The position numbers and the translations under genes were made by a program. A stretch of 63,874 nt of DNA, filler included, from Craspedostauros australis (Eukaryota): NCBI GenBank assembly GCA_030167865.1. It is 6 parts of 6 records of this genome, joined end to end, with 100 filler letters (N's around TTAATTAATTAA, not from the genome) between each part and the next. Parts side by side here need not be neighbours in the genome. Positions count along the whole stretch, not along the records: positions 1 to 20,514 come from JALAGF010006636.1; 5 more parts are not named here. The stretch is one strand, 5' to 3'. The notes under the pieces were generated by a model, which had not been told where the DNA came from, ran no database searches, and saw nothing but the letters and a program-made list of their open reading frames with translations. Below, piece by piece: positions 1 to 63,874 of the stretch. Position 1 is the first letter of the stretch; the number at the start of each line of letters is the position of its first letter.

Positions 1-1623
1 CCCACAAAGATCTGATCCGAGTTCCGACCATCTTCGTCTTCCGTTCCAGATGATTTGGCGTAGGGACCAACTCAGAGTTGTATCTACCACCTCGACTTTG
101 CTCACAAGGGTAAGCCCTGTCCTGAAGCCCATTCGCAGCCAAGGTGTCGCACTTGCGCATCGAATGCCTTCACAAATACCGAGGGAACAGAATGCTCCAT
201 GTGCACCCAGGTTCTCCGATACGAGGGGGACAAGACAGGGAAGAGAGGGTATCCAAGGCGGTGAAAGTGCTCCTTCAGCTTGATCGGAGAGGTCGGAGTG
301 GAACACAGAGACGGAGACAGAGACAGAGAAGAAGACGAAGACGATGACGAAGGGAAAGAGCTAACTAAGTGGTGCCACCCCACTATCACAACGCCGATCG
401 CGAGACTGTGTCAGATGAACCAAAGGTTTTCTTGATGACGTTGGTGTCCAAAGAAAGAGAGAGGGAGGGAGAGAGAGAGTGTGTGTGTCACGCCGCGAAC
501 TGAGCCAGGCAAGAGTCATGTTTGGCCTTGCGGAGAGCTCACACATGCGATGCTGGATGCCTTTGACGCAGGCCCAGTCAGCTCCTACGGAACTCAGAAC
601 GAAGTCTCTTTTGGTGAAGCAGACCCTTGCACCATGGACAATCGAGGGTGAACCATACATCCTGCCGTGCGCAAATCGCAGTGTGACTGACTGACCACTG
701 TCGCGGCAGTTTCTCACGGAACAGCACCCAATCCGCACTTTGTGATCGGCGGCTTTGGTCAACGTATTCAACTCTGATGGACCTCTCCCTTGGATCATGT
801 CCGCTCACGATCGATCCATCCCAAGTCCATAATGATTGCAAACACTTGCTTCCCAAGAGCGTGATGGTTTCGTATCATCGAACCAGCTTCATGTTTGAAG
901 CACCAATTACAAGCGAATAGAGCGATTGAGGACGCGCCGGTGTTTCCAATTAAACAGTCCCAACAAGCCTTGATTGCTGCTGTTGTTCTTCGTTCGGAAT
1001 AGTCCATTGTTCTCGATCCACTTTGGGCTCGTCTGCGATTCCATTCCATTCTGCTTCTGTCCCATCACCAATACAGGTAGTTACTCTCATTCCCCGTTTC
1101 TTTCTTCTCCTCACGATTTCGTCCAAAGATTTTGCGGATGAGAGCGTCTGCGTGTCTGATTTCTCTCCATCCGCAAAACAGAGACGGCTTCACGCCACCC
1201 ATGTGACCAACCATCGCACCCCCTCTCTGGGCTTGCATGAGTATTGCAGGCAAAGTCGCAGAGGCGCGAGTATCGGTAGTCGTACCCGCACCATGCTCGG
1301 CAATTTGCCAGAGTGTCTGTACTCTCCTCTGCCATACCAACAAACGCACTTGTCTGCCTCTCTGAAGGGCTTGTTGTCTTTCGGAACGGTTCTGCTTCTT
1401 GGCGTTTGACATGAAAAGCGATCCCTTCGTATCTTGTTACGGTGCTGGAAGAGTGAGCCCGCAGTACGTGACAATTATGCACGAAAAAATCCTAGTTGCG
1501 GCTTGGGGGAAGACGGTGTCCATCATCGTCACCCCTCTCTGCGCTCGTGCAAGCATTTGCAGAGACAAGACATCGGGGGCATTCATGAGCGTTTCATCTG
1601 CAGTCGCTCTGCACCAATACTTC

Positions 1624-1650
1624 AGAGAGAGAGAGAGAGAGAGAGAGAGA
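1624..1650. repeat. (AG)n microsatellite
   Basis: Uninterrupted AG dinucleotide run visible in the sequence. Confidence 0.9.
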
Positions 1651-1885
1651 TTCGTCTGTGGGTGCTCTAACGTATTCATGACATGCGTCGGATTTATCTG
1701 TGGATGTGACTTCCCTGCAAGTGCGTCCGCATCTCGGATGTCTCGCAACGAATGAGAGAGGATAGAGCACGCAAAGCAGCAAAACTGTGCAACATCTCCT
1801 GAAGGAATGCACCAAATTCGAGGCACTGTATCTCTGGAGGCTTGTCTGCAATTATGCGCTATCTTTGTAAGGCGATGCGACACAT

Positions 1886-2243
1886 TGTTAAAATAGCGCG
1901 CTGCGGAATCGAACCACGGAGCCAGTCCACGCCGTGCATGAACACAAGAAATTAACGCTTATAACCCATGTCGCGACACCCTCCCTAATTCTTGGATTCA
2001 TGCCCTTGAGCCCCCCTATCATGAGGACCCCCCCACACTCTATCTTTATACTGCCGCTGTAGGCAGTCGGCAAGTTTCGGGTGTTTCTGTGTGTTTTTGT
2101 CGCAGGGGTGGGTACCAGCCGACGGAATCGAACCTTAGGCCACGCTACCATGTTAAAATAGCGCGCTGCGGAATCGAACCACGGAGCCAGTCCACGCCGT
2201 GCATGAACACAAGAAATTAACGCTTATAACCCATGTCGCGACA
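1886..2243 (-). mobile_element. Miniature non-autonomous LTR retrotransposon (TRIM-like), 358 bp
   Basis: Two identical 93-bp direct repeats (1886-1978, 2151-2243) with TG...CA ends. 6-bp TSD ACACAT at 1880-1885 and 2244-2249. On the minus strand, PBS TGGTAGCGTGG lies directly after the 5' LTR (2150-2140) and purine tract AGGGAGGG directly before the 3' LTR (1986-1979). The 172-bp interior has no recognisable retroelement coding sequence. Confidence 0.92.
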
Positions 2244-4042
2244 ACACATGCCGCAGTCTGGATCTTGGAGACGCAGCCGCCTGTTTCTGTTTGGCTCTCG
2301 CTTGCTATCAAATCGAGCGCAATGGTCTCCAATCGTTCGTATCGGAGGATCTGCGACCGCAGGACACCTACCAGGATCAGCAGATCGGGTATGCCTTGAC
2401 CGCACAGTATGTCGTATCGTTCCTGCGCTGTGAGCGGAATGCAGCTGCTGTCGATCGCGTCTTCGCGGTTGCTCGGGTTCTCTCCGTCGTCAGGACGGAC
2501 GAAGATGGCCCGCCATCGTTGCTCTCGGTGAAGAAGCTTCTGTTTCTTGAGTTCCAAAGCACTAGCCGTCGGGTTGCCTTGGCTGTGGCGAGTCATCTCG
2601 TACTCATCAATTGCAGCGCTCCATTGTGCAACGGGCATCCAATCCAGTGTAAGGGCAGGGCCCTGGATCACTTCCTCAAGCCCAAGAGTTGTCGGCATCT
2701 CTCGCACTGTGACTGTCGAGAAGTGTACGAGTTGATCGATGGCGTCGTTGTCTTCTCCAGGACCGTGGACTGGCGTGTCGCATTCGTGGAGGACCATCTT
2801 TGGTTTATTCCCTTTGATGCTGCCACGTGAGATAACAGCCCCATCCCCGCTTGGTCCTGTCCACTGCAGCGCCGTCACGTCCTTCCTGACGAGTGAAGGT
2901 CCCAAGCCGGACTCGCTCTCGCCACAGCGCTCTCCATCCCTCTCCTGCTGTTCAGCATTGTTGCGACGTTGGTGAACTCCAACTCCAGGTTGGATATTGA
3001 CTTTGTGGAAACGGATGCTGTCAATAGGGCGCTGTTGGCTACCCTCACTGTGGCCGTCGTCGCTGCCGCATCCCTCCAACCCACCATAGCCGTCATCACA
3101 TTCGTAGCCGTCGTATTCGTCACCCCAACTGAACGAGCTCTCGAGATTGTCGGTTTCCGACGCGTCGTCTGCTGGTGGCCCCACACGACGCAGCAGCGGG
3201 GGCTCGGGTGGCAATTGGAAGTCTGCATCACATCTACGCGCGTCGCGACTTGCGCTGCATGCAGTCATGGTCTTGTCATGGTCCGCTGCGTCCGCAGCGA
3301 AAAAGTTCATGACGGATGTCGGTGATTTCCTCTGCGTTCGGGATGACGGGAACCTCGAGATGCATGGAGAAGGCGAAAGCCCCATCACGGTCGGCACGAT
3401 GAGGGATGTCACGGAATAGCAATGGGTGCTTTCGTCCAGACCGTTGCAAGAGTAGGCGTCTCTCGGATAACGCTGTTCATGCTTGGAAGTGATAGTGCGA
3501 GATCTTGTGTTACTGTGGTTGCTGCTACCCACGCTGATGACTGGAGTATCCTCCGTTCGAATCGTGTCGTCGTTCATGCCATCATGACTACCATTGTACG
3601 TGCTGTAGTCGTCGTCACTATTGCCGATGGCATCAAGAGCAGCTATCGTTTCGGTGTCCGTGATGCTGCTATGCGTGGTGTGCGCGGAGATGTGGGATTG
3701 GATAATGCTGCCGCCCCACTGAGGTTGCCTCGCTGCACGCGATGTATGTGATACGTGCGACAGCACCGATTTGCTGGAACTCTGCCGCAGCGTATCGAGC
3801 TTGCTTTGTGCGAGTTGGTACATGATCCACCAGCTGCGGACAGTGCTCGCAAAAGGTTCCTTTTGTTGGTTGTGTTGCTGCTGATGCTTGAGCTTGATGG
3901 TTGGGAATTGTGGGAAATTCGTCACGGCTCGAGTGGTTGCTATGTTGGCGTCGCAGGAGTATCGCATGAGTGCAGGTTGGTGCTGATGTGCAAGAACATG
4001 GTGTTGCTGTACCATACGATGGGCAAGTCTCGCTTCTTTCAT
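2153..4042 (-). CDS. VxF/CSRNP-N-like module protein, paralog 1; C-terminus altered by the TRIM insertion
   Basis: 629-aa ORF with a low-complexity N-terminal part. Module: LVHFSTVTVREMPTTLG...GPALTLDW...IDEYE...PLTAQERYDIL..QGI...RLET. The last ~30 codons come from the LTR. Confidence 0.8.
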   Translation of the reverse strand: MKEARLAHRMVQQHHVLAHQHQPALMRYSCDANIATTRAVTNFPQFPTIKLKHQQQHNQQKEPFASTVRSWWIMYQLAQSKLDTLRQSSSKSVLSHVSHTSRAARQPQWGGSIIQSHISAHTTHSSITDTETIAALDAIGNSDDDYSTYNGSHDGMNDDTIRTEDTPVISVGSSNHSNTRSRTITSKHEQRYPRDAYSCNGLDESTHCYSVTSLIVPTVMGLSPSPCISRFPSSRTQRKSPTSVMNFFAADAADHDKTMTACSASRDARRCDADFQLPPEPPLLRRVGPPADDASETDNLESSFSWGDEYDGYECDDGYGGLEGCGSDDGHSEGSQQRPIDSIRFHKVNIQPGVGVHQRRNNAEQQERDGERCGESESGLGPSLVRKDVTALQWTGPSGDGAVISRGSIKGNKPKMVLHECDTPVHGPGEDNDAIDQLVHFSTVTVREMPTTLGLEEVIQGPALTLDWMPVAQWSAAIDEYEMTRHSQGNPTASALELKKQKLLHREQRWRAIFVRPDDGENPSNREDAIDSSCIPLTAQERYDILCGQGIPDLLILVGVLRSQILRYERLETIALDLIASESQTETGGCVSKIQTAACVVATWVISVNFLCSCTAWTGSVVRFRSALF

Positions 4043-4789
4043 TCACGTCGCGACTCGAGTCAATCGCACAGTGTGGCTGTGGTAGGCAAGGTGGGTCTTG
4101 CATCATCATGATCACACAGGCACACGAATGGTTGCACGAGGAAGCAAAAGGTGCTGTTGCCCAATCCATTGCTGAGTGTCGGTCGCACACTCCCACTGGT
4201 ACAAACGGGAATTCGGGATTGGCCACGAGATGTGCCTGCCTTCTGATGGACTTGCGGCGCGATCATTCCGTGCCGCTCCATGATTCGTCTTTTGGCGTTG
4301 TCCACCGCTCCGCTCCACACTCCACTACCTACATTTCGCTGGAGTGTGTTTGCGTTGGTTCTGCACCCGCGCGTCATCACTTCGGTTGTATGCAGCCAGA
4401 CCAAATTCAATTTGTGAGGGCCCGAGTTGGCGAACCCTGCAATCGCCCTTCTTTCACGGATCCATAAAGAAGGCTCGTCTATGGAGAAATGGCGTTGGTC
4501 TTCGTGCGTGAAGTTTTGACGACTTGTTTGTTGGACGCTCTTTTCCTTCAATGGTCGCACAAGCCAACACTTCACAACACGAAGCACAAGTACATGTGAT
4601 GCGTTGTGTAAGTTGGAAGCAGAGCAACCACATCGTGATCAGGTGATCTCTATCCTTTCCCATTGCTCACAAACTATTTCATTGCATTGCATTGCATACA
4701 GGCATCGAAGCTATCGCGCACCCGATGAGTGATATGTTGGCTTTGAACCATGTTGTATCCTCGTACAATGCGTTCTATTTACTCACGTT

Positions 4790-7429
4790 CTAGCTAGCCC
4801 GTGAAGGCATGCCCCTGCTTCGATCACGTTTCGGCTTTGCCATGCGCTTTGGCACTCTCGCCGCCTTCTTCTTGCGGCGCGTTTCACCACCGGGTTCCGG
4901 CGGTTGTGCCGCTTCTCTGCCGCTGTCCACTTCGTACAGTTCGTCTTCGTCGTCGTACTCGTAGTCGTCTTCGTCGCTGCTGAAGCTCCTGTCATCAGAA
5001 TCGTAGCTGCGATCATCTCTGCGTCGACCTGGATTGCCGCTGGGTTGTGGCAACGCTCGGCGTCTGGCCCTAGATCGAGATCGAGCCCTGCTCTTGTCTC
5101 TGGGGCGTCGTTCCGCATTGGAAGCAAGCTGCTTCTCGGCAGCCAGCGGTCGTGTGCGGGCCGGCGATTTGTGTCGTGCGCCAGCTCGCACGCGGCTGCG
5201 GGATCGTCCACGGTGCTGCCGATCTTCTGGCTCGTCTCGAATTGGGTGCGCCGCAACCTCCTGGTTTTTGTTGGTGGTGTTGCGGGCACGCGATCGCGAT
5301 CTGCCACGAGCAGTTCGGACACGCGATTGGGAGCGTCCCCTGGATCGTTCTGGCTGCGGTTTTCCTCGTCCATGTGAGGAGGAGCCATCGTCGTTGCTTG
5401 CCATCGAGGCTGTGACAGGTGATAGGATGGTCGATGCGGGTGCGTGCATTTGGGGCTGCGGTTGCTGTGGCGGTGGCGGGTGTTCGTATGGATACCTCTC
5501 CTGCTGTTGCTGCTGTTCGTACATTGGGTAAGCGTTCGGCTGTTGCGGATAGTGCTGCTGTGGCTGCGGAGGATGATGGTATTCTGGACCATACGGTGGT
5601 TGCGCATATCCCTGCGGATGGTGGTATGGCAGCGGTTGCATTGGAAGCTGATGATCTTGCGCATAGGCCTGGTTGTACGGCGGTGGATGGCCATGCGGGT
5701 AGCCTTGGTTGTATGTCTGTGGTGGCGGCGGTGGCTGCGGCGGATAGTGCTGTGCGTAAGCTGGATCGTAGGCCGGTTGTTGGTAGTTGGGGCCGTATCC
5801 CTGTGGCTGTCGATAGTCCGGTGGGTATCCCTGACCATACGGTTGTGGCTGGTGATAGTCTGGTGCGGGTTGCGGTGGATATGGCGGATTGGGCTGCTGT
5901 TGCTGCTGCATGGGAGGTGGATACGGCACTTGGATCTGCGCCACAGGTTTGTTGAAGTCCTCGTCATGTCCCTTCGAACGAAGCTCATGCCGGTCATCAT
6001 CCAGCTTCTTCTCATCGTGGTCTCGACTACGGCGCATATCATGATTGCTCATGTTGCCGCTGCTGATCGTGTCGTGATCGTCGTCTGCAGGCTTGTGCTT
6101 GTGGCGGTCATCATTGGCCTTGACACTGGTCTTGACCTTGACATTGGCAGGTTCTTTCGCAATCACCTTGGCGACGTCGTCCTTGACATCCGCCTTGACA
6201 TCATCCACGACATTGTCCTGCAGGTTCATCTTTTGTGGAAACTTGTCGACCATCTCATCGATCTTGTCCTCCTTGGTCGCACGCCGTCGTCGCATCAACG
6301 CTTGACGCGACAGCTTGGGCCGCTGCAACACCGTCGGTGAAAAGAGACTCTTGAATTGCGACACGTTATCGAGATGATCCAACAACCTGGTTTCCAATCG
6401 CTGTTGCAACACGACATGCGAATCCATGGTGGCTTGACGAATGGCGTCCCACGACACGCCGTTATCGCGCAGCAGCTTCTGCCGTTGTGTCGCCGACAAT
6501 GGCATACATTCGTCGTCATCGTCGTCATCATCATCGCGCTGCGTCTTGCGCCCATCGACACGCATTTGCAGATGCAAATAGAAATCTTCGTCTTCGCCCG
6601 CGTCGGTCTCGATATGCGGCACGGCCAAACGTTGGATACGATCCATCTCATCGATGGAAACGACGCAGCAATCGCTGGGAACCCATGCCATCGTGATGGG
6701 CGGTCCGTACATGACGGGGATATCGCCGACGGTCGTGGGGAAGAAGATGAGGTCGACATTGGAGAATCGGACGTTGCGTTTGGCACGTGGTTTCTTTTTC
6801 ATCATGCCGAAATCCCGATCATCTTCGTCATCGAGATGCGTGGGGCGGCTTTGACGCGGGCGGACGTTGGTTGTGGGGCTCGTGTGGATGCTGGCGTTAT
6901 CGGCATTCATGGGACGGTTCGGACTGAGTTTCCGCGAAGGCATAGTGAGTTTCTGTGGATGAGAAGGAACGAACGGTCTGCGTTGCGGAGGCAGACTGGA
7001 ATCATCCTGATGGAAATCGCCGTTGCGAGCGCCGTTGATGCGATTGCCAGTGTCATTGCTGTTGGTCGATCTCCTCATGCTGTTGACACCACGATCGTGG
7101 AGACTCGCGCTCTTTTTATCGTACTTGTCGTATTCGTATGGAGAAGAAGCGTTGCGATCCTGGTTTGCATTGATGGCCGAATTTCGGCGTCGACCAGCAT
7201 CGTACTGTCGGCCCAGCTGCGATGGGTGTTGTTGTGATGGCTGCTGGTGCTGCTGCTGCTGCTGCTGCTGTGGACGAGGTTGTTGCGATGGGTGAAGCCG
7301 TCGAGGCTGATGAGGCTGCCTTTGATGTGGATGTAGTTGATGTGGTTGATGTGGCTGCCTGTCATAAGAATCCGGTGGATTGCCATGATCATAGGCTTCC
7401 TCCATCGACCTTCGTCTGTGCATGCTCAT
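4790..7429 (-). CDS. VxF/CSRNP-N-like module protein, paralog 2, with Q/P/Y-rich and RS-rich regions
   Basis: 879-aa ORF. Central module KRNVRFSNVDLIFFPTTVGDIP..GPPITMAW...IDEMD...PLSATQRQKLLRDNGVS...QQRLETRLLD, followed by YPPQP-type repeats and RGRSRSR-type repeats. Confidence 0.82.
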   Translation of the reverse strand: MSMHRRRSMEEAYDHGNPPDSYDRQPHQPHQLHPHQRQPHQPRRLHPSQQPRPQQQQQQQHQQPSQQHPSQLGRQYDAGRRRNSAINANQDRNASSPYEYDKYDKKSASLHDRGVNSMRRSTNSNDTGNRINGARNGDFHQDDSSLPPQRRPFVPSHPQKLTMPSRKLSPNRPMNADNASIHTSPTTNVRPRQSRPTHLDDEDDRDFGMMKKKPRAKRNVRFSNVDLIFFPTTVGDIPVMYGPPITMAWVPSDCCVVSIDEMDRIQRLAVPHIETDAGEDEDFYLHLQMRVDGRKTQRDDDDDDDDECMPLSATQRQKLLRDNGVSWDAIRQATMDSHVVLQQRLETRLLDHLDNVSQFKSLFSPTVLQRPKLSRQALMRRRRATKEDKIDEMVDKFPQKMNLQDNVVDDVKADVKDDVAKVIAKEPANVKVKTSVKANDDRHKHKPADDDHDTISSGNMSNHDMRRSRDHDEKKLDDDRHELRSKGHDEDFNKPVAQIQVPYPPPMQQQQQPNPPYPPQPAPDYHQPQPYGQGYPPDYRQPQGYGPNYQQPAYDPAYAQHYPPQPPPPPQTYNQGYPHGHPPPYNQAYAQDHQLPMQPLPYHHPQGYAQPPYGPEYHHPPQPQQHYPQQPNAYPMYEQQQQQERYPYEHPPPPQQPQPQMHAPASTILSPVTASMASNDDGSSSHGRGKPQPERSRGRSQSRVRTARGRSRSRARNTTNKNQEVAAHPIRDEPEDRQHRGRSRSRVRAGARHKSPARTRPLAAEKQLASNAERRPRDKSRARSRSRARRRALPQPSGNPGRRRDDRSYDSDDRSFSSDEDDYEYDDEDELYEVDSGREAAQPPEPGGETRRKKKAARVPKRMAKPKRDRSRGMPSRAS

Positions 7430-8496
7430 TGTATCAACCCGCAGCTAGGATCGCTTGCGTGGTCGTATGGTCCCTGCCCAATGGTATGAACCTGCCGATC
7501 TTCGGTTCTCGGTCGCCTTCGATCGAAGTGAAGTCCAAAGAACACGCTCGTCACCAATGCTGAAATCAAGTCAAGCCAAACAGAGGAGATGAATGACCCA
7601 ACGAATCAATGAATGCTTCAAAAGTGGTGAAAGCGTGAAGATCTCCTGGACGGTCTCGGATGCCGACGGCTCTGGATGCTGCTTGTGAGGGTGTGATAGC
7701 TCTGTGAGAATGAGCAGTTGGACGTATCCTTGGGAGACTCTTCTTTGAGCACAAGCTCTTGCGTCGACGATCAAGATTGTGCATGTGTTGATTTCAAAGC
7801 ACAATAAATCGTTCTCTGTGTAGATGTGTGGTGGTGATTGCGTGTTTCTCTTCGCGGTTGGTGCACACGCAGACATGCGCTCTTTTCGCTCACTTTTTGT
7901 GCAGTCACAGCATGTCACGAAGAAGAGTTGGCGCACCCACGCTCATGCTCATTGGCCATCCAGTTTACAAAGTGACAGTATTGCCACCGAGAGGCTTAGG
8001 TGACTGTACCCGTTGGAGTTCTTCGAACAGCACAGCCACGATGTGCCAAAGCGCATTGCGATAACAGTACGGGAGTCACATGTCCATTCGAGACATAGCG
8101 ACCGTTAACAGTTTGTGTCATGGAGAAACAGGTGCGGAAATAGGCGCAAGAGAAACTTGTTTTCTTCTGGGACGAGTGTAGATTCGTTCGACTCAGACGA
8201 CTCGTGTGGATCCAACAGGTGCGACCAAGGGCTGCGCGCTTTTGTTTCTGTTGTGAATCTCTATGATCCAAACACCCTTTCTTGCTTCATTCGGCTTCCA
8301 CATGTGTTGTCCTCGCGCAAATGCCTTCAAAAGCACCAACTCCATCACACGGCACGAGTAGCGCAGTGACTGTTAATGTCTATTCCACTCAAGGTCCTAC
8401 AGCATGACATCACCGTTGCGTCCATTGTCGAGTATCGAAGAAAAATCCTGCTATTGTTTATGCTTCGTCTGCTGCTTGCGTTGCGTTCCTCTGCCT

Positions 8497-9372
8497 TCAT
8501 AGGCCATATCTGTATCGTGCCGCCCTTACACGAATGTCCCGGCGTGCCCGATGGCGCAGCTTCTCCTCCATCGACTCGATGCGGACATGCAAGGCCGTTT
8601 GCAGTCGCTGATGGTACAAAAACGCCGCTTGCGCCGTGGCTCGTCCAATCTCGTCAACTCCCGCCCCCGTGTCGATCAGCAGATGGTATCGTTGTTCGGC
8701 AGACAATGGTTGCATTCGGGTGGGATACATCGCACCGCGCTTGTATTGCTTGATGCCTTCCCACCGCGTCACATGCAACTGCGTGCTGTGGCATGCCTTC
8801 CACTCGATGGTGATCGGTGGACCGTCGGCGATGGGCTCGGCGCCCAGTATCATCGCGTGCTGGTGGATTGTGACGGTGGAGAAATGCACGCGGCGCGGTG
8901 GTAGAAGTGGTCGCTCATGAGCGGCATGATCAACGTGGTGACTGGCAACAGATTCGTCGTCGTCGTCGTCGTCTTGGCATTGCGTGGCAGTGCCGAAGCT
9001 TGAAAAATCGGAACGCTCCGTGGGTTCGGTTGCGACGCTGTAGTCTGTGGGATCAAAGCGCTTTGCACCAGTGGAGTCAACACATTTGGATTTGGGTGAT
9101 GCTGGTTGCTGTACCGATGTGAAGCAGCACTTTGGTGTTGTGCGCGTCGTGACGCTCGGCGTTGTTGTAACAATGGTGATGTCCTTTATTGGATAGTCGA
9201 TGCATCTGTCGCTGGTGTTGGCGTGGCGTCTGTTCAATGGCGACGTAGGGGAAGAAGTTGACTCGATGGACAAATCGGAGGAGGTGGACTCCAATGAAAC
9301 GGCATCGATGTCATCGCACGCCTCCAACGTCTTGCGATTTCTTCTGAAGGATGGGTATGCTGTTGCCGTCAT
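8497..9372 (-). CDS. VxF/CSRNP-N-like module protein, paralog 3
   Basis: Lies within ORF 8497-9885; the ATG at 9372 (MTATAYPSFRR) is chosen as the likely start. Module RRVHFSTVTIHQHAMILGAEP..DGPPITIEW...PLSAEQRYHLLIDTG...QRLQT. Confidence 0.8.
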   Translation of the reverse strand: MTATAYPSFRRNRKTLEACDDIDAVSLESTSSDLSIESTSSPTSPLNRRHANTSDRCIDYPIKDITIVTTTPSVTTRTTPKCCFTSVQQPASPKSKCVDSTGAKRFDPTDYSVATEPTERSDFSSFGTATQCQDDDDDDESVASHHVDHAAHERPLLPPRRVHFSTVTIHQHAMILGAEPIADGPPITIEWKACHSTQLHVTRWEGIKQYKRGAMYPTRMQPLSAEQRYHLLIDTGAGVDEIGRATAQAAFLYHQRLQTALHVRIESMEEKLRHRARRDIRVRAARYRYGL

Positions 9373-10170
9373 TGCAGAGATGCGAGTTCTGACGCCTGCT
9401 TCGGGCTTGCGTTTGTGAGTTTGTGGGTTTGTGGGAGTGTGGGTTTGCCTTTGGATTTGTCCTCTTACGTTTGGATCTGTGCGTAGATGAGCACTGCAAC
9501 ACATCACCTCTCCAAGTACCGACTGCGCACGAGTATCAGCACCAGCGTTTATGAGTGCGAGTACCAGAGCAGTTCTGCAGCCAAACGCTGGAGCTCCTCC
9601 AAGATTCGGAGTTGGCGTCGAAGCACCGCATCTGAAACATGCGCTGGGTACTCGCGCTCTTAGCCAATGGCTTTGCTCATCCACATCTGGAGGCGTTGAT
9701 GATGTTTTGTTGTTCGCACACACCCACGGATGGCGTGGACGGTCTTCTCTTTTTCGCATGGTTTGGATCCGTGGCGAGCCCAAAGGCGGAAATTGTCGAA
9801 GCGTCATTTTGTGAACAGAAGTTGCACAAGAACGTTGGTGAAACAGACAGCATCTGCACGACATTTCAGACTTATTGAAGGACAAGCCATATTTATCAAT
9901 GAGTCCCTTGTGACATGATGTATGTCGTTGACAATCATGAAGAAGCCAATTTCTTGTCTGATTCGACTTCTTGACAGAAAGCGGGCTTCGCTGTTCTTCC
10001 AGGTATCCATGGAATGATTCTGGCGGGCAGCCGAGTCCCTTTCACTCCTCAACATGCGAACAAAGACTGATCTGGACCAGCTGACACTCTCGTGCGGTGG
10101 AGGCAGCGCTTTGGTTGGGTTAGCCCAGTAATCGCTGGCCTTGGGCCAATCAGTCCCTCCAGTTGTGCGA

Positions 10171-10542
10171 CTAGACGGTGAAGTTTAACGAGAGGCGGAT
10201 GCGTGGACGGTAACAACACCGCATGGCACACCCTTGGTCTCGACGAAGTCGTCTCGCGTCTTGCGAGATACTTGTTGCGGATGCAGCCGCTGCGCTCAAA
10301 GAAACGAGGGCCGGGCATGGTACTCGTGGAATGGAAGGACAAGACATCATACGCAGGTACAAGTGATGTGGCTTTCCTTCGGCTGTGACTTGATGCTCTT
10401 CCGAAATGGAACCACAACCAGCAACAGGATACGACCGATCGATCACATCGACTTCGTCAAACATCAAGGTGGCGGCTGAAGCCTCAGCTGACAGGGAACA
10501 ACAAAGGAGCAAACGAAAGAGCAAGCGAAGAGCCTGATTCAT
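10171..10542 (-). CDS. Possible small secreted protein (hypothetical)
   Basis: ATG at 10542 begins a signal-peptide-like stretch MNQALRLLFRLLLCCSLSAEASA. No family recognised. Confidence 0.25.
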   Translation of the reverse strand: MNQALRLLFRLLLCCSLSAEASAATLMFDEVDVIDRSYPVAGCGSISEEHQVTAEGKPHHLYLRMMSCPSIPRVPCPALVSLSAAAASATSISQDARRLRRDQGCAMRCCYRPRIRLSLNFTV

Positions 10543-11009
10543 CACAGTTGTCTCTGTACTCCCAGAGAGGGAGATTCGTGCGCACAACACTGTTTCCGTT
10601 TGAGTGAAGCGTGCATGCGCGTGTGGGAGGGGTAGAGACATACGTACAGTACACTGAGTTGTGCTTTGTATTGTTTTACTATCTATTCTTCGTTGTATTT
10701 AGTCCTCTACTAGCATTATGTAGGGGTGTTCCATCGGTTCCCGCTCGTTCTATGCGCTGCCTGCTGGGTCGTTTGCCGATTCCACCAATCTATGGGTGCG
10801 GCGCGTATCTGTATTTGTGTTTCGGTGGGATGCACATCGCGTAGTGCGCTGTGCTCTATCTCTCCACTGTCGTAAATCTGGCTGTCACGTTTCAGCCATC
10901 CATCTCAATGTGTGCGAAGCATGGGTTCATGTAACCCACGTTCTCCGCATGTATTTGTACTTCTGCATGCTCTATTTGTTTGCCCTTCCCCGCGAATCTC
11001 ACACACAAG

Positions 11010-14000
11010 TTACGATTTGGAGCTCAGTTTCTTCCGAGCATCGTTGATCCGAAGCTGCAGCTTGGTCTCGAGCCGTTGCTGGCATACCAAGCGCGCATCC
11101 AAGCCTGCGTTGTAGATTGCGGCCGGACTGACCCCGGAGCGTCTCAAGATGCCAAATCGCTGCTGAGCGCTGAATGACCTCACCGTGCGTGGCACAGGAC
11201 TGCCAGGAATGTGGGACGTGTTGGCTGGAACCGAAGTGGGAGTGCTGAGGACGCTCTTCGTATGCTTCCATCCTTCCCATTGCTGGACATTAACGTGGAC
11301 GCTGTGGTCAGCTTTCCAATCGATGGTCAGCGGCGGGCCCTCGAGGACTGGTTCGGCTCCGAGGATCATGGGATGCCTGTGAACGGTGACGGTGGAGAAG
11401 CGCACTTGCCTGCGCCGCGCCGACTTGTGGGTGGTCACCGTGTCGATGCTTACATCGTTTTTTACGCTCTCTGCAGCGTGGACGTTGCCCGCAGTGGCGC
11501 TGCTGCTGTTGCTGCTGGCAGTCGTGATGGTGGTGATGCTGATGCTGCCATCGTCGTCGACTGTCTTGAGGTTGCGCATGCTCTTGCTTTGCTGTTTGGG
11601 CTTCTTCGGTAGTGTCTTCTTGTTGGTGGTGGCTGTAATGTTGCCATCGTCTTCGACGGTCTTGAGATCCTCCAAGCTCTTGCTCCGCCTTTTGGGCTTT
11701 GCAGATACAGGCCTCTTCTTTTTGTTGCCGTTGCCGATGGTAGTGACAACAGTAGCCATGTTGCCATCGTCTTGGAGGGTCTTGTGGTCCTCCAAGCTCT
11801 TGCTCCGCTTTTTGGGTTTCTTCGATACTGGCCTCTTCTTGTTGTTGCTGGTATTGGCGGTCGCGGCGATGATGCCATCGTCTTGGACGGTCTTGTGGTC
11901 CTGCAAGCTCTTGCTCCGTTTGTTGGGTTTCTTCGATACTGGCCTCTTCTTCTTGTTGCTGTTGTTGTTGTTGGTCGCGGTGGTCGTGGTGATGTTGCCA
12001 TCGTCTTGGACGGTCTTGAGGTTGCGCAAGCTCTTGCCCCGGTTTTTTAGCTTGGTCCATACTGACCTCTTCTTCTTGTTGCTGTTGTTGTTGGTCGCGG
12101 CGGTCGTGGTGATGTTGCCATCGGCTTCGACGGTCTTGAGGTTGCGCATGCTTTTGCTCCGTTTTTTGGGTTTCTTCGAGATGGGTCTCTTCTTGTTGTG
12201 GCTTTCGTTGGCGGTGATAGTTGTGATCCCGGTATCATCTTTGACGGTCTTGAGGTTGCGCATGCTCTTGCTTCGCTTCTTCGATACTACCTTTTTGTTG
12301 GTGCTGTCGGTGGCAGTAGTAGTGGTGGCGTTGTTCTCTGCTCGTACAGTCTTCTTTGCTTTGCTGTTGCTGGCATTGGCAGGACCATCGACAGCTTTGG
12401 CTCCGTTTTCAGCGTCGTTCTTTGGAGGAGCCTTCTTCTTTGTCTTCGCCTTGTTGCCTTTGCCCAGCAACTTGCCCTGGCTCTTCTCCTTCTTCAGGTT
12501 CTTGCTTTTGCTCTTGCGCTTAGCCTTCTTCCGTGGCTTCGTGGGCTTTGGTTCCTCGCTCTTGACCTCGTTGCATTCGACATTTGCGGTGGTAATGATG
12601 TTGTCGACGAGAGTGCTTTCGACGGTCGCTGGTTCATCGGTCGCGCTTTCGACGAGAGGAGCTTCGGCAGTAATGTTATCATCGGTGGTCTTTTCGACGG
12701 CAGTGCTTTCGACGATGGTCGCCTCGACAGTCTCGATCTCGATGGCAGTGGTTGCAACGGTAGCCCTTTCGATGACAGCGCGATCGACGCTAGGAATGCC
12801 ATATGTGGTGATCTCAACGGCGGTGTTTGCAACGCTCGCACTACCGACCGTAATGCTTCCAACTGCAGTTGGTTCATCAGTGGTGCTCTCGACGATAGAG
12901 GCCTCGACGGAAGTGTTTTCATTGGTAGCCTCTTCGTCGGTAGTATCTTTATCGGTGGTTTTCTTGACGATGGTGGCCTCGACGGTAGTGCATGGAACGG
13001 TAAGACATTCGACGGTACGGCTATCATTGATAGTGTCTTCGAGAATAGTGCTTGCAACCGTAGCATGTTCATCGGTGGCGTTTTGGGCGGAAGCCGTTGT
13101 ATCAGTAACGCTTCCGACTTTGGCGCTTCCGACCTTGGTGCTTTCAACCACAGTTGATTCATCGGGGGTGCTTTCATTCGCAGTGCTTGCGCTGATAGCG
13201 CGATCAACGCTCGTGACGTCATCAGTGGTTCTCTCAATGGTAGTCTTTTCATTGAGGGCGCTTGCGACTGCAGTGTCATCGAGGGTGGCGCTCTCGACGG
13301 GCGTGCTTTTCACGAGAGTATCTTCATCGGCATCACTTCCGACCGCAGTTGATTCATCCGTAGAATCGTCGACGATAGCTGCCTCGACAGAAGTGCTTTC
13401 GACGGAAGTGCTGTCATGCGCAGTGCTCTCATCGGCAGTTGATCCGTCTGTAGTATCTTCGGCAGCAGTGCCTTCGACTGTAGTTGGTTCATCGGGGGCG
13501 TTCCTGATGGTAGTAGTTTCGCCACTGATGATGTGCGTAACGGTCGTGTTTTCGCTCGTGAAGTTTGCAACGGGAATATTTTTACCGGTGATGTCCGTAA
13601 CGGCAATATCTTCATTAGTGGCGCGTTCATCGGCAGTGCTTGCAACGGCAGTGCATTCGACATCAGAGATTGGGATGTCGCTACCGACGATGGTCAACTC
13701 GACGGGAGAATCTTCATCGGTAGTCTTTGCAACGGTGGCGCTTTCGAAGGGCATGCTTTCGCTGACGGTGATTTCGCTGATGGTGCTATCGACGGAACTG
13801 GTGTCATCGATGATGTTTGCAACAGTGGTGTGTTCATCGGTGGCGTGTTCGACCGTTATGCTTTCCGCCGATTTGCTTTCCACCGATATGCTTTCATCGC
13901 TCACGCTTTCGACCGGAGTGATATCGATGATAGTGCTATTAACGTTGGCGATTGCGTCGCTCGTGCTTTCAGCGGCAGTTGGTGCATCCTCATTCGACAT

Positions 14001-14213
14001 GACATCGGCTGGGCGGATTGGATCTTCCACAGGCAGACACGCATCATGCATGTCATCCTCAGACTCGATGTCAGAATCCATATCCGATTTATCGAAGGAC
14101 GTGCTGAGCATGCAGGTGATATCCGATGATGGAGCGTGCAACACCTCGCATTCGACAGGTGGATCCAACCCCACTTGGGAGCAGCGACGGCCGGGAGGAT
14201 CGCAAAGCGTCAT
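11010..14213 (-). CDS. VxF/CSRNP-N-like module protein, paralog 4, with an acidic T/S/E/V-rich region and seven K-rich repeats
   Basis: Lies within the 1133-aa ORF; likely ATG at 14213 (MTLCDPP). C-terminal module RRQVRFSTVTVHRHPMILGAEP..EGPPLTIDW...FSAQQRFGILRRSGVS...QQRLET. Confidence 0.82.
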   Translation of the reverse strand: MTLCDPPGRRCSQVGLDPPVECEVLHAPSSDITCMLSTSFDKSDMDSDIESEDDMHDACLPVEDPIRPADVMSNEDAPTAAESTSDAIANVNSTIIDITPVESVSDESISVESKSAESITVEHATDEHTTVANIIDDTSSVDSTISEITVSESMPFESATVAKTTDEDSPVELTIVGSDIPISDVECTAVASTADERATNEDIAVTDITGKNIPVANFTSENTTVTHIISGETTTIRNAPDEPTTVEGTAAEDTTDGSTADESTAHDSTSVESTSVEAAIVDDSTDESTAVGSDADEDTLVKSTPVESATLDDTAVASALNEKTTIERTTDDVTSVDRAISASTANESTPDESTVVESTKVGSAKVGSVTDTTASAQNATDEHATVASTILEDTINDSRTVECLTVPCTTVEATIVKKTTDKDTTDEEATNENTSVEASIVESTTDEPTAVGSITVGSASVANTAVEITTYGIPSVDRAVIERATVATTAIEIETVEATIVESTAVEKTTDDNITAEAPLVESATDEPATVESTLVDNIITTANVECNEVKSEEPKPTKPRKKAKRKSKSKNLKKEKSQGKLLGKGNKAKTKKKAPPKNDAENGAKAVDGPANASNSKAKKTVRAENNATTTTATDSTNKKVVSKKRSKSMRNLKTVKDDTGITTITANESHNKKRPISKKPKKRSKSMRNLKTVEADGNITTTAATNNNSNKKKRSVWTKLKNRGKSLRNLKTVQDDGNITTTTATNNNNSNKKKRPVSKKPNKRSKSLQDHKTVQDDGIIAATANTSNNKKRPVSKKPKKRSKSLEDHKTLQDDGNMATVVTTIGNGNKKKRPVSAKPKRRSKSLEDLKTVEDDGNITATTNKKTLPKKPKQQSKSMRNLKTVDDDGSISITTITTASSNSSSATAGNVHAAESVKNDVSIDTVTTHKSARRRQVRFSTVTVHRHPMILGAEPVLEGPPLTIDWKADHSVHVNVQQWEGWKHTKSVLSTPTSVPANTSHIPGSPVPRTVRSFSAQQRFGILRRSGVSPAAIYNAGLDARLVCQQRLETKLQLRINDARKKLSSKS
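11535..12285 (-). repeat. Coding tandem repeat, 7 units of ~32-41 aa (KKRSKS[ML]xxLKTVxDDGNI...KKRPVSKKP)
   Basis: Units are visible in both the protein and the DNA (recurrent gttgccatcgtct...cggtcttg...ctcttgctcc). Confidence 0.9.
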
Positions 14214-16314
14214 CGTCGTCCGTCGTTGATGCGGATTGGATGGGGTCGATTGATGCAGTATGGATGTGAATTGTCTGTGTTTGTTTGGTTTATGTGGCTG
14301 GAACGTCCATGCAGGGACGGCGCTTGTTGTGCGAGGTGCAGTAAACGGCGTGACAGCCCAGGATGTTGGCAAGTACCATGAGTGCGAGTATGTTCCTGTG
14401 CAGGTGTGCAACTGTTGCTGAATGGTAGAAGTCCGAGTTTGTCAATTGACCGTTGCCAGTGGTGTGGTCATCGCTGTTTTCGCTGGAAGCCACAGACCGT
14501 GAAGAGACGCGAATGTAGTTCGTTTGCCCCAACGCGACATGTGAGGGTTAGGGATGGAGGCAACGCGATGCACCGTAAATGGCCTCGTTTGCTCTACCTT
14601 CTGCACGCTCGATAAATGCAACAATCTTCGCCTGGGAGTAGAATTGTCACTGTGAGTGAAAACGTTACAAACTCCTCAGAAGCGCGAGGAATTGAGACAG
14701 TCACACATGACTGTGCTGTGGAACGCCAAAAGGTGTGCGACTGAGAGTTCGTCATCATTGAGTCGGTGGGGTGTTTCTGTCCCATCGACATCTGTCGCGA
14801 CCATGCGAAAACAGCACAGAGAACAACAGGTCAGCAGTTGTCACACTGCACACCATAAGCACGAGGAAGTATCATTGTGCGAAAAGATCCGCAACGAGAT
14901 TGGGTTTGGTCTGTTCATTCTGCAATGACCTCTTCGCACCTCCGAAGTACTATCGAGCGATGCGCACGAGTAGACAATTTGCACCGTCACATCGCGAATC
15001 AGGTTCGAATTGTGGATAGGCAGAGTTCACTGGTCGTTGCTGTGTTGTTGGCAGTTGCGAGATTCAAATGATAGTCAGGTGCTGATTGAGTGCACATTCG
15101 CGACGTGATGTTGACTCATGGTGGACTTTGCGCATGCTGTTACCTTGTTCATAGCGCAAAGCCGTTAGCATCCCTTTCAAAACGTCATTCCCCGGATCTT
15201 TCCAAAAACACCTGCGAGCATTGCACTTACGGCCATGCTGCACTTCGAATTCCTCTTTGAATGTTGACAAGCGCCAACGAACGTCATCCAATGCATACGA
15301 GCTACATACCAACCACTATACGAAGCGAGCGGTTGCAACGTAGCAATGATGCCGTTAATCACATACACTGGCTCCGAGTATAGCATTGAGGAACATGTGA
15401 ATACTGCTTACAGTATCCATGGCCAGAAACTATTGCAAGATGCTTTTCAAAAGGAAGATAGAGAATGATCCTCTGGTCTTCTCGACTCAATTTTGGATCG
15501 TGTTGGTCGATTATTGCGGTCGGCGTTGTTCGCATCTCCACGTTCGTCGTCGACTTTGTGGTGACTCGGCGAAGCGTTGTTGGCTCCTGTGACGTGGTTG
15601 CCAAATTGTGACGGCCAACTTGACCGAAAGTGTGACAGCGTCCTTGCTGTGTCATCACAGACGTCTCATGAGACACTAAGGCACAAATATCGATTCTTAC
15701 GGCTTCATCTTTACGATCACATCCAACGGAAATACGAACAATTACATAACTGTTTCCGACTATTGGTGAAAGAGAATTAGTCCCAGACAATTGTCTCCAT
15801 AAGTGTGAAACTGCCTGTGACGCCGTCTATGCCTTTTTAGTCTATCCCGTGACGATTGTGAAGGATGCGATCGCACGATTTATCGTCACACTGTTGTGCC
15901 TTGGGTACACACCAAAGAAGCCCAGCACACTTCGCGAGAAGGCCTTGCTACCGTTGTTGTTGCTGCTGCGTTTGATCACAAATTTGCGTGTGGCGATGCT
16001 TCGTCTCCAGCCTCATGCCGCAAAAGAAGCAACATTTTCACGGAAGAGCGTTTCTTTCTGATCCGATTACACGATCACAAACCCATTCGTGCCAGCCTTT
16101 CCGATGTTGTGGTCGCCGCAAGAGCGACAGATGGAGCCATTGCACGATCAGATGCACCAGTCCGCAGTTGGACAGCAGCGATTCCACAAAGCAAAGCAAC
16201 CACATGGATACCACCACACTCACAGAGAACTGAAGCCATCCGACGATCTCCTTCACAGCGTCGTCATAAACAGCAGACGCAACTCTCGACCAACCCAAAC
16301 AAACGGAACGAAAG

Positions 16315-17133
16315 ATGCTGGAATCCATCGCATCCAAGTTCATGATGAATCCTATCATCTCCCCGCGGGCCAAGCGCTTCAGCTTCGGCAAGCCCGAGAG
16401 ACAGTCGTCGAGTGACACCGCGTCGACCGCTTCGCTGCGCAAGTCGCCATCGTCGCTGTCTCTGTCGTCGATGGAATCGAAGAACAAACGCAGGACGGTG
16501 CGATTCTCCGATGCCTGCATCTACGAGTTCCCCACGATTCCTGGTGGCAACACCGTGGCCAGCATCTCGGGTCCTCCCATCGCCTTGGGGTATCTCACGA
16601 ACGATGATGACAGCAACGCCAGTCTACCACAGTCGCCGACGACGACATCCTCATCGCCCGCTTCGCCACCATCATCCAGACCCACAAGAGTCATGATCGT
16701 GGCCGTCTCCGACATGGAGCGCTATCAGAGACTGCATTCGAGATATCGCTACCGACCTCTGTCGGACCGCCGGCGACGCGATCTGCTGGCCAACAATGGA
16801 CACAGCGAGAAGGATATTCAGAAGGCCGTGACGCAGGCCACCTTCGTCAAGCAGCAGCGATTGGAGACGCGGCTGTTGGATAAGTTGGCGACGTTGATGC
16901 AGGGCAATGGTGCGCAGCAACAATCGACGGCACCAGCGAAGAAGACGATGGATGACGCAACATCCACGCTTTCCGCATCCTCCTCCAAACAGACACAGCA
17001 ACCTGCAGTCGCCGATGGCGTTTCATTGGACTGCAGCAACCTCAATCTGGCATTGTCCGCCGTCAAGATTCCACGGTGGGACAAGCAGGCCTTCGCTACG
17101 GCCTGTCCTCGATCCGCGCTGGTCATCTCTTGA
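16315..17133 (+). CDS. VxF/CSRNP-N-like module protein, paralog 5 (divergent orientation)
   Basis: 272-aa ORF. Module RRTVRFSDACIYEFPTIPG...SGPPIALGY...VSDMERY...PLSDRRRRDLLANNGHS...QQRLETRLLD. Confidence 0.82.
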   Translation: MLESIASKFMMNPIISPRAKRFSFGKPERQSSSDTASTASLRKSPSSLSLSSMESKNKRRTVRFSDACIYEFPTIPGGNTVASISGPPIALGYLTNDDDSNASLPQSPTTTSSSPASPPSSRPTRVMIVAVSDMERYQRLHSRYRYRPLSDRRRRDLLANNGHSEKDIQKAVTQATFVKQQRLETRLLDKLATLMQGNGAQQQSTAPAKKTMDDATSTLSASSSKQTQQPAVADGVSLDCSNLNLALSAVKIPRWDKQAFATACPRSALVIS

Positions 17134-18324
17134 AGAGACGACGGTGGCACTCCCTGAGACAAGTATACTGTTCATAAAGTGATTCTTCGTGCATTGCACC
17201 GCAACGCAAAGCCATTCATCCATCCATCCTCCATGCGAGGGTGATTCTACAAGTGCGCAACTCGTGATGCGACCAACAGGAGTGTTCACAACACACCATA
17301 CATACAAACGATTCCGACCAACGATCATTGGATCCACAATTTAAACGCATACTATACTATTCTACACAATAAAGGTACGTTACATTTCACACAATCACTG
17401 ACTCTCTCTCTCCATTACAGTCCATGATTCTGCAAACGGTGATCGGTTCGTTGTCTCAGATCCATCACGAGATGTGAATTAGATCTGTTCGTCCCTTGGT
17501 TGAATTGACGCAGCATCACGATGATGTAGGATGCATTCGTTCAAGGAAGCGCCATCGGCGATGACTGGATGGATGAAAGAAGGAATCTCCAGCTTCGATT
17601 TGTCCTCAGCTCAAGAGCTGCATGAAGGAATGTGTTGGTGGCGATTTCGATTGATCCAAGATGCCATGCAAGGTATTTCTGGAATCACCTCATCTGCGTG
17701 ACAGACCAACATTCCGAAACGATCGACATCACGCCTCGACCACCAGGACTTTCCTCACCCCAAATGCATGCTGGATGGGACCGTCCATTTCCATCCATCA
17801 TGTTGCGAAGGTGAGCACATCTGCACCCCCAATCTCTGCTCGTGGGTGGTGAAAGAAAAGTGGGGTGGATCAACCACGATCTTTGCATGTTTTCGTCTTG
17901 CACCGCATGGTGTGTGCCTGTGGTCTTGATTTGGTTTCCTGTTGTGATTCTGTTTCTGATTTGTGAGCGACTTCAACCAGGCTGACAGAATGCCGAATTC
18001 CAAGAGTGCAGACGTCGAGAATGTGGTTACCCTGGAGAGTACCTGTACGACTTTCGAGAGTGAGTGAGTGAGTGAGCATCATACCAATCAAATGCGTGTT
18101 CACTATTCTCTGGCATCGATTGGTGCGCTGTTCCCATGCGGGAAGCCATCTGCGCTCAACGACATCACCGTACTGTTGCAGGACGACTTTGTGTCAACCC
18201 GTGTCCAACCACAACAACAGGCACAACAACAGCCCGAACCAGTGAAAACAACTCTCTGTCCCTCTTTGTGGACGTAATGACATTTCCTGACGGCGCATGT
18301 TTAAACGAGTTTGTGAACATCGAC

Positions 18325-18605
18325 CAGGAACACCCAACATTTTGTCCGATTTTCACTTTTCTAGCTCGTGACCTAATTTACCGGGACTTAATACACAGCG
18401 TTGAGACAGAACAGTGAATCGCCTGAAATCCTGAAAATCATAGATAGGGTTACGCTATTGCTCTTCAATTGTCGTTGGTCCAGGCACGGAGAGACCGGAC
18501 AAAACCGGAGAAACTAGGTCGGACCGGACAGACCGGACAAAATGACCGGACAAACCGGACAGACCGGACAAAACGACCGGACAGACCGGACAAACCGGAC
18601 AAAAC
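18325..18605. mobile_element. DNA-transposon terminus, copy 1, with subterminal ACCGGACA array
   Basis: Starts CAGGAACACCCAACATTTTGTCCG, is near-identical to 18751 onward, then becomes an ACCGGACA(A/G) tandem array that runs into a gap. Confidence 0.65.
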
Positions 18606-18750
18606 NNNNNNNNNNNNNNNNNNNNNNNNNNNNNNNNNNNNNNNNNNNNNNNNNNCAGTAGCACCAGTCCCAATGCTGGAGGCATGGACCAAGACGACAG
18701 CCAGATGTTCCCCGTGGTGGACTAGTCGCGCTTCTCTCACTCCTTCTCCA

Positions 18751-19458
18751 CAGGAACACCCAACATTTTGTCCGATTTTCACTTTTCTAGCTCGTGACCT
18801 AATTTACCGGGACTTAATAAACTGCATTGAGACAGAAAAGTGAATCGCCTGAAATCCTGAAAATCGTAGATAGGGTTACGCTATTTCTCTTCAATTGTCG
18901 TTGGTCCAGGCACGGAAGACCGGACAAAAGCGGAGAAACTAGGCCAGACCGGACAAAATGACCGGACAAACCGGACAAAACGACCGGACAGACCGGACAA
19001 ACCGGACAAAATGACCGGACATAACGGACAAAACAAACGAATCAACCGGACAGACCGGACAAAACTCAAGAATTTATCGAACTATTTAACGGACGGTTAA
19101 TCGAATATAACGGACATTTGGATCGTGAAGAAACAGACAAAACTACTTCGCACGGAGTGACGCAAGCCAACCCAAACCACAAGAACAGATGAGTGAAACA
19201 AGACAACAAGCCAGCTTCGCACTGAAGTATGGCATCATGCCAATGCAAATGTCCGGTTCTATTGCATTATGTGTGTTGTTCTTATTACTGTTTTGTGGTA
19301 TGACATCAAATCTCAAAGAGTTCTGCTCCATCATCCCGATGGTATTGCACAATGACACAAATGGCTTCAAACAAATGCTTCTGCTTTTCTGTGCCATGCA
19401 AAAAGTGATCTTCAGCACGCTGAAGAACTCCAGTCTCTCATTGAAGGTCTCATGATGC
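18751..19458 (-). mobile_element. DNA-transposon terminus, copy 2, with ACCGGACA array and the 3' end of the transposase
   Basis: Same terminus as 18325, with an array at ~18919-19062. 19227-19458 duplicates the transposase 3' end found at 19593-19824, with a few substitutions. Confidence 0.7.
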
Positions 19459-19592
19459 NNNNNNNNNNNNNNNNNNNNNNNNNNNNNNNNNNNNNNNNNN
19501 NNNNNNNNGATTGGTATGCTTAGTTTGGTTGTAATCGAAGAAAAAGTGCCACTCTACTTTACAAACGGTTGGTCGACTCACTCACATGGCTC

Positions 19593-20500
19593 GTATGGCA
19601 TCATGCCAATGCAAATGTCCAGTTCTATTGCATTATGTGTGTTGTTCTTATTACTGTTTTGTGGTATGACATCAAATCTCAAAGAGTTCTGCTCCATCAT
19701 CCTGATGGTATTGCACAATGACACAAATGGCTTCAAACACATGCTTCTGCTTTTCTGTGCCATGCAAAAAGTGATCTNCAGCACGCTGAAGAACTCCAGT
19801 CTCTCATTGAAGGTCTCATGATGCAACCGTGCTCTGCTCTTGAAGTTTTCAAGTTCTGGCCCATCGAACTCATTTGGTGTTCACATCATATTCTTTTTCA
19901 TACGACTCGTCCTGTGCCCACGATCAGCAATGATGACTTTCCCACCTGTGATCTGATGCAACAATCCTTCACAACAAATAGTCAAGTCATGTTTACCTCA
20001 TTGGTGGAGCAGTCATGTTTACCTCATTGGTGGAGCCCGTGGATCCAAACACACTTTAAGTGGTACACAGTGATTGCGATCTCGTATTTGAGAGCACCGT
20101 GGTTGAACTTCTTCGAGCCCCATGCCAGATCTGTGTTGAGTGTTGAGTGTTTCTGCTCCCATACATGAAAATATGTGCTGTCAACTGTGGCAATGAAAGC
20201 TGTTCCCTCTTGATCATTCAATGAGCTTGGCCAAACAGTCATGTCAGCTTTCATTGCTGCAATCATTTTGATCCAGCACCATAGATGATTCCATATTGCA
20301 TACTATCAAAATATCCCATATGCTGCATCAAGGATGTTGGCATTCTTTGGATTGGTCCATAGAAAGCATAGAACTGCAAGGAACATTCAGAAGCCTCTTC
20401 CAGTGTTGTCATATTGTGATATCTTTGCTACGGAAGTAGTCGTTGTGTGCATGTCATCCCAAATACCTGAAATAGTTTCCGGCCAAGATGCATAGTGAGA
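19593..20500 (-). pseudogene. Degenerate DDE transposase (PIF/Harbinger-ISL2EU, DDE_Tnp_4-like)
   Basis: Fragments FIATVDSTYFHVWE, SKKFNHGALKYEIAI..CVWIHG, KVIIADRGH and RARLHHETFNERLEFF follow the D-D-E motif order of this family. In-frame stops and a 26-bp tandem duplication (19985-20036) break the frame. Confidence 0.8.
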
Positions 20501-20558
20501 TCGGAACATGGTATNNNNNNNNNNNNNNNNNNNNNNNNNNNNNNNNNNNNNNNNNNNN

Positions 20559-20570
20559 TTAATTAATTAA
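20559..20570. other. Artificial contig-joining linker
   Basis: TTAATTAATTAA (stops in all six frames) flanked by N runs. Confidence 0.97.
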
Positions 20571-20668
20571 NNNNNNNNNNNNNNNNNNNNNNNNNNNNNN
20601 NNNNNNNNNNNNNNCCAAACGCTCCTCCAAAACCGACTTTTCTCAATGGATTCCTGAAAAAGATCCAA

Positions 20669-23600
20669 GTGAAAGCGCTCGGGACTGTGGAGTGGCACGT
20701 TCTGGATGTGACGGGCAGCCCGCGTACGCTACGACTACCCGCCTTCCATGTGCCTCAATCACGCGTCAAGCTCATCAGCACGTCAAGCCTCTTGGAAGAA
20801 TACCCTGGTGAGACCATCACCTTTGACAAGACCTCCTGCAAACTCAGCGGAATTAAGGGAAGCGACAACCGAAACGCAATCATCGCGATCTACAAGAAGA
20901 CGACGAAGCTCCCCACCTCAACTGGATATGGCTCGGACAACATCCACGACCTTCCATCGGCACTCTCCTCAATCGTCTCAACTGTCTCGGAACACAACGT
21001 GAATATATCCGAACCGCAAAAAGAACTCCTTCGATGGCATTATCGCCTCGGACACTTATCCTTCGGTCGAGTGAAGTTCCTATTGCGATCGGGTGTGCTC
21101 ACAGGGTCCGAAGCATCAAAGAAGATGCACACGGCAGCTGCCAAAGTGATGAGCCTCCCCCTCTGCGCTGCGTGTCAGTTCGGAAAACTGCACCGACGCC
21201 CATCACCAGGTATAACTCAGCATGTTGTCCGTGACAGACAAGGAGCCCTACGCACCGATCACCTGTTCCCTGGCCAACAAGTATCCGTTGACCACTTCAT
21301 CGGACGCACACCAGGACGCCTCTTCTCAGGACGAGGAAAAGGCGACCCAACCGACATGCACAAGGGAGGAGCCATCTTCGTAGACCATGCTTCAGGTTAC
21401 ATCCACGTGGAACCGGTGGCCGCCCTCACGACTCATGCTACTCTAGAAGCAAAAGAGAAGTTTGAGCTTATGTGCCGCGATGTAGGCGTACCCGTCAGAT
21501 CCTACCTCTCGGACAACGCCACTACATTCACATCGCCAGAATACACGAGACACCTCGAGGCCTTCCATCAGGTCCACCGGTTCGCCGGTGTTGGGGCGCA
21601 TCACCACAACGGGATAGCTGAAAGAAGCATCCGAACTATTGTGTCAATGGCTCGGACCATGATGATGCACCAAAGCATCCACTGGCCAGACATCTTCGAT
21701 GCGCAACTGTGGCCGATGGCCGTGGTGCACGCGGCTTACATCTACAACCGTGTCCCTAACCCAGCAACAGGGCTAACCCCCTACGATATACTTGCTCGTA
21801 TCCGACTTCCGCTCAAGCAACTACACAACTTGCATGTGTGGGGCAGCCCCGTTTATGTACTGAACAAAGCGCTGGCTGATGGACGCAAGATCCCGCGCTG
21901 GGAACCAAGAGGCGAACGATACGTGAACATGGGCCTCTCAACAAAGCACGCGTCCACGGTCCCTCTAGTACTGTCGTTGCGGACTGGATCTATCACACCG
22001 CAGTTTCATGCTGTGTTCGACGACTGGTTCGCCACCATATCAACGGACCCCAAACACTTGCCCGACTATCAGTCTGATGAATGGACGCGGATGTTTGGAG
22101 ACACGACGTTTCAGTACCCATTTGACGAAGATGATGTGGAAGCCATGGAACAAGAGGACACCTTCGCGTCGGACGCCGTCGATCAGGAACGCCTGCGACG
22201 CAATGATGCTCCGGTTCCAGGAACTTCTCCGCCAGTTGTATACCAACCACCACCCGAAAGGCGAGAAGCAGGAACGGCTCCGGTACCCCCAGGCGAAGAG
22301 CTCCCGGTAACTCCGCCAATGGTTGACCCCCTCAGCGATTCCTTGGCCTCTCGGATGCAAGCCTCAGAGGGAGAGGTGCCACGAGTACAGCCAACTGAGG
22401 GAGCCGCAAAGAGTTCGCTAGAAGTCGCACCAGCAGAGCAATTAACTCCACGGGTTCCACGACCGGAACCCACACCGGTACCGCCGATCACCTTGAAGCA
22501 GGAACCGGCATCCCAAGTCTACACGCGAACATCCTCTCCAGTCCCCGTTATAGACGAAGCAGTCCCAACACAGAGGCCGCGGAGCACGCGAGCGCGCAAG
22601 CAACCCCTGCGTTTCACTTACCAACGCTTGGGAGGCAAAGCCGCGTGGCTGGATGACGAGGACGCCGAAGAGTACTACCTCTGCCCAGCGGTAGCCAGCA
22701 TGCATGAGGACGAACATGATGAGACAGTGCTCCAATTGCACCCTGACTCACCCTCTCTGATGAAATTCTCACACGCCATTCTCGACTGTCTCAAAACAAT
22801 TGAACCTCTCCAACGAAAAGGCACCGACTCTCTCTCCATCGATCTTCACCAATTCAAGGTGGACGCCCACTACCTACTACGTCGATTGAGGCTACGTTTC
22901 AAGACTTTGAATCCGCACGCCCCAAACTGTTCGCTCCCACCACTTGAGCCGAAGCACGACAACCGCAAAACGGAAGCCTACATCAACATGGCTGATTGGT
23001 GGGTCCCCGACCCCCACACCATGAACGACGAAGGCCTCGTCGACTTCGATGAGGTCTACGAGGACCTCTACAACGACATGACGGCGTACTTCGACGAGGG
23101 TCTTAATCAACTCATCTGCAGCGAGAGCAACAGGACCCTACTGACAAACTACGCAGTAGAGAAGCTCATCAACAAGCTTAGCGAATTCATCCGCACCGGT
23201 GCTACAAGCCCTGACTTCGACGCCCTGGACTTCCTGCGACACGCAAAGAGGGGCGGATGGCACAAAGACGATATCGAGACTTCGCTACGTGCGGGTGTGC
23301 TCCCACCAAAGAGCAACACAACCGCTAGCACCCTGTGGAAGCGAGCACAGTCTGTGTGGACCGAGATTGGTCATCACCCTCGTGCTCGCCTGATGTACGA
23401 ACTGTTCCGACGCCAGATCACCACTCTGCGTCCTGGACCATGGCCGTTGCCGAATGAACGCGATGTGAACGAATTTGCTCTGGAATTGTGGCCTTTCAAC
23501 GCGAAACCTTTGTTAACAGAGCCCAACACACGAAATTCGAACAACAAAACATCACCACATTCTCTCCTGCGTGTCGACCCAACAACGATCCTGGACACCA

Positions 23601-25366
23601 ACAACATTATCCCGTCAACTGACTGGGTCAACATCGAACAACACGCCTACGCTGCATCACTTGTCGAACCCAGTTCTGACACGACCAACTACCCTATCTA
23701 CGTGGACGACCACATGATGAGCTACTTCGTCACAGGCGGCGACTTCGACATCACGGAACGCTCAACAGCCTACAAAGCATCAACCAACGATCCAGACACT
23801 CTCTCCTTCGATGAAGCCCTCAAGGACAACAACAAAGAAGAGTGGATGCAGGCTGCAAGCAAGGAGATCAAGGAACTCACCGAAAAAGGCACCTGGGAAG
23901 AAGTGGACAGAACCCGTGTCTTCGACCCAGTCTACCCTGGAACGTGGGTCTTTCGTCGCAAGCGCCTCCCAGATGGAACCATCAAGAAATACAAGGGCCG
24001 CTGGTGCTGTCGAGGCGATCTTATGAAAGAAGACGCCTCCACCTACGCTCCCGTCGTGGCATGGTCGTCTGTCCGTATCTTCCTGAGCACCGCCATCGTG
24101 ATGGGTTGGCCCACGACCTCTATCGACTTCACCAACGCCTTCGTCCAGGCCAAGATCCACAAGCCTGTCTACCTCTGCCTCCCTCGCGGATTCAAATCCA
24201 GCAAGGGCGCCAACACGTGCCTCAAGCTCAACAAAAGCTTGTACGGTTTGACTATTGCTCCCCGCCTCTGGTATGATCACCTCATCAAGGCACTTCTCGG
24301 CGAAGGATTCAAGGCATGCGATCAGGAACAATGTCTGTTCATCAAGCCGGAGATCATGATCGTGCTCTACGTTGACGACGCTGGCATCGCGTCCAAAACA
24401 CAGAAGGTGGCGGACGCATTCATCGTGTCGATGCGCGAACGTGGGTTCGAGCTCACTCGGGAAGGCAGCTTCACGGAGTTCCTGGGAATTGAGCTACTCA
24501 GGGACCCCAAGTCGGACTGCATTCATCTCCGCCAGCCAGGACTTATTCAGAAGGTTCTCGCTTCCACAAGAATGACTAACTGCAGCCCATGCCCTGTACC
24601 AACGACACAGATTCCGCTCGGAAGGGACACAGGCGGACCACTCTTCGACGAGAAGTGGAACTATCGCTCCGTCGTCGGCATGTTGCTCTATTTGACAACG
24701 AACACGCGCCCTGACCTCGCCTTCGCCGTCTCTCAAGTCGCTCGCTTCGGGCACGACCCGCGCCGCTCCCACGGAAAAGCGATCAAACGAATCATGCGCT
24801 ACCTCAAGAGCACCGAGAGCATGGGTACGATCGTCAATCCTACGGGCAAGCTCGACCTCAAGTGTTTCGTGGACGCCGACTTCGCCGGACTCTACAAGCG
24901 CGAAGACGACACGAGCGCAACTTCCGTCACTTCCCGCACCGGATACCTCATCACATTGGGTGGGTGCCCGCTGATCTGGAAGTCAAAACTCCAGACGGAG
25001 ATCGCTCTCTCCACCATGGAAGCGGAATACGCGGCCCTGTCCCTGGCTATGCGCGCACTCATCCCCATCCAACAGCTCATCCGCCAAGTCATCGACAACG
25101 CCGGCACAAGCATGCCGCTGCACACGCAGCTCCAATGTACGGTGTTTGAGGACAACCAGGGATGTATTGCGCTCGCCACCAACCATCAACCTACGGCACG
25201 CACTAAACACTTCCTGACCAAGTGGCACTTCTTCTGGTACTGGGTCAAGGCAGGGTTCATTTGCATCACACACATCGCCACAACCGAACAACCCGTCGAC
25301 ATCTTCACAAAGGGGCTGGCGGTCGTTCTCTTCGAGTATCTGCGCAAGCAGATTATGGGCTGGTAA
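20669..25366 (+). mobile_element. pol: Ty1/copia LTR retrotransposon pol (integrase-RT-RNase H), 5'-truncated by the contig end
   Basis: Uninterrupted 1565-aa frame. HHCC (WHYRLGH...CAAC), integrase D-D-E (VSVDHF, SDNA, NGIAER), RT YVDD, RNase H (FVDADFAG, STMEAEY, FEDN, DIFTK). The INT-RT-RH order identifies copia. Confidence 0.96.
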
Positions 25367-25427
25367 AACCAGCAACACCAAGGATGGAGTTTTCTTCGAA
25401 ATCTACGTCTTGTCACGACACAACACT

Positions 25428-25438
25428 GAGAGGGAGAG
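25428..25438 (+). other. Polypurine tract of the copia element, probably followed by the start of the 3' LTR
   Basis: GAGAGGGAGAG about 60 bp after the pol stop; the contig ends about 20 bp later. Confidence 0.7.
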
Positions 25439-25504
25439 TTGAAGTTCAACTAAGAACCGANNNNNNNNNNNNNNNNNNNNNNNNNNNNNNNNNNNNNNNN
25501 NNNN

Positions 25505-25516
25505 TTAATTAATTAA
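25505..25516. other. Artificial contig-joining linker
   Basis: TTAATTAATTAA flanked by N runs. Confidence 0.97.
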
Positions 25517-25947
25517 NNNNNNNNNNNNNNNNNNNNNNNNNNNNNNNNNNNNNNNNNNNNACGGCGGCATGAGAATGGATTTCACGAAGTGCTCCTACCC
25601 AGAGCGTATCACCATGGAACAGTTGTAAACATGAATCCGATCGAAATGGCAGCAAACACATCTACCATACGTACAAACAGTATTCTTCGCGCGGCCTGCA
25701 TACTACGAGTTGTGTGGACGGAGGAGCTTGGCAGGTTGCAATGTATTATATTACATGTGCTTCTGTGAAGACGCTATAACATGTATCATATGATGGAGTA
25801 GATTGTTCATTCTTCAATCCTCGGGCTTCGATGGCATCCCTCATCCCGTGGTCAAGGATTGTACCACGGTTTGGTGATAGACCAACATCTGCCTTCATTG
25901 TTGCTACAGGAGCTGGATGCACGAGTATCCGTACTCATTGAGTGGTC

Positions 25948-28900
25948 TCATTCAGAGCTCTTCGGCGACTTGCTTGATTTGGATGACTTGGGGGACTTGG
26001 TCTTGCTCTCCTTTGATGACTTGTCCGATTTGTATGATTTCGCCCCCTTCGTGCTGCGCATGTGAGATGGTTGGGAGGAAGGGAAGGACGACAGCGTGGA
26101 CGACGGTGTGGATGACGGCGCGGATGGCGGCATCTTCGAGTTGCCGTTGCAGAATTCCAGTGAACCCATGAAGTACTCAAAATCACCCTCGTAGAGAGGA
26201 GGGGGATTATCACCGACAACAGCACTCGCCGTTCCCGTAAAGATAGTGAATGGACAATTGTTGCAATCAATCCAGTCTGGAGGGATGGGAATGATGGTGT
26301 TCGAGAATTCATTCCCTGCTTTTGTTAGTGTATCGATACGGATGGAGATCACGTCGTCGCTTTGGGACAAAGCCAAAGGTTGGTCGAATGGAATCACGTC
26401 TGTGAATTCACCATTACCTCTGGCCTCGATCGTTCCCGATGCAATTTCTGTCCAATTCCCAGGTGCATCCCAAGTACTTGGACGGTAGAAGATTGCGAAA
26501 TTTTGGTTCCCCGTCGATGGCAGGACAAGCCTCATGCCTGTGATGTCGACACTACCCTGAATCTGAATGTCGTGTCGCACTGAAGCGACCGTGTCGTCAA
26601 AGAAGCCTCTTGGGAGACCTGCTGTTTTTGCGTCGCGGCAGGTGTCTGTTGGTGCCTGTGTGGGGCCTGCGGATGGCTGGATTGTTGGCGATGTTGTCGT
26701 AGTGGGGGAAGCAGATCCAGTTGGCATCTCGGTGCTCGAATCCCGACAGAATTCGAGGATGCCGAAGAAGAAGGGGAACTCATCGCGGAAATTGGGCGGG
26801 TTGTTTCCAACTTCGAGGCTACCTTGTCCGCTGAATACCTCGAATGGGCAGTCTGGGCAGTTGACAAAGAACTCTGGGATCACACGCGGAGATGATGAGG
26901 TAATAGTCCTCAACCTGTCGGCCATGTCAATGCGGAAGGATACAATGTCATCATCCGCAGACACCACCACGGGCTGATCAAATATGAGGGAAGGGGTGAA
27001 GCCAGACGAGTCCGTTTCTCCGTTGTTTCCTGATGCAATCTGAGTCCAGTCGCCATCGGCATCCCAGGCGCTTGGACGGAAGAAGATCGTGTATGGCATG
27101 TTGGTGAATTCAGGAGCCACGACGATCTTGATGGCGGTGAATTCGATGCTGTCCAGTATGCGAACATCGAATCTGAATGACTCAATGCGCTCATCGAAGC
27201 GAGAGGCGGCGATCGCTGTCGAATCCCACGTGCCACAAATTCCGGTTGGGACAGACGAGGGGGTCACACTCGGAACATTCGATGGAGGCGATGACATTGA
27301 TGGTGCCACAGAAACGGATGGTGTCACGGTTGGTGATCGACTGAGATCGACTTTCACGCTCACCGTCGCACACATGGGTGTGGTCGAGTCATCATCGATG
27401 TTGGATACCGAAATAACGATCCCATCCAGCAAAGACGACTGGNNNNNNNNNNNNNNNNNNNNNNNNNNNNNNNNNNNNNNNNNNNNNNNNNNTCATCATC
27501 GATGTTGGATACCGAAATAACGATCCCATCCAGCAAAGACGACTGGGCATCAATTCTGTACGATGGTTCTGTCAGGTCCAGGATGGCCTCCAGATCGGAG
27601 AATCGAGTCTCGGTGCTGTGGTCTTGTGCCCTTGTCACGAGGACCTGATCCCTGCCCAGTGGAGAATCGGCGTTGAAGCCGATGGCTCTGTTGAAGGCGA
27701 TGTAGTAGTTCAATTCACTCTCAGGATCGTCAATTCGGATGATGACGTCGAAGCTGGTGTCAGCGGGGTCATAATCGACCACTCCGCAGAGNCTTCCNTC
27801 NAAGTCGATGTNTTGACCTCCGGTGAGCAATGTGGTCTGATCGGAGTACCACCCCATCACCCAGCTCTTGGCACCTATGTGTGGTGGAGGGGCAGGCACA
27901 TGGGTAATTGTATTGAAGGGGTGGGTTTGCAGCAAGAACATGAGGGCGTGAAATGATTTGGCGCGGACGTAAGAACGAAACGATGGAGAAGGGAATGATT
28001 GGTGAGACAGTGTACGTAGAGTGTCGCATCGCATCGCATATGATGAGGTGACACGACTCCTCCTGCAACGGAATCATTTGGGCCCTGGCTCTCCACAAGG
28101 CGATGGCGCCGTAGCACTTACCGTTGTACCCTCTCTTATTGTTCAGAGTTTCATTAAAAAATGGACTAAAAACTGCTCCGCCCATCGCGCCGCTGCGGAA
28201 TAATAGTCGATGTTGGGGTCGGAATCCATTGACCGGAGGACGTCAACAACGAGGAAGAGGATACACGAAGACGGAGGTTAGATGGACTTTGAACGATAAA
28301 CAGGTTTCCTGTCATGTGATGAGGACCAGAACATAGCAGACGCGTCCAATGTGCTCTCTCCGGAGTTTGATTGTGTGCGTTCTTGTGTCCGGTTGTCCAT
28401 CCGTCCACAAAGATTGATGCAGAATGTCACAGATCGCCTCCAACCTCTCTCTCTGTCTCTGCTGGCGCATTGACTGTGCTTACCTGCGATCTCCGAACTC
28501 TTCCCCGTTCCGATTGGAAGTGCCAAGCCCAAAGTTGCGACCGAGTCCGCTGATGATGAAGCGTAGGTTGGCCGCCCAGTGCGTGCCTGGATAGTTTCTG
28601 ATACCGTTGTACACGCTGATCTTATCGCTGAAATAAGAGTACGCTGTGAATCAGTGGTGTGTCGGTTACATCGTTGCGCGCGCGTTGATAATCGAGAGAG
28701 TTTGATTCGCACGGAAGAAAGATGATATTACACGCTGGAGTGAGATGAGTTAGATAGGAGGATGATCACGGGTCGAGCTCGTCACGATACCAGTGCGTAC
28801 TGTTGATGAGGAAGATACAAGTTGTGTGGTCCTTGTTGGCACTTACAGGTCCAACCAGTTCCAAAGTCATCCAACCCGAACGGAACCAGGATCAAGAAGA

Positions 28901-29876
28901 AATCAAAGTCATCATAGATCTTCACCTCCTGCTTCAGATATTGCGAGATGAGATTATCAACTGTTGTTGCCCGGAGAGTGGTGGGATCAAGGTCAGGGGG
29001 AAACTCAACTGTCAAAATCCCATCATCTGTCCCATTCGTCGGCATGGGGGAGAGCCTCAGCTTGTCAAAAGACATGGCCGCGAACTGGTCGGTGAAGTTG
29101 GGCTGAGCGCCGAAGATCTCGTCTTTGATGAGGGACTTGGGAACTGTGTAGTTGGTTTGGAAGACGACCTGGATGAGGAGGAACTTCTTGTCGCCAGAAC
29201 CAAAGACATCAGGAGTGGTCAGAGAACGACCATGTCCATGCCCATCGCTTTGTTCGCTTGGTTGACGATTCTCGATCTTCATGTCATTGACGGTCGTCAA
29301 GTCCGGAAGCTTCAAGGAGAAGTCGGTGACATCGATGATGACGTTCTCCAGAAACAACGTGGACTTGGAAGAGGAAAATGGCCACGCACGGTGGTTCTTA
29401 GCCCATTCCGGCGTCAGTCCTTCGATGGCCAAATGCACAGGCCCATGTTCTTCCTCATCGGAGCCTTGGAGCATGCAAGATAAGTCAGTTGTATCCGTTC
29501 CGTCGGCAGCGCCAATGATACGTGCCGAGACGAGGCAGGGCTCCTGTAAGATTCAGTTGTTGGTTGTGTGATGAAGGACGTGACGCGACGTGATGTGATG
29601 TGACGCGTTGCGATGTAGAATACAAGGTGCAGAATGATGGTTGAGTTGAGGATGAGGTCATTGAATTGGATGCACGTACGCGTATGTCTGTGGATGCGGA
29701 TGCGGCAAGGCGAGAATGCCAGCAAAGAAGGAGCCCCCACACGTCGAGACAGCAGCGACAGTTGCCATCTTGCTCGTACTCACCGTCAACTTTGACATCG
29801 GGGATGCCGCTGCCGTAGCGGCAAGCGCCGCAAGCACCACAGCAGCAAGGATTCGTTGGTAGAAGTGAGAATGCAT
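25948..29876 (-). CDS. Secreted peptidase M11 (gametolysin)-like protein, predicted catalytically inactive, with two tandem ~140-aa domains, P/S/T linkers and a KxxK tail
   Basis: Phase-consistent GT-AG exons: 29876-29784, 29543-28847, 28643-28484, 28192-28122, 27874-25948 (the last spans a closable gap). Signal peptide present. M11-like strings FTDQFAAMSFDKL, SYSYF..ISVYN, FGDRSGAMG, YNGAKSWVMGWY, YYIAFNRAIGFN. Confidence 0.8.
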
Positions 29877-30937
29877 GGCTTTTCGTCATCAACGAGATGA
29901 AGGATTTATGAGATGATTTGGAGCACTCGTATTGGCCTGGTATCCACGAGTAGGTGGGTGAGCAGGAAAGCGCCTGTCGTAGAATAGTAGAGTAGCCACG
30001 CGTACGCCGGTGGGTTGCTGCGTATGAGCACGCATACGACTATGAGTTGCTTGCACACGCATCACATGTCATGGGTGGGTGGTACTGGTGGCGAAGTAAA
30101 TTGGTACTGATGTCGTCAGAACAACCCATTTATGGACTGACCTCTGTTAGGAATTGAGGGTACGACTTTGTCGGAATACCCATGATTGCCGCACCTCCCA
30201 ACATTGTTCGTCACAGCTTTGAATATTATTCGTCACATGTTCTGAGACTATTTGTCACACCTTTATATGCCATGTCAATATGACTATGACTAAGGGTACG
30301 GACGCGATTGATCCCTGCACTACCGTGAGGAAGATAGCCTGTCCTCCAGTAACGCAAGAACGACACCTATGGCAGATCAGGAGGTCCCGATACCAAGCCA
30401 ACCATGGCAACCATGCAGACAACGACGTCGATCAGAACGGCAAGTCCAATGGGCAGGTGACGCACCTTCTTCAGAGGACAGCACGCGCCCCTCCTGCGGA
30501 CAAGAACATCCGCAGGTTTGGAACATCAGAAAGGNNNNNNNNNNNNNNNNNNNNNNNNNNNNNNNNNNNNNNNNNNNNNNNNNNNNNNNNNNNNNNNNNN
30601 NNNNNNNNNNNNNNNNNNNNNAGATAGGCAAGAGCTCAAGACTGCAGATCCCTACCATGCAAGCGTAGACAGCTACGACGATGCAGAGACAAGGAAGCAA
30701 GAACAGAGCATGATGAATGAAGAGGGAAGCACCTAAGAGACAACAGGATGCCCCGTGTCGCCACCGTGACAGATGCCTGCCATGAAGACGAAATCGGAAG
30801 AGAAAGTGAGATTGTGCTCACAGTTCTAAAACGGTACAGTTTCTAACAGCAGATTAGAATTTAGTACTAACTATAACCCCGGATTTCCAACAGACATTGA
30901 ATGCTATTGTGAGGCTATTGGCGAACTCATCTCTCCT

Positions 30938-31625
30938 ATGATCACCTGTAGGCCAGCCATCGCTTTTCCCATCGTGAAACTCTTGCAATTCTTGGCGAGG
31001 CTGGCCATAGATCATTTNNNNNNNGCCAAGCAGGTTTCTCGATATCTCTTCCACACTCCCGCTCAAGGCATCGCGCTGCATTGCACCGACGCTGTCCCTG
31101 CACTACTGCCCATGCCTGTTTCAGCCAAGCAAACACCAGTGCATGATGATGTATTTGGCCATCCAGCAGAACAACCCAATGTCCTCTAACGGTATGCTGA
31201 CAGTGATTGGGCCATGGATACTCAGCAACAACAGTCGGTGTCGTCCATCGTTTTCCATCTCGCTGCTGCTGCCGTTGCATGGAAACCGAGAGTGCAGATC
31301 ACGGTCGCCATGTCCAGCACAGAGGCTGAACCTCTCTGTGCTTCTGATGCTGGCCACATGGCATTATGCATTTGTTGCATCCTTGACAAGCTTGGTGTAC
31401 TTCAGTGGTGTGGTACAGTGCTGTGTGAGAACAACTGAATTGCGCTCATGATGGCCAACGCACGGCAGCCCTCGCGTCGCACACGCCACGGCGCCATTCA
31501 ACATTTTGCTGTTCAACAGTGGGCGGAAAACGACCACATTGCGTTTGCAGAAACTTGTCTGCTTTGATCGCTGCCAACATGTCTACCAAGCAGACCTCTC
31601 TGCCCCTCTTCATGAGGAACTGGGA
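30938..31625 (+). pseudogene. Degenerate Ty1/copia RT C-terminus and RNase H
   Basis: Fragments TCRPAIAFPIVKL, KQVSRYL, GYADSDWAMD, AVAWKPRVQITVAMSSTEAE and RQPSRRTRH..IQHFAVQQW, spread over several frames with stops. Confidence 0.85.
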
Positions 31626-32299
31626 CCACGTCTCCGGAGTGATGTCCCTGTGTGGCCAGCAACATGAAGCGAGCGGCGGCTGCAACTGAATAGAGTAGTT
31701 ACATACTTTCGGATCGTTTGGTCGTCCCAGTCCATCAATTGTAGCGGGTGTCACAGTCTGGAAATTGTCCATCTGTGTGGACAGAGACTTCACGCTTTTA
31801 CTCCACCTCACACCGAAATCATAGTTCTTGTGTTCTCTGCTTTGTACAGGCTCTCACACCATACACTCATCACAATGGATGCAGAATAGCTACTTTGTAC
31901 CACACATGAGCTTGCTTTGGTTGGAGGAGCACCCATGCACATTTTACATATGTTTTTTTTGTATGTGCGGTGATGCTTTGTTTGTGTACTTCATTGGACT
32001 CCATCGGCCAGCAGTTACATTCCAGCTTTCCACTGTCGCAAAGATCGGAGATTGATGGGTTCCATCCAGGATTCTGAGGTTTTGACCTTCTGTAGAAGTA
32101 ACTGTGTCATGGACATACATAGCAGGCATTCCAGTTCAATGCATCCTCAGACTGAGATGATGATGGAGAGTGATGCTGTGATCAACAACATGGTTGATGG
32201 TTGTGTTGGACATTTGTGGATAGTCCTGTCCACACTGTTCGACATCAGGTGTTGGATCCAATCCATGTTGACACCATCGTCTCTCCGGCATTTGCGACT

Positions 32300-32720
32300 C
32301 CCCCACTAAATCCATACAGCTGCAGCAAAGCAAAGTAGGCTGGATGGCCATGATTTAGGGCGGATGGGCGATGCAGTGGAGTGCGCAAGCACCTCCCATG
32401 GTACCTCACAATCGCAGGCGCGCCCTCAACTACTTCACAATTGGCAGGACAGTGTCACCAACCTCATGTGGCACATGACACTGATGCAATGGCAGGACCA
32501 GACCGAGGTCAAGGCGTCCCAGACTTCCGATGACACGACGCCTGTGCTGCTCCAATATTTTCAGATGCTGCGACCATGCCTGCCAACCACCATCCCTGCA
32601 GTCCTGTACCCACTTTGGGAGCATCATCCGCACACTGAGCAGACCGCCCAGCTCATTCCGTGGGTCCAAGCCATGCACCAAGGCCTTGGAGGCAATGNGN
32701 CACCAGCCACAGCAGTGCTT
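32300..32720 (+). pseudogene. Possible decayed non-LTR (LINE) ORF2 C-terminal fragment
   Basis: Trp-spaced fragments QQSKVGWMAMI*GGWAMQW and NWQDSVTNLMWHMTLMQWQ resemble the C-terminal region of protist LINE ORF2. Heavily disrupted. Confidence 0.35.
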
Positions 32721-32953
32721 GTGAACTGGAAATGGAACTATAGGCGGATCGCACCCTGAGACGATTCCCCTGCCACCACAACATTGCCAGCAAACAGACC
32801 TGCCAAATGGACACAGCCCTCTCTCCCAACACGATCATAATACTCACACATCCGTTCCCACTGTGTGCAGACATGGAGAATAAACAAGGCAGAATCAAAG
32901 CGCCCCCCCNNNNNNNNNNNNNNNNNNNNNNNNNNNNNNNNNNNNNNNNNNNN

Positions 32954-32965
32954 TTAATTAATTAA
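32954..32965. other. Artificial contig-joining linker
   Basis: TTAATTAATTAA flanked by N runs. Confidence 0.97.
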
Positions 32966-33009
32966 NNNNNNNNNNNNNNNNNNNNNNNNNNNNNNNNNNN
33001 NNNNNNNNN

Positions 33010-36000
33010 AGCGGACCAACCAGTGGCCCAACGTCCGGCCCAACTAGCGGACCAACGTCGGGACCAACCAGCGGACCAACCAGCGGACCAACCTCAGGAC
33101 CAACCTCAGGACCAACCTCAGGACCAACCTCAGGACCAACGAGCGGACCAACATCCGGACCAACATCCGGACCAACATCCGGACCAACCAGTGGACCAAC
33201 TAGCGGACCAACAACGGGCCCCACTTCTGGACCAACAAGCGGCCCAACAAGCGGACCTACTTCCGGCCCAACCTCTGGACCAACTAGCGGACCAACCTCT
33301 GGACCAACATCTGGACCAACAAGCGGCCCAACTAGCGGACCTACTTCTGGACCAACTTCGGGACCAACCAGTGGCCCAACCAGCGGCCCAACATCTGGAC
33401 CAACCAGCGGACCAACTTCGGGACCAACCAGCGGCCCAACCAGTGGCCCAACCAGTGGACCAACCAGCGGACCAACATCCGGCCCAACATCTGGACCAAC
33501 ATCAGGACCAACCAGCGGACCAACCTCCGGACCTACTTCTGGACCAACCAGCGGACCAACTCCACAGCCAACATCCCAACCAACAGCCAGTGCTGCACCA
33601 ACCAACTGCGTTGATCCAGATGGCGCCAAGCTCGTCGAATCCACTGATCCTTCCTACACTGCCGACCCCAAGCCAATCATCCTCACATTCGAGAGCGACG
33701 ATGCAACACTCGTTGAGTTCGACTTCGTTCAGAACATCATCAACGGAGTCATTCCTCATGTCTTCATCAAGTACCGCAAGTCTGAGACTGGTATGAAGGA
33801 ATGCGCTGAGTTTACAAATGTCGGAGAGAACACTCCAATCTCACTTTCTGCCGAGTGTGTGGACATGTCCACGAATGTGGTGATCTACATCTACACTGGT
33901 GATGACTTTGCCAGTGAGAACTGCGAGGCATGCAGCCTTCCAAGTGATGGCGGCGAAGGCGGCTCAGGCAATCCAGACAGCTTTGCTGCGTACTACTTCG
34001 ATGTTCCATGCAACACCGAGTGTATCGAACCAACTGCAGCCCCAACTTCGGCGCCAACCAGCGGACCAACCTCGGGACCAACCAGTGGGCCAACCAGCGG
34101 ACCCACCTCTGGCCCAACGTCTGGACCAACTTCCGGGCCAACAAGCGGACCAACCTCTGGACCAACCTCCGGACCAACCAGTGGACCAACTAGCGGCCCA
34201 ACATCTGGACCAACTAGCGGACCAACTTCGGGACCTACATCTGGACCAACATCCGGCCCAACATCTGGACCTACTTCAGGACCAACCTCTGGACCAACCA
34301 GTGGACCAACCTCCGGCCCGACATCTGGCCCAACCAGCGGACCAACATCTGGACCAACTAGCGGCCCAACTTCGGGACCAACTTCTGGACCAACCAGCGG
34401 ACCAACAAGCGGACCAACAAGCGGCCCAACATCTGGACCAACATCTGGACCAACAAGCGGACCTACCAGCGGACCAACTAGCGGCCCCACCTCTGGACCA
34501 ACTAGCGGCCCAACTTCGAGACCAACCAGCGGACCAACCAGCGGCCCCACCAGCGGACCAACATCCGGCCCAACTTCGGGACCAACATCAGGACCTACCA
34601 GTGGACCAACTTCCGGACCTACTTCTGGACCAACCAGCGGACCAACTCCACACCCAACATCCCAGCCAACAGCCAGTGCTGCACCAACCAACTGCGTTGA
34701 TCCAGATGGCGCCAAGCTCGTCGAATCCACTGATCCTTCCTACACTGCCGACCCCAAGCCAATCATCCTCACATTCGAGAGCGACGATGCAACACTTGTC
34801 GAATTCGACTTCGTTCAGAACATCATCAACGGAGTCATTCCTCATGTCTTCATCAAGTACCACAAGTCTGAGACTGGTATCAAGGAATGCGCTGAGTTTG
34901 CAAATGTCGGAGAGAACACTCCAATCTCGCTTTCTGCCGAGTGTGTGGACATGTCCACGAATGTGGTGATCTACATCTACACTGGNNNNNNNNNNNNCAG
35001 TGAGAACTGCGAGGCATGCAGCCTTCCAAGTGATGACGGCGAAGGTGGCTCAGGCAATCCAGACAGCTTTGCTGCGTACTACTTTGATGTTCCATGCAAC
35101 ACCGAGTGTATCGAACCAACTGCAGCCCCAACTTCGGCGCCGACCTCTGGACCAACCAGCGGACCCACATCTGGACCAACCAGCGGACCAACCTCCGGAC
35201 CAACCTCCGGACCAACTAGCGGACCTACTTCGGGTCCAACATCAGGACCAACATCCCGACCTACTTCTGGACCAACTTCGGGACCAACCAGTGGCCCAAC
35301 CAGCGGCCCCACCAGCGGACCAACATCCGGCCCAACATCTGGACCAACATCAGGACCAACATCAGGACCAACATCTGGACCTACTAGCGGACCAACAAGC
35401 GGNNNNNNNNNNNNNNNNNNNNNNNNNNNNNNNNNNNNNNNNNNNNNNNNNNNNNNNNNNNNNNNNNNNNNNNNNNNNNNNNNNNNNNNNNNNNNNNNNN
35501 NNNNNNNNNNNNNNNNNNNNNNNNNNNNNNNNNNNNNNNNNNNNNNNNNNNNNNNNNNNNNNNNNNNNNNNNNNNNNNNNNNNNNNNNNNNNNTAGCGGC
35601 CCAACTTCCGGACCTACTTCGGGACCAACTAGCGGCCCAACTTCGGGACCTACTTCGGGACCAACCAGCGGACCAACATCTGGACCAACCTCTGGACCAA
35701 CATCTGGACCAACCTCTGGACCAACTAGCGGCCCAACTTCGGGACCAACCAGCGGACCAACCAGTGGACCAACTTCCGGCCCAACTTCGGGACCAACATC
35801 CGGACCGACCTCCGGCCCAACTAGCGGCCCAACTTCGGGACCAACAAGCGGACCAACAAGCGGACCAACTAGCGCCCCGACCTCTGGGCCTACTGCCGGC
35901 CCAACCAGTGGACCAACCAGCGGACCAACCTCTGGACCTACTTCTGGACCAACCTCTGGACCAACTTCGGGACCAACCAGTGGGCCAACTTCGGGACCAA

Positions 36001-38047
36001 CCAGTGGACCTACTTCCGGCCCAACCAGCGGACCAACTTCGGGACCAACCAGCGGACCAACGTCTGGACCAACCAGCGGTCCAACTTCTGGACCAACCTC
36101 TGGACCAACTTCTGGACCAACTTCCGGACCAACCAGCGGACCAACTAGCGGACCTACCAGCGGACCAACCAGTGGACCAACTTCCGGACCAACCTCCGGA
36201 CCAACTTCCGGACCAACCAGCGGACCAACATCCGGCCCAACATCTGGACCAACCTCTGGACCAACATCGGGACCAACGAGCGGACCTACCAGCGGACCAA
36301 CTAGCGGGCCAACCTCGGGACCAACCTCTGGACCAACATCCGGGCCAACATCTGGACCAACCAGTGGACCAACCAGTGGACCAACCAGCGGCCCAACTAG
36401 CGGCCCAACCTCGGGACCTACTTCGGGACCTACTTCCGGCCCAACTAGCGCACCAACCAGCGGACCAACATCCGGCCCAACATCTGGACCAACCTCTGGG
36501 CCAACATCGGGACCAACGAGCGGACCTACCAGCGGACCAACATCCGGCCCCACCTCTGGACCAACTCCTGGACCAACATCTCCACCTACCAGCGGACCTA
36601 CTTCTGGACCAACCTCGGGACCAACATCCGGCCCAACCAGCGGACCAACCAGCGGACCAACCAGCGGACCAACCTCTGGCCCAACCTCGGGACCTACTTC
36701 GGGACCTACTTCAGGACCAACTTCCGGCCCAACTAGCGGACCAACCAGCGGGCCAACATCTCGACCAACTAGCGGACCAACTAGCGGGCCAACCAGCGGC
36801 CCAAGTAGCGGACCAACTTCCGGCCCCACCTCTGGACCAACTTCAGGACCAACTAGCGGACCAACATCCGGCCCAACTAGCGGCCCAACTAGCGGACCGA
36901 CTTCAGGTCCAACATCAGGACCAACGTCCGGACCTACATCTGGGCCAACCAGCGGACCAACCAGTGGACCAACAAGCGGCCCAACATCTGGACCAACATC
37001 TGGACCAACTTCGGGACCAACCAGTGGCCCAACCAGCGGCCCCACCAGCGGACCAACATCCGGCCCAACATCTGGACCAACTTCTGGACCAACCAGCGGA
37101 CCAACCAGCGGACCAACTAGCGGACCTACCAGCGGACCAACCAGTGGACCAACTTCCGGACCTACTTCGGGACCAACTTCCGGACCAACTTCTGGACCAA
37201 CCAGCGGACCAACTCCACAGCCAACATCCCAGCCAACAGCCAGTGCTGCACCAACCAACTGCGTTGATCCNNNNNNNNNNNNNNNNNNNNNNNNNNNNNN
37301 NNNNNNNNNNNNNNNNNNNNNNNNNNNNNNNNNNNNNNNNNNNNNNNNNNNNNNNNNNNNNNNNNNNNNNNNNNNNNNNNNNNNNNNNNNNNNNNNNNNN
37401 NNNNNNNNNCATGTCTTCATCAAGTACCGCAAGTCTGAGACTGGTATGAAGGAATGCGCTGAGTTTACAAATGTCGGAGAGAACACTCCAATCTCACTTT
37501 CTGCCGAATGTGTGGACATGTCCACGAATGTGGTGATCTACATCTACACTGGTGATGACTTTGCCAGTGAGAACTGTGAGGCATGCAGCCTTCCAAGTGA
37601 TGACGGCGAAGGTGGCTCAGGCAATCCAGACAGCTTTGCTGCGTACTACTTCGATGTTCCATGCAACACCGAGTGTATCGAGCCAACTGCAGCCCCAACT
37701 TCGGCGCCAACCAGCGGCCCAACCTCCGGACCAACTAGCGGACCAACGTCTGGACCAACTTCGGGACCAACTTCCGGACCAACGTCAGGACCAACTTCCG
37801 GACCAACATCCGGCCCAACATCTGGACCAACCAGCGGACCAACATCTGGACCAACTAGTGGCCCCACTAGCGGACCAACTTCTGGACCTACTTCGGGACC
37901 AACATCTGGACCAACATCCGGACCAACCTCTGGACCTACTTCGGGACCAACAAGCGGACCAACCAGCGGACCAACATCTGGGCCAACCTCCGGACCTACT
38001 TCAGGCCCAACCAGCGGACCCACATCTGGACCAACATCTGGACCAAC
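33010..38047 (+). CDS. Internal fragment of a very large mucin-like protein: (PTSG)n tracts separated by three copies of a ~144-aa acidic Cys-containing domain
   Basis: 12-bp repeat with synonymous variation that preserves P-T-S-G. Domain copies at ~33601-34032, 34687-35118 and 37254-37686. The apparent frame change falls at an N gap. No start or stop within the contig. Confidence 0.88.
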
Positions 38048-38091
38048 NNNNNNNNNNNNNNNNNNNNNNNNNNNNNNNNNNNNNNNNNNNN

Positions 38092-38103
38092 TTAATTAAT
38101 TAA
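38092..38103. other. Artificial contig-joining linker
   Basis: TTAATTAATTAA flanked by N runs. Confidence 0.97.
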
Positions 38104-38147
38104 NNNNNNNNNNNNNNNNNNNNNNNNNNNNNNNNNNNNNNNNNNNN

Positions 38148-38863
38148 GTCTTTTCCATGTACAGCTGCGGTGGCGATCTTCCATCTCTGGCTTGATGTCG
38201 GAACTGAGGGTTGCCGAGGTAGAAGACCTGGCGAGAAGAATACGAATCATCCTGTCCAGTGGAAACTTTCACTTGATGGAGTTTTTCTGTTGTTTTGTTA
38301 CGGATGGCGCTGTTCAACTTGTTGATGATGGCATCTTGGAGTGACGCCGGTGGTCCTTCGTTGAGGGGTGGGAGTCCTGTGAATGATTGGCGAGCAAATT
38401 CGATGTTATTGACGTTGCAGAGCCAATGATGAAGCGTGGGTGGGGTTCTGCCTTCAGACCGACTTTCCGCTTCTTGACGCACTTTTTGTTGGTACTCTGT
38501 GTCATTGAACATCGGGGTGTATATGGATCGCGAGTAGACCACTGGCTCGACAGTAGTGAGACCAAATCCTCGATCTGTCAATTGTTGTTCAAGCTCCGTC
38601 GTGGTCCATTTGTCATCCCAGAACCTGGCATCTCTGAATACCGATTCCCATGGAGGAGGTGACACTGTGCCAGATCTGTGGGAGAGAGGCTTGGCGACAG
38701 TTGCTGCAAGTACGCCAGGTTTCTGGTCATCCTGTGGATTGGCGGAAGAGGAATCCAGTGGGGGAAGTTCCTGCTGGCTGCTATTGCTCTCGTTGTCGTT
38801 GCTCTTCCCCGTTGTTGTGAATGTTCTTGCGGAGTGTGGTATTCCAACTCTTGGGGGTGTCAT
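38148..38863 (-). CDS. Hypothetical protein, 3'-truncated by the contig end; upstream portion (to ~39900) appears frame-disrupted
   Basis: Open for ~238 codons up to the contig edge, with protein-like composition. No family recognised. Confidence 0.45.
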
Positions 38864-40821
38864 CTGTTGTATATTGTGGGTGGATGGTTGCAGGCTTCCT
38901 GTGACGTTGGAAAGAACTGTGGGATATGCGCTGCATGTCTTGAGGAATCAGTGAGAATGGTCATGAGAGAAAACGCGACAGAGACGATGGAGATGACGAA
39001 GCTCAGCAACAAGCAACAGCATACGACGAGCAACAGGTACAGTTGAAAAGAAGGGCAAGAGAAAGACAGATCGTGAGAGATGGATGTCAGTTGGTTGGAT
39101 TTGGGATGGCACGATCAACTCCCTTCCCACAATGGATGGGTCTCCAGTACAGTACAATACAGCACCATACCAACATTCCATCCTCTCGAATTGAACAACC
39201 CTGACACAAGCACAAGCACAACGAGGAGACACCGACCGTGGTGGGCCTTCCTTGTCAGTGTGAATGTCATTGGTAGTGTCAGTGTGGATGTGAATATCTG
39301 TTGGTGGGGTATCGATTCGTTCTCTCAGTTCGACGAAGTTGGAATGGTTCGAAGTGCAATACGATGCCAGGCCTGCATCCAACCATATACTTACCTTTGA
39401 TCTCTCCCAGAGACTTGCGTTTGCTGCTTGTGTTGCTGGGGTCGTGGCCAGCACTGAGGCTTGCATCTTCGCTCGCTTCAAGCGCGGCAGAAAGCGCCGA
39501 CATCCAATCATATCGTTGCCTTTGTTCTTTGCAGAACCTTGAGATTGCTGCGTTTGTTGATTATGTTGTTGGTTGTCAGAGTTGTGGCCAGCACTGAGGC
39601 TCGTTGCTTTGCTTGCTTCAAGTGTGGCAGAAACGTGCCAAGATGCGGACTTCGTGGTTGCCACGCCAAGAAAGGAATCAAGACAGTGGATTGTCCTGTG
39701 TTGCTGTTGTCACGATGGTCGTCTTGTTGGAGGAGTTGGTGCTCTGTGGATGCTGGTGATCCTTTCGCTGCTGATTGCGACTGTCGTTGTCACTGGCGAC
39801 AATGCAGATGAAGATGCAGATGGAGATGATGACGAGGAAGATGGCCTTGCTTCTGAGGAAGGTTGATGTTTATGGTCCTGTTTGATTGATGTCTGCAATT
39901 GTGTTTGATTTCGTTATCGTGTTGTTGTTGTTATTGTTGTTTCTTTCACCACCACGAACATCTGGTGTCCTGAAATGCTCTGGGGTTCACATGTTCTCTG
40001 TGTAACCTTGGGAGTTGTCAGGTTCTGGTGCGGTCTCTTCGAACCCTGTGTTACTCTCAGTCTTTGTGTTCTGAAATGTTCTGTGGTTCACAGGATTCCA
40101 TTTCTTCGTTCTTCGAAGTTGTCAGGTTTTGGCGCAACCTCCTCGGACTGTGTTGCTCCAAGTGTGACGCCAATAAGAAAACGGCGACGATTGATCAATC
40201 GCCACATTTGAGTGGAGATCCAGGTTCAAACCCATGTCACCTCCACTCACATGAACATGTTGGCACGAGGACGTTGCGCACAGTGATTGAGCAGTTGCAA
40301 CATGTCACGCGAAGTGCCGTGTGTGTTGTGATGTGTTCTCCTGTGTTGTCCTCTCCTGTGTTGTGTTGTGCTGTGGCATCATCCAACGTCTTTGCTCGAA
40401 CAGGTCCATTCTCACGTGTTCGTCAACCAATAGAACCAGTACCAAACAGGATAGAGAGCACAGCAGAATAGAACCCAGGATGGTTGGGTTTCGTTCTGGC
40501 TCACTGAGTAGTCATCCACTCGAGGCGAGAGTGTTGGGACCAGGTGCAATGCTCACTCGTGTAGAATACAATTATACCACACTATACCATACTGCACTGA
40601 GCTACACTACGGTACACCATAACATACTCTGCAATGCAACACATTCCAATGCAGTTCCATATCTACAAGCACATGGACCAATGCAGCAGAGTACTCCAAA
40701 CACACACGTCGACTCGTATTGCATCAGTCCACACAATCGACTCTGTCCACTCTAATCCACTCTGCTCTATTCTATTCCATAACATTCCATGCCATTCTAC
40801 GACATTCCATTCTACGACACT

Positions 40822-41664
40822 CTACAAATCAGAATCCACCGCTGGACCATCAACTGCCAGACCACCAACGATACTGTACCCACCATCCACATAGATCGTC
40901 TGACCTGTGATTCCCGTCCCACCCATCGACAAGAATGACACTGTGTCCGCAACCTCATCCGCTGTCACATTGCCCAACGGTGCACGCTCCTGCATCTCCT
41001 GTCGCATAGCTCCAAAGTTGGCGATGCCGCCCTTGGCCGCCACCGTGTTCAAGGGACCCGCGCTGACCGCGTTGACGCGCACAGGTGCCATCTCCAGTGC
41101 CAGACCGCGCACGATGGATTCCAGGCTAGCCTTGGCCGGTCCCATGACATGATACGATGGGATGGCGCGCACGGCTCCCAAGTAGGTCAAGGCTGTGATG
41201 GTGGAGTGGTGTTCCATGTGAGGTTGTGCATGTCGTGCCAGTTCGATGAGGGAGTATGCTGAGATGGCATGGGCCTCTTGATAGTCTTCGAAGGTGGTGT
41301 TCAGCAAGGGTCGGTGCAGGTTGTTGGCAAATGCCACGGAATGCACGATGGCATGCAATGGACGATGGTGTTGTGACACGTGTTGAAAGAGTTTTGGGAT
41401 ATCGTGCTGGACATCGCAGATGAGGCCTGTCAATGACGGATGTTGTTGTTGCTGTTGCTGTTGTGTATCATGTTGTTGTTGCTGCTGTTCGATGTGCTTG
41501 TGCATCATCCGTTCCACCTTGGCGCCGATCTTTTCATTCTGATACGTGAGGATGACATCGTAGTTGTTGTTGAGAAAGGAGCGGACGCAGCTCCATGCGA
41601 TGGATCTGGCATTCGCAACACCCAAGACCAATGCGAGCGGTCGTCGAGCTTGTTGGATGCTCAT
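40822..41664 (-). CDS. fabI: Enoyl-[acyl-carrier-protein] reductase, bacterial FabI type (SDR family)
   Basis: LVLGVANARSIAW, IVHSVAFA, ISAYSL, ALTYLGA, catalytic YHVMGPAK (Y-x6-K), VNAVSAGPLNT, ITGQTIYVDGG. Confidence 0.93.
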   Translation of the reverse strand: MSIQQARRPLALVLGVANARSIAWSCVRSFLNNNYDVILTYQNEKIGAKVERMMHKHIEQQQQQHDTQQQQQQQHPSLTGLICDVQHDIPKLFQHVSQHHRPLHAIVHSVAFANNLHRPLLNTTFEDYQEAHAISAYSLIELARHAQPHMEHHSTITALTYLGAVRAIPSYHVMGPAKASLESIVRGLALEMAPVRVNAVSAGPLNTVAAKGGIANFGAMRQEMQERAPLGNVTADEVADTVSFLSMGGTGITGQTIYVDGGYSIVGGLAVDGPAVDSDL

Positions 41665-42909
41665 TATTGTGGTGTGCTCTGCTGAGACGGTTGCGGATGC
41701 AGAGCGACTCTCTCATCTGGAATGCTTCGTGATGTGGTCTGCATTGGAGATAATCACGCTTGCAACCATGCCCATCACAACTCCGATCCCAGTCACAACC
41801 ATGAAGATCACAGATGTGTTGATGATGTTGGCGGTGCTGATGGTTTGGTTGGAGTTGAAAGATCTCATTTCTGAGATTGTTCGATTTCGTCGAAGTTGGT
41901 GTGACTCGTGAATGGACCCACCTGAGTAAATACGAGTCCGGTGATGAACCTGGCGTCATCATTGACTGACTACGTCATCAACTATTGAAGGTCCATAAGT
42001 AAGATGACGTCGTATGATTTGGTGTTCGCATGTTGAGAAAGAACAATCAGTGACAGTTGAGAACGAAATGGTTCTTGTATTGGAAAGAACCGACGTGTGC
42101 GTGTCCACGGTTGGAGAAACAACGAAGCACATCAATTCCGATCAACGAGGGAGACAACGCGAAAGACCAGATGGCACTGTTGCACATTCTTGGAGACTCC
42201 GCGATCCGCGTGGAACAGCTGAAGACAACCGACACCCAGACAACAAATCAGATTGGATGAGAAACATCATTGAGAAGAGCGTCGCCGCATTCGTCGTTGC
42301 GGGCAGAGGAGCATTGGCACGAGAAGGAGCGTTTCGGCATTCTCGGGAGTCTGAGGTGTTGGCCCAGTTGGTGGATTGGGACATGGCCTCGCCATTTCCT
42401 GCGTGGTTGTTGGTACCTTGTGGACGTGGCTGATCGAGCAATCGTTGAAGCTGCGCAAAGAGGGTGTTCTTCGTTACTCTCTCGCTTTCTGCTGATCTGC
42501 TCAGTTACGGTGAGGAGAGAAGGGAGACGGAGATGCAGAGAGATAGCTTCTGCTGACTCTCTGTTGTGACAACAGTGAATCACTATCACTGCTCCGCACT
42601 CTGCGATCCTCAAAGCAGCCACTGTCGCTGTGATTCCCACTATATTCTGCACATCTCTCAGATCGAACCATTGATACAGTCACGCACAAGTGACAGGCCA
42701 TCAGTGAGAACTCTCTCTCTCGACAGAAGAACGGCACAACGTCGGCACCACTGTAAAGACAGCGATAGATCTTGCCTCATGCAACCATGTCTGGCGTTGC
42801 TCACAATTCAATGAACCCCACAACGATGACAAGCGCCACCGCCAACGTGAACAAGAACTCACAGAAAGCAACCACAACAAACGAAAAAGGAACGCAAAGA
42901 CGAACAAGA

Positions 42910-43647
42910 ATGAGAACATCAGGAGCATACTGGATCGCCCTCGCGGTTGCTGTTTGGGCGGTGGGTTTGGCCTCGGCTTCCCTCATGCTGCGTCCGGATT
43001 CGGGATTGGCAACGATGCAAGCCGATCGTCCCAGCGGCAGCATCCTCAATGGCAGTGCCTCCCTCAGCAGCTGGTGGCTGCAGATTCGCACCATCATGGG
43101 ACATGAGGCTGAACAGAATGTATCACAGGAAGGCACTTCGAACTGGATCGATGACACCATATCGCTGCAACCCAGCATGTTCCTCGTTGAAAACCTCCGC
43201 GAATCGGATGTCCTGAAGCACATGGAACCCATCTTGCCGACGTCGTTCGCTGGCAAGGTCGTCCTGGCCACCGAGCTCACGATGCTCATGCTGTTCCCGA
43301 TGCAGCGGGCGTCCATCGTCTCTGGCAAGTTGGCGCTACAGGTCAGCCGCGGCCTTGGCTGGTCCGCTAACCTGGGTCGCTCCGGCAACCTCGTCCTCCA
43401 ATCCAAGCTCGTGCGCGCCGTGACGCGCCCCGTGGTCTCCCTCGCCAAGACGGTGCGCTCGATCTACAAGAACAGATCCAAGCTCTCCGTCGTCAGCGAG
43501 ATCACCTACTACGCCGATCTGCCACCGCAGAACGCTTCCACGGAGATGTCGCAAGATGAGCAGCAGCAAGAAGAGGAACAGCCCGTCGGTTCGCGGAGAG
43601 AGGACTACAACCTCTTCAGCGCTTTCAGCAAATCAATGATCATCTGA
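42910..43647 (+). CDS. Hypothetical protein with a signal peptide
   Basis: Lies within the 291-aa ORF. ATG at 42910 gives MRTSGAYWIALAVAVWAVGLASA; C/G-ending codons predominate. Confidence 0.6.
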   Translation: MRTSGAYWIALAVAVWAVGLASASLMLRPDSGLATMQADRPSGSILNGSASLSSWWLQIRTIMGHEAEQNVSQEGTSNWIDDTISLQPSMFLVENLRESDVLKHMEPILPTSFAGKVVLATELTMLMLFPMQRASIVSGKLALQVSRGLGWSANLGRSGNLVLQSKLVRAVTRPVVSLAKTVRSIYKNRSKLSVVSEITYYADLPPQNASTEMSQDEQQQEEEQPVGSRREDYNLFSAFSKSMII

Positions 43648-44266
43648 ACATCTCCGAGCAGTTCACAAGAGCTTCCATCGCGCGGCGTCAACCAAGGCGC
43701 ACCATTTTGACACACACCAGTGCAGTTCGCACATCTCAGCCCGATACCTCCATACAGCACAGCACAACACAATACAACACAGCAACACACTGCACATACA
43801 TACCATTTTTACATATTCATACATACCATACCATACACGATATCACACATCATATCACACTACAACACACCAATACAGAAGTACTTGCTCTACACATACC
43901 AACGCAAGTACAACACCATACATAACAAATCACAGTTGAAACCAAACACATTCCCCTCTTCTTTACTAATCCCCTGGTTATGCCACTCGTTAGGAAGACC
44001 GTTGCAGAGCCCAGTTCCGCTCCCTGCAACACAAGCACAGGTCACAGCACACTTGCAACTCCCATAAATCTACACACACAGCACAACAAAGCAAAGCACA
44101 AACAATATCTTTCCATGGTGACACAGCAACAACCCGCTGGTCTGGTAACACGTGGCATTGCAACATGAAACCAAACTATCTCGGCTGCTCTGACTCCGGT
44201 TTGGAATAGTGCCTTCATTCCTTTCCCGGCGAAGACGATGGTAGATCCATACGACCATGTCTTTGC

Positions 44267-47000
44267 TTATCGTGAACTTATATCACACATGGATCGTATC
44301 TGCTTCGCCAATGCGACAGGAGCGTGGTGCTCTTCCTGGTTGCCCCACCACTTCAATCGAACCGCGTACTTCTTCTTCTCACGTCGATTGCGCTGATTGC
44401 CCAGCGCTTGCATCACTTTGTTCTTTGAGCCCCTGTCACCGATTGACAGCGCAATGCAAGGCTTCAGGTTGGGTCCGATGCTACGCGTTTCCGCTTCCGC
44501 TTTCGCATCGGCCCTCTTTGCAGCTGAAGATGCCCCTGTCTCGATTGTCTTCGTCTCGCTCTTGACCCAAGCTTGGTGGCGCTTCTTCGCCTCTCTCTGT
44601 TCCTCCACTGTTGCATTCTTTTCTGTGGGCTGGATCACAAGGGCCTTCCAATTGAGGATCTTCTTGATTTCCTTCTTCATCACCTTCAGGGACGCTTCAG
44701 CGGCAATCTGATTGACTTTCGGCTCACTTGGTCTCTCTTTCATTTCGCTCAGAAGACGGTTTCCGTCCTTGTTGTTGTTCATCGTCGCTTCTGGAAACGC
44801 ATCTGCTGGGCTTGTCACGCAGTAAATGCGATGCTCACCGAATGGGATATATCGAGAAGCTCATGGAGCACTCTCTCCTTGTTCTTGCGAATCTCCTCCC
44901 ACTCCAGTCCCCCGCGTCCGGACTTGTCCTTGGCTTGGATACAGATGGTGACGAAGTTGTAATTCATGAACTTGTATCGCTTCTTCTTTCCAACAACCCT
45001 GTTGGCGGCGGCGACGACAGAATCGTATCCGTCCGCGAGATTGCTGCTGCCTTCTGCGAGGCTCGCAATTGGTGGGTAGAAAGTCTCCTTGGTTTGTTGC
45101 ATTGTCCCTTGCAAAAGCCCCATTTGAAGTCTCAACTTCCAAAGACCTTCAACGTCTCCCTGGTCGATGTCGAGTGTTGCTTCATCTCCGCCCTTCGAAG
45201 GGTTCAACGGTGTGTGCTTGATCTTTTCCAAGCCATTCCAGTTGTAGGTGCCGTTGGTGGACTGGCGACCTGTCAGGTTCGCCCAGTATTGGTCACACCG
45301 CAGATTCACGATTTTGTGTCAGTAGCATTGAGCTGCTGTCCTTGTTGCTGTCCTTGATTCAACCACATCTCGGACTTCTGGAGGTGCATGCCGCTCAACG
45401 CAAAGTCAGATGGTACCAAAATGGGGAACCAGCCCTTCAAATCGTTCCATGATCCATTGACATCATCGTCCGTGAGATCCTTGAGGCGATTCTTGCATCT
45501 TCCCATTCTCGGTGCAGACATGCCCACGTAGTCGCTGAGTATAGACTGTAGATTCTTGCGTTGATGGTCAGCAACTGCCATGGCTGCTGCGATGGAGCTA
45601 GTCACAGTCTGCATCGCGAGTGCTTCGAATGCGAATGATGGCGTTGTCTCCCATCCTCCGTCGCCATGCACCAACCTCTTGCCACCAGCCACCAGCTAGT
45701 CACACAACAATCGCGCGGCGTCGTCCATCACGAAAGGATCCTCCAGGATCGTTGCATTACCTGGCTTGGAGCTGACCATTTCATGGATGGGGTGGCCTGA
45801 GAGGAGTCCATATTTACCGACGAGAGTTCGGAGTGATACGGCTCCACCGTGGAAGTGCTTGAAGTGAATGGAATTGTCAAGAAGGTGGTCGTAGATTTCG
45901 CTGGGGCTTGAATTGAGCTTCATCTTCGTAGTGCCTTGGAACTCCACAACGGCAAGAGCTTGAGTTGCTGCTCCCATCCGTTTTTCCACATGCAGCCACA
46001 ACCCTCCCAAGCTGTTGCTCAGGATGAACGTCTCGATAACCTGGGAGATGATGCGGACTTCGTGGTAGGGGTTCATGTATGTGAGCTGCGAATCGACCAG
46101 CTCCTTGATGAGGATGGAGGTCATTCTTTGGTTGCTGTTGACGATGGTTTCGAGCAATGAGCATTCTCCAAGGTCATCGTGTGCTGGGAGCGTCTTCCGT
46201 TCGATAGCTAGGTATTCAGACAGGAGAGCTTCGCGGACTCCTCTGGTGTCTGAAGTGCCAGTTGGTTGTCGATGAAGGTAGCTTTCTGGTGCACCCCCGA
46301 CAATGTCGCCATAAGTTCCAGTTCCTCCAATCGAAAACACCACTTTGAGATGTGGTCCGTGATTGTTGGCGTGCTTGCGTTGCTTGGCACTGTTGGCTTG
46401 GCTGGCTAGACGGATCCTGATCTTCACATGTGTTCATGATGAAACGGGCCACTTGTTTGCCGAGGGAATCGTAGCTGCGGATGGTCTCCATGGCTGGGGT
46501 GGGACAGCTGAGAGCTCCATCGATTGCGACGACTATTCGAATGGTTTCGTTGATCTTACTCTTCTCATTAAAATTCTTGATCATCTTCACGATGGTTGGC
46601 AAAACGGGGTCGGCAGTGGCTGTGAGCCCGAAGATAGCGCATGTAAGCGGGTTCAGTGCTTTCTGATGTTGCGACGGTGGTTCGATGCCGCGAGGATCTG
46701 TCGGTGGAGCTTTGGCATTGGCATCGCTGATATCTTCATAAACGAAGAGCTGGATGGATATGACAGCATCTCTGTGTGGCACTCACGCAAGAAGCGCCTT
46801 TCCTTGCTGCATTGCATCTGCATCGACATCTACTTCTACATCCGCAGACATGGTTTGGCCTGATGACTTGGTTGCGGGTGGCGAAAGCGTTGAAGTCATC
46901 ATGAATGGTGTGAGTGTCATATGTGAGGCTTTGCTTCGGCGACTGGCGTTCTGTGGTGCGATGTGGCAGATCATCTCCATGTTGCTGTTGTCGTCGTTGG
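44267..47000 (-). pseudogene. Disrupted large gene with NTPase-like and PD-(D/E)xK-like nuclease motifs (Crinkler/RHS-like architecture)
   Basis: Six abutting or overlapping minus-strand ORFs joined by in-frame stops (46783-46785, 45696-45698) and frameshifts. Motifs IRIVVAIDGA, VVFSIGGTG, FAFEAL and NLADG...TICIQAKD. Confidence 0.5.
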
Positions 47001-47489
47001 TGGTGACAGCGTGGATCATCTCCCACGTTGCATGTTGTTGTATCAGGAGGTAGAATGGTGTTGTTTGTGTTGTTCTTGTTCTTGTTGAGGGCCTCTTCCG
47101 AGATTCTTGGTGACATGTTGTGATGCGATGACGTTCCACAGTGTCAACACACAGGACTCACGTGATCCACGTTTCAATCAACACACCGAATCTGTGGAAC
47201 ATCCAAACGCGAATCTTCGCCGCATCTTCCTCACATCTCGACAGAGTATCTTTGTCACAGAGTTCTTGTTCTCGATTTCGTTCTCGTGTTCTCCCACCTC
47301 CTCTGGTTCGATTTCACCCAGCCCCACAACAACACTCTGTGTTGCTGGCTCTTTCTCTGTCTGCGCGTGCGCCATACCAACTCGTATCTTGCATCATCGG
47401 TACTCCGCCCTGTCCGTAGCTCGTGCCACACCACACCATCCCATCCGTTTCACCAACATACATCCGACCATACGAATACTCTGCATCAC

Positions 47490-49985
47490 ATGAGTACCAA
47501 TACGAGTCACATTGCGATGAAGTACACATCCACACGCGATCCATCCATCGTGTGCACCTTCGAAGAAGCTCTGCTCGGAGGATACGCGCCCGACGGTGGC
47601 CTGTTCGTGCCACAAGAGCTGCCAAACGTCGATGCGGACGTGCTCTGCAGTTGGTCGTCGCTGTCGTTCATCGAGCTGGCGTACGAAGTCCTGCGGCTCT
47701 ATGTGTCATCCAACGAGGTGCCAGATGTTGATCTGCGCGAGATCTGCCAAACCTCTTTTCAAGGCTTCCCGACGCCAGCGATCCCCATCGATAAGACGGC
47801 CGTGCCAGGGCTGCACATCGCAGAGCTCTTCCATGGGCCGACCTTCTGTTTCAAGGATGTTGGGATGCGGGCCGTCGTGAACCTGTTGGAGTACTTTGCT
47901 GACAAGCGTGGCATGCGAATCACTCTGTTGGTCTCCACAACGGGAGATACGGGGCCGGCTGCAGTGCAGGCTGTCAAGGACATCGCCGATCGACGGCAAT
48001 CCCAGTCCCAGCAATCTCCGCTGTCCATTCTGGTGCATTATCCGCAAGGTCAGATCTCTGCCATGCAGCGCAAACAACTCACGACGTTGCAGTCGCAGAA
48101 CATCCGTGTTGTAGCATACGAAGGCGGCGGCGATGACATGGATGCACCAATCAAGCGCATCCAAGCCAAGAACAAGGATTCCACTCCAGTCCGTAGTAGC
48201 AGCAGTGGTGGCAATGGTGGTAGCGTGGATGGGTCCCATCCAAAGCGCATCATCTGCGGAGTGAATAGCTACAACATTGGGCGACCGTTGATGCAAATGA
48301 CGCTTTGGGTACGTTGGGTGATGCATCAATGTGTGTATGTGTGTGCATGTGTGTACACATGAGCACGTGGACGCGTATGGAGCACTTCGACGGGACATAC
48401 GAGCTATTCCATCATACGCTTCGCTGGCATGCCTTGATCGTAGTCGTTGAAAGTGCGATGCACTCGGACGTGAATGTGGCCACGCCTGTGTATTGATCTG
48501 CTTTTTTCTGTTCACTCCACTGATCCCATCATCATCTCTCCAACATGCTCTTCAACTGTCCCACCAAAATGACCGAGTATCATTCCAAATGGTATGGTAG
48601 ATTTGGACGTATCTGCGTGTCGTGGAGGACGTTGGTATCACACCAGGAGATGCAGGTGAGTGGGTGACTGATTGAGAGCCCTCAGCGCATCCATCCATGG
48701 ACGAGAATCCACTCTTGTGGATGATGTTGCGTGTTCGCGGAAAGGCATGGCACGGCAATCCAGTTGTCGTGTGTTTCAGCGCAGGAGGTACGGAGTGGTA
48801 TGTGCTTGTTCTCTCACCACTGCCATGCCCTAACATTGCTCTCCATCGCATTTCTCATCTTCGGATTATCCGTACGTTTGTGCGACTCTATCAATGCTAT
48901 TCGCTTTCCACATGCCTACCCACTCTTTGATGTGCCTCATGATATGACGCCACGCTTCACACCTTGCTCTTCAGGATGTCCTGTCGACATGATTGTTCCA
49001 ACGGGTGCCATGGGCAACATCGCTGGCGGGTACATGGCGAAGTGCATGGGCGTGCCCATCGGTACTCTGACAGCTTCCGTCAACATCAATGACACAACGC
49101 ACGTGGCCATCCAAGATGGTGTATTTGCCAGAACGCCCACCATGCACAAGACTATCTCGGAAGCAATCAACATCCAGTTGGTGAGTTCATGTCGCATCGA
49201 AAGGAAGTGGCTGGTCTGTCATCAAGCAAGCAAGTATGCAGGCATGCAGTCAACCGACGGATCGATCAACGATCATGCGATTGGAAATTCAATCGGAAAT
49301 GCACTGAATCCTCAACACCCTTGTTGCTCCACACATCTTGTGTTTCTCCTTGTTTCTCTTTCACACACACATTCTCTATTTCTTTACCCCCATTCCTACA
49401 AATGCACAGCCATACAACTTTGAGCGCCTCCTGTTTTATTTGACGCAAGGGAATCATGCATTGGTACAGCGCTGGTACACCGAACTATCCAACTCAAACC
49501 GCATCCAACTCGACAAAGAATGGCATGCCAAGCTCTCCACCGACTTTCGCAGCGCAAGAGTGACCGACGAGGATCTATGCGCCACATTGCGCAAGGTACA
49601 CGCGCTGTCTGGATACGTTGCGGATCCTCACACGGGGGTTGCCCTGTGCGCTGCAGAACGGTTGGGATACATTCCACTTCACAACGGCAATGATGGTGAT
49701 CACCAAAACAGTCGCCGTTCTGCAAGTGACGGATCCACGCAGGATCGACCGACTGCGCTCATGGCAACCGCATCGCCGTGCAAGTTCGAGGAGGCAGTGA
49801 CAGTGGCGTTGGGTGCGAAGGTGTGGGAGGAGTACAGACAGTCCCAGTTTCCACAACGAGCGTGCGAGATCTTGGATAGCACCGAAGTCGCTCCCATTGT
49901 CTACCCATTCACGGCAGGCAAGACGTTGGAGGAAGTCCAGATGGATTGGCAACGACAAGCGGAAGATATCATCGACACGCTGTGA
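47490..49985 (+). CDS. thrC: Threonine synthase (PLP-dependent), four exons
   Basis: MKYTSTRD, APDGGLFVP, ELFHGPTFCFKD (PLP lysine), STTGDTG, NSYNIGR, VPTGAMGN, PYNFER, DPHTGV, TASPCKF. Phase-consistent exons 47490-48308, 48601-48655, 48975-49180, 49410-49985. Confidence 0.93.
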
Positions 49986-50271
49986 TGGCCACTGATCAGA
50001 CTGGTGGATGCAAAGATGTAACAGCAGCATCTGTCATTCTTCACGCTGTTCTGATCAAGTTTGTTCTGTGACGTACCAATCACGGAACTTGCCAACACTG
50101 CGTGTTGTCCTCCTTCATCTTCAATCGTGATCTGTGGAGGCTATACAAATTAATCTAGATATATCGAAAGATATGCAGACCTGATTTGCGGGTCACGGTG
50201 TGGCTTCTCCCGTATTACTACCATACATGGTATTATTATGTGAATCTTCATATTCGCATGATACATCATGC

Positions 50272-52200
50272 TCACCGCTTCTGCTGGGACTTGATCTTGC
50301 GGTAGGCCTCAGTGATGTACTTGGAGCGCTCGACGCTACGTTGCTTCTGTGCCTCGGTTGCGTTGGGTTGCGTATCGGGATGATGCTTCAGCATTTCTCT
50401 GCGAAAAGCGGCGCTGACATCGGTCTTCGATGAGCCTCGTGGCACGTTCAGCACGGAGTAGGGATCGTTGGGGTCAAAGTCCCACTGGTATTCCGGCTTT
50501 GCCTTTGCCTTCTGCTGCCGACCTCGTCGCGTGCTTTGACCGCTGTACGATGATTTTTGCTGGTTTTGCTGTTGTTGCTGTTGTTGTTGCCAAAAGTCCT
50601 GTTGCTGCTGCTGCGCCTGCTTGCTCCATTGCTGACGTGCCCACTCCTCCCAATCCTTGTACCAATCATAGTCACCTTCTTCGTGCCTGGCCTCTCCGGA
50701 TAGACTGGAGAGGATGTCACGTTTGTTGCGATCGTAAAACTGCTGCGCCCGGCCCATCGTATCCGAAAAGTCATTCATCAGACTCTCTGTCGAGCTGCCT
50801 TGCGCCTCGGCCTCTCTCTGCCGCTCCCATTCCGCGCTCTCGCTCCGCCGTTCCATCCACGGCTGGATGACCTTGCGGAAGCCCGTGAAAACGCCGCCGA
50901 GCACCCCCACGATCGGGATCATGGCCGCGAAACGAACGAAGAGCATTGCGAAAAATGGTCCGAGCGGGCGCAGGATGGTGGATAGGATGCGGGCATTGCG
51001 AGCCAGCGTCAACGGCGATGCTCTCATCATGGAGCCGAGGGCACCCTGCCCGGTTCGGGACATCTCGGGAGAGATGCGGAACGACGCTGCCGCGTCATCC
51101 GTCATGACCTGATGGGATGGACCCGACACGGGCGATCCTTGATCGCAGCCGCTGACGAAGGCCCTGTACTCGAGGCCGACGATGCTGTAGTCCAGTACGT
51201 ACGTGGGCATGTAAACGCGCCGGCTCTTGACCACCTCCGTCTGCACCTGGATGGAGATGTTGCTGCCATCGCTGCCATTCTCAGCAGCCCAATCCGCCTC
51301 TGCCAGCAGCTGCAACTCCGCCTTGAGGTTGCGAAAGGCACCCGCTCGAGTGGCGTTCCACGCATCCGGCGTCACAGCGATGGAATCTCCCGTGGACTGG
51401 AGCTGCATCTCGCGCAACATCCACGAACCGAAGGGCTGCGTCTCGTCGCCCAAAAAGACGAGCGTGGTGTTGTGGACAGGATGTATCAGCGATCGGCGGT
51501 AGGAGTAGCCAGCGTACGAAGACAAGCCTGCCAGATGTATGACGGAGTCGTTGGTGCTGCGGTACGCATCCGCGAACATTTGCGGTTTCCATGCTGTGGC
51601 CTGCTTGCGATTGTTGGCATCCACCCGGACGAATCGAATGTTGATGTCGAAGCTCCAGACGGGCGCGTACGCCGCACCGATCCTCACCGACTGGTAGTTC
51701 ATGAGGTATCCCAACCCTTGGTCGTTCTCAGCCCATGATTGGAACTTGGCCAGCGCCTCCTCAGGCGAAATCGTGAAAGGCAGGCCATCCAACTGGAACT
51801 TCTTGGTTCTGCCGCCAGTGCGACTGCTGAAGCAACGAACATCTGCTGATTGCTTCTGCTGCAGCTTCTGATTTCGCCGACAATGGATTGCGCGGTCGTC
51901 GAAGGAGGTCCGGATCAACGAACTCCCAAGCCCCAAGATGGGTGCACGTTTGCGATATGATGCAGACATTTCGTATGTCCGAGCAGAACGCAAGGCGTTC
52001 CATGAACGTCCCATTTGTCGTGATTGTTGTGTTCCCGATAGCGCGAAGCTGCGCGAGCTGAAGCGGCCAACCTGACTTCTGACTTCGCTGCTTCCATTGC
52101 TCGCACGGACGCCGATGATGACATGGCTCAGCTTGCATCGAGCACGAATGCACCACTGAGGTGAAAGGCCTCGGCTGATGCTGACAAGGGTGCTGGCCAT
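50272..52200 (-). CDS. J-domain (DnaJ/Hsp40-type) protein with a C-terminal J domain
   Basis: C-terminal DPYSVLNV...AFRREMLKHHPD...ITEAYRKI. R/S-rich N-terminus resembles a mitochondrial transit peptide; a hydrophobic segment precedes the Q-rich linker. Confidence 0.88.
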   Translation of the reverse strand: MASTLVSISRGLSPQWCIRARCKLSHVIIGVRASNGSSEVRSQVGRFSSRSFALSGTQQSRQMGRSWNALRSARTYEMSASYRKRAPILGLGSSLIRTSFDDRAIHCRRNQKLQQKQSADVRCFSSRTGGRTKKFQLDGLPFTISPEEALAKFQSWAENDQGLGYLMNYQSVRIGAAYAPVWSFDINIRFVRVDANNRKQATAWKPQMFADAYRSTNDSVIHLAGLSSYAGYSYRRSLIHPVHNTTLVFLGDETQPFGSWMLREMQLQSTGDSIAVTPDAWNATRAGAFRNLKAELQLLAEADWAAENGSDGSNISIQVQTEVVKSRRVYMPTYVLDYSIVGLEYRAFVSGCDQGSPVSGPSHQVMTDDAAASFRISPEMSRTGQGALGSMMRASPLTLARNARILSTILRPLGPFFAMLFVRFAAMIPIVGVLGGVFTGFRKVIQPWMERRSESAEWERQREAEAQGSSTESLMNDFSDTMGRAQQFYDRNKRDILSSLSGEARHEEGDYDWYKDWEEWARQQWSKQAQQQQQDFWQQQQQQQQNQQKSSYSGQSTRRGRQQKAKAKPEYQWDFDPNDPYSVLNVPRGSSKTDVSAAFRREMLKHHPDTQPNATEAQKQRSVERSKYITEAYRKIKSQQKR

Positions 52201-52617
52201 TGTGCCAATGGCAGCGCGTCAAGAATCAGCGCCGTTGCTTGATGCTACACCTGCTCAATCCAGCGAATGTATTATATAGCACTTGTATGCTTCAATTGCT
52301 TGTTTTGGCACTCGCAAAGGTTCAATCTAGCTTGTGCGACGAGCATGCACTCGCACGTATTATGTGATGAAACGAAGTGTGCCATTTGCGGCTCTCTGCG
52401 ATGTGTGTGTGGTTGTGTTTCTGTGGGTTTGGCCGAATCTGAAACAACAACAACGACAAAGCAGATCGTTACGCGGCACTGTTGTGGTGCCAATGATGTT
52501 TGGGGCTGTTTCTGTCTGTTGGTTGGCGAGCTCCCACCAAGAAAACTACAGATACTATGCTCACTCTTGACTAGAGAGGAGCGTATTATAATACAACAGT
52601 ACGCACTCTGCGCTACT

Positions 52618-54114
52618 CTATCCATTATATTTGTCCAATTCCTTGAGAAGATTGAAGAAGAGAGATTCGTATTGATCCGTTGATAGTTGCGGCCGGAATG
52701 TGACGACCCCGGCTTTGGGCTCCCACGAGACGATCAGCCCATCTTCATTTTGGAATGCTTCATCTGACACGACCCAGCTGAGAGGTGGTTGGTATCGCTG
52801 ACCGAAGCTCCTTGATCGCCATCGCCGTCTGGCCTGTTCGGGGCTCACGATGCGCACGATGATGGGGCAGGTCTGAGAGGCTCGGATTGGAACTGTCAGA
52901 ACGAGGTCGGTGCGGTTCAGTTTCAGGCTGATTGCGCGCACAATCCGTCGATCCTCCAACGTACGTCCCCGAATGCAACCGTAGGGAGGGACGGGGAGGA
53001 AGTTGTAAGGCTGCGGTATGTACGACAAGAAGGACTCTGGGCAGTGATCTGACAGCAGTTTCCATGTCCACAAGTACTTCGTCAAGCTGAGACGCAGGCG
53101 GGCGGCCGATTCTCGGTAGCGATAATTGTCTTCGGTGATTGGCATGGAGACGACGATGTTCGGTCTGTGGATGATCCGGTAGCCAATACCTCCCATCTCA
53201 TGTTCGAGGTTCATGGAGACAGGGAAAGTGCCTGACCATACCGGCGCTTCGATGCATTTGGTTTGAACGCGGATCAATATCTTGCTTTGGTATGCGAGGT
53301 ACGCACACGCCCTTCGAATCTGTCTCGAGGTCTCGTCATCGTCCTTGTTCTTGTCGTCGTCGGCGGCGTTATTATCATTGGTGAGATACGGTTTCGCCTT
53401 TAAGTTGTATTGCTCGAGTGGGAAAATATGCGATCGATCATCATGGTCTTCGCCTGGCTCTTGCTGCGCAGATCTGCGTTCGGCTGACATGCCATCAGCG
53501 GCATCGTCACGCTCCAGTGGTTCAGAATCAGCACGGTTCCCGCCAACTTCATTATTGTCATCGCTCTCCTCGCATGCGCATATATCCAGCATGGATGCAA
53601 CGGCCTGTTGGAATGGCCGTAGATCTTTCGAGACTCCTGGCAGGCTCTGCATGTGTTGCCGCAGTCTTTCTGCGTTGGCGGGATCATCATCCAGCAGCGA
53701 ATCGAACTTGTGGATGTTTCTTCTCCAGCTCAATTTGGGTTCCCCAAACAGCCGTTTTTCGCGGATGACGAGGGCGTCGAAGACAACGCTCTTGACATGG
53801 AAGCCAGCGCATCCCTTCATGCATGGTTCCAAGGCCTGATAGAACAGTGGCACAGAATCCAATGGCAAATGTTCCGCAACGAGGTTGCAGAACAGATCTC
53901 TCGGCAAGCTTCGGAAGAGGGAGCATCCGCAATGTGCTGTTTGTGTTTTGGAAGATGATTCGTCCCGACGCCCCCTTTCGGCCTTGGGCGGTCCTGTTAA
54001 AACGCCCACGCTGATGGAAGCTGCCGTCGTCATTGTACTCGTATGCATGTATTGTACGAGTATGACGGAGTGTGACGAGGTGTCATGAGGTGCTTTTCGG
54101 GGGACTGAGAACAT
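52618..54114 (-). CDS. Hypothetical protein, possible N-terminal F-box-like motif
   Basis: 498-aa ORF; the true start may be a downstream ATG. LFRSLPRDLFCNLVAEHLPLDSV resembles an F-box start. Confidence 0.65.
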   Translation of the reverse strand: MFSVPRKAPHDTSSHSVILVQYMHTSTMTTAASISVGVLTGPPKAERGRRDESSSKTQTAHCGCSLFRSLPRDLFCNLVAEHLPLDSVPLFYQALEPCMKGCAGFHVKSVVFDALVIREKRLFGEPKLSWRRNIHKFDSLLDDDPANAERLRQHMQSLPGVSKDLRPFQQAVASMLDICACEESDDNNEVGGNRADSEPLERDDAADGMSAERRSAQQEPGEDHDDRSHIFPLEQYNLKAKPYLTNDNNAADDDKNKDDDETSRQIRRACAYLAYQSKILIRVQTKCIEAPVWSGTFPVSMNLEHEMGGIGYRIIHRPNIVVSMPITEDNYRYRESAARLRLSLTKYLWTWKLLSDHCPESFLSYIPQPYNFLPVPPYGCIRGRTLEDRRIVRAISLKLNRTDLVLTVPIRASQTCPIIVRIVSPEQARRRWRSRSFGQRYQPPLSWVVSDEAFQNEDGLIVSWEPKAGVVTFRPQLSTDQYESLFFNLLKELDKYNG

Positions 54115-54477
54115 GGGCAGCCGTGATGGCTGTGGGCATCACAGAATTGCAGAATGTGAAGAGATTCCTGGATCTTTTGTAAATTCAGTATTCGAAACCT
54201 GCGCGCGTTTTGTGTGAATAACAAGTACGTATTGCGTGGATCCCGAATCGAAAGAAAGTGAATATCACGAAATAGATAAGAGCTAATTACATCTCACCAC
54301 CAGGATCTGAACCAGAGATGATACCCTGACAACACCAAGCAAGATCCACCTCGGCGTGTTCTCATTCACTTGTTACGACGCCTATTGATGCCTGCACAGT
54401 CTCCAGATTCTTCCAACTTGACTCCATTCAAGCCAAGCCAACTCAGCTCAGCTCAGCTCTACTCTGCCCCACTCTAA

Positions 54478-55746
54478 TCAACCTCTCTCCGCCCACCTGC
54501 GGTAATGCCGATGCGAATGCAGAAGCACTTCGAAGAGGTAATCTGGATCGCTTCGCAGAAAAGCTTCTTTTTTCAGGATCAGGTTACAGCAGACGGCCAA
54601 GAATTCGTCGTTACTGGCGCGCGCACGGACTGCCTTGATGTGATGGTGTCGAGTCTTGTTCATGCCGAGCATCGGTTTGATCAACTTGTAGAATAGCTTG
54701 TGATTTGAAACGCCCGCGATGTACAGATTTTGCAGAGCTGTATTGCCGTACCCGCGGCGCTTCCCCTCCATGGCATCCCTGAGGCGCATGATGGTGCCAT
54801 TCTTCTTGCCCAAGAAGTGCAGTGCGCTGTCGAGAAGCTTGATATCTCGCAGACTGCTGCCTTCAATGAGCTTCACTATCCAACTGGCCGGGTTCTCGTG
54901 ATCTTCATGAAGCTCGCTGGCGATGAATTGTTGCATGCATTTGTTTTGGCATATCGAGTCGATCAGTGCATCCGTGGGCCGCAGCCTGAAGATAGACAAC
55001 GTGGATATCCGCGCCGTTTTGACCATTTGAGACAGGGTGGTGTCGGAGAGCCTGAACTGGCTTCCCAGATCCAATTGGCAGACCTTGGACGTGGGTTCCG
55101 CCAGCAGCTGTTGAAGATGTCTGCCGGTGGCCTCGTTGGTGCAGTTATTCAAAGAGGCGGATCGCGTGCAGCTCAGCAACCGTGCCAATGACTTCGAGTC
55201 CACCCCGTCAACGTCGTTAAGCCTAATCCAATCGAACAGCAGATTAGTTTGCGGTCGATTGACGAACACCGGAATCAACCTGAGATCCTCGAACGTAAGC
55301 GCTTTGAAGTCTGTGTATCCTTCGATCAGGCTCGACAGCGCTTCCAGCGCTTGGCATAGATCCCGAGGCAGCTTCCCATCTGCGTGTTCTGTATGGCTAT
55401 GTCTTGGCAGTCTGAATTGGAGTTTGACGGCCATCGTCGTCATCAACGAGCTCCACTCATCGTGCCGAAATCCACGATCGGACATTCGCACGTACTCTCC
55501 GAAGTAGACTGTCTTCCATTTGCACATGAACGTCTGCAAGTCCCACCAGGTGTATCCGCAGCGCATCAACCATGTCCACTCGTCGGTTGCAACTTCCATC
55601 CATCGAACTCCGTGACGGGGTTCGCTCGCAGGAGGTGATGGGTGAAACGGAGGCTCCAGGCCATCCTCGCATTTCAACACCTTGTACAGATGCTGCAACC
55701 GTGCCTGTGCGATTTCATCAGCCTGATCCCCTCGCTCGGTTTTCAT
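54478..55746 (-). CDS. Hypothetical protein with degenerate LRR/RNI-like periodicity
   Basis: Likely ATG at 55746 within a 483-aa ORF. LxxLxL-type units VCQLDLG, ISTLSIF, LRDIKLL, LQNLYIA. Confidence 0.65.
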   Translation of the reverse strand: MKTERGDQADEIAQARLQHLYKVLKCEDGLEPPFHPSPPASEPRHGVRWMEVATDEWTWLMRCGYTWWDLQTFMCKWKTVYFGEYVRMSDRGFRHDEWSSLMTTMAVKLQFRLPRHSHTEHADGKLPRDLCQALEALSSLIEGYTDFKALTFEDLRLIPVFVNRPQTNLLFDWIRLNDVDGVDSKSLARLLSCTRSASLNNCTNEATGRHLQQLLAEPTSKVCQLDLGSQFRLSDTTLSQMVKTARISTLSIFRLRPTDALIDSICQNKCMQQFIASELHEDHENPASWIVKLIEGSSLRDIKLLDSALHFLGKKNGTIMRLRDAMEGKRRGYGNTALQNLYIAGVSNHKLFYKLIKPMLGMNKTRHHHIKAVRARASNDEFLAVCCNLILKKEAFLRSDPDYLFEVLLHSHRHYRRWAERG

Positions 55747-56143
55747 CTGCGTATGCTGATTGTGATCCGGGTGGGGAAGAGTATGGTTGGGTATGGATTG
55801 GTGTTGGCGTTGGTACCTGTTGGACTTGCACCCATTGCGATTCCGAGTTCTTGTGTGGGCAGAGGCAGTGGAACTGAGGTTGCGGAGAGCGCCGCAGAAT
55901 TTTTTCGTTTGATGTGCTTTACGAGCCAAAATGATCGAATCCCTTTTTGCCTTCCGTAACGCTTCAAGGAGTCTAGAGATAGACAGAAGTAGACGGACTG
56001 TGAATCAACAACCCACGTGTGCGCCACTGTTGCTGGACCTCATGCTGCTGCTCTACGACTACAATCCCGCACTACCATGCAACTCATATCATGAGGATAT
56101 GAGAAAGACATAGAGTACACACTCCACCTACGATACGCTAACT

Positions 56144-59100
56144 TTACTTCGGATCTCCGGAGCTAAAGTTGATCACCTTGTTCGTGCCTCGGGGCATGTC
56201 GTCCCTCAGCTCCTTCGACCAGTCCTCGCCGATGGCCTGCATGAAGCTCGTCAAGAAGTAGTCGGCACCCAGTCTCTGCTGGTCGCACTGGAAAAGATTC
56301 ACCAGGATGTTGTCACGTCCATCCCAAACAGCCACCACTGTGGCCTTTTCACAACGGGCCACCACCACAACACCATCACCGACATCATCGTAAACTCTCA
56401 TGGATTCCACGTTGAAGTCCGTGTCGTCCCCTTCGAGCACGGTTGAGAGGACGGAGGCGATGTTGGGACTGTTGTCGTGGTGGCTGCTGTCGCTTCGGCC
56501 GAGCTGGAACACCGACTGGCGGCCAAGGGCGACCTGGTCCTTCAATTGCTGCTTGCCGGCGCTCAGATCGTAGTCGCTTTGTGAGAACATCGTGGGGTTG
56601 AATTCATGATCTTCAAGGTATGTCAATGTTCCACCTTGCAGCACGCTTGGCTTGACCATGAAGGTGTCACCGTACTTGGCGGCGATGGTGTCCTCCACAC
56701 GTCGGATGCGAGGGAAGGTGTCGTTCATGTCCACGGTGAGGATGGAAAACTCGAATGCAGGAGCATCCATCTTGGCGCGCTTGGGTTGGACGATGATTTC
56801 GGTCCTGGTCAGAGGGTCGATGTCAAGCTTCAAGCGGATCTGTTTGAGAGTGTTGCGACGCCATTCATCCGTCGTGGAGTCTGGAAGGATGGAGACGTAG
56901 AGAGGAACGACGGTGTTCTGGAAGATGTTGCGTCGGAATGTCCAGAAGCTCGTGAAGATGCGTGCCATGGCGTACGGTGCCTCCGCATCCAGGACGACAG
57001 CTCCGATGGGTTGGTTGTGCTCGCGGATGGCGGATTTGATCTCATCTTCGATCGATTGGCGGCATTCATGCAAGTCAGCAAGGTTGCTGTTGTTGGCGTC
57101 GCCGTCTCCGAAGATGAGGGATTCCATCTCAGGACAGACATGGACCGGGACGATCGTCAACGATCCACTGCTGTTGTCGCTGTTGCTCTTCTCCAATGCG
57201 GAGACAGAAAGACACCTGCTGGATTGGATGCCACAGAATACAATCACCATGGAGCTACGCGCAACATCCATCGCATCCGTGATGGCACCCAGCGATGTCG
57301 CAAGGAAGTCATCGTCAGTCATCAGGCTTTCAATGGTGGCTGCAGCTGTTGGAGTAGTGTCGGTGGCAGTGACAGATGGAGCAGCCGCAGTTGCATCCTC
57401 CTCGGACTTGTCACACTTGCGAGTGTGAGTAGTGAGATCTGGGCCAATGAGCTTCGTGTCTTCTTCCCAGGAGTTGTTGCCATACATTCCAGACACGATG
57501 ACGCGGTACGATGAGACGGAGCCCTTTGCGACACCGTTGCCGGCTCCGAGAGCCTTCACCAACGCCGTTCGTGTGGCGTCCATCTTCTCAAAGCGCCCCC
57601 ACAGATGGATGTCCAATCCAACGTACGATCGTCCCTTCCACCAGCGGGCGATCACGTATCCCTCCGCCATCATGATCACGACGTCGCTGTCATCATCATC
57701 GTTGTCGTCTATGTTGTTATCATCGGAGATGATGGATGTGAAACCAAGACCCTCCAGGGCTGTCATCAGCGCAGATTCGATGGTGTCCAACGGAATGGTG
57801 CAGTGCTCCACCTCGATCACCATCAGCATGCCTTCGCTCTTGCCCTTTCGGATACCCTCGGTCTTCTTCTGGTCTTCGATGGCCTCAGCCAGAGCATCGC
57901 AGGATCCGTCTGTGGTTGGATCATTGATCTTGTAGTCACGCCAGAGGTAGTACTGGTGGGGATAGTCGTCGATCTCTGGCAACAGGAGGTTGTCGACGCC
58001 ATGATCCGTCATCTTGTCATGATGGTAGAAATCGATGTGGTTGCTGCCCATGATCATGGACTGGTCGCAGATCATGGGGTTATTGTAGTAATGGACGTCG
58101 ACGGAGTAATCGAAGGTGGCGGAGATCTTTTCGAAGTGCGGTTCGTTCTTCACCATGATACCACCTGGTTTGACGAGCAGTGCCATGGCGTTGAGGATAT
58201 CGAGATGTTCGGTGACGGTGAGGCTGGCTCCCGTTTCGGAGACGTCCACCATGACGAAGTCGAATGAGTTCATGTACTCTCTGGGGAGGAGGAGGAGAGA
58301 CTTGGTGGCATCACCGAACCACCACTCCACGCGATCATCGTGAAAGTGCGGATCTGTGTGGAACCATTCGAATGCGTTGCGCACGACGACCTGATCGAGC
58401 TCCAGTCCGATGACGAGCTCGAGGTTTGGGTACTTGAGCACCTCCTGGAGGATCATCGAATCACCGCCGCCGATGAAGGCGACGCGCTTGAATTCTGGCA
58501 GGTACCGTGCCGCGTAGTTGACGGCGTACTCGTGGTAGTGCGGTCTGTAGTTGTCGCAGATCTGGAGGATGTCATCCAATTCCATGCAAGCATTGATATT
58601 GCCTTCGTCGGTGACCTGCTTCCTGAATCGGATGTCTTGGTACTCGCTCTCAATGTCTTTCTTCGGACCGAACTTGCTGTAGTTCAAGAATTTGCGCACG
58701 TTGCATGTTGCCCTTCGGTCCGGGACCTCCTCCTCTTCGGATTCGAGGGTGTGGTAGAGCTGGTTGAGGTAGCACCCGTCTGTGACTTCATTGACACAGT
58801 CCAACAAATTATAATTCACCGCGTTGACATCATCGCTCGTCCTGCCTTGTTTGGTCGACCACAGCATGTTGGCGAGAATGAGGATGGAAGCGTCAATGTA
58901 ACTCATGATGATGTCGTGCTCATGCCGAGGAATGGTTGTGGATTGTGCAGAAGTTCCTTCGGGAATCGGCACCTGTGTATCAACAGGCAAGCCTCCATAC
59001 TTCCATCGAGCCAGGCTGCTGAGGAAGATCTCCATGTAGTACTGTCCATCAATATACTGCGGTTTTTCATCCCACTTGATTTTGAACCGCCGATCGTCGG

Positions 59101-60366
59101 ATGCGGTGTCGGCATCGGCGTGTTCCGTGCTTTGGCCACGCTTGATAGGAGCGTTTCGTTTCGAGATGGTCGCGGCCATGGTGTCATCGTAGAGGGTTTC
59201 GTACACGAAGTTCCATTGCTGTGGATATTGCGAAATGAAACCATGATCTCGTAGCAGATCTGCAGCGTTGCGAAGTGTTGGGGGCAGAGTGGCCCGTCGT
59301 GGCATTCATTCGAATGTTGAGAAGGAAATTGAAAGAAAATCAGGCGAAGGAGAAGCTGCTGTGTAAGCTTCACATGGCAGGAATGGAGTACCAATAGAGC
59401 ATCGTTGAGCGTTGAGCACTGGGCATTGCGGCACTGTGACATTATTGGTTCGTAGCAACCACATTGTCGGAGCGCTGTTGAACGATGCATTTCCTCACGC
59501 AGCGACTGTCATCCATCACACTCACGTGTCATTCCGTAGTCCTCTTCTCTTTCGTGCAACGGAGAATCGATATACGAGCGAACAAGCTGCTGGCCAGGAT
59601 CGATGGCCGCAGTCGAGACCAGCACAAAGGCATCGTTGTCATTATCGGGCTTGATCTGAACGTTGACTTTGGCGGGGTCGCTCTCATGGTTGTAGAGGTC
59701 GGCAATGGGCATGAGATCCTCGCCAATTCCCCGCGTCAGCACGATCATGGCGGCCAGTTCGGCAGCCGGCGTTCTGTCACCGCCGCAACCCTTCTCCCAA
59801 TCATTCTCCAGCCAATCCGTGGGATAGTACGGCGGAAATCGCAGGTACCGCGTGGTGCCCTCGAGCATCGCATGGAATGCCCGCTTGCCCGCGTCGCTCC
59901 ATGTGCTCGGATTGCGAATCGCCTGCTCCGTGACAGGCGAGTCTTCGGCTTGCAGGTATCGCATGAACGGCGCGTACTTCGAATCATCGCCCAGCTTCAT
60001 CTCCTCGATCAGCGCGAACGTCGTGCGGCAATTCAGTTCGCTTTTGGGAAAGTCATCCCTGTCGTTCTCCGCTATCGATAGATCCCACGGGATCGTGGCC
60101 AGCAGCTCGCCGGCTTCGATGCGTTCGGCAGCAAACACACCCACGCCGACCTCATCGGTGGTGTGAAATTCGGTGGCATCCGCCCGCCGCACGATCTGCT
60201 TGTGATTGAAGGATCCCTTGGGATGCTGCTCCACCCATTCAATCACGCTGTTGATGCTCTTGTTCTCAGATGGCGAAGTCGTTGCCGTCACGATCGCAGT
60301 GAGTGCCGCGAATGCGACGCAGACGGACTGCAGCATCGTCGCTGAGCTCCGTCTGCGGGATGTCAT
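56144..60366 (-). CDS. Signal peptide + SET domain + aminopropyltransferase (spermidine synthase-like) + AdoMetDC-like fusion protein, two exons
   Basis: Exon 1 (60366-59526): signal peptide, GVGVFAAERIEAGELLATIP, LMPIADLYNH, IDPGQQLVRSY. A GTGAGT...CAG intron joins in phase to exon 2 (59259-56144): YRPHYHE, RVAFIGGGDS, LELD, FGDA, FDFVMVD, LVKPGGIMV, then two AdoMetDC-like segments. Confidence 0.88.
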
Positions 60367-60500
60367 TGTAACGAACGCCCTGATGCAGCACAATGGTGGC
60401 GCAGTGCGCTGTTGGACGCAAGGTATTGTGCGAGTGCGAGTCTCAATGAATCGAATGGGTTGGCTGATTTGGTAAATGCTGTTTTGTGCAGATGGTGCGA

Positions 60501-60584
60501 TGTTGTGTTGTGTTGTGTTGTGTTGTGTTGTGTTGTGTTGTGTTGTGTTGTGTTGTGTTGTGTTGTGTTGTGTTGTGTTGTGTT
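60501..60584. repeat. (TGTTG)n microsatellite at the contig end
   Basis: Perfect pentanucleotide run up to the N gap. Confidence 0.93.
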
Positions 60585-60628
60585 NNNNNNNNNNNNNNNN
60601 NNNNNNNNNNNNNNNNNNNNNNNNNNNN

Positions 60629-60640
60629 TTAATTAATTAA
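60629..60640. other. Artificial contig-joining linker
   Basis: TTAATTAATTAA flanked by N runs. Confidence 0.97.
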
Positions 60641-60842
60641 NNNNNNNNNNNNNNNNNNNNNNNNNNNNNNNNNNNNNNNNNNNNACCACACAACCACACG
60701 ACCACAAATCAACACGGAAGTCAACACGATGTCCCAACCGCACCTTCCTGAATTCCGCCAACTCCATCTCATAAAACCAAATCACCATCCACCTCACTCC
60801 AACTTCCTTCGAATCAACCCAACTTGACACAACAATACAACC

Positions 60843-61520
60843 ATGCCAGCCTCAATCGCAATGCAACCAACCAACACCACCACCACAACCAACAACAATA
60901 ACAAGAGAAAGAACACAAGGAAGAACCATGGCAAGTCCGTCGCCTTCCATCAAACTGTCAGAGTCAAGGAGATCATCCACATCAACGACTACGCCAACGA
61001 TGAGATCGATGCTTGCTGGTGCTCAAAGCAGGACAAGATCCACACCAGACAAGACATCGCCAACACTCTCAGACAGCACAACAGCAACAGCAACAGTAGT
61101 ACCAACAACAGCGATCTCGACATTCGCGGCCTGGAATGCCGCACCAAGCAAGGATCTCAACAGAGACGAGCGGACCGCGATGAATCCATCTCCGCTGTCC
61201 TCGATGAACAGGATCTGCAGGAACATGAAGGATCCTCCTGTCCCGATATGATCTCAGCAGTCTATGCCGACACCACACGCAACGCACAGATGAGAGCCAA
61301 CGTGCAAGCGATGCTGGATCATCAGGTGGTGTATTACACAGAACACGCCGACGACAAGCAGACAGCGATGGACATGAACATGGACATGGACACAGCCACA
61401 ACAAGCCCAAGCCCAAGCACTGCGATGTGCNCATCGCGTCAAGTGCAGAGTGTTGTGCTGCAGACGAACCAGCAGCATCAATCCATGGTGTTCCGCAGCG
61501 TCGCCGGAAGTGCCGCTTAG
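60843..61520 (+). CDS. Uncharacterised protein with a KSVxF...VxV...DY...W...RGLE...AVLDEQ module (second VxF-type family)
   Basis: 225-aa ORF: GKSVAFHQTVRVKEIIHINDYANDEIDACWCS...IRGLECRT...AVLDEQDLQ...ISAVY. Confidence 0.82.
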   Translation: MPASIAMQPTNTTTTTNNNNKRKNTRKNHGKSVAFHQTVRVKEIIHINDYANDEIDACWCSKQDKIHTRQDIANTLRQHNSNSNSSTNNSDLDIRGLECRTKQGSQQRRADRDESISAVLDEQDLQEHEGSSCPDMISAVYADTTRNAQMRANVQAMLDHQVVYYTEHADDKQTAMDMNMDMDTATTSPSPSTAMCXSRQVQSVVLQTNQQHQSMVFRSVAGSAA

Positions 61521-61640
61521 AGAAGACCACATCCGTGATTGGTCAACGATGTACAACATCATGCAACAGAGCACATCAATCGCGACTGCGGGCACAAACA
61601 TGAACAACATTCACACTCTGGACACCATACAAATACATAG

Positions 61641-61706
61641 ATAGACACTCATAGACGCCAATAGACACTCATAGACGCCAATAGACACCCACAGACACTC
61701 ATAGAC
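61641..61706. repeat. Short minisatellite (ATAGACACTC/ATAGACGCCA units)
   Basis: About 6.5 related 10-bp units downstream of the CDS. Confidence 0.8.
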
Positions 61707-63156
61707 CTGTCCATTGAACAAACTCATCATAAAGATAACTGCGATTCCAATCACATCAACTGAGAATCTTCAAACAACACAACCACTTGTATCGCTGTCA
61801 ACGTCTTCTGGTGTGCACGCCACATGGACGTTCGGATTCGATACCAACGAATTGTGGATCACTCCAGGAATGCAACTCCAGAGGTATGTTCAACATGATC
61901 AAGTTCGACCAAGGCAGCCCAGAACACTGTATCGAGTCACTGCCAGAATCCAGCACTGCCACGTGACATTGCAGCCGTCCGTATCAGACGTTGCCTGGCA
62001 ACATGGAGTTCTCCGCGATGGCGAAACAGCCCTACGCATCTTGTCAGCCATTCTTCCAGAGCCAACAAGCGACATAGCTCGTACGAGGATGCTGATCGAA
62101 TGATCTGCGAGCAGAATACACAACGAATAGTATGGGCCTCCTGTTTTCCTGTGCCTACAGTTGGGATGGATAAAAAAGAGGGACCGCACACCCCATCAGT
62201 TATTCGAGGTGAGACAGGGCAGTACTGGAGGCCATCCACAAATATGACAGCAACAACAGTGGAGATGGAGGACTCTGCATGGACAACAAAGATCACGCAG
62301 ATGCCGTTTGTGCAAAAAAGGAGGATGATGAAGGAGAGCAAAAAGATGAGTGTCGGAGGGTGACAGAGGGCGATGTATCGTTCAGTCTTGTCGAGAAGGA
62401 CAGCATCTGTGTGAGTCGCGNNGTCGGGGAGAACAACCGCGCNAAGNACAGACNAGGGGTTTGCTCAGAGTCGTGGCTCATCAAGGACAGAGTGCGCAAT
62501 CATGTCACAGCGACGGGGACTTGAAGGCCGCGCCGCTCTGACACTGATGCTTCTGTTGTCTGTCAAGGCTATGATGATACTCATAATGCCATGGAGTCCA
62601 TGGACGCAGTTCGTTGTCTGCTTTCCTCGCTGCGCGCAGATGGAAGAACGAAATGGAGAACGAAGCACAAAAACGCAACCAAGGCACAACGTTGTCCTGT
62701 TCCGTGTTGTTTGGGGTTGTTTTGTGGTTGAACGATTTGTTGATTCAGACGTGTTTAGTGTAGGTACACGTTTGGATGGTCATGTACACGACTGAATACA
62801 TGATTCTTGGAAAGACTGAAATGAAGGAGATCGAACACAAAAGAACAAATGACGTCGACCTGTTCGAATACAAGCGAGTTCTGTAGACACGACATTCCAT
62901 GAATACTTCTCCGCAGAGAGGCATAATAGATGCTAGCACACCACGATCGCCAACAACCACCACCCTCACCGTGACAGCTCTCCTCGGCGCCTCTTGATAT
63001 CTGACACCATCCAATGAGTGCCTGCAGCATTGGAGATAGGAGAGGTCGCAAACGCGAGCATTATCGCGATTCCACAATCGCTGACGGGGACAAGGCGAAG
63101 TTCTGCTCTGAGGCCAGTCTGCTTGTAAAGTTACGCATCTAAAATGATAGGATCAG

Positions 63157-63874
63157 TTAAAGCGCATCAAAGTTCACCTCTGCCATGATCTTGTGGGCTG
63201 TGGCCACGCACATCCGCGTATCTGCTGTATGCCTTGCAGTTCTTCGTTTCCGTCGCTGACCATTGGTTTCTCCGTCACCACCGTCAACACCACCCTCCAG
63301 CATGCATCGATCTACAAGATTCGGATGCTTCTCCAACAGCTGTTCGACCTTTGCCCTTGCTCCCCATTCGTTGTACAACGAGATGGCATTTCCCAGATAC
63401 TGCCGTGGCCAGTAGAAGTCTTTATCATCATCCAGGACACCTGTGCTTTCAAAATCGGAGCTTCGTAAGGGACCGCTCAAGGTTGTGCGACGCAAAGACC
63501 CAGACAGTGCCAGTGTGCCTGTGTGCTTGTTCAGAAAGTACTCAGCGGCAAGCTCATTTGCCAGCGCTGCGTCATTGACATGTCCCGATCTGGCGCAATA
63601 GGAAATGGCCTTGTCGTACGCTGCCTTCACCTTCTGTTCGGATTGCTTCCCTCCGGCTGCCATCGTGTCTGCCTCCATGATGAGGTACCGATGGAGGTTG
63701 TTGCCACCATTTCTCTCGACCAGACGACGAAGTTCTGCCGTGTAGCTTGCCGCCTGGCGGTGGTACTTCCTCCGCTTTCTCTTGTTGTCTGTCTTTTGCG
63801 CCATCCTGGACATGGTGAGCCCACCTTGAAACACTCTCACGGTCTGCCGAGCAAAGGTATTGTCGAGCCCAGCG
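63157..63874 (-). CDS. C-terminal helical-repeat region of a large AAA/STAND-type ATPase-like protein (5' part outside the window)
   Basis: AYDKAISYCARSGHVNDAALANELAAEYFL...YLGNAISLYNEWGARAKVEQL matches the pattern I recognise at the end of the TPR-like region of bacterial kinase-ATPase-sensor proteins and their algal homologues. Confidence 0.72.
   Translation of the reverse strand, partial: AGLDNTFARQTVRVFQGGLTMSRMAQKTDNKRKRRKYHRQAASYTAELRRLVERNGGNNLHRYLIMEADTMAAGGKQSEQKVKAAYDKAISYCARSGHVNDAALANELAAEYFLNKHTGTLALSGSLRRTTLSGPLRSSDFESTGVLDDDKDFYWPRQYLGNAISLYNEWGARAKVEQLLEKHPNLVDRCMLEGGVDGGDGETNGQRRKRRTARHTADTRMCVATAHKIMAEVNFDAL

Follow-up and report, generated by a model that had tools for sequence, protein, structure and literature searches.

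What kind of sequence separates an open reading frame (ORF) of Craspedostauros australis from its native stop codon, and what did it do to the gene? In the window, by which we mean the whole 63.9-kb stretch of DNA that was analysed, a unit of 358 bp (1886-2243) is framed by two identical repeats and lies at the 3' end of this ORF. We consider it very probably a complete LTR retrotransposon, non-autonomous and in the size class of TRIM/SMART elements, placed on the minus strand, with the following features:

1852-1884, minus strand: original end of the host ORF (CVASPYKDSA plus stop), now displaced, placed by frame arithmetic and translation and cut off from the ORF by the element
1880-1885, no strand: left copy of the TSD, ACACAT, identical to 2244-2249, the match ending at 6 bp
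1886-1978, minus strand: LTR of 93 nt, the 3' LTR in sense orientation, 100% identical to 2151-2243, TGT...ACA
1890-1915, minus strand: module resembling the 3' end of a tRNA gene, in the 3' LTR; GGTTCGATTCC, 11 nt (GCA + GCGCGCT + A), TTTT
1979-1993, minus strand: polypurine tract (PPT) AAGAATTAGGGAGGG, abutting the 3' LTR, with 8 uninterrupted purines at 1979-1986
1979-2150, minus strand: non-coding internal domain (core) of 172 nt, unique in the window, with 0 Pfam families in the traversing frame
2124-2134, minus strand: second exact GGTTCGATTCC, separated from the PBS by 3 nt on its downstream side; CCCA comes after a further 11 nt
2138-2150, minus strand: PBS TGGTAGCGTGGCC, directly after the 5' LTR, the sole exact copy in the window
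2151-2243, minus strand: LTR of 93 nt, the 5' LTR in sense orientation, with the same tRNA-like module at 2155-2180
2244-2249, no strand: right copy of the TSD, ACACAT, identical to 1880-1885
2250-4042, minus strand: host ORF upstream of the insertion, 629 codons in total, the frame entering the 5' LTR and reaching its stop at 2153-2155

The two repeats, recovered by a repeat search and by blastn, start 265 nt apart; outside tandem arrays, no other exact direct repeat in the window is as long. Both begin with TGT and end with ACA, and the match between the ACACAT hexamers that bound the element ends at 6 bp on either side. Immediately before the right repeat, the plus strand at 2138-2150 reads GGCCACGCTACCA; on the minus strand, the PBS thus starts with TGG and follows the LTR-terminal CA with 0-nt spacing. 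The tract AGGGAGGG abuts the 3' LTR, likewise with 0-nt spacing, on the minus strand, which is the sense strand of the element (read on the plus strand, 1979-1993 gives the complement of AAGAATTAGGGAGGG, the uninterrupted purines lying at the LTR junction). By our own arithmetic, the chance of each signal at its fixed position is about 1/4096 for the TSD, 1/256 for TG..CA, 1/64 for TGG and 1/256 for the purine run, and chance is not a plausible source of this architecture. Simple tandem duplication also fails as an explanation, since the core ends in ...CTACCA and not in ACACAT, and the duplication, matched at 6 of 6 positions, lies outside the 265-nt unit. The longest frame through the element, and the only long one, spans 111 codons from stop to stop and contains no Pfam family; no RT or integrase domain was found among the 14 ORFs of at least 250 aa in the window. 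None of the predicted folds is unusually stable: z is -1.0 for the complete element, +1.45 for the LTR, -0.95 for the U5-PBS hairpin and -0.60 for 81 nt spanning the LTR/PBS junction.

TRIMs are defined as elements below 1000 bp whose two LTRs enclose a core bordered by a PBS and a PPT (PMC10886601). The element combines TG...CA terminal repeats, a PPT beside the 3' LTR, a TSD within 4-6 bp and a length of less than 1000 bp devoid of gag/pol. Its PBS abuts the 5' LTR, and the search for the cognate tRNA has so far covered the window, where it returned 0 tRNAs. The identical LTRs, PBS, PPT, TSD and absence of Pfam families bear out the initial annotation of a structurally complete, non-coding TRIM-like element.

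If the element follows the standard LTR-retrotransposon cycle, an RNA that begins within the 5' LTR and terminates within the 3' LTR would be packaged by the Gag/Pol of an autonomous element; a TATAA at LTR positions 16-20 may mark an ordinary Pol II start about 30 nt farther on. A tRNA ending in ...CCACGCUACCA would anneal to the PBS and prime minus-strand DNA, the AGGGAGGG tract would prime the plus strand, and the integrase of the helper would join the TG...CA ends to the target, duplicating 5-6 bp (ACACAT). While the structural signature and the insertion site are read directly from the DNA, mobilization in trans, a helper and the identity of the primer tRNA are what we infer.

The consequence for the host gene can be followed codon by codon. 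The element reads in the same direction as a lineage-specific ORF that looks coding and lies 11 codons ahead of its stop; the codon score of this ORF is +0.17 in frame, as against -0.31 and -0.42 when other frames are read. Without the element, the frame ends at the TAA at 1852-1854; by frame arithmetic and translation, the insertion replaces the last 8 residues by 29 LTR-encoded residues. The ORF product has no Pfam family and no relatives in a word-indexed search, and a full HMMER search found three weak ones (best E 7.6e-6). Every match to the threonine-synthase ORF of the window whose source name carries an organism is a diatom protein, with 48-57% identity, and the host is, as judged by this ORF, diatom-like. 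A protein atlas returned bacterial FabI clusters only and was uninformative for taxonomy.

Dispersal is the defining behaviour of a transposon family. Neither blastn nor an exact search found a further match to the LTR, the core or the PBS in the 63.9-kb window. Exact-word scans of larger collections were also blank: the word across the LTR/PBS junction and that from the tRNA-like LTR end had 0 matches in viral contigs and prokaryote genome contigs, and the LTR-start word had 0 matches in metagenome contigs and viral contigs. These blanks are weak evidence, because the scans require an exact match and the collections hold little diatom nuclear DNA. The element is known here from a single visible copy, making its membership of a multi-copy TRIM family putative.

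How old is the insertion? Zero differences over 93 nt bound the LTR divergence to at most 0.032 per site (95%), which, at the P. tricornutum rate of 4.77e-10 taken for this purpose, corresponds to an age of about 3.4e7 generations or less. The initial annotation had called the insertion very young and deduced an active helper from it. The lack of LTR divergence is confirmed, but with such a bound both the youth and the active helper were overstated. A similar correction applies to the TSD, whose length had been taken to indicate an unusual helper: the 6-bp match is real, but the argument is weak, as at a single locus a 5-bp TSD with a chance sixth match (probability 1/4) would look the same. 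TSDs are usually 5 bp in plants and fungi and 4 bp in animals, and the normal range for LTR retrotransposons is given as 4-6 bp (PMC3281118). Printed examples from diatom copia elements are a 4-bp TSD (TTCC) and a duplicated 5-bp motif, ACAAG (PMC2806351).

Which tRNA could prime the element? The PBS implies a primer with the 3' end ...GGCCACGCU-A-CCA, i.e. with U72 and A73, and it is from these two positions that we infer an initiator-tRNA primer. Eukaryotic initiator tRNA-Met is marked by A1:U72, A54 and A60; one that matches this PBS would presumably end in ...GGCCACGCUA. ARAGORN at default settings found no tRNA gene in the window. A metagenome scan, using an initiator-type anticodon-arm motif together with CCACGCTA, yielded 34 loci ending in CCACGCTA, in 24 of which ARAGORN called a tRNA-Met. 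None of the 34 has the eukaryote-initiator T loop with both A54 and A60, and A54 occurs in one (L018); nine of the 34 encode CCA, which indicates a set of bacterial or organellar type. L018 shares 11 nt of its 3' end with the PBS complement, but was rejected as a primer source, its 1:72 pair being mismatched and CCA being encoded in the adjacent tRNA, a bacterial trait. Also rejected was a reading of the sequence past the PBS as read-through of the primer tRNA, as its reverse complement misfits tRNA numbering, with T55 and C56 out of register. A literature search with the PBS string returned nothing relevant.

The LTRs themselves may hold a second link to tRNA. On the sense strand, each LTR ends in a tRNA-gene-like module, made up of an exact GGTTCGATTCC (B-box/T-loop), an acceptor strand, a discriminator A and TTTT. 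The initial annotation had recorded neither this module nor the minus-strand orientation and the position at the 3' end of an ORF. A tRNA-gene-like LTR end is not described for TRIM-like elements in diatoms, and the evidence for one here is suggestive, not decisive. It leads to a possible, if doubtful, refinement of the class assignment: a Helenus-type (TRIMp3) element whose LTR is largely a decayed tRNA gene supplying an internal Pol III promoter (B box) and a T4 terminator, and whose CCA-tailed, tRNA-like LTR RNA might prime at the element's own PBS. The geometry speaks for it, as the exact GGTTCGATTCC, a T stem with four of five base pairs (CGTGG/CCGCA) and the 11 nt (GCA, GCGCGCT, A) up to TTTT are arranged like the 3' end of a tRNA gene, with a spacing equal to positions 63-73 of established tRNA numbering. 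The same 12-mer recurs just after the PBS; by our arithmetic, about 0.03 exact 11-mers would be expected by chance in the entire window. Beyond this shared 12-mer, the LTR and the core-side motif have no similarity. At a 90% threshold, ARAGORN calls a pseudo-tRNA in both LTRs, accounting for two of the five relaxed calls in the window, as against 2 such calls in 2000 dinucleotide-shuffled versions of the LTR region. The sole Rfam match in the element at E≤1 is to the tRNA clan (16.7 bits). With CCA appended, GCGCGCUA would pair with TGGTAGCGTG over 10 consecutive positions (9 Watson-Crick, 1 G-U), and the chance that all six informative LTR-PBS positions pair is about 0.004, although this is post-hoc arithmetic.

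Against this refinement stand several observations. Default ARAGORN finds no tRNA, the Rfam tRNA model is absent even at E≤10 when 411 nt are searched, and the left LTR alone has no tRNA-clan match. The relaxed ARAGORN models take their 5' acceptor strand from sequence beyond the LTR, and this strand is not the same in the two copies. Box B (GGTTC) is matched exactly in the LTR, but a convincing box A is missing; TCGCGACATGG at LTR positions 3-13 comes closest and fits only part of the TRGCY...YGG pattern published for Helenus (PMC10886601). Unless leaky, a T4 terminator placed in the 5' LTR would halt Pol III ahead of the PBS, and the hairpin predicted for U5 and PBS does not stand out in stability from shuffled sequences (z -0.95). 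Kojima did not find complementarity between LTR and PBS in Helenus (PMC10886601), and the motifs are known here from one copy only. The furthest-reaching version is unlikely: stramenopiles would here yield their first Helenus-type (TRIMp3) element, more reduced than any known so far, in which the 93-nt LTR would be barely more than a decayed tRNA gene (B box, U72-A73 acceptor end, T4) and a CCA-tailed end would be complementary to the element's own PBS over 10 nt, unlike in described Helenus elements. Such complementarity would mean that the element could supply its own RT primer in addition to a Pol III promoter.

Could the locus have a more trivial origin? With a single copy visible, the element might be a one-off derivative of an autonomous LTR retrotransposon, internally deleted during or after insertion, and not a member of a propagating TRIM family. 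Some TRIMs do arise by internal deletion of autonomous elements (PMC10886601), and autonomous copia elements with LTRs as short as those of FRetro64 (76 and 90 bp) are described (PMC3281118). But the 172-nt core holds no detectable coding remnant, the deletion would have had to spare PBS and PPT exactly, and the T-loop-like motif common to core and LTR looks like part of a designed small element and not like a remnant of gag/pol, so that we regard this origin as improbable. Still less credible is an artefact or a duplication unrelated to transposition, i.e. a mis-traversed assembly loop that conceals a solo LTR or another copy number, or a local tandem duplication. The window is admittedly a gapped draft with 30 N runs, and an exact 93-nt repeat 265 nt apart is a classic short-read assembly-graph loop. 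However, the nearest N run lies more than 16 kb from the element, and TSD, TG..CA, PBS and PPT sit exactly at the repeat boundaries, which neither mis-assembly nor slippage produces; even if the loop were mis-threaded, a genuine insertion of an LTR with its TSD would remain at this site. A complete, non-autonomous element of the TRIM/SMART class is the reading that we retain.

TRIMs are easily missed, tend to lie near genes and can reshape them. The rewritten C terminus of a diatom-specific protein provides a concrete case of a miniature retroelement altering a diatom gene. As the only diatom TRIM/LARD calls in print are automatic, a curated intact copy can serve as a query with which to trace its family, the helper and insertions that are polymorphic. 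Should the tRNA-like LTR be borne out, it would extend TRIMs with small-RNA promoters (Cassandra, Helenus, Ajax) to stramenopiles, and one would have to ask whether an element of this sort can encode the primer it uses; otherwise, what we describe is an ordinary small LTR element.

Finally, we would place the element among known systems. It resembles TRIMs in size, non-coding state, LTR/PBS/PPT layout and short TSD, and TRIMs are likewise presumed to be mobilized in trans (PMC10886601). It differs in that its 93-nt LTRs are at the short end of the range and its apparent TSD is 6 bp instead of the usual 5 or 4 bp. TRIMs/LARDs have been reported for Ectocarpus, and 27 putative TRIM/LARD copies for P. 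tricornutum (Rastogi et al. 2018, PMC5859163). The initial annotation knew of no described diatom family like this one; that statement has to be narrowed, since putative TRIM/LARD elements were already annotated in Phaeodactylum, although those in print are automatic "putative TRIM/LARD" annotations only (PMC5859163), which we compared with the element by description only. A close likeness in size is the SMART FRetro129, which has 292 bp (358 bp here), identical 85-bp repeats (93 nt here), TGT...ACA ends and a 5-bp TSD (PMC3281118). SMARTs lie in or near genes, as does the element here (PMC3281118). In contrast to it, they are confined to grasses, have 5-bp TSDs and have a copia helper deduced from core similarity, whereas no helper is visible in our case.

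Cassandra and the retrozymes share with the element a non-autonomous state and, if the tRNA-like module is real, LTRs that carry a small-RNA module, namely 5S rRNA or a hammerhead ribozyme. Neither 5S rRNA (Cassandra/Ajax) nor a hammerhead (retrozyme) has an Rfam match at E≤10 in 1860-2270. Helenus (TRIMp3) is more similar, with tRNA-like sequence in the LTR, a conserved GGTTC box B and a size range of 311-1263 bp that covers 358 bp; in Selaginella, Helenus-1_SMo combines an LTR of 120 bp with a core of 85 bp (PMC10886601). The listing given there covers fungi, animals and Selaginella, with no stramenopiles. In our element, no more than the 3' third of a tRNA gene can be clearly recognized, and box A is doubtful. 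The tRNA-like 3' end of its LTR would pair with the PBS, while no LTR-PBS complementarity was found in Helenus (PMC10886601). The copia-like CoDi and the gypsy-type LTR retrotransposons of diatoms are, by their descriptions, set apart from the 358-bp element as coding elements of 4-10 kb, but they form the likely pool of helpers, and recent, haplotype-specific LTR-retrotransposon insertions are documented in P. tricornutum (PMC2806351, PMC8147415).

The element at 1886-2243 of the window (358 bp, sense strand minus) is, judging from its structure, very likely a TRIM-like LTR retroelement. Its terminal repeats form the longest exact direct repeat in the window, tandem arrays aside, and a blastn search with the element across the window returned no match beyond these two copies at 1886-1978 and 2151-2243.

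Features of the element and its host ORF
1886-1978 and 2151-2243, minus-sense: 3' and 5' LTR copies from the direct-repeat search, 93 nt each, 100% identical, 265 nt apart
1880-1885 and 2244-2249, strand not applicable: target-site duplication (TSD) ACACAT flanking the LTR pair, not extendable on either side
2138-2150, minus: primer-binding site (PBS) TGGTAGCGTGGCC, reverse complement of the + strand, abutting the 5' LTR; implied primer end ...GGCCACGCU-A-CCA
1979-1993, minus: polypurine tract (PPT) AAGAATTAGGGAGGG, reverse complement of the + strand, at the far end of the 172-nt core and abutting the TGT of the 3' LTR
2153-4042, minus: host ORF, 629 codons with a Met start, within which the element is inserted

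Both LTR copies start with TGT and finish with ACA, and on the minus strand, from 2243 down to 2151, the 5' LTR ends in ...TTTTAACA with TGGTAGCGTGGCC directly next to it. The repeats, TG...CA ends, ACACAT flanks and abutting PBS and PPT described at 1880-2249 by the initial annotation were thus all found. Taken as independent, the signals at these fixed positions have computed chances of 1/4096 (TSD), 1/256 (TG..CA), 1/64 (TGG) and 1/256 (eight purines), and chance does not explain their coincidence at the boundaries of the repeats. Nor does slippage or simple tandem duplication account for the flanking hexamer: the core terminus reads ...CTACCA, not ACACAT, so the hexamer lies outside any 265-nt tandem unit. 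The nearest N run is at position 18606. The reported absence of gag and pol also holds, as the longest frame across the element, the sole long one (111 codons, stop to stop), contains no Pfam family; nor did Pfam detect reverse transcriptase, integrase or Gag domains in the 14 window ORFs of at least 250 aa.

The host ORF scores as coding in frame (+0.17; the remaining frames score -0.31 and -0.42) with a codon score trained on four Pfam-supported window genes. It has no Pfam family and no relative in a word-indexed search; full HMMER gave three weak relatives (best E 7.6e-6) over residues 437-574 of the 597 submitted. When the element and one TSD copy are removed, the frame reads CVASPYKDSA-stop and closes at a TAA at 1852-1854, which places the insertion 11 codons short of the native stop, in the orientation of the gene. 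With the insertion, the last 8 residues give way to 29 that the 5' LTR encodes. A threonine-synthase ORF in the window, with 1141 relatives at E <=1e-20, marks the host as diatom-like: among the 120 listed, every organism-named source is a diatom (Seminavis, Fistulifera, Bacillariaceae, Cyclotella, Chaetoceros, Leptocylindrus, Thalassiosira). Identities among these 120 reach only 43-57% overall (48-57% for organism-named matches), indicating that the species itself is absent from that collection.

How recent is the insertion? With no difference over 93 nt, the 95% upper bound on LTR divergence is 3.0/93 = 0.032 per site, or at most ~3.4e7 generations at the Phaeodactylum tricornutum rate of 4.77e-10 per site per generation given in the available text of PMC6604790, the only diatom rate verified. 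The insertion is not old, and the intact TSD, PBS and PPT agree without adding precision; the LTR identity sets no tighter limit, and the initial claims of a very young insertion and an active helper go further than it does. The proposal that a 6-bp TSD points to an unusual helper or integrase is likewise unproven: with a real duplication of 5 bp, a sixth base would match by chance at 1/4, so that a single site is too little to argue from about the helper, and 4-6 bp is given as the normal range for LTR retrotransposons in the available text of PMC3281118. For diatom copia-like elements, that of PMC2806351 gives TTCC as a 4-bp TSD (Blackbeard) and ACAAG as a 5-bp motif present in duplicate.

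The PBS displays U72 and A73 of the primer, from which we infer A1. An A1:U72 pair marks eukaryotic initiator tRNAs, and an initiator tRNA is an unproven candidate primer, read from the PBS. A metagenome scan for tRNA genes ending in CCACGCTA and bearing an anticodon arm of the initiator type, a pattern whose choice biases the loci recovered, gave 34 loci, 24 of them called tRNA-Met by ARAGORN. A54 together with A60 occurred in 0/34, A54 in 1/34 (locus L018), and CCA was encoded in 9/34; these loci are of bacterial or organellar type, do not yield the diatom primer and weigh neither for nor against an initiator primer. At another locus, L025, positions 1-257 adjoining the tRNA-Met match GOLLD RNA (198.9 bits, E 6e-56), unrelated to the element.

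Exact scans gave 0 matches for the LTR/PBS junction word in viral and prokaryote genome contigs, for the LTR-start word in metagenome and viral contigs, and for the LTR tRNA-like-end word in viral and genome contigs; these blanks weigh little, since the scans were exact-word and the collections are poor in diatom nuclear DNA.

Several further features lie elsewhere in the window. Between 33012 and 37214, a tandem array of 12-nt period with units like CGGACCAACCTC forms three long stretches (~46, 49 and 135 copies, 69-76% matches) with N runs between them. A 361-codon open frame lies in this region (33884-34966, +). Translated, the array would give a repeat of four residues, for instance Gly-Pro-Thr-Ser, possibly of a repetitive cell-wall-type protein. 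Beside 50-N gaps at 18325-19800, amid ACCGGACAA-type short tandem repeats, lie exact direct repeats (42-81 nt, spacing 366-426 nt) that resemble duplicates flanking the gaps or an array of larger period rather than LTR pairs. A perfect (TGTTG) x 16.8 microsatellite (60501-60584) directly precedes a pair of 44-N runs, and the identical pattern of 44 N, 12 bases and 44 N recurs at 20515-20614, 25461-25560, 32910-33009, 38048-38147 and 60585-60684, an oddly regular structure of gaps or masking. A 1053-codon ORF (56147-59305, minus) carries a spermine/spermidine-synthase domain at residues 256-390 (Pfam E 1.5e-13) within a much larger protein; expansion of polyamine-synthase-like genes is a known trait of diatoms.

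The final third of the LTR probably goes back to a tRNA gene or to a SINE of tRNA origin, with a putative promoter role. In sense orientation, both LTRs carry GGTTCGATTCC, the tRNA T-loop and Pol III box B consensus, within a T stem (CGTGG/CCGCA) pairing at 4/5 positions. Exactly 11 nt follow (GCA, GCGCGCT, A) before TTTT; in a tRNA, position 62 and the discriminator are equally far apart, which puts the start of the T run at the site expected for a tRNA-gene terminator. ARAGORN at a 90% threshold called a pseudo-tRNA in both LTRs (two of five relaxed calls in 63.9 kb), compared with 2/2000 in dinucleotide shuffles of the LTR region, and the sole Rfam match in 1-6000 at E <=1 came from the tRNA clan (16.7 bits). 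At default settings ARAGORN found no tRNA gene in the window, and the Rfam tRNA model had no match in 1860-2270 even at E <=10. The relaxed models place the 5' acceptor strand outside the LTR, where the two copies are unlike, and box A is partly recognisable at most. The core holds a third copy of this same LTR 12-mer (CGGAATCGAACC as read on +), 3 nt past the PBS, beyond which blastn and the repeat search within the window found no LTR-core similarity. Past the PBS, core 2124-2150 (minus) has a T-loop motif, 11 nt (GTC, GGCTGGT, A) and then CCCA; in sense orientation this resembles the 3' terminus of a mature tRNA bearing its CCA tail, but for a single additional C. Primer-tRNA read-through is rejected as its origin, as this would give the opposite strand.

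The tRNA-like module places the element beside Helenus, TRIMs with tRNA-like LTRs, described in the available text of Kojima 2024 (PMC10886601) as 311-1263 bp long with TSDs of 4 or 5 bp, in fungi, six animal phyla and Selaginella, with no stramenopile named there. Among the papers listed on Helenus and tRNA-LTR TRIMs from 2024 onwards, none is about diatoms, judged by title and abstract. The same text reports that the tRNA-like sequence and PBS of Helenus are not complementary, whereas here ...GCGCGCUA plus CCA would form 10 consecutive pairs with TGGTAGCGTG, nine of them Watson-Crick and one G-U; the chance that all six informative positions pair, computed post hoc, is ~0.004. This match could reflect common descent of LTR module and primer from one tRNA type, because both end CGCUA, or, most boldly, a self-encoded primer. 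It could also, by analogy, form a retrovirus-like U5-PBS stem. Such stems occur in retroviruses; the hairpin predicted here is not more stable than shuffles (z -0.95), and we therefore count the pairing as a lead only. A full-length Pol III template would, in addition, need a leaky T4 run in the 5' LTR.

Among other known systems, Cassandra/Ajax (5S rRNA in the LTR) and retrozymes (hammerhead in the LTR) are excluded, as neither gave an Rfam match in 1860-2270 at E <=10. The initial annotation knew of no described diatom family, which calls for qualification. None of the papers retrieved on TRIMs and diatoms describes a curated diatom TRIM, judged by title and abstract, but 27 copies, 7,291 bp in all, are in print as "putative TRIM/LARD" for P. 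tricornutum in the available text of Rastogi et al. 2018 (PMC5859163). TRIMs/LARDs are also reported from Ectocarpus in a review. Nearest in size and layout among published elements is SMART/FRetro129 of grasses, at 292 bp, with genic insertions and with identical 85-bp repeats bounded by TGT...ACA, according to the available text of PMC3281118. The TRIM kind is already known and its presence in stramenopiles already flagged; the present copy is new and well preserved.

Follow-up and report, generated by a model that had tools for sequence, protein, structure and literature searches.

A miniature LTR retrotransposon and its genomic setting

The window analyzed in this study is a stretch of 63,874 nucleotides from the diatom Craspedostauros australis (GCA_030167865.1), in which six parts of the genome are joined end to end with filler. 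The window contains a complete miniature LTR retrotransposon (TRIM) whose sense strand is the minus strand (Table 1). Its two 93-nt direct repeats stand at a spacing of 265 nt and run from TG to CA, and the whole element stays below the size of 1000 bp used for TRIMs. ACACAT flanks the element on either side as a target-site duplication of 5-6 bp. The internal part comprises only 172 bp and lacks gag and pol, and it retains the primer-binding site (PBS) and the polypurine tract (PPT) that are expected of an LTR element. The mini-element alters the last codons of a gene. A blastn comparison of the element with the window matches the element itself only and gives no second copy there.

Table 1. 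Coordinates of the miniature element and its parts in the window; LTR positions run in the sense direction of the element.
Feature	Position	Strand	Basis
Complete miniature LTR retrotransposon (TRIM), 358 bp	1886..2243	-	repeats, PBS, PPT
5' LTR, 93 bp, TG...CA, starting with the 10-nt palindrome TGTCGCGACA	2151..2243	-	repeat search
3' LTR, 93 bp, 100% identical to the 5' LTR	1886..1978	-	repeat search
TATAA, LTR 16-20	2224..2228; 1959-1963 in the 3' LTR	-	sequence
Box-A-like TGGCTCCGTGG, LTR 55-65	2179..2189; 1914-1924 in the 3' LTR	-	box A consensus
Box B / T-arm motif GGTTCGATTCC, 5' LTR, positions 64-74	2170..2180	-	motif search, shuffles
Box B / T-arm motif GGTTCGATTCC, 3' LTR	1905..1915	-	motif search, shuffles
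Acceptor-3'-strand-like GCGCGCT with discriminator-like A, LTR 78-85	2159..2166; 1894-1901 in the 3' LTR	-	sequence
TTTT, LTR 86-89	2155..2158; 1890-1893 in the 3' LTR	-	sequence
PBS TGGTAGCGTGGCC, 13 nt, directly past the terminal CA of the LTR	2138..2150	-	sequence
Internal stretch: GGTTCGATTCC, GTC, GGCTGGT, A, CCCA	2109..2134	-	motif search, sequence
PPT AGGGAGGG, directly before the 3' LTR	1979..1986	-	sequence
Target-site duplication copy ACACAT (plus-strand reading), 5 bp and one ambiguous base	2244..2249	.	sequence
Target-site duplication copy ACACAT (plus-strand reading)	1880..1885	.	sequence

Which tRNA primes the element? The primer 3' end implied by the PBS is GGCCACGCUACCA, which carries U72 and A73. 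The A1:U72 rule is a mark of the initiator tRNA. By this rule, the implied U72-A73-CCA end points to an initiator-type tRNA as the primer. A pattern search for a tRNA-Met whose acceptor stem would fit the PBS retrieved a single locus. This candidate host primer, an AT-rich tRNA-Met that has its CCA encoded and lies beside a tRNA-Val, was rejected since it is not a eukaryotic initiator. The window also holds a Copia element as a candidate partner of the mini-element. The visible LTR start of the Copia element is unlike that of the mini-element, and its leader lies inside a gap. Its polyprotein, used as a query, retrieves no locus in viral contigs.

In one public run, the element is multi-copy. 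This run (X1, the kind of which is guessed) contains a fraction of 0.54 of the element's sampled words. When X1 is compared with positions 1300-3000 of the window, 11 contigs fall on the element, with word depths of 30-147 each among the eight listed, and the word depth on both flanks is 0. Several variant contigs cross 1986-2074, and one contig departs from the LTR at 1978 and continues in 255 nt of different sequence. The depth, the variants and the departing contig thus indicate a multi-copy family in X1, where the LTR occurs in two contexts or more. A 199-nt contig over 2045-2243, which covers the 5' LTR and the internal box described below, allows one genomic copy to be compared with one contig of this run. 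The two differ at 2093, 2101 and 2199, and none of the three differences falls in the boxes, the TTTT or the PBS, an outcome expected by chance with a probability of ~15% and based on too few differences to inform on conservation. Runs X2 and X3 yield no contig on 1300-3000, and the element is found in none of the runs on record as RNA. An exact scan for the LTR/PBS junction gives no match in metagenome contigs or viral contigs, and the LTR-end pattern is likewise found in no prokaryote genome contig.

Box B motifs and the tRNA-like module of the LTR

The initial annotation reported three perfect box B motifs in the element, and each of them is recovered here. GGTTCGATTCC occurs on the minus strand with 0 mismatches once per LTR and once more in the internal part (2124-2134), where it adjoins the PBS and starts 3 nt past its 13 nt. 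Because the LTR copies are 100% identical over 93 nt, the three boxes represent two independent occurrences.

Exact GGTTCGANNCC is found four times in the window, compared with 0.47 expected, and none of 100 shuffles reaches at least four matches; the fourth match, at 46679, is ordinary sequence outside the element. If one mismatch is allowed, the window holds five box matches against 1.4 expected, and five are reached by 2 of the 100 shuffles. A chance resemblance, in which the boxes would be meaningless, draws on this relaxed count and on the small number of independent occurrences. However, it has to account for the excess of exact matches and for the position of both boxes within 46 nt of the PBS, one on each side, in a single 358-bp element. 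It also has to account for the combination of box, 11 nt and TTTT, which appears twice in the window (one per LTR) against 0.01 expected and twice in 0 of 100 shuffles. The geometry is not that of chance, and we consider meaningless boxes very improbable. A second TGGTAGCGTGG, at 48218, is a chance match inside a threonine-synthase-like coding region. The best matches of the threonine-synthase-like exon in the window show 50-57% identity, and the named ones among the better-scoring matches are all from diatoms.

The LTR starts with TG, followed by TATAA and by a motif resembling box A that is fused to box B. A T-arm hairpin and an acceptor-like strand come next, and the discriminator-like A, TTTT and AACA complete the LTR. 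The T-arm-like hairpin that had been predicted around the LTR box can be read directly from the sequence: its stem (62-65 with 73-76) consists of four pairs, G62-C76, T63.G75, G64-C74 and G65-C73, one of which is a G.T pair, and its loop is TTCGATT. The TATAA upstream of the box and the TTTT that starts exactly 11 nt past it are likewise present in both LTRs as had been described. From box B to the T run, the LTR follows the register of a tRNA-gene 3' end: past the T stem come the 3 nt GCA, an acceptor-like strand of 7 nt, the discriminator-like A and lastly TTTT. The TTTT occupies the place of the Pol III terminator in tRNA genes. It occurs once per LTR, and the element's sense strand has no other run of at least four T. 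GGTTCGATTCC at LTR 64-74 contains the GGTTC that is conserved in box B of Helenus elements, and, also as in Helenus, the T run lies past the tRNA-like part and is followed by a short tail to the LTR end.

The 5' side of the module departs from a tRNA gene. The box-A-like TGGCTCCGTGG deviates by one mismatch from the box A consensus TRGCNNAGTGG. The last GG of TGGCTCCGTGG is at the same time the first GG of box B. No box A is found about 44 nt upstream of box B, and the box-A-like motif directly adjoins box B, whereas in a tRNA gene box A would stand about 30 nt upstream. Since the motif carries a mismatch and leaves no gap before box B, the element lacks a standard type-2 Pol III promoter. The tRNA-like extent of the LTR is only about 28-44 nt and does not include an anticodon arm.

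The internal stretch past the PBS keeps the same tRNA-3'-end register with a CCA-like end that is one base too long, and only three of the five T-stem pairs are formed there. The LTR box and the internal box have 12 nt in common (GGTTCGATTCCG), where their local alignment stops, and their right flanks are unrelated. A wider homology of the two modules was rejected: it would consist only of GCGTGGACT versus GCGTGGCCT, which stand at different distances from their respective boxes, and the match is equaled by 58 of 2000 shuffles. A common perfect T-arm consensus joined to unrelated acceptor parts is what is expected of fragments from two different tRNAs. Most simply, the internal box would be a second T-arm fragment of tRNA type that is carried in the leader.

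ARAGORN at default settings finds 0 tRNAs in the window or the element. At an 80% threshold, it reports one 89-nt "tRNA-Leu" on the element, which was dismissed for its implausible fold. Rfam was searched at E values up to 10 over 1500-2700 and 2095-2250. The sole match from the tRNA clan is a partial one to cyano_tmRNA, a model with a gathering score of 70; it reaches 16.7 and 13.6 bits with E values of 0.04-0.05. Clan competition in this search may hide a weaker match to the tRNA model. The cyano_tmRNA match covers model positions 61-117 of the permuted tmRNA and lies over the T arm and the stem between U5 and the PBS. Neither 5S rRNA, the mark of Cassandra, nor a hammerhead ribozyme, the mark of retrozymes, gives an Rfam match within this range and threshold. 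The LTR was also considered as a whole or permuted tRNA gene, and this idea was discarded because a cloverleaf with an anticodon arm was not found, in line with the default ARAGORN result. Furthermore, the TTTT separates the 3'-like from the 5'-like half of the LTR, whereas a tRNA gene is transcribed without interruption. No special folding is seen for the whole element (z -1.0, with 15 of 100 shuffles as good) or for the 114-nt leader (z -1.2, with 27 of 200 shuffles as good).

The LTR module is probably derived from a tRNA, a claim in which we have considerable confidence. Beyond its origin, we propose that each box is what remains of a T arm (box B) in sequence of tRNA origin, within a genuine Helenus-like TRIM, a reading to which we assign a probability of roughly 45%. 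That the module serves the element as a piece of Pol III promoter and terminator is a tentative extension by analogy, which may hold but on which the balance is slightly negative.

The same tRNA origin could leave a neutral relic. In this case, fragments of a tRNA or pre-tRNA would have entered an ancestral element when the reverse transcriptase switched templates, or when a tRNA-derived SINE was inserted into an LTR. They would have no role, and Pol II would transcribe the element from the TATAA, as in ordinary TRIMs. The modules are indeed truncated and fail every tRNA detector, the folding is unremarkable, and one module ends in a TTTT trailer like a pre-tRNA and the other in a CCA-like tail like a mature tRNA. 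In addition, insertion of a SINE into the LTR is the origin that Kojima proposes for such elements in the available part of the 2024 study (PMC10886601). However, the module makes up a third of the 93-bp LTR, and the box consensus is perfect at both places. Moreover, that part of the source (PMC10886601) shows this layout again in many Helenus families that are independent of one another, and this recurrence argues for selection on the layout. A relic without a role is thus regarded as unlikely.

The module, the PBS and the primer tRNA

The tRNA-like end of the LTR is related to the PBS by sequence. At 5 of 7 positions and at the discriminator, the acceptor-like strand agrees with the primer strand that the PBS implies. 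As the end of U5, this strand forms 7 contiguous pairs with the PBS, and LTR 75-85 with an added CCA forms 10. The complementarity provides a concrete and testable link between the module and priming.

Could the element supply its own primer? An RNA of the module would be cut after the discriminator A, gain CCA and pair with the element's own PBS. Such an RNA could be a minihelix-like molecule of ~40 nt from each LTR or the 3' end of the element RNA. Alternatively, the module may imitate the initiator tRNA to enter the particles of the partner, with the twin T-loop boxes as handles. The 7 contiguous pairs, or 10 with CCA, and the match of the acceptor-like strand to the implied primer strand are in agreement with such a mimic. 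In the available part of PMC10886601, Kojima looked for complementarity between the tRNA-like 3' strand and the PBS in Helenus, did not find it and rejected self-priming on this ground; its presence here is a difference from Helenus that favors the mimic. However, a module that is derived from the same tRNA end, or selected against it, would show this complementarity without any role in priming, and a stem between U5 and the PBS is common in retroelements. GGCGTGG at LTR 46-52 was rejected as the 5' acceptor strand that a minihelix would use, because its 6 of 7 pairs are no better than those in 3792 of 5000 shuffles. The same heptamer is identical to the PBS-implied primer strand at 6 of 7 positions, which 536 of 5000 shuffles equal. 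We judge a primer mimic, with the RNA processing that it would require, to be quite improbable.

Boxes 0, 1 and 2.1 of Ty1 and the U5 regions of RSV and HIV contact the primer tRNA, and those of RSV and HIV contact its T arm. The box B motifs may likewise be extra contacts for the initiator tRNA in a multipartite primer-binding system, like the Ty1 boxes 0/1/2.1 or the U5 of HIV-1 and RSV; the initial annotation named this as its second option. After the acceptor end anneals, UUCGAU of the box would pair with AUCGAA of the initiator T loop. AUCGAA is the core of the eukaryotic initiator T loop, and the UUCGAU core of the boxes is, by our reading against a 7-nt motif, its exact complement. The internal box stands 3-5 nt past the PBS, a side and a distance that suit the T arm of a primer annealed there. 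The LTR box precedes the PBS by 19 nt, as retroviral U5 contacts do, and both boxes share the same 12 nt between different flanks. For Ty1, RSV and HIV, the available part of PMC3592414 documents that the tRNA makes further contacts beyond a short PBS. The element resembles these systems in its short PBS (10-13 nt) for the initiator tRNA and in nearby motifs that could pair with the T arm. Unlike in Ty1, RSV and HIV, the motif here is the sense T-arm consensus itself and is found on both sides of the PBS.

This difference weighs against multipartite binding: each box reproduces exactly the sense T-arm consensus of elongator type and not the antisense of the initiator T arm. The fit amounts to 6 Watson-Crick pairs, or up to 8 with wobble, and since the motif is nearly palindromic, any T-loop-like sequence would pair with the initiator T loop in this manner. 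An extended PBS that acts as antisense of the primer's T arm was rejected by sequence, since it would imply a tRNA with its T loop out of place. Multipartite binding also leaves the TTTT in exact tRNA register unexplained. By eye, six fungal Helenus internal consensuses that start with tggtagc, a PBS for the initiator 3' end, have no box beside the PBS in the available part of PMC10886601. Multipartite binding is thus unlikely as the explanation of the boxes, although it and a tRNA origin can both be true.

Relation to known elements and proposed mechanism

Helenus elements are TRIMs with tRNA-like sequence in their LTRs, and they are grouped with Cassandra and Ajax as TRIMp3 (Kojima 2024, PMC10886601). 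According to the parts of this source available to us, which also underlie the following comparisons with Helenus, they measure 311-1263 bp in total, and box A (TRGCY...YGG) and the GGTTC of box B are conserved. Fungal and plant Helenus elements have 5-bp duplications, and some use the 3' end of the initiator tRNA (PMC10886601). In five LTR consensuses of the supplement (Helenus-9_PSt, -6_PTrit, -4_PTrit, -10_PTrit and -1_SMo), inspection by eye shows 11 nt past box B, then a T run that lies within 0-13 nt, and a short tail that leads to CA (PMC10886601). Internal parts of three fungal Helenus elements carry T-arm-like motifs of the GGGTTCAATCCC type far from the PBS, again by eye (PMC10886601), and internal boxes thus have some precedent.

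The present element shares with Helenus a miniature LTR architecture with PBS and PPT and a total length inside the range of 311-1263 bp. It also shares a tRNA-like stretch, located in the 3' portion of the LTR, that contains the GGTTC of box B and is followed by a T run and by a short tail that reaches CA. Like some fungal and plant Helenus elements, it has a 5-bp duplication and a PBS for the initiator-tRNA 3' end. Unlike in Helenus, the tRNA part is reduced to ~28-44 nt without an anticodon arm, box A abuts box B, the module sets off no tRNA detector, and the second box adjoins the PBS. Its 93-bp LTR compares with 120 bp in the Selaginella Helenus and 111-112 bp in others in the part of the supplement at hand. 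The hosts differ as well: Helenus is listed for fungi, six animal phyla and Selaginella (PMC10886601, Table 1), whereas the present element resides in a diatom, and the available text of PMC10886601 contains neither 'diatom' nor 'stramenopile'. The element is best placed in the known Helenus/TRIMp3 kind as a likely new member, very reduced and from a diatom, with the reservations that its box A does not have the Helenus spacing and that its use of Pol III is presumed.

The initial annotation had proposed, as the first of two options, a Pol III-driven tRNA counterpart of Cassandra. This proposal is supported for the origin and for the layout, which follows the exact register of a tRNA gene, and it falls short in that the tRNA-like part spans only ~28-44 nt, no tRNA is detected, and box A abuts box B. 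Because the layout is that of the published Helenus/TRIMp3 elements, as far as the available part of PMC10886601 describes them, the idea of a tRNA counterpart of Cassandra is not new. The element is like Cassandra, in the available parts of PMC7215508 and PMC10886601, in that a small fragment of a Pol III gene with its terminator lies within a TRIM LTR and the PBS is for the initiator tRNA. The PBS follows the fragment after 8 nt in fern Cassandra (PMC7215508) and after 8 nt here. Unlike Cassandra, a plant element of 565-860 bp with a 5S fragment (PMC7215508, PMC10886601), the diatom element carries a fragment of tRNA type.

Three further groups of small non-autonomous elements show partial likeness. 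Like tRNA-derived SINEs (SINE2), the element carries a probably tRNA-derived module of Pol III type in a non-autonomous retroelement; unlike SINE2, it is bounded by LTRs and a 5-bp duplication, contains a PBS and a PPT and lacks an A-rich or LINE-derived tail. Like the retrozymes described in the available part of PMC5680766, it is a small non-autonomous LTR element with an RNA motif in the LTR and a tRNA-Met PBS. Retrozymes differ by LTRs of 300-400 bp with a hammerhead (PMC5680766), whereas the LTR here has 93 bp and no hammerhead match. Putative TRIM/LARD elements (27 copies, 7,291 bp) have been described in the diatom Phaeodactylum tricornutum (PMC5859163). They are likewise miniature LTR elements in a diatom, a likeness by description only, and a tRNA-like LTR is not mentioned in the available part of that source. 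Among the papers listed for Helenus or TRIMp3 since 2024, titles and abstracts contain no report of such an element in a diatom, and neither do the papers found on diatom non-autonomous LTR elements and TRIMs. The paper of Maumus (2009) on diatom retrotransposons has no text on a PBS, a tRNA primer or TRIMs.

How might the tRNA-like module serve such an element? The module would recruit Pol III factors to the LTR, as has been proposed for Cassandra and Helenus. TFIIIC would bind box B, and TFIIIB may be assisted by the TATAA, which stands about 26-30 nt upstream of LTR position 46, where the tRNA-like part starts. Some Pol III genes have a TATA at about that distance. The T4 of the 3' LTR would set the 3' end of the RNA, and the T4 of the 5' LTR would be partly read through, which would yield an RNA of ~300 nt. 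The T4 of the 5' LTR also counts against a Pol III reading, as Pol III would stop there after ~40 nt unless termination is leaky. The RNA may then be copied by the machinery of an autonomous Copia-type element with the initiator tRNA as primer and be inserted with a 5-bp duplication. The acceptor-like strand would have an additional part in closing the 7-bp U5-PBS stem. For Helenus itself, Kojima leaves Pol III transcription unvalidated in the available part of PMC10886601.

If the layout is confirmed on other copies of the family, the tRNA-carrying TRIMs of the Helenus/TRIMp3 kind would be extended to diatoms and, with them, to the stramenopiles. The element would then be a very small example of this kind, with a 93-bp LTR in which the tRNA part is pared down to the T arm, the acceptor strand and the terminator, and so small a module would help to define what such elements need from a tRNA gene. 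Elements of this kind scatter box B sites of the TFIIIC type and tRNA-like fragments, and they can confuse the annotation of tRNAs and small RNAs.

Reading frame and LTR of the mini-element

The 358-bp miniature LTR retrotransposon (mini-element) interrupts an ORF approximately 10 codons upstream of its stop codon. The ORF encodes 608 aa once the mini-element and one copy of the target duplication are taken out. With the mini-element present, the frame reads into the LTR and yields 629 aa with an altered tail. The ORF found no match in Pfam. What could be the role of the two palindromes in the mini-element LTR? Either TGTCGCGACA or AGCGCGCT could act as a site for RNA-RNA or protein contacts.

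T-arm-like motifs of the form GGGTTCAAT(T/C)CC also lie inside the internal parts of three fungal families of Helenus, the published TRIMs with tRNA-like LTR sequence (Helenus-2_PGr, Helenus-3_PSt and LTR-1_PTrit), according to the supplement of PMC10886601. We noticed no discussion of these internal motifs in the article text. The internal part of LTR-1_PTrit is derived from a Copia leader, according to the account of Figure 4 in that paper.

Table. Features of the window by position.
Feature	Position	Strand	Remark
Perfect 10-nt palindrome TGTCGCGACA	2234-2243, 1969-1978		LTR start
8-nt palindrome AGCGCGCT	2160-2167, 1895-1902		within the tRNA-like LTR end
ORF hosting the insertion	2244-4042 with 1851-1885	minus	read with and without the mini-element
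Ty1/Copia-type polyprotein ORF	20669-25366	plus	1565 aa; RVT_2 and gag_pre-integrase domains
Scaffold joints (five, 100 nt)	20515-20614, 25461-25560, 32910-33009, 38048-38147, 60585-60684		N44-TTAATTAATTAA-N44
50-N gap	19459-19508		near-identical flanks, 19227-19458 with 19593-19824
50-N gap	27443-27492		near-identical flanks, 27389-27442 with 27493-27546
CGGACAAA/CGGACAGAC-type short-repeat arrays	18494-19082		spacing 9 and 13 nt

Sequences adjoining LTRs

In the public sequencing run X1, which holds contigs matching the mini-element, one contig matches the LTR start, leaves it at window position 1978 and continues with 255 nt of other sequence. When oriented like the mini-element, these 255 nt finish with a purine-rich tract immediately ahead of the LTR. 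They may represent the end of a different internal region, perhaps that of the autonomous partner presumed to mobilize the mini-element in trans.

The Copia-type polyprotein ORF, which may belong to the partner of the mini-element, is followed on its 3' side by a GAGAGGGAGAG tract and then by a 3' LTR, whose beginning, TGAAGTTCAAC, differs from the mini-element LTR. The LTRs and primer-binding site of this element are otherwise out of view because assembly gaps truncate both sides.

Metagenome tRNA locus and assembly repeats

Positions 101-254 of the metagenome locus L001, retrieved in the search for the primer tRNA, contain an AT-rich tRNA-Met whose CCA is encoded and, 5 nt after it, a tRNA-Val, likewise with GGTTCGATTCC. 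This locus is unrelated to the window.

The near-identical flanks of the two tabulated 50-N gaps look like unmerged assembly overlaps. The CGGACAAA/CGGACAGAC arrays are contained in two copies of a unit of approximately 426 nt, which lie on either side of a further 50-N gap (18606-18655).

Follow-up and report, generated by a model that had tools for sequence, protein, structure and literature searches.

The window analyzed in our study, i.e., the whole stretch of 63,874 nucleotides from the diatom Craspedostauros australis, contains five stop-to-stop open reading frames (ORFs) between positions 2153 and 17133, as revealed by six-frame translation; all but one, g5, lie on the minus strand (Table 1). 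One sequence module runs uninterrupted in each of them. The original prediction of five genes sharing a single module is thus confirmed, the module copies lying where they had first been placed. With the start codons chosen here, none of the five proteins was found by exact look-up in a protein collection.

Table 1. Reading frames, genes and module copies of g1 to g5 in the window; C6401 is another contig of the same genome.
Feature	Position	Strand	Remark
g1 ORF, stop to stop	2153-4042	minus	
g2 ORF, stop to stop	4790-7444	minus	
g3 ORF, stop to stop	8497-10041	minus	
g4 ORF, stop to stop	11010-14441	minus	
g5 ORF, stop to stop	16270-17133	plus	
g1, about 556 aa	2153-3823	minus	start Met74, inferred by alignment with the C6401 paralog
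g2, about 879 aa	4790-7429	minus	start MSMH, common to g2 and its C6401 paralog
g3, about 291 aa if the start is Met224	8497-9372	minus	start uncertain; ORF open to 10041
g4, about 1067 aa if the start is Met77	11010-14213	minus	start inferred
g5, about 272 aa	16315-17133	plus	start MLES, common to g5 and its C6401 paralog
g1 module, VHF ... GPA ... ERLET	2324-2728	minus	span, as in the other four copies, from V of VxF to T of RLET
g2 module, RNVRF ... GPP ... QRLET	6389-6772	minus	
g3 module, RRVHF ... GPP ... QRLQT	8596-8889	minus	copy folded alone and with PP1
g4 module, RQVRF ... GPP ... QRLET	11064-11405	minus	
g5 module, RTVRF ... GPP ... QRLET	16498-16869	plus	

The bodies of the five proteins are of low complexity, with large hydrophobic residues amounting to 16-22%. 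The body of g1 is rich in Ser, Gly and Asp and carries the module at its C-terminal end, its final 31 codons deriving from a repeat of ~95 bp. In g2 the module occupies ORF residues ~223-352, and beyond it lie a stretch rich in Q, P and Y and then a tail rich in RS. The T/S/D-rich body of g3 also ends in the module, as does g4, where acidic T/S-rich repeats give way to Lys-rich repeats of a KRSKSMRNLKT-type unit (six pattern matches). The protein encoded by g5 is Ser-rich, with a central module and a conserved island at the C-terminus. That the rest of each protein differs, as had been claimed, holds true: when the full-length proteins were compared by BLASTP, the module aligned at E<0.01 (26-47% identity) and nothing outside it did.

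The elements of the module follow one another in the order VxF, G..P..GPP, PLS..QR..LL...G and [QE]RL[EQ]T, and 13 columns are invariant across the five copies. The consensus proposed earlier is recognizable in all five genes but was too strict as written: g1 lacks the K/R in front of VHF and closes with ERLET, g3 ends in QRLQT, g4 has SFS in place of PLS and g5 has GY in place of xW. A profile of the five modules detected no sixth copy in the window. The module is a conserved unit of ~110 residues under purifying selection, set on low-complexity bodies. For g3 it is predicted to fold as a β-hairpin with helices (hairpin-helix-helix-long helix; AlphaFold pLDDT 92). Foldseek returned no PDB match at E≤0.001, and a profile of 24 modules matched no PDB sequence (best E 0.52); the best hit, 30 columns of the MARK3 UBA region, was rejected as a chance helix-turn-helix likeness. 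In a wide VIA-align search, which barely probed the hairpin, no clear fold match appeared, the long C-terminal helix alone matching coiled coils (Z up to 6.5).

The module probably binds protein phosphatase 1 (PP1), as the original prediction had proposed, a proposal now supported by the docking motif in four of the five copies and by a model of the complex with a diatom PP1. The pattern [KR]x0-1[VI][^P][FW], which we take as the RVxF pattern for scoring, occurs in g2-g5, g1 lacking the basic residue, and in 31 of 42 modules of the same genome and 105 of 145 database modules, three of the latter being genes of C. australis itself. Conservation of the V and the F in VxF amounts to 94-98%. No SILK motif was found upstream of RVxF in the five window proteins, and a loose SILK pattern occurs in 12 of 101 database members. 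Three PP1-type genes are present in the genome. Folded together with the PP1 encoded on contig C3865, the g3 module, the only copy modelled, reached 0.92 in three runs vs. 0.00 for the best of three controls, a score that may partly reflect memory since RVxF:PP1 complexes have already been solved; contact agreement among the runs was at least 79% and the pLDDT of the partner at least 75. The mark for a complex was reached by 51 of 78 solved vs. 2 of 108 mismatched microbial pairs and by 39 of 65 solved vs. 2 of 126 unrelated eukaryotic pairs, folding being done here without alignments and with a tool whose calibration excludes disordered or predicted chains.

In this model g3 residues 13-17, the φφ strand, pair with PP1 residues 275-280 at an expected error of 0.4-0.6 Å, residues that we take to be human 292-297 (offset +17). 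On the same assumed numbering the modelled contacts would be human I169, L243, F257, R261, L289, C291, F293, Y78, D71 and 273-279, with the Phe of RRVHF presumably pairing with the equivalent of C291 and the strand after it with F293-I295; at the catalytic rim the contacts would correspond to R96, R132-Y134, V250-D253 and 273-279. Outside RVxF-φφ, the modelled interface takes in 12 of 18 conserved columns vs. 16 of the 73 others (Fisher p = 5e-4), and the invariant Arg75 and Arg103 of g3, as well as its Thr106, fall within it. This enrichment of conserved columns at the predicted interface suggests that the whole module acts as a PP1 clamp. For human CSRNP3, binding to PP1-α via RVxF and inhibition of the enzyme have been reported (PMC11260172), and CSRNP1 is named among PP1 regulators (PMC11536154).

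CSRNP is also the family to which the module shows remote similarity. CSRNPs are described as nuclear proteins that bind AGAGTG and transactivate, with a defining Cys-rich region of about 10 conserved cysteines that is one of two DNA-binding candidates (PMC1950078). In Pfam searches with the five full ORFs nothing came near a cut-off, the gathering score of CSRNP_N (27 bits) being reached by none, and none of the best 150 database relatives matched CSRNP_N at E≤0.01. CSRNP_N was matched weakly by 6 of 24 modules (best E 0.0026) and was the sole Pfam family matched by more than one of them. A search of the genome with PF16019 gave three weak matches, i.e., a Cys-rich CSRNP-like gene on contig C3167, a paralog of g5 and a chance match. 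The C3167 protein has 154 relatives, shares the Cys-rich region with them and, in an AlphaFold model of pLDDT 71, has the same hairpin-helix order as the g3 module. Aligned to diatom CSRNP with HHalign, the family profile scored 97.7% (E 2e-12, 55 columns), another pair of alignments, extending over 85 columns as far as the helix that bears the invariant Arg, 97.3%, and the five window modules 96.5%; the link to animal CSRNP is indirect in all three, running via Pfam, whose PF16019 cut-off is passed by 6 of the 12 diatom CSRNPs tested. Only 4, 0, 0, 0 and 2 Cys follow the module in g1-g5, i.e., the Cys-rich region is absent from all five. The kinship with CSRNP first suggested thus stands as a remote N-terminal match (HHalign 97%) without the Cys-rich part, whereas membership by the Pfam cut-off does not, and we regard the family as a probable offshoot of CSRNP rather than a member of it.

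Four single-protein searches of the C. australis genome gave 33, 59, 13 and 52 matches, the union of which is at least 82 module loci on 66 contigs, a lower bound that includes some near-identical copies on short contigs. A Lincoln-Petersen estimate of 72 was discarded because it lies below this observed union. In public protein data the five-module profile matches 2,928 clusters at 50% identity (E≤0.001), and, judged from these matches, the module marks out a large family without a name in Pfam. Among the 150 best database matches, five are identical to genes of C. australis and are therefore not independent. Three identical matches from transcriptome-derived sets, including the C6401 paralog of g5, indicate that some members of the subfamily are transcribed. 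A GD[NH]P motif occurs in 114 of the best 150 database matches and in none of the five window modules, whose subfamily is for the most part devoid of GDNP and has QRLET as its ending. In the Atlas, unnamed diatom and oomycete clusters were matched at 0.94 and an oomycete CSRNP_N cluster (21% of members) at 0.93, with low recognition value. A metagenome scan yielded 76 loci with the module, while in a scan with the QRLET pattern none of 221 stretches was confirmed, and a homolog search limited to longer proteins gave 2 matches among 8,000 scored candidates. No ortholog of g1-g5 was found among 142 foreign modules, one of which has g3 as its best match at 31%. Two proteins labelled Stauroneis constricta fall in the window subfamily, which would therefore be older than the Craspedostauros lineage. 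A second unnamed VxF family is present in the window and is of similar size, with 81 matches in this genome.

Spread over 65.9 Mb, 82 loci give an expectation of 0.019 loci in any 15 kb, and the Poisson probability of at least four further copies within 15 kb is about 5e-9 (9e-5 under an assumed 1,000 loci); five neighbours are, therefore, not expected by chance despite the abundance of the family, and to this extent the clustering claimed earlier survives. The idea that this cluster is special does not, since arrays occur elsewhere: contigs C5392 and C6401 hold four members each, pairs are found on C2395 and on C3840, and among the 14 metagenome loci that reach 7 kb, 4 hold two or three members, some second copies being partial ORFs. 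In total, 21 of the 82 loci, a count including the five of the window and one two-module ORF, have a neighbour within 12 kb, vs. about 3% expected. The family matters more than the 15-kb cluster.

Paralogs of g1, g2 and g5 recur on contig C6401 with their order and relative orientation unchanged; a fourth member accompanies them there, and g3 and g4 have no counterpart. The modules of these pairs are 56% (g1), 72% (g2) and 88% (g5) identical, with dN/dS of 0.26, 0.19 and about 0.19-0.2, respectively, and dS of 0.36-1.45; the bodies are 33-60% identical and the intergenic DNA is almost unalignable, on which grounds C6401 was rejected as an allele of the window cluster. The g1-g2-g5 block on C6401 is, judged from these rates, an old duplication under purifying selection, in line with the old array envisaged in the original prediction. 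The prediction of exchangeable disordered bodies is not supported, since pairwise alignments show that each of the three pairs retains its own homologous body with conserved islands, such as ILSPV-ASM-SNDDGSSSHGRG in g2 and the C-terminal end in g5; body exchange is rejected for these pairs. As far as the alignments of the three pairs indicate, the disordered bodies are inherited together with the module in each paralog, and it is this joint inheritance that makes the cluster useful.

A tree was built from 105 columns of 42 modules; of the 50 extracted, we set aside the CSRNP-like gene, a partial module and six copies nearly identical to others. Its sampling started from a g4 query, which favours the window subfamily, and many of the 82 loci lie outside the sample. 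In it g1, g2 and g5 each pair with their own C6401 copy (100/98-100) and g3 is the sister of g4 (100/98). All nine rows concerned fall within an 18-row clade of the 42 (95/83) and within a weaker 13-row clade (85/80). In the best tree the five do not form an exclusive clade, four changes being needed, though all lie in the one 18-row subclade. A clade of the five with their three C6401 partners is not rejected (p-AU 0.094). The cluster would have arisen by old local duplication inside one subfamily, with g3 and g4 coming from a further tandem step, and the array bears no sign that bodies were swapped.

We consider it likely that the five genes encode PP1-binding regulators belonging to a large diatom family derived from a CSRNP-type N-terminal part that lost its Cys-rich region. 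The RVxF motif would enter the RVxF pocket of PP1 and the φφ strand that follows would add to the last β-strand of PP1, while further elements, namely the GxxP..GPP hairpin, the PLSxxQR helix through its invariant Arg, and the helix of QRxET, are predicted to wrap onto the β12-β13 loop and the rim of the catalytic face. The module may in this way reshape the substrate grooves of PP1, the body of each paralog would set location and substrates, and dozens of paralogs would compete for three PP1 catalytic subunits.

Both the descent of the family and the origin of the array can be questioned. If the module binds PP1 and is unrelated to CSRNP, its likeness would be convergence on RVxF-φφ; keeping these columns and shuffling the rest indeed still gave up to 89.9% in HHalign (score 43.6 vs. 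78.1), block 2 alone gave 3%, and the 150 best database relatives all lack a Pfam CSRNP_N match. However, with the first 17 columns (RVxF-φφ) removed the G..P..G[GP]xP.LG/W..E block still aligned at 87% (E 3.8e-6), 30 column shuffles reached 8.6% at most, CSRNP_N is the one family to recur among the 24 modules, and both models have the same order of secondary-structure elements. The Atlas CSRNP_N cluster likewise has no equivalent among 30 matches of the other VxF family of the window, and convergence seems quite unlikely to us. The array, on the other hand, could be a selected, co-regulated unit rather than a by-product of local duplication, as the order and orientation of g1-g2-g5 persist on C6401 despite the high dS of the modules and the scant intergenic similarity. 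Yet the C6401 copy lacks g3 and g4, the four kin in the 13-row clade are located on other contigs, this family forms arrays often, and synteny of three genes after a segmental duplication requires no selection, which makes such a unit unlikely.

With regard to function, the main effect of PP1 binding by the modules might be to inhibit or sequester the enzyme, perhaps under the control of a phosphate on the Thr in QRxET, rather than to target it. The modelled contacts do include residues of the catalytic rim, with R103 and T106 of the partner in the interface, and the inhibition of PP1-α reported for human CSRNP3 (PMC11260172) points the same way. The metal ligands, H125, R221 and Y272 (presumably in human PP1 numbering) are, in contrast, not among the confident contacts, where a residue not listed may still touch, and dozens of bodies with conserved islands fit targeting better than a plain inhibitor. 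Because the bodies are so many, distinct and partly conserved, we favour targeting and hold inhibition to be possible though doubtful. We regard it as very improbable that the module has no affinity for PP1 and acts instead in nucleic-acid binding or some other interaction, a role suggested for the CSRNP transcription factors. The nuclear location and AGAGTG binding of CSRNPs (PMC1950078), the invariant arginines of the module, the basic stretches of the bodies and the absence of the RVxF pattern from 11 of the 42 own modules would fit such a role, whereas the conservation of V and F, the mapping of conserved residues to the modelled PP1 interface and the lack of the Cys-rich DNA-binding candidate (same source) argue against it.

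The specificity of PP1 comes from its partners. As PP1-binding regulators, the family would offer the three PP1 genes of a single genome at least 82 candidate partners, and diatoms as a whole thousands, and it suggests that the conserved core of CSRNP is itself a PP1 clamp. A literature search, covering neither supplements nor subscription journals, found nothing linking diatoms, PP1 and RVxF partners. We would give an even chance to a broader idea, i.e., that diatoms stripped CSRNP to a self-folding PP1 clamp spanning the RVxF pocket to the catalytic face and multiplied it to roughly a hundred copies in each genome, frequently arrayed and each with a disordered targeting arm to itself, thereby forming a private code of PP1 regulation. 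If true, this family would, together with the second unnamed VxF family, account for a large share of the PP1 interactome still undescribed in diatoms, and the complex of g3 with PP1 would also be a structural model for the hold of animal CSRNP on PP1.

Among known systems, GADD34/PPP1R15A, PNUTS, spinophilin/neurabin and Phactr have in common with the module an RVxF and, after it, a hydrophobic pair by which PP1 gains a strand (in our case as modelled), as well as further contacts beyond RVxF and disordered surroundings. The window module differs from these RVxF-φφ regulators, for which a scheme of short linear motifs has been drawn up (PMC11536154), in that it is predicted to fold as a hairpin-helix unit of its own, with neither a sequence match nor a clear fold match in the PDB. 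CSRNP/AXUD1 (PF16019) also resembles the module: in it VxF, the hydrophobic strand, G..P..G, LG/W, (D)xYE and the helix with the invariant Arg follow one another as in the window copies, and the predicted hairpin-helix layout is shared. The window module departs from it in lacking the Cys-rich region, falling below the Pfam cut-off, being compact and ending in QRxET, and its family counts at least 82 loci with unrelated bodies, whereas a single Cys-rich CSRNP-like gene was found.

The genes sharing the VxF ... GPP ... QRLET module are not confined to the window (see table). Besides the array of four on a single contig, some members of this module family (P0007, P0010 and P0013, and one on G000:C4829) carry two modules within a single protein. 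RxxS/T sites number 19 in g4 and 23 in g2, two of the five window genes with the module, and the RxxS sites in the Lys-rich repeats of g4 are candidate in-cis substrate sites. The last 31 codons of g1 derive from a direct repeat, a further copy of which (93% identical) is found at C6401:5966-6065; the repeat is possibly a small mobile element.

Features in the window and on other contigs of the C. australis genome
Feature	Location	Strand	Remarks
Direct repeat, 93-100 bp	window 1886-1978 and 2151-2250		
g4 Lys-rich repeats	window 11300-12300	-	RxxS sites; adjoin g4 module
Copia-type retrotransposon pol ORF	window 20567-25366	+	shortly downstream of g5 in window
Large PTSG-repeat protein	window 32962-38099	+	repeated Cys-containing domain
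Second-VxF-family member	window 60828-61520	+	KSVAF..V.V ... RGLE ... VLDEQ
Four further module-family members (array)	G000:C5392:19306-44028		ORFs 800-1612 aa
Cys-rich CSRNP-like gene	G000:C3167:3353-4912 (= L038:2354-3913)	+	weak PF16019 match

The Copia-type pol ORF, which follows the module gene g5 in the window, has integrase, reverse transcriptase and RNase H motifs. A relative of the PTSG-repeat protein adjoins the module-family member at C4349:9935-11536.

The second VxF family is a large, unnamed diatom family (81 matches out of 113 candidates in the own-genome search) and also forms arrays (four members on C2070, three on C2054). Its window member has no match in Pfam; Atlas returned diatom clusters for it at 0.95 and gave a weak PP1c_bdg lead at 0.87.

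The Cys-rich CSRNP-like gene weakly matches PF16019 (CSRNP_N) at 22-25 bits, and its protein has 154 relatives, whose sources, where named, are diatoms; CSRNP is described from animals in at least part of the literature.
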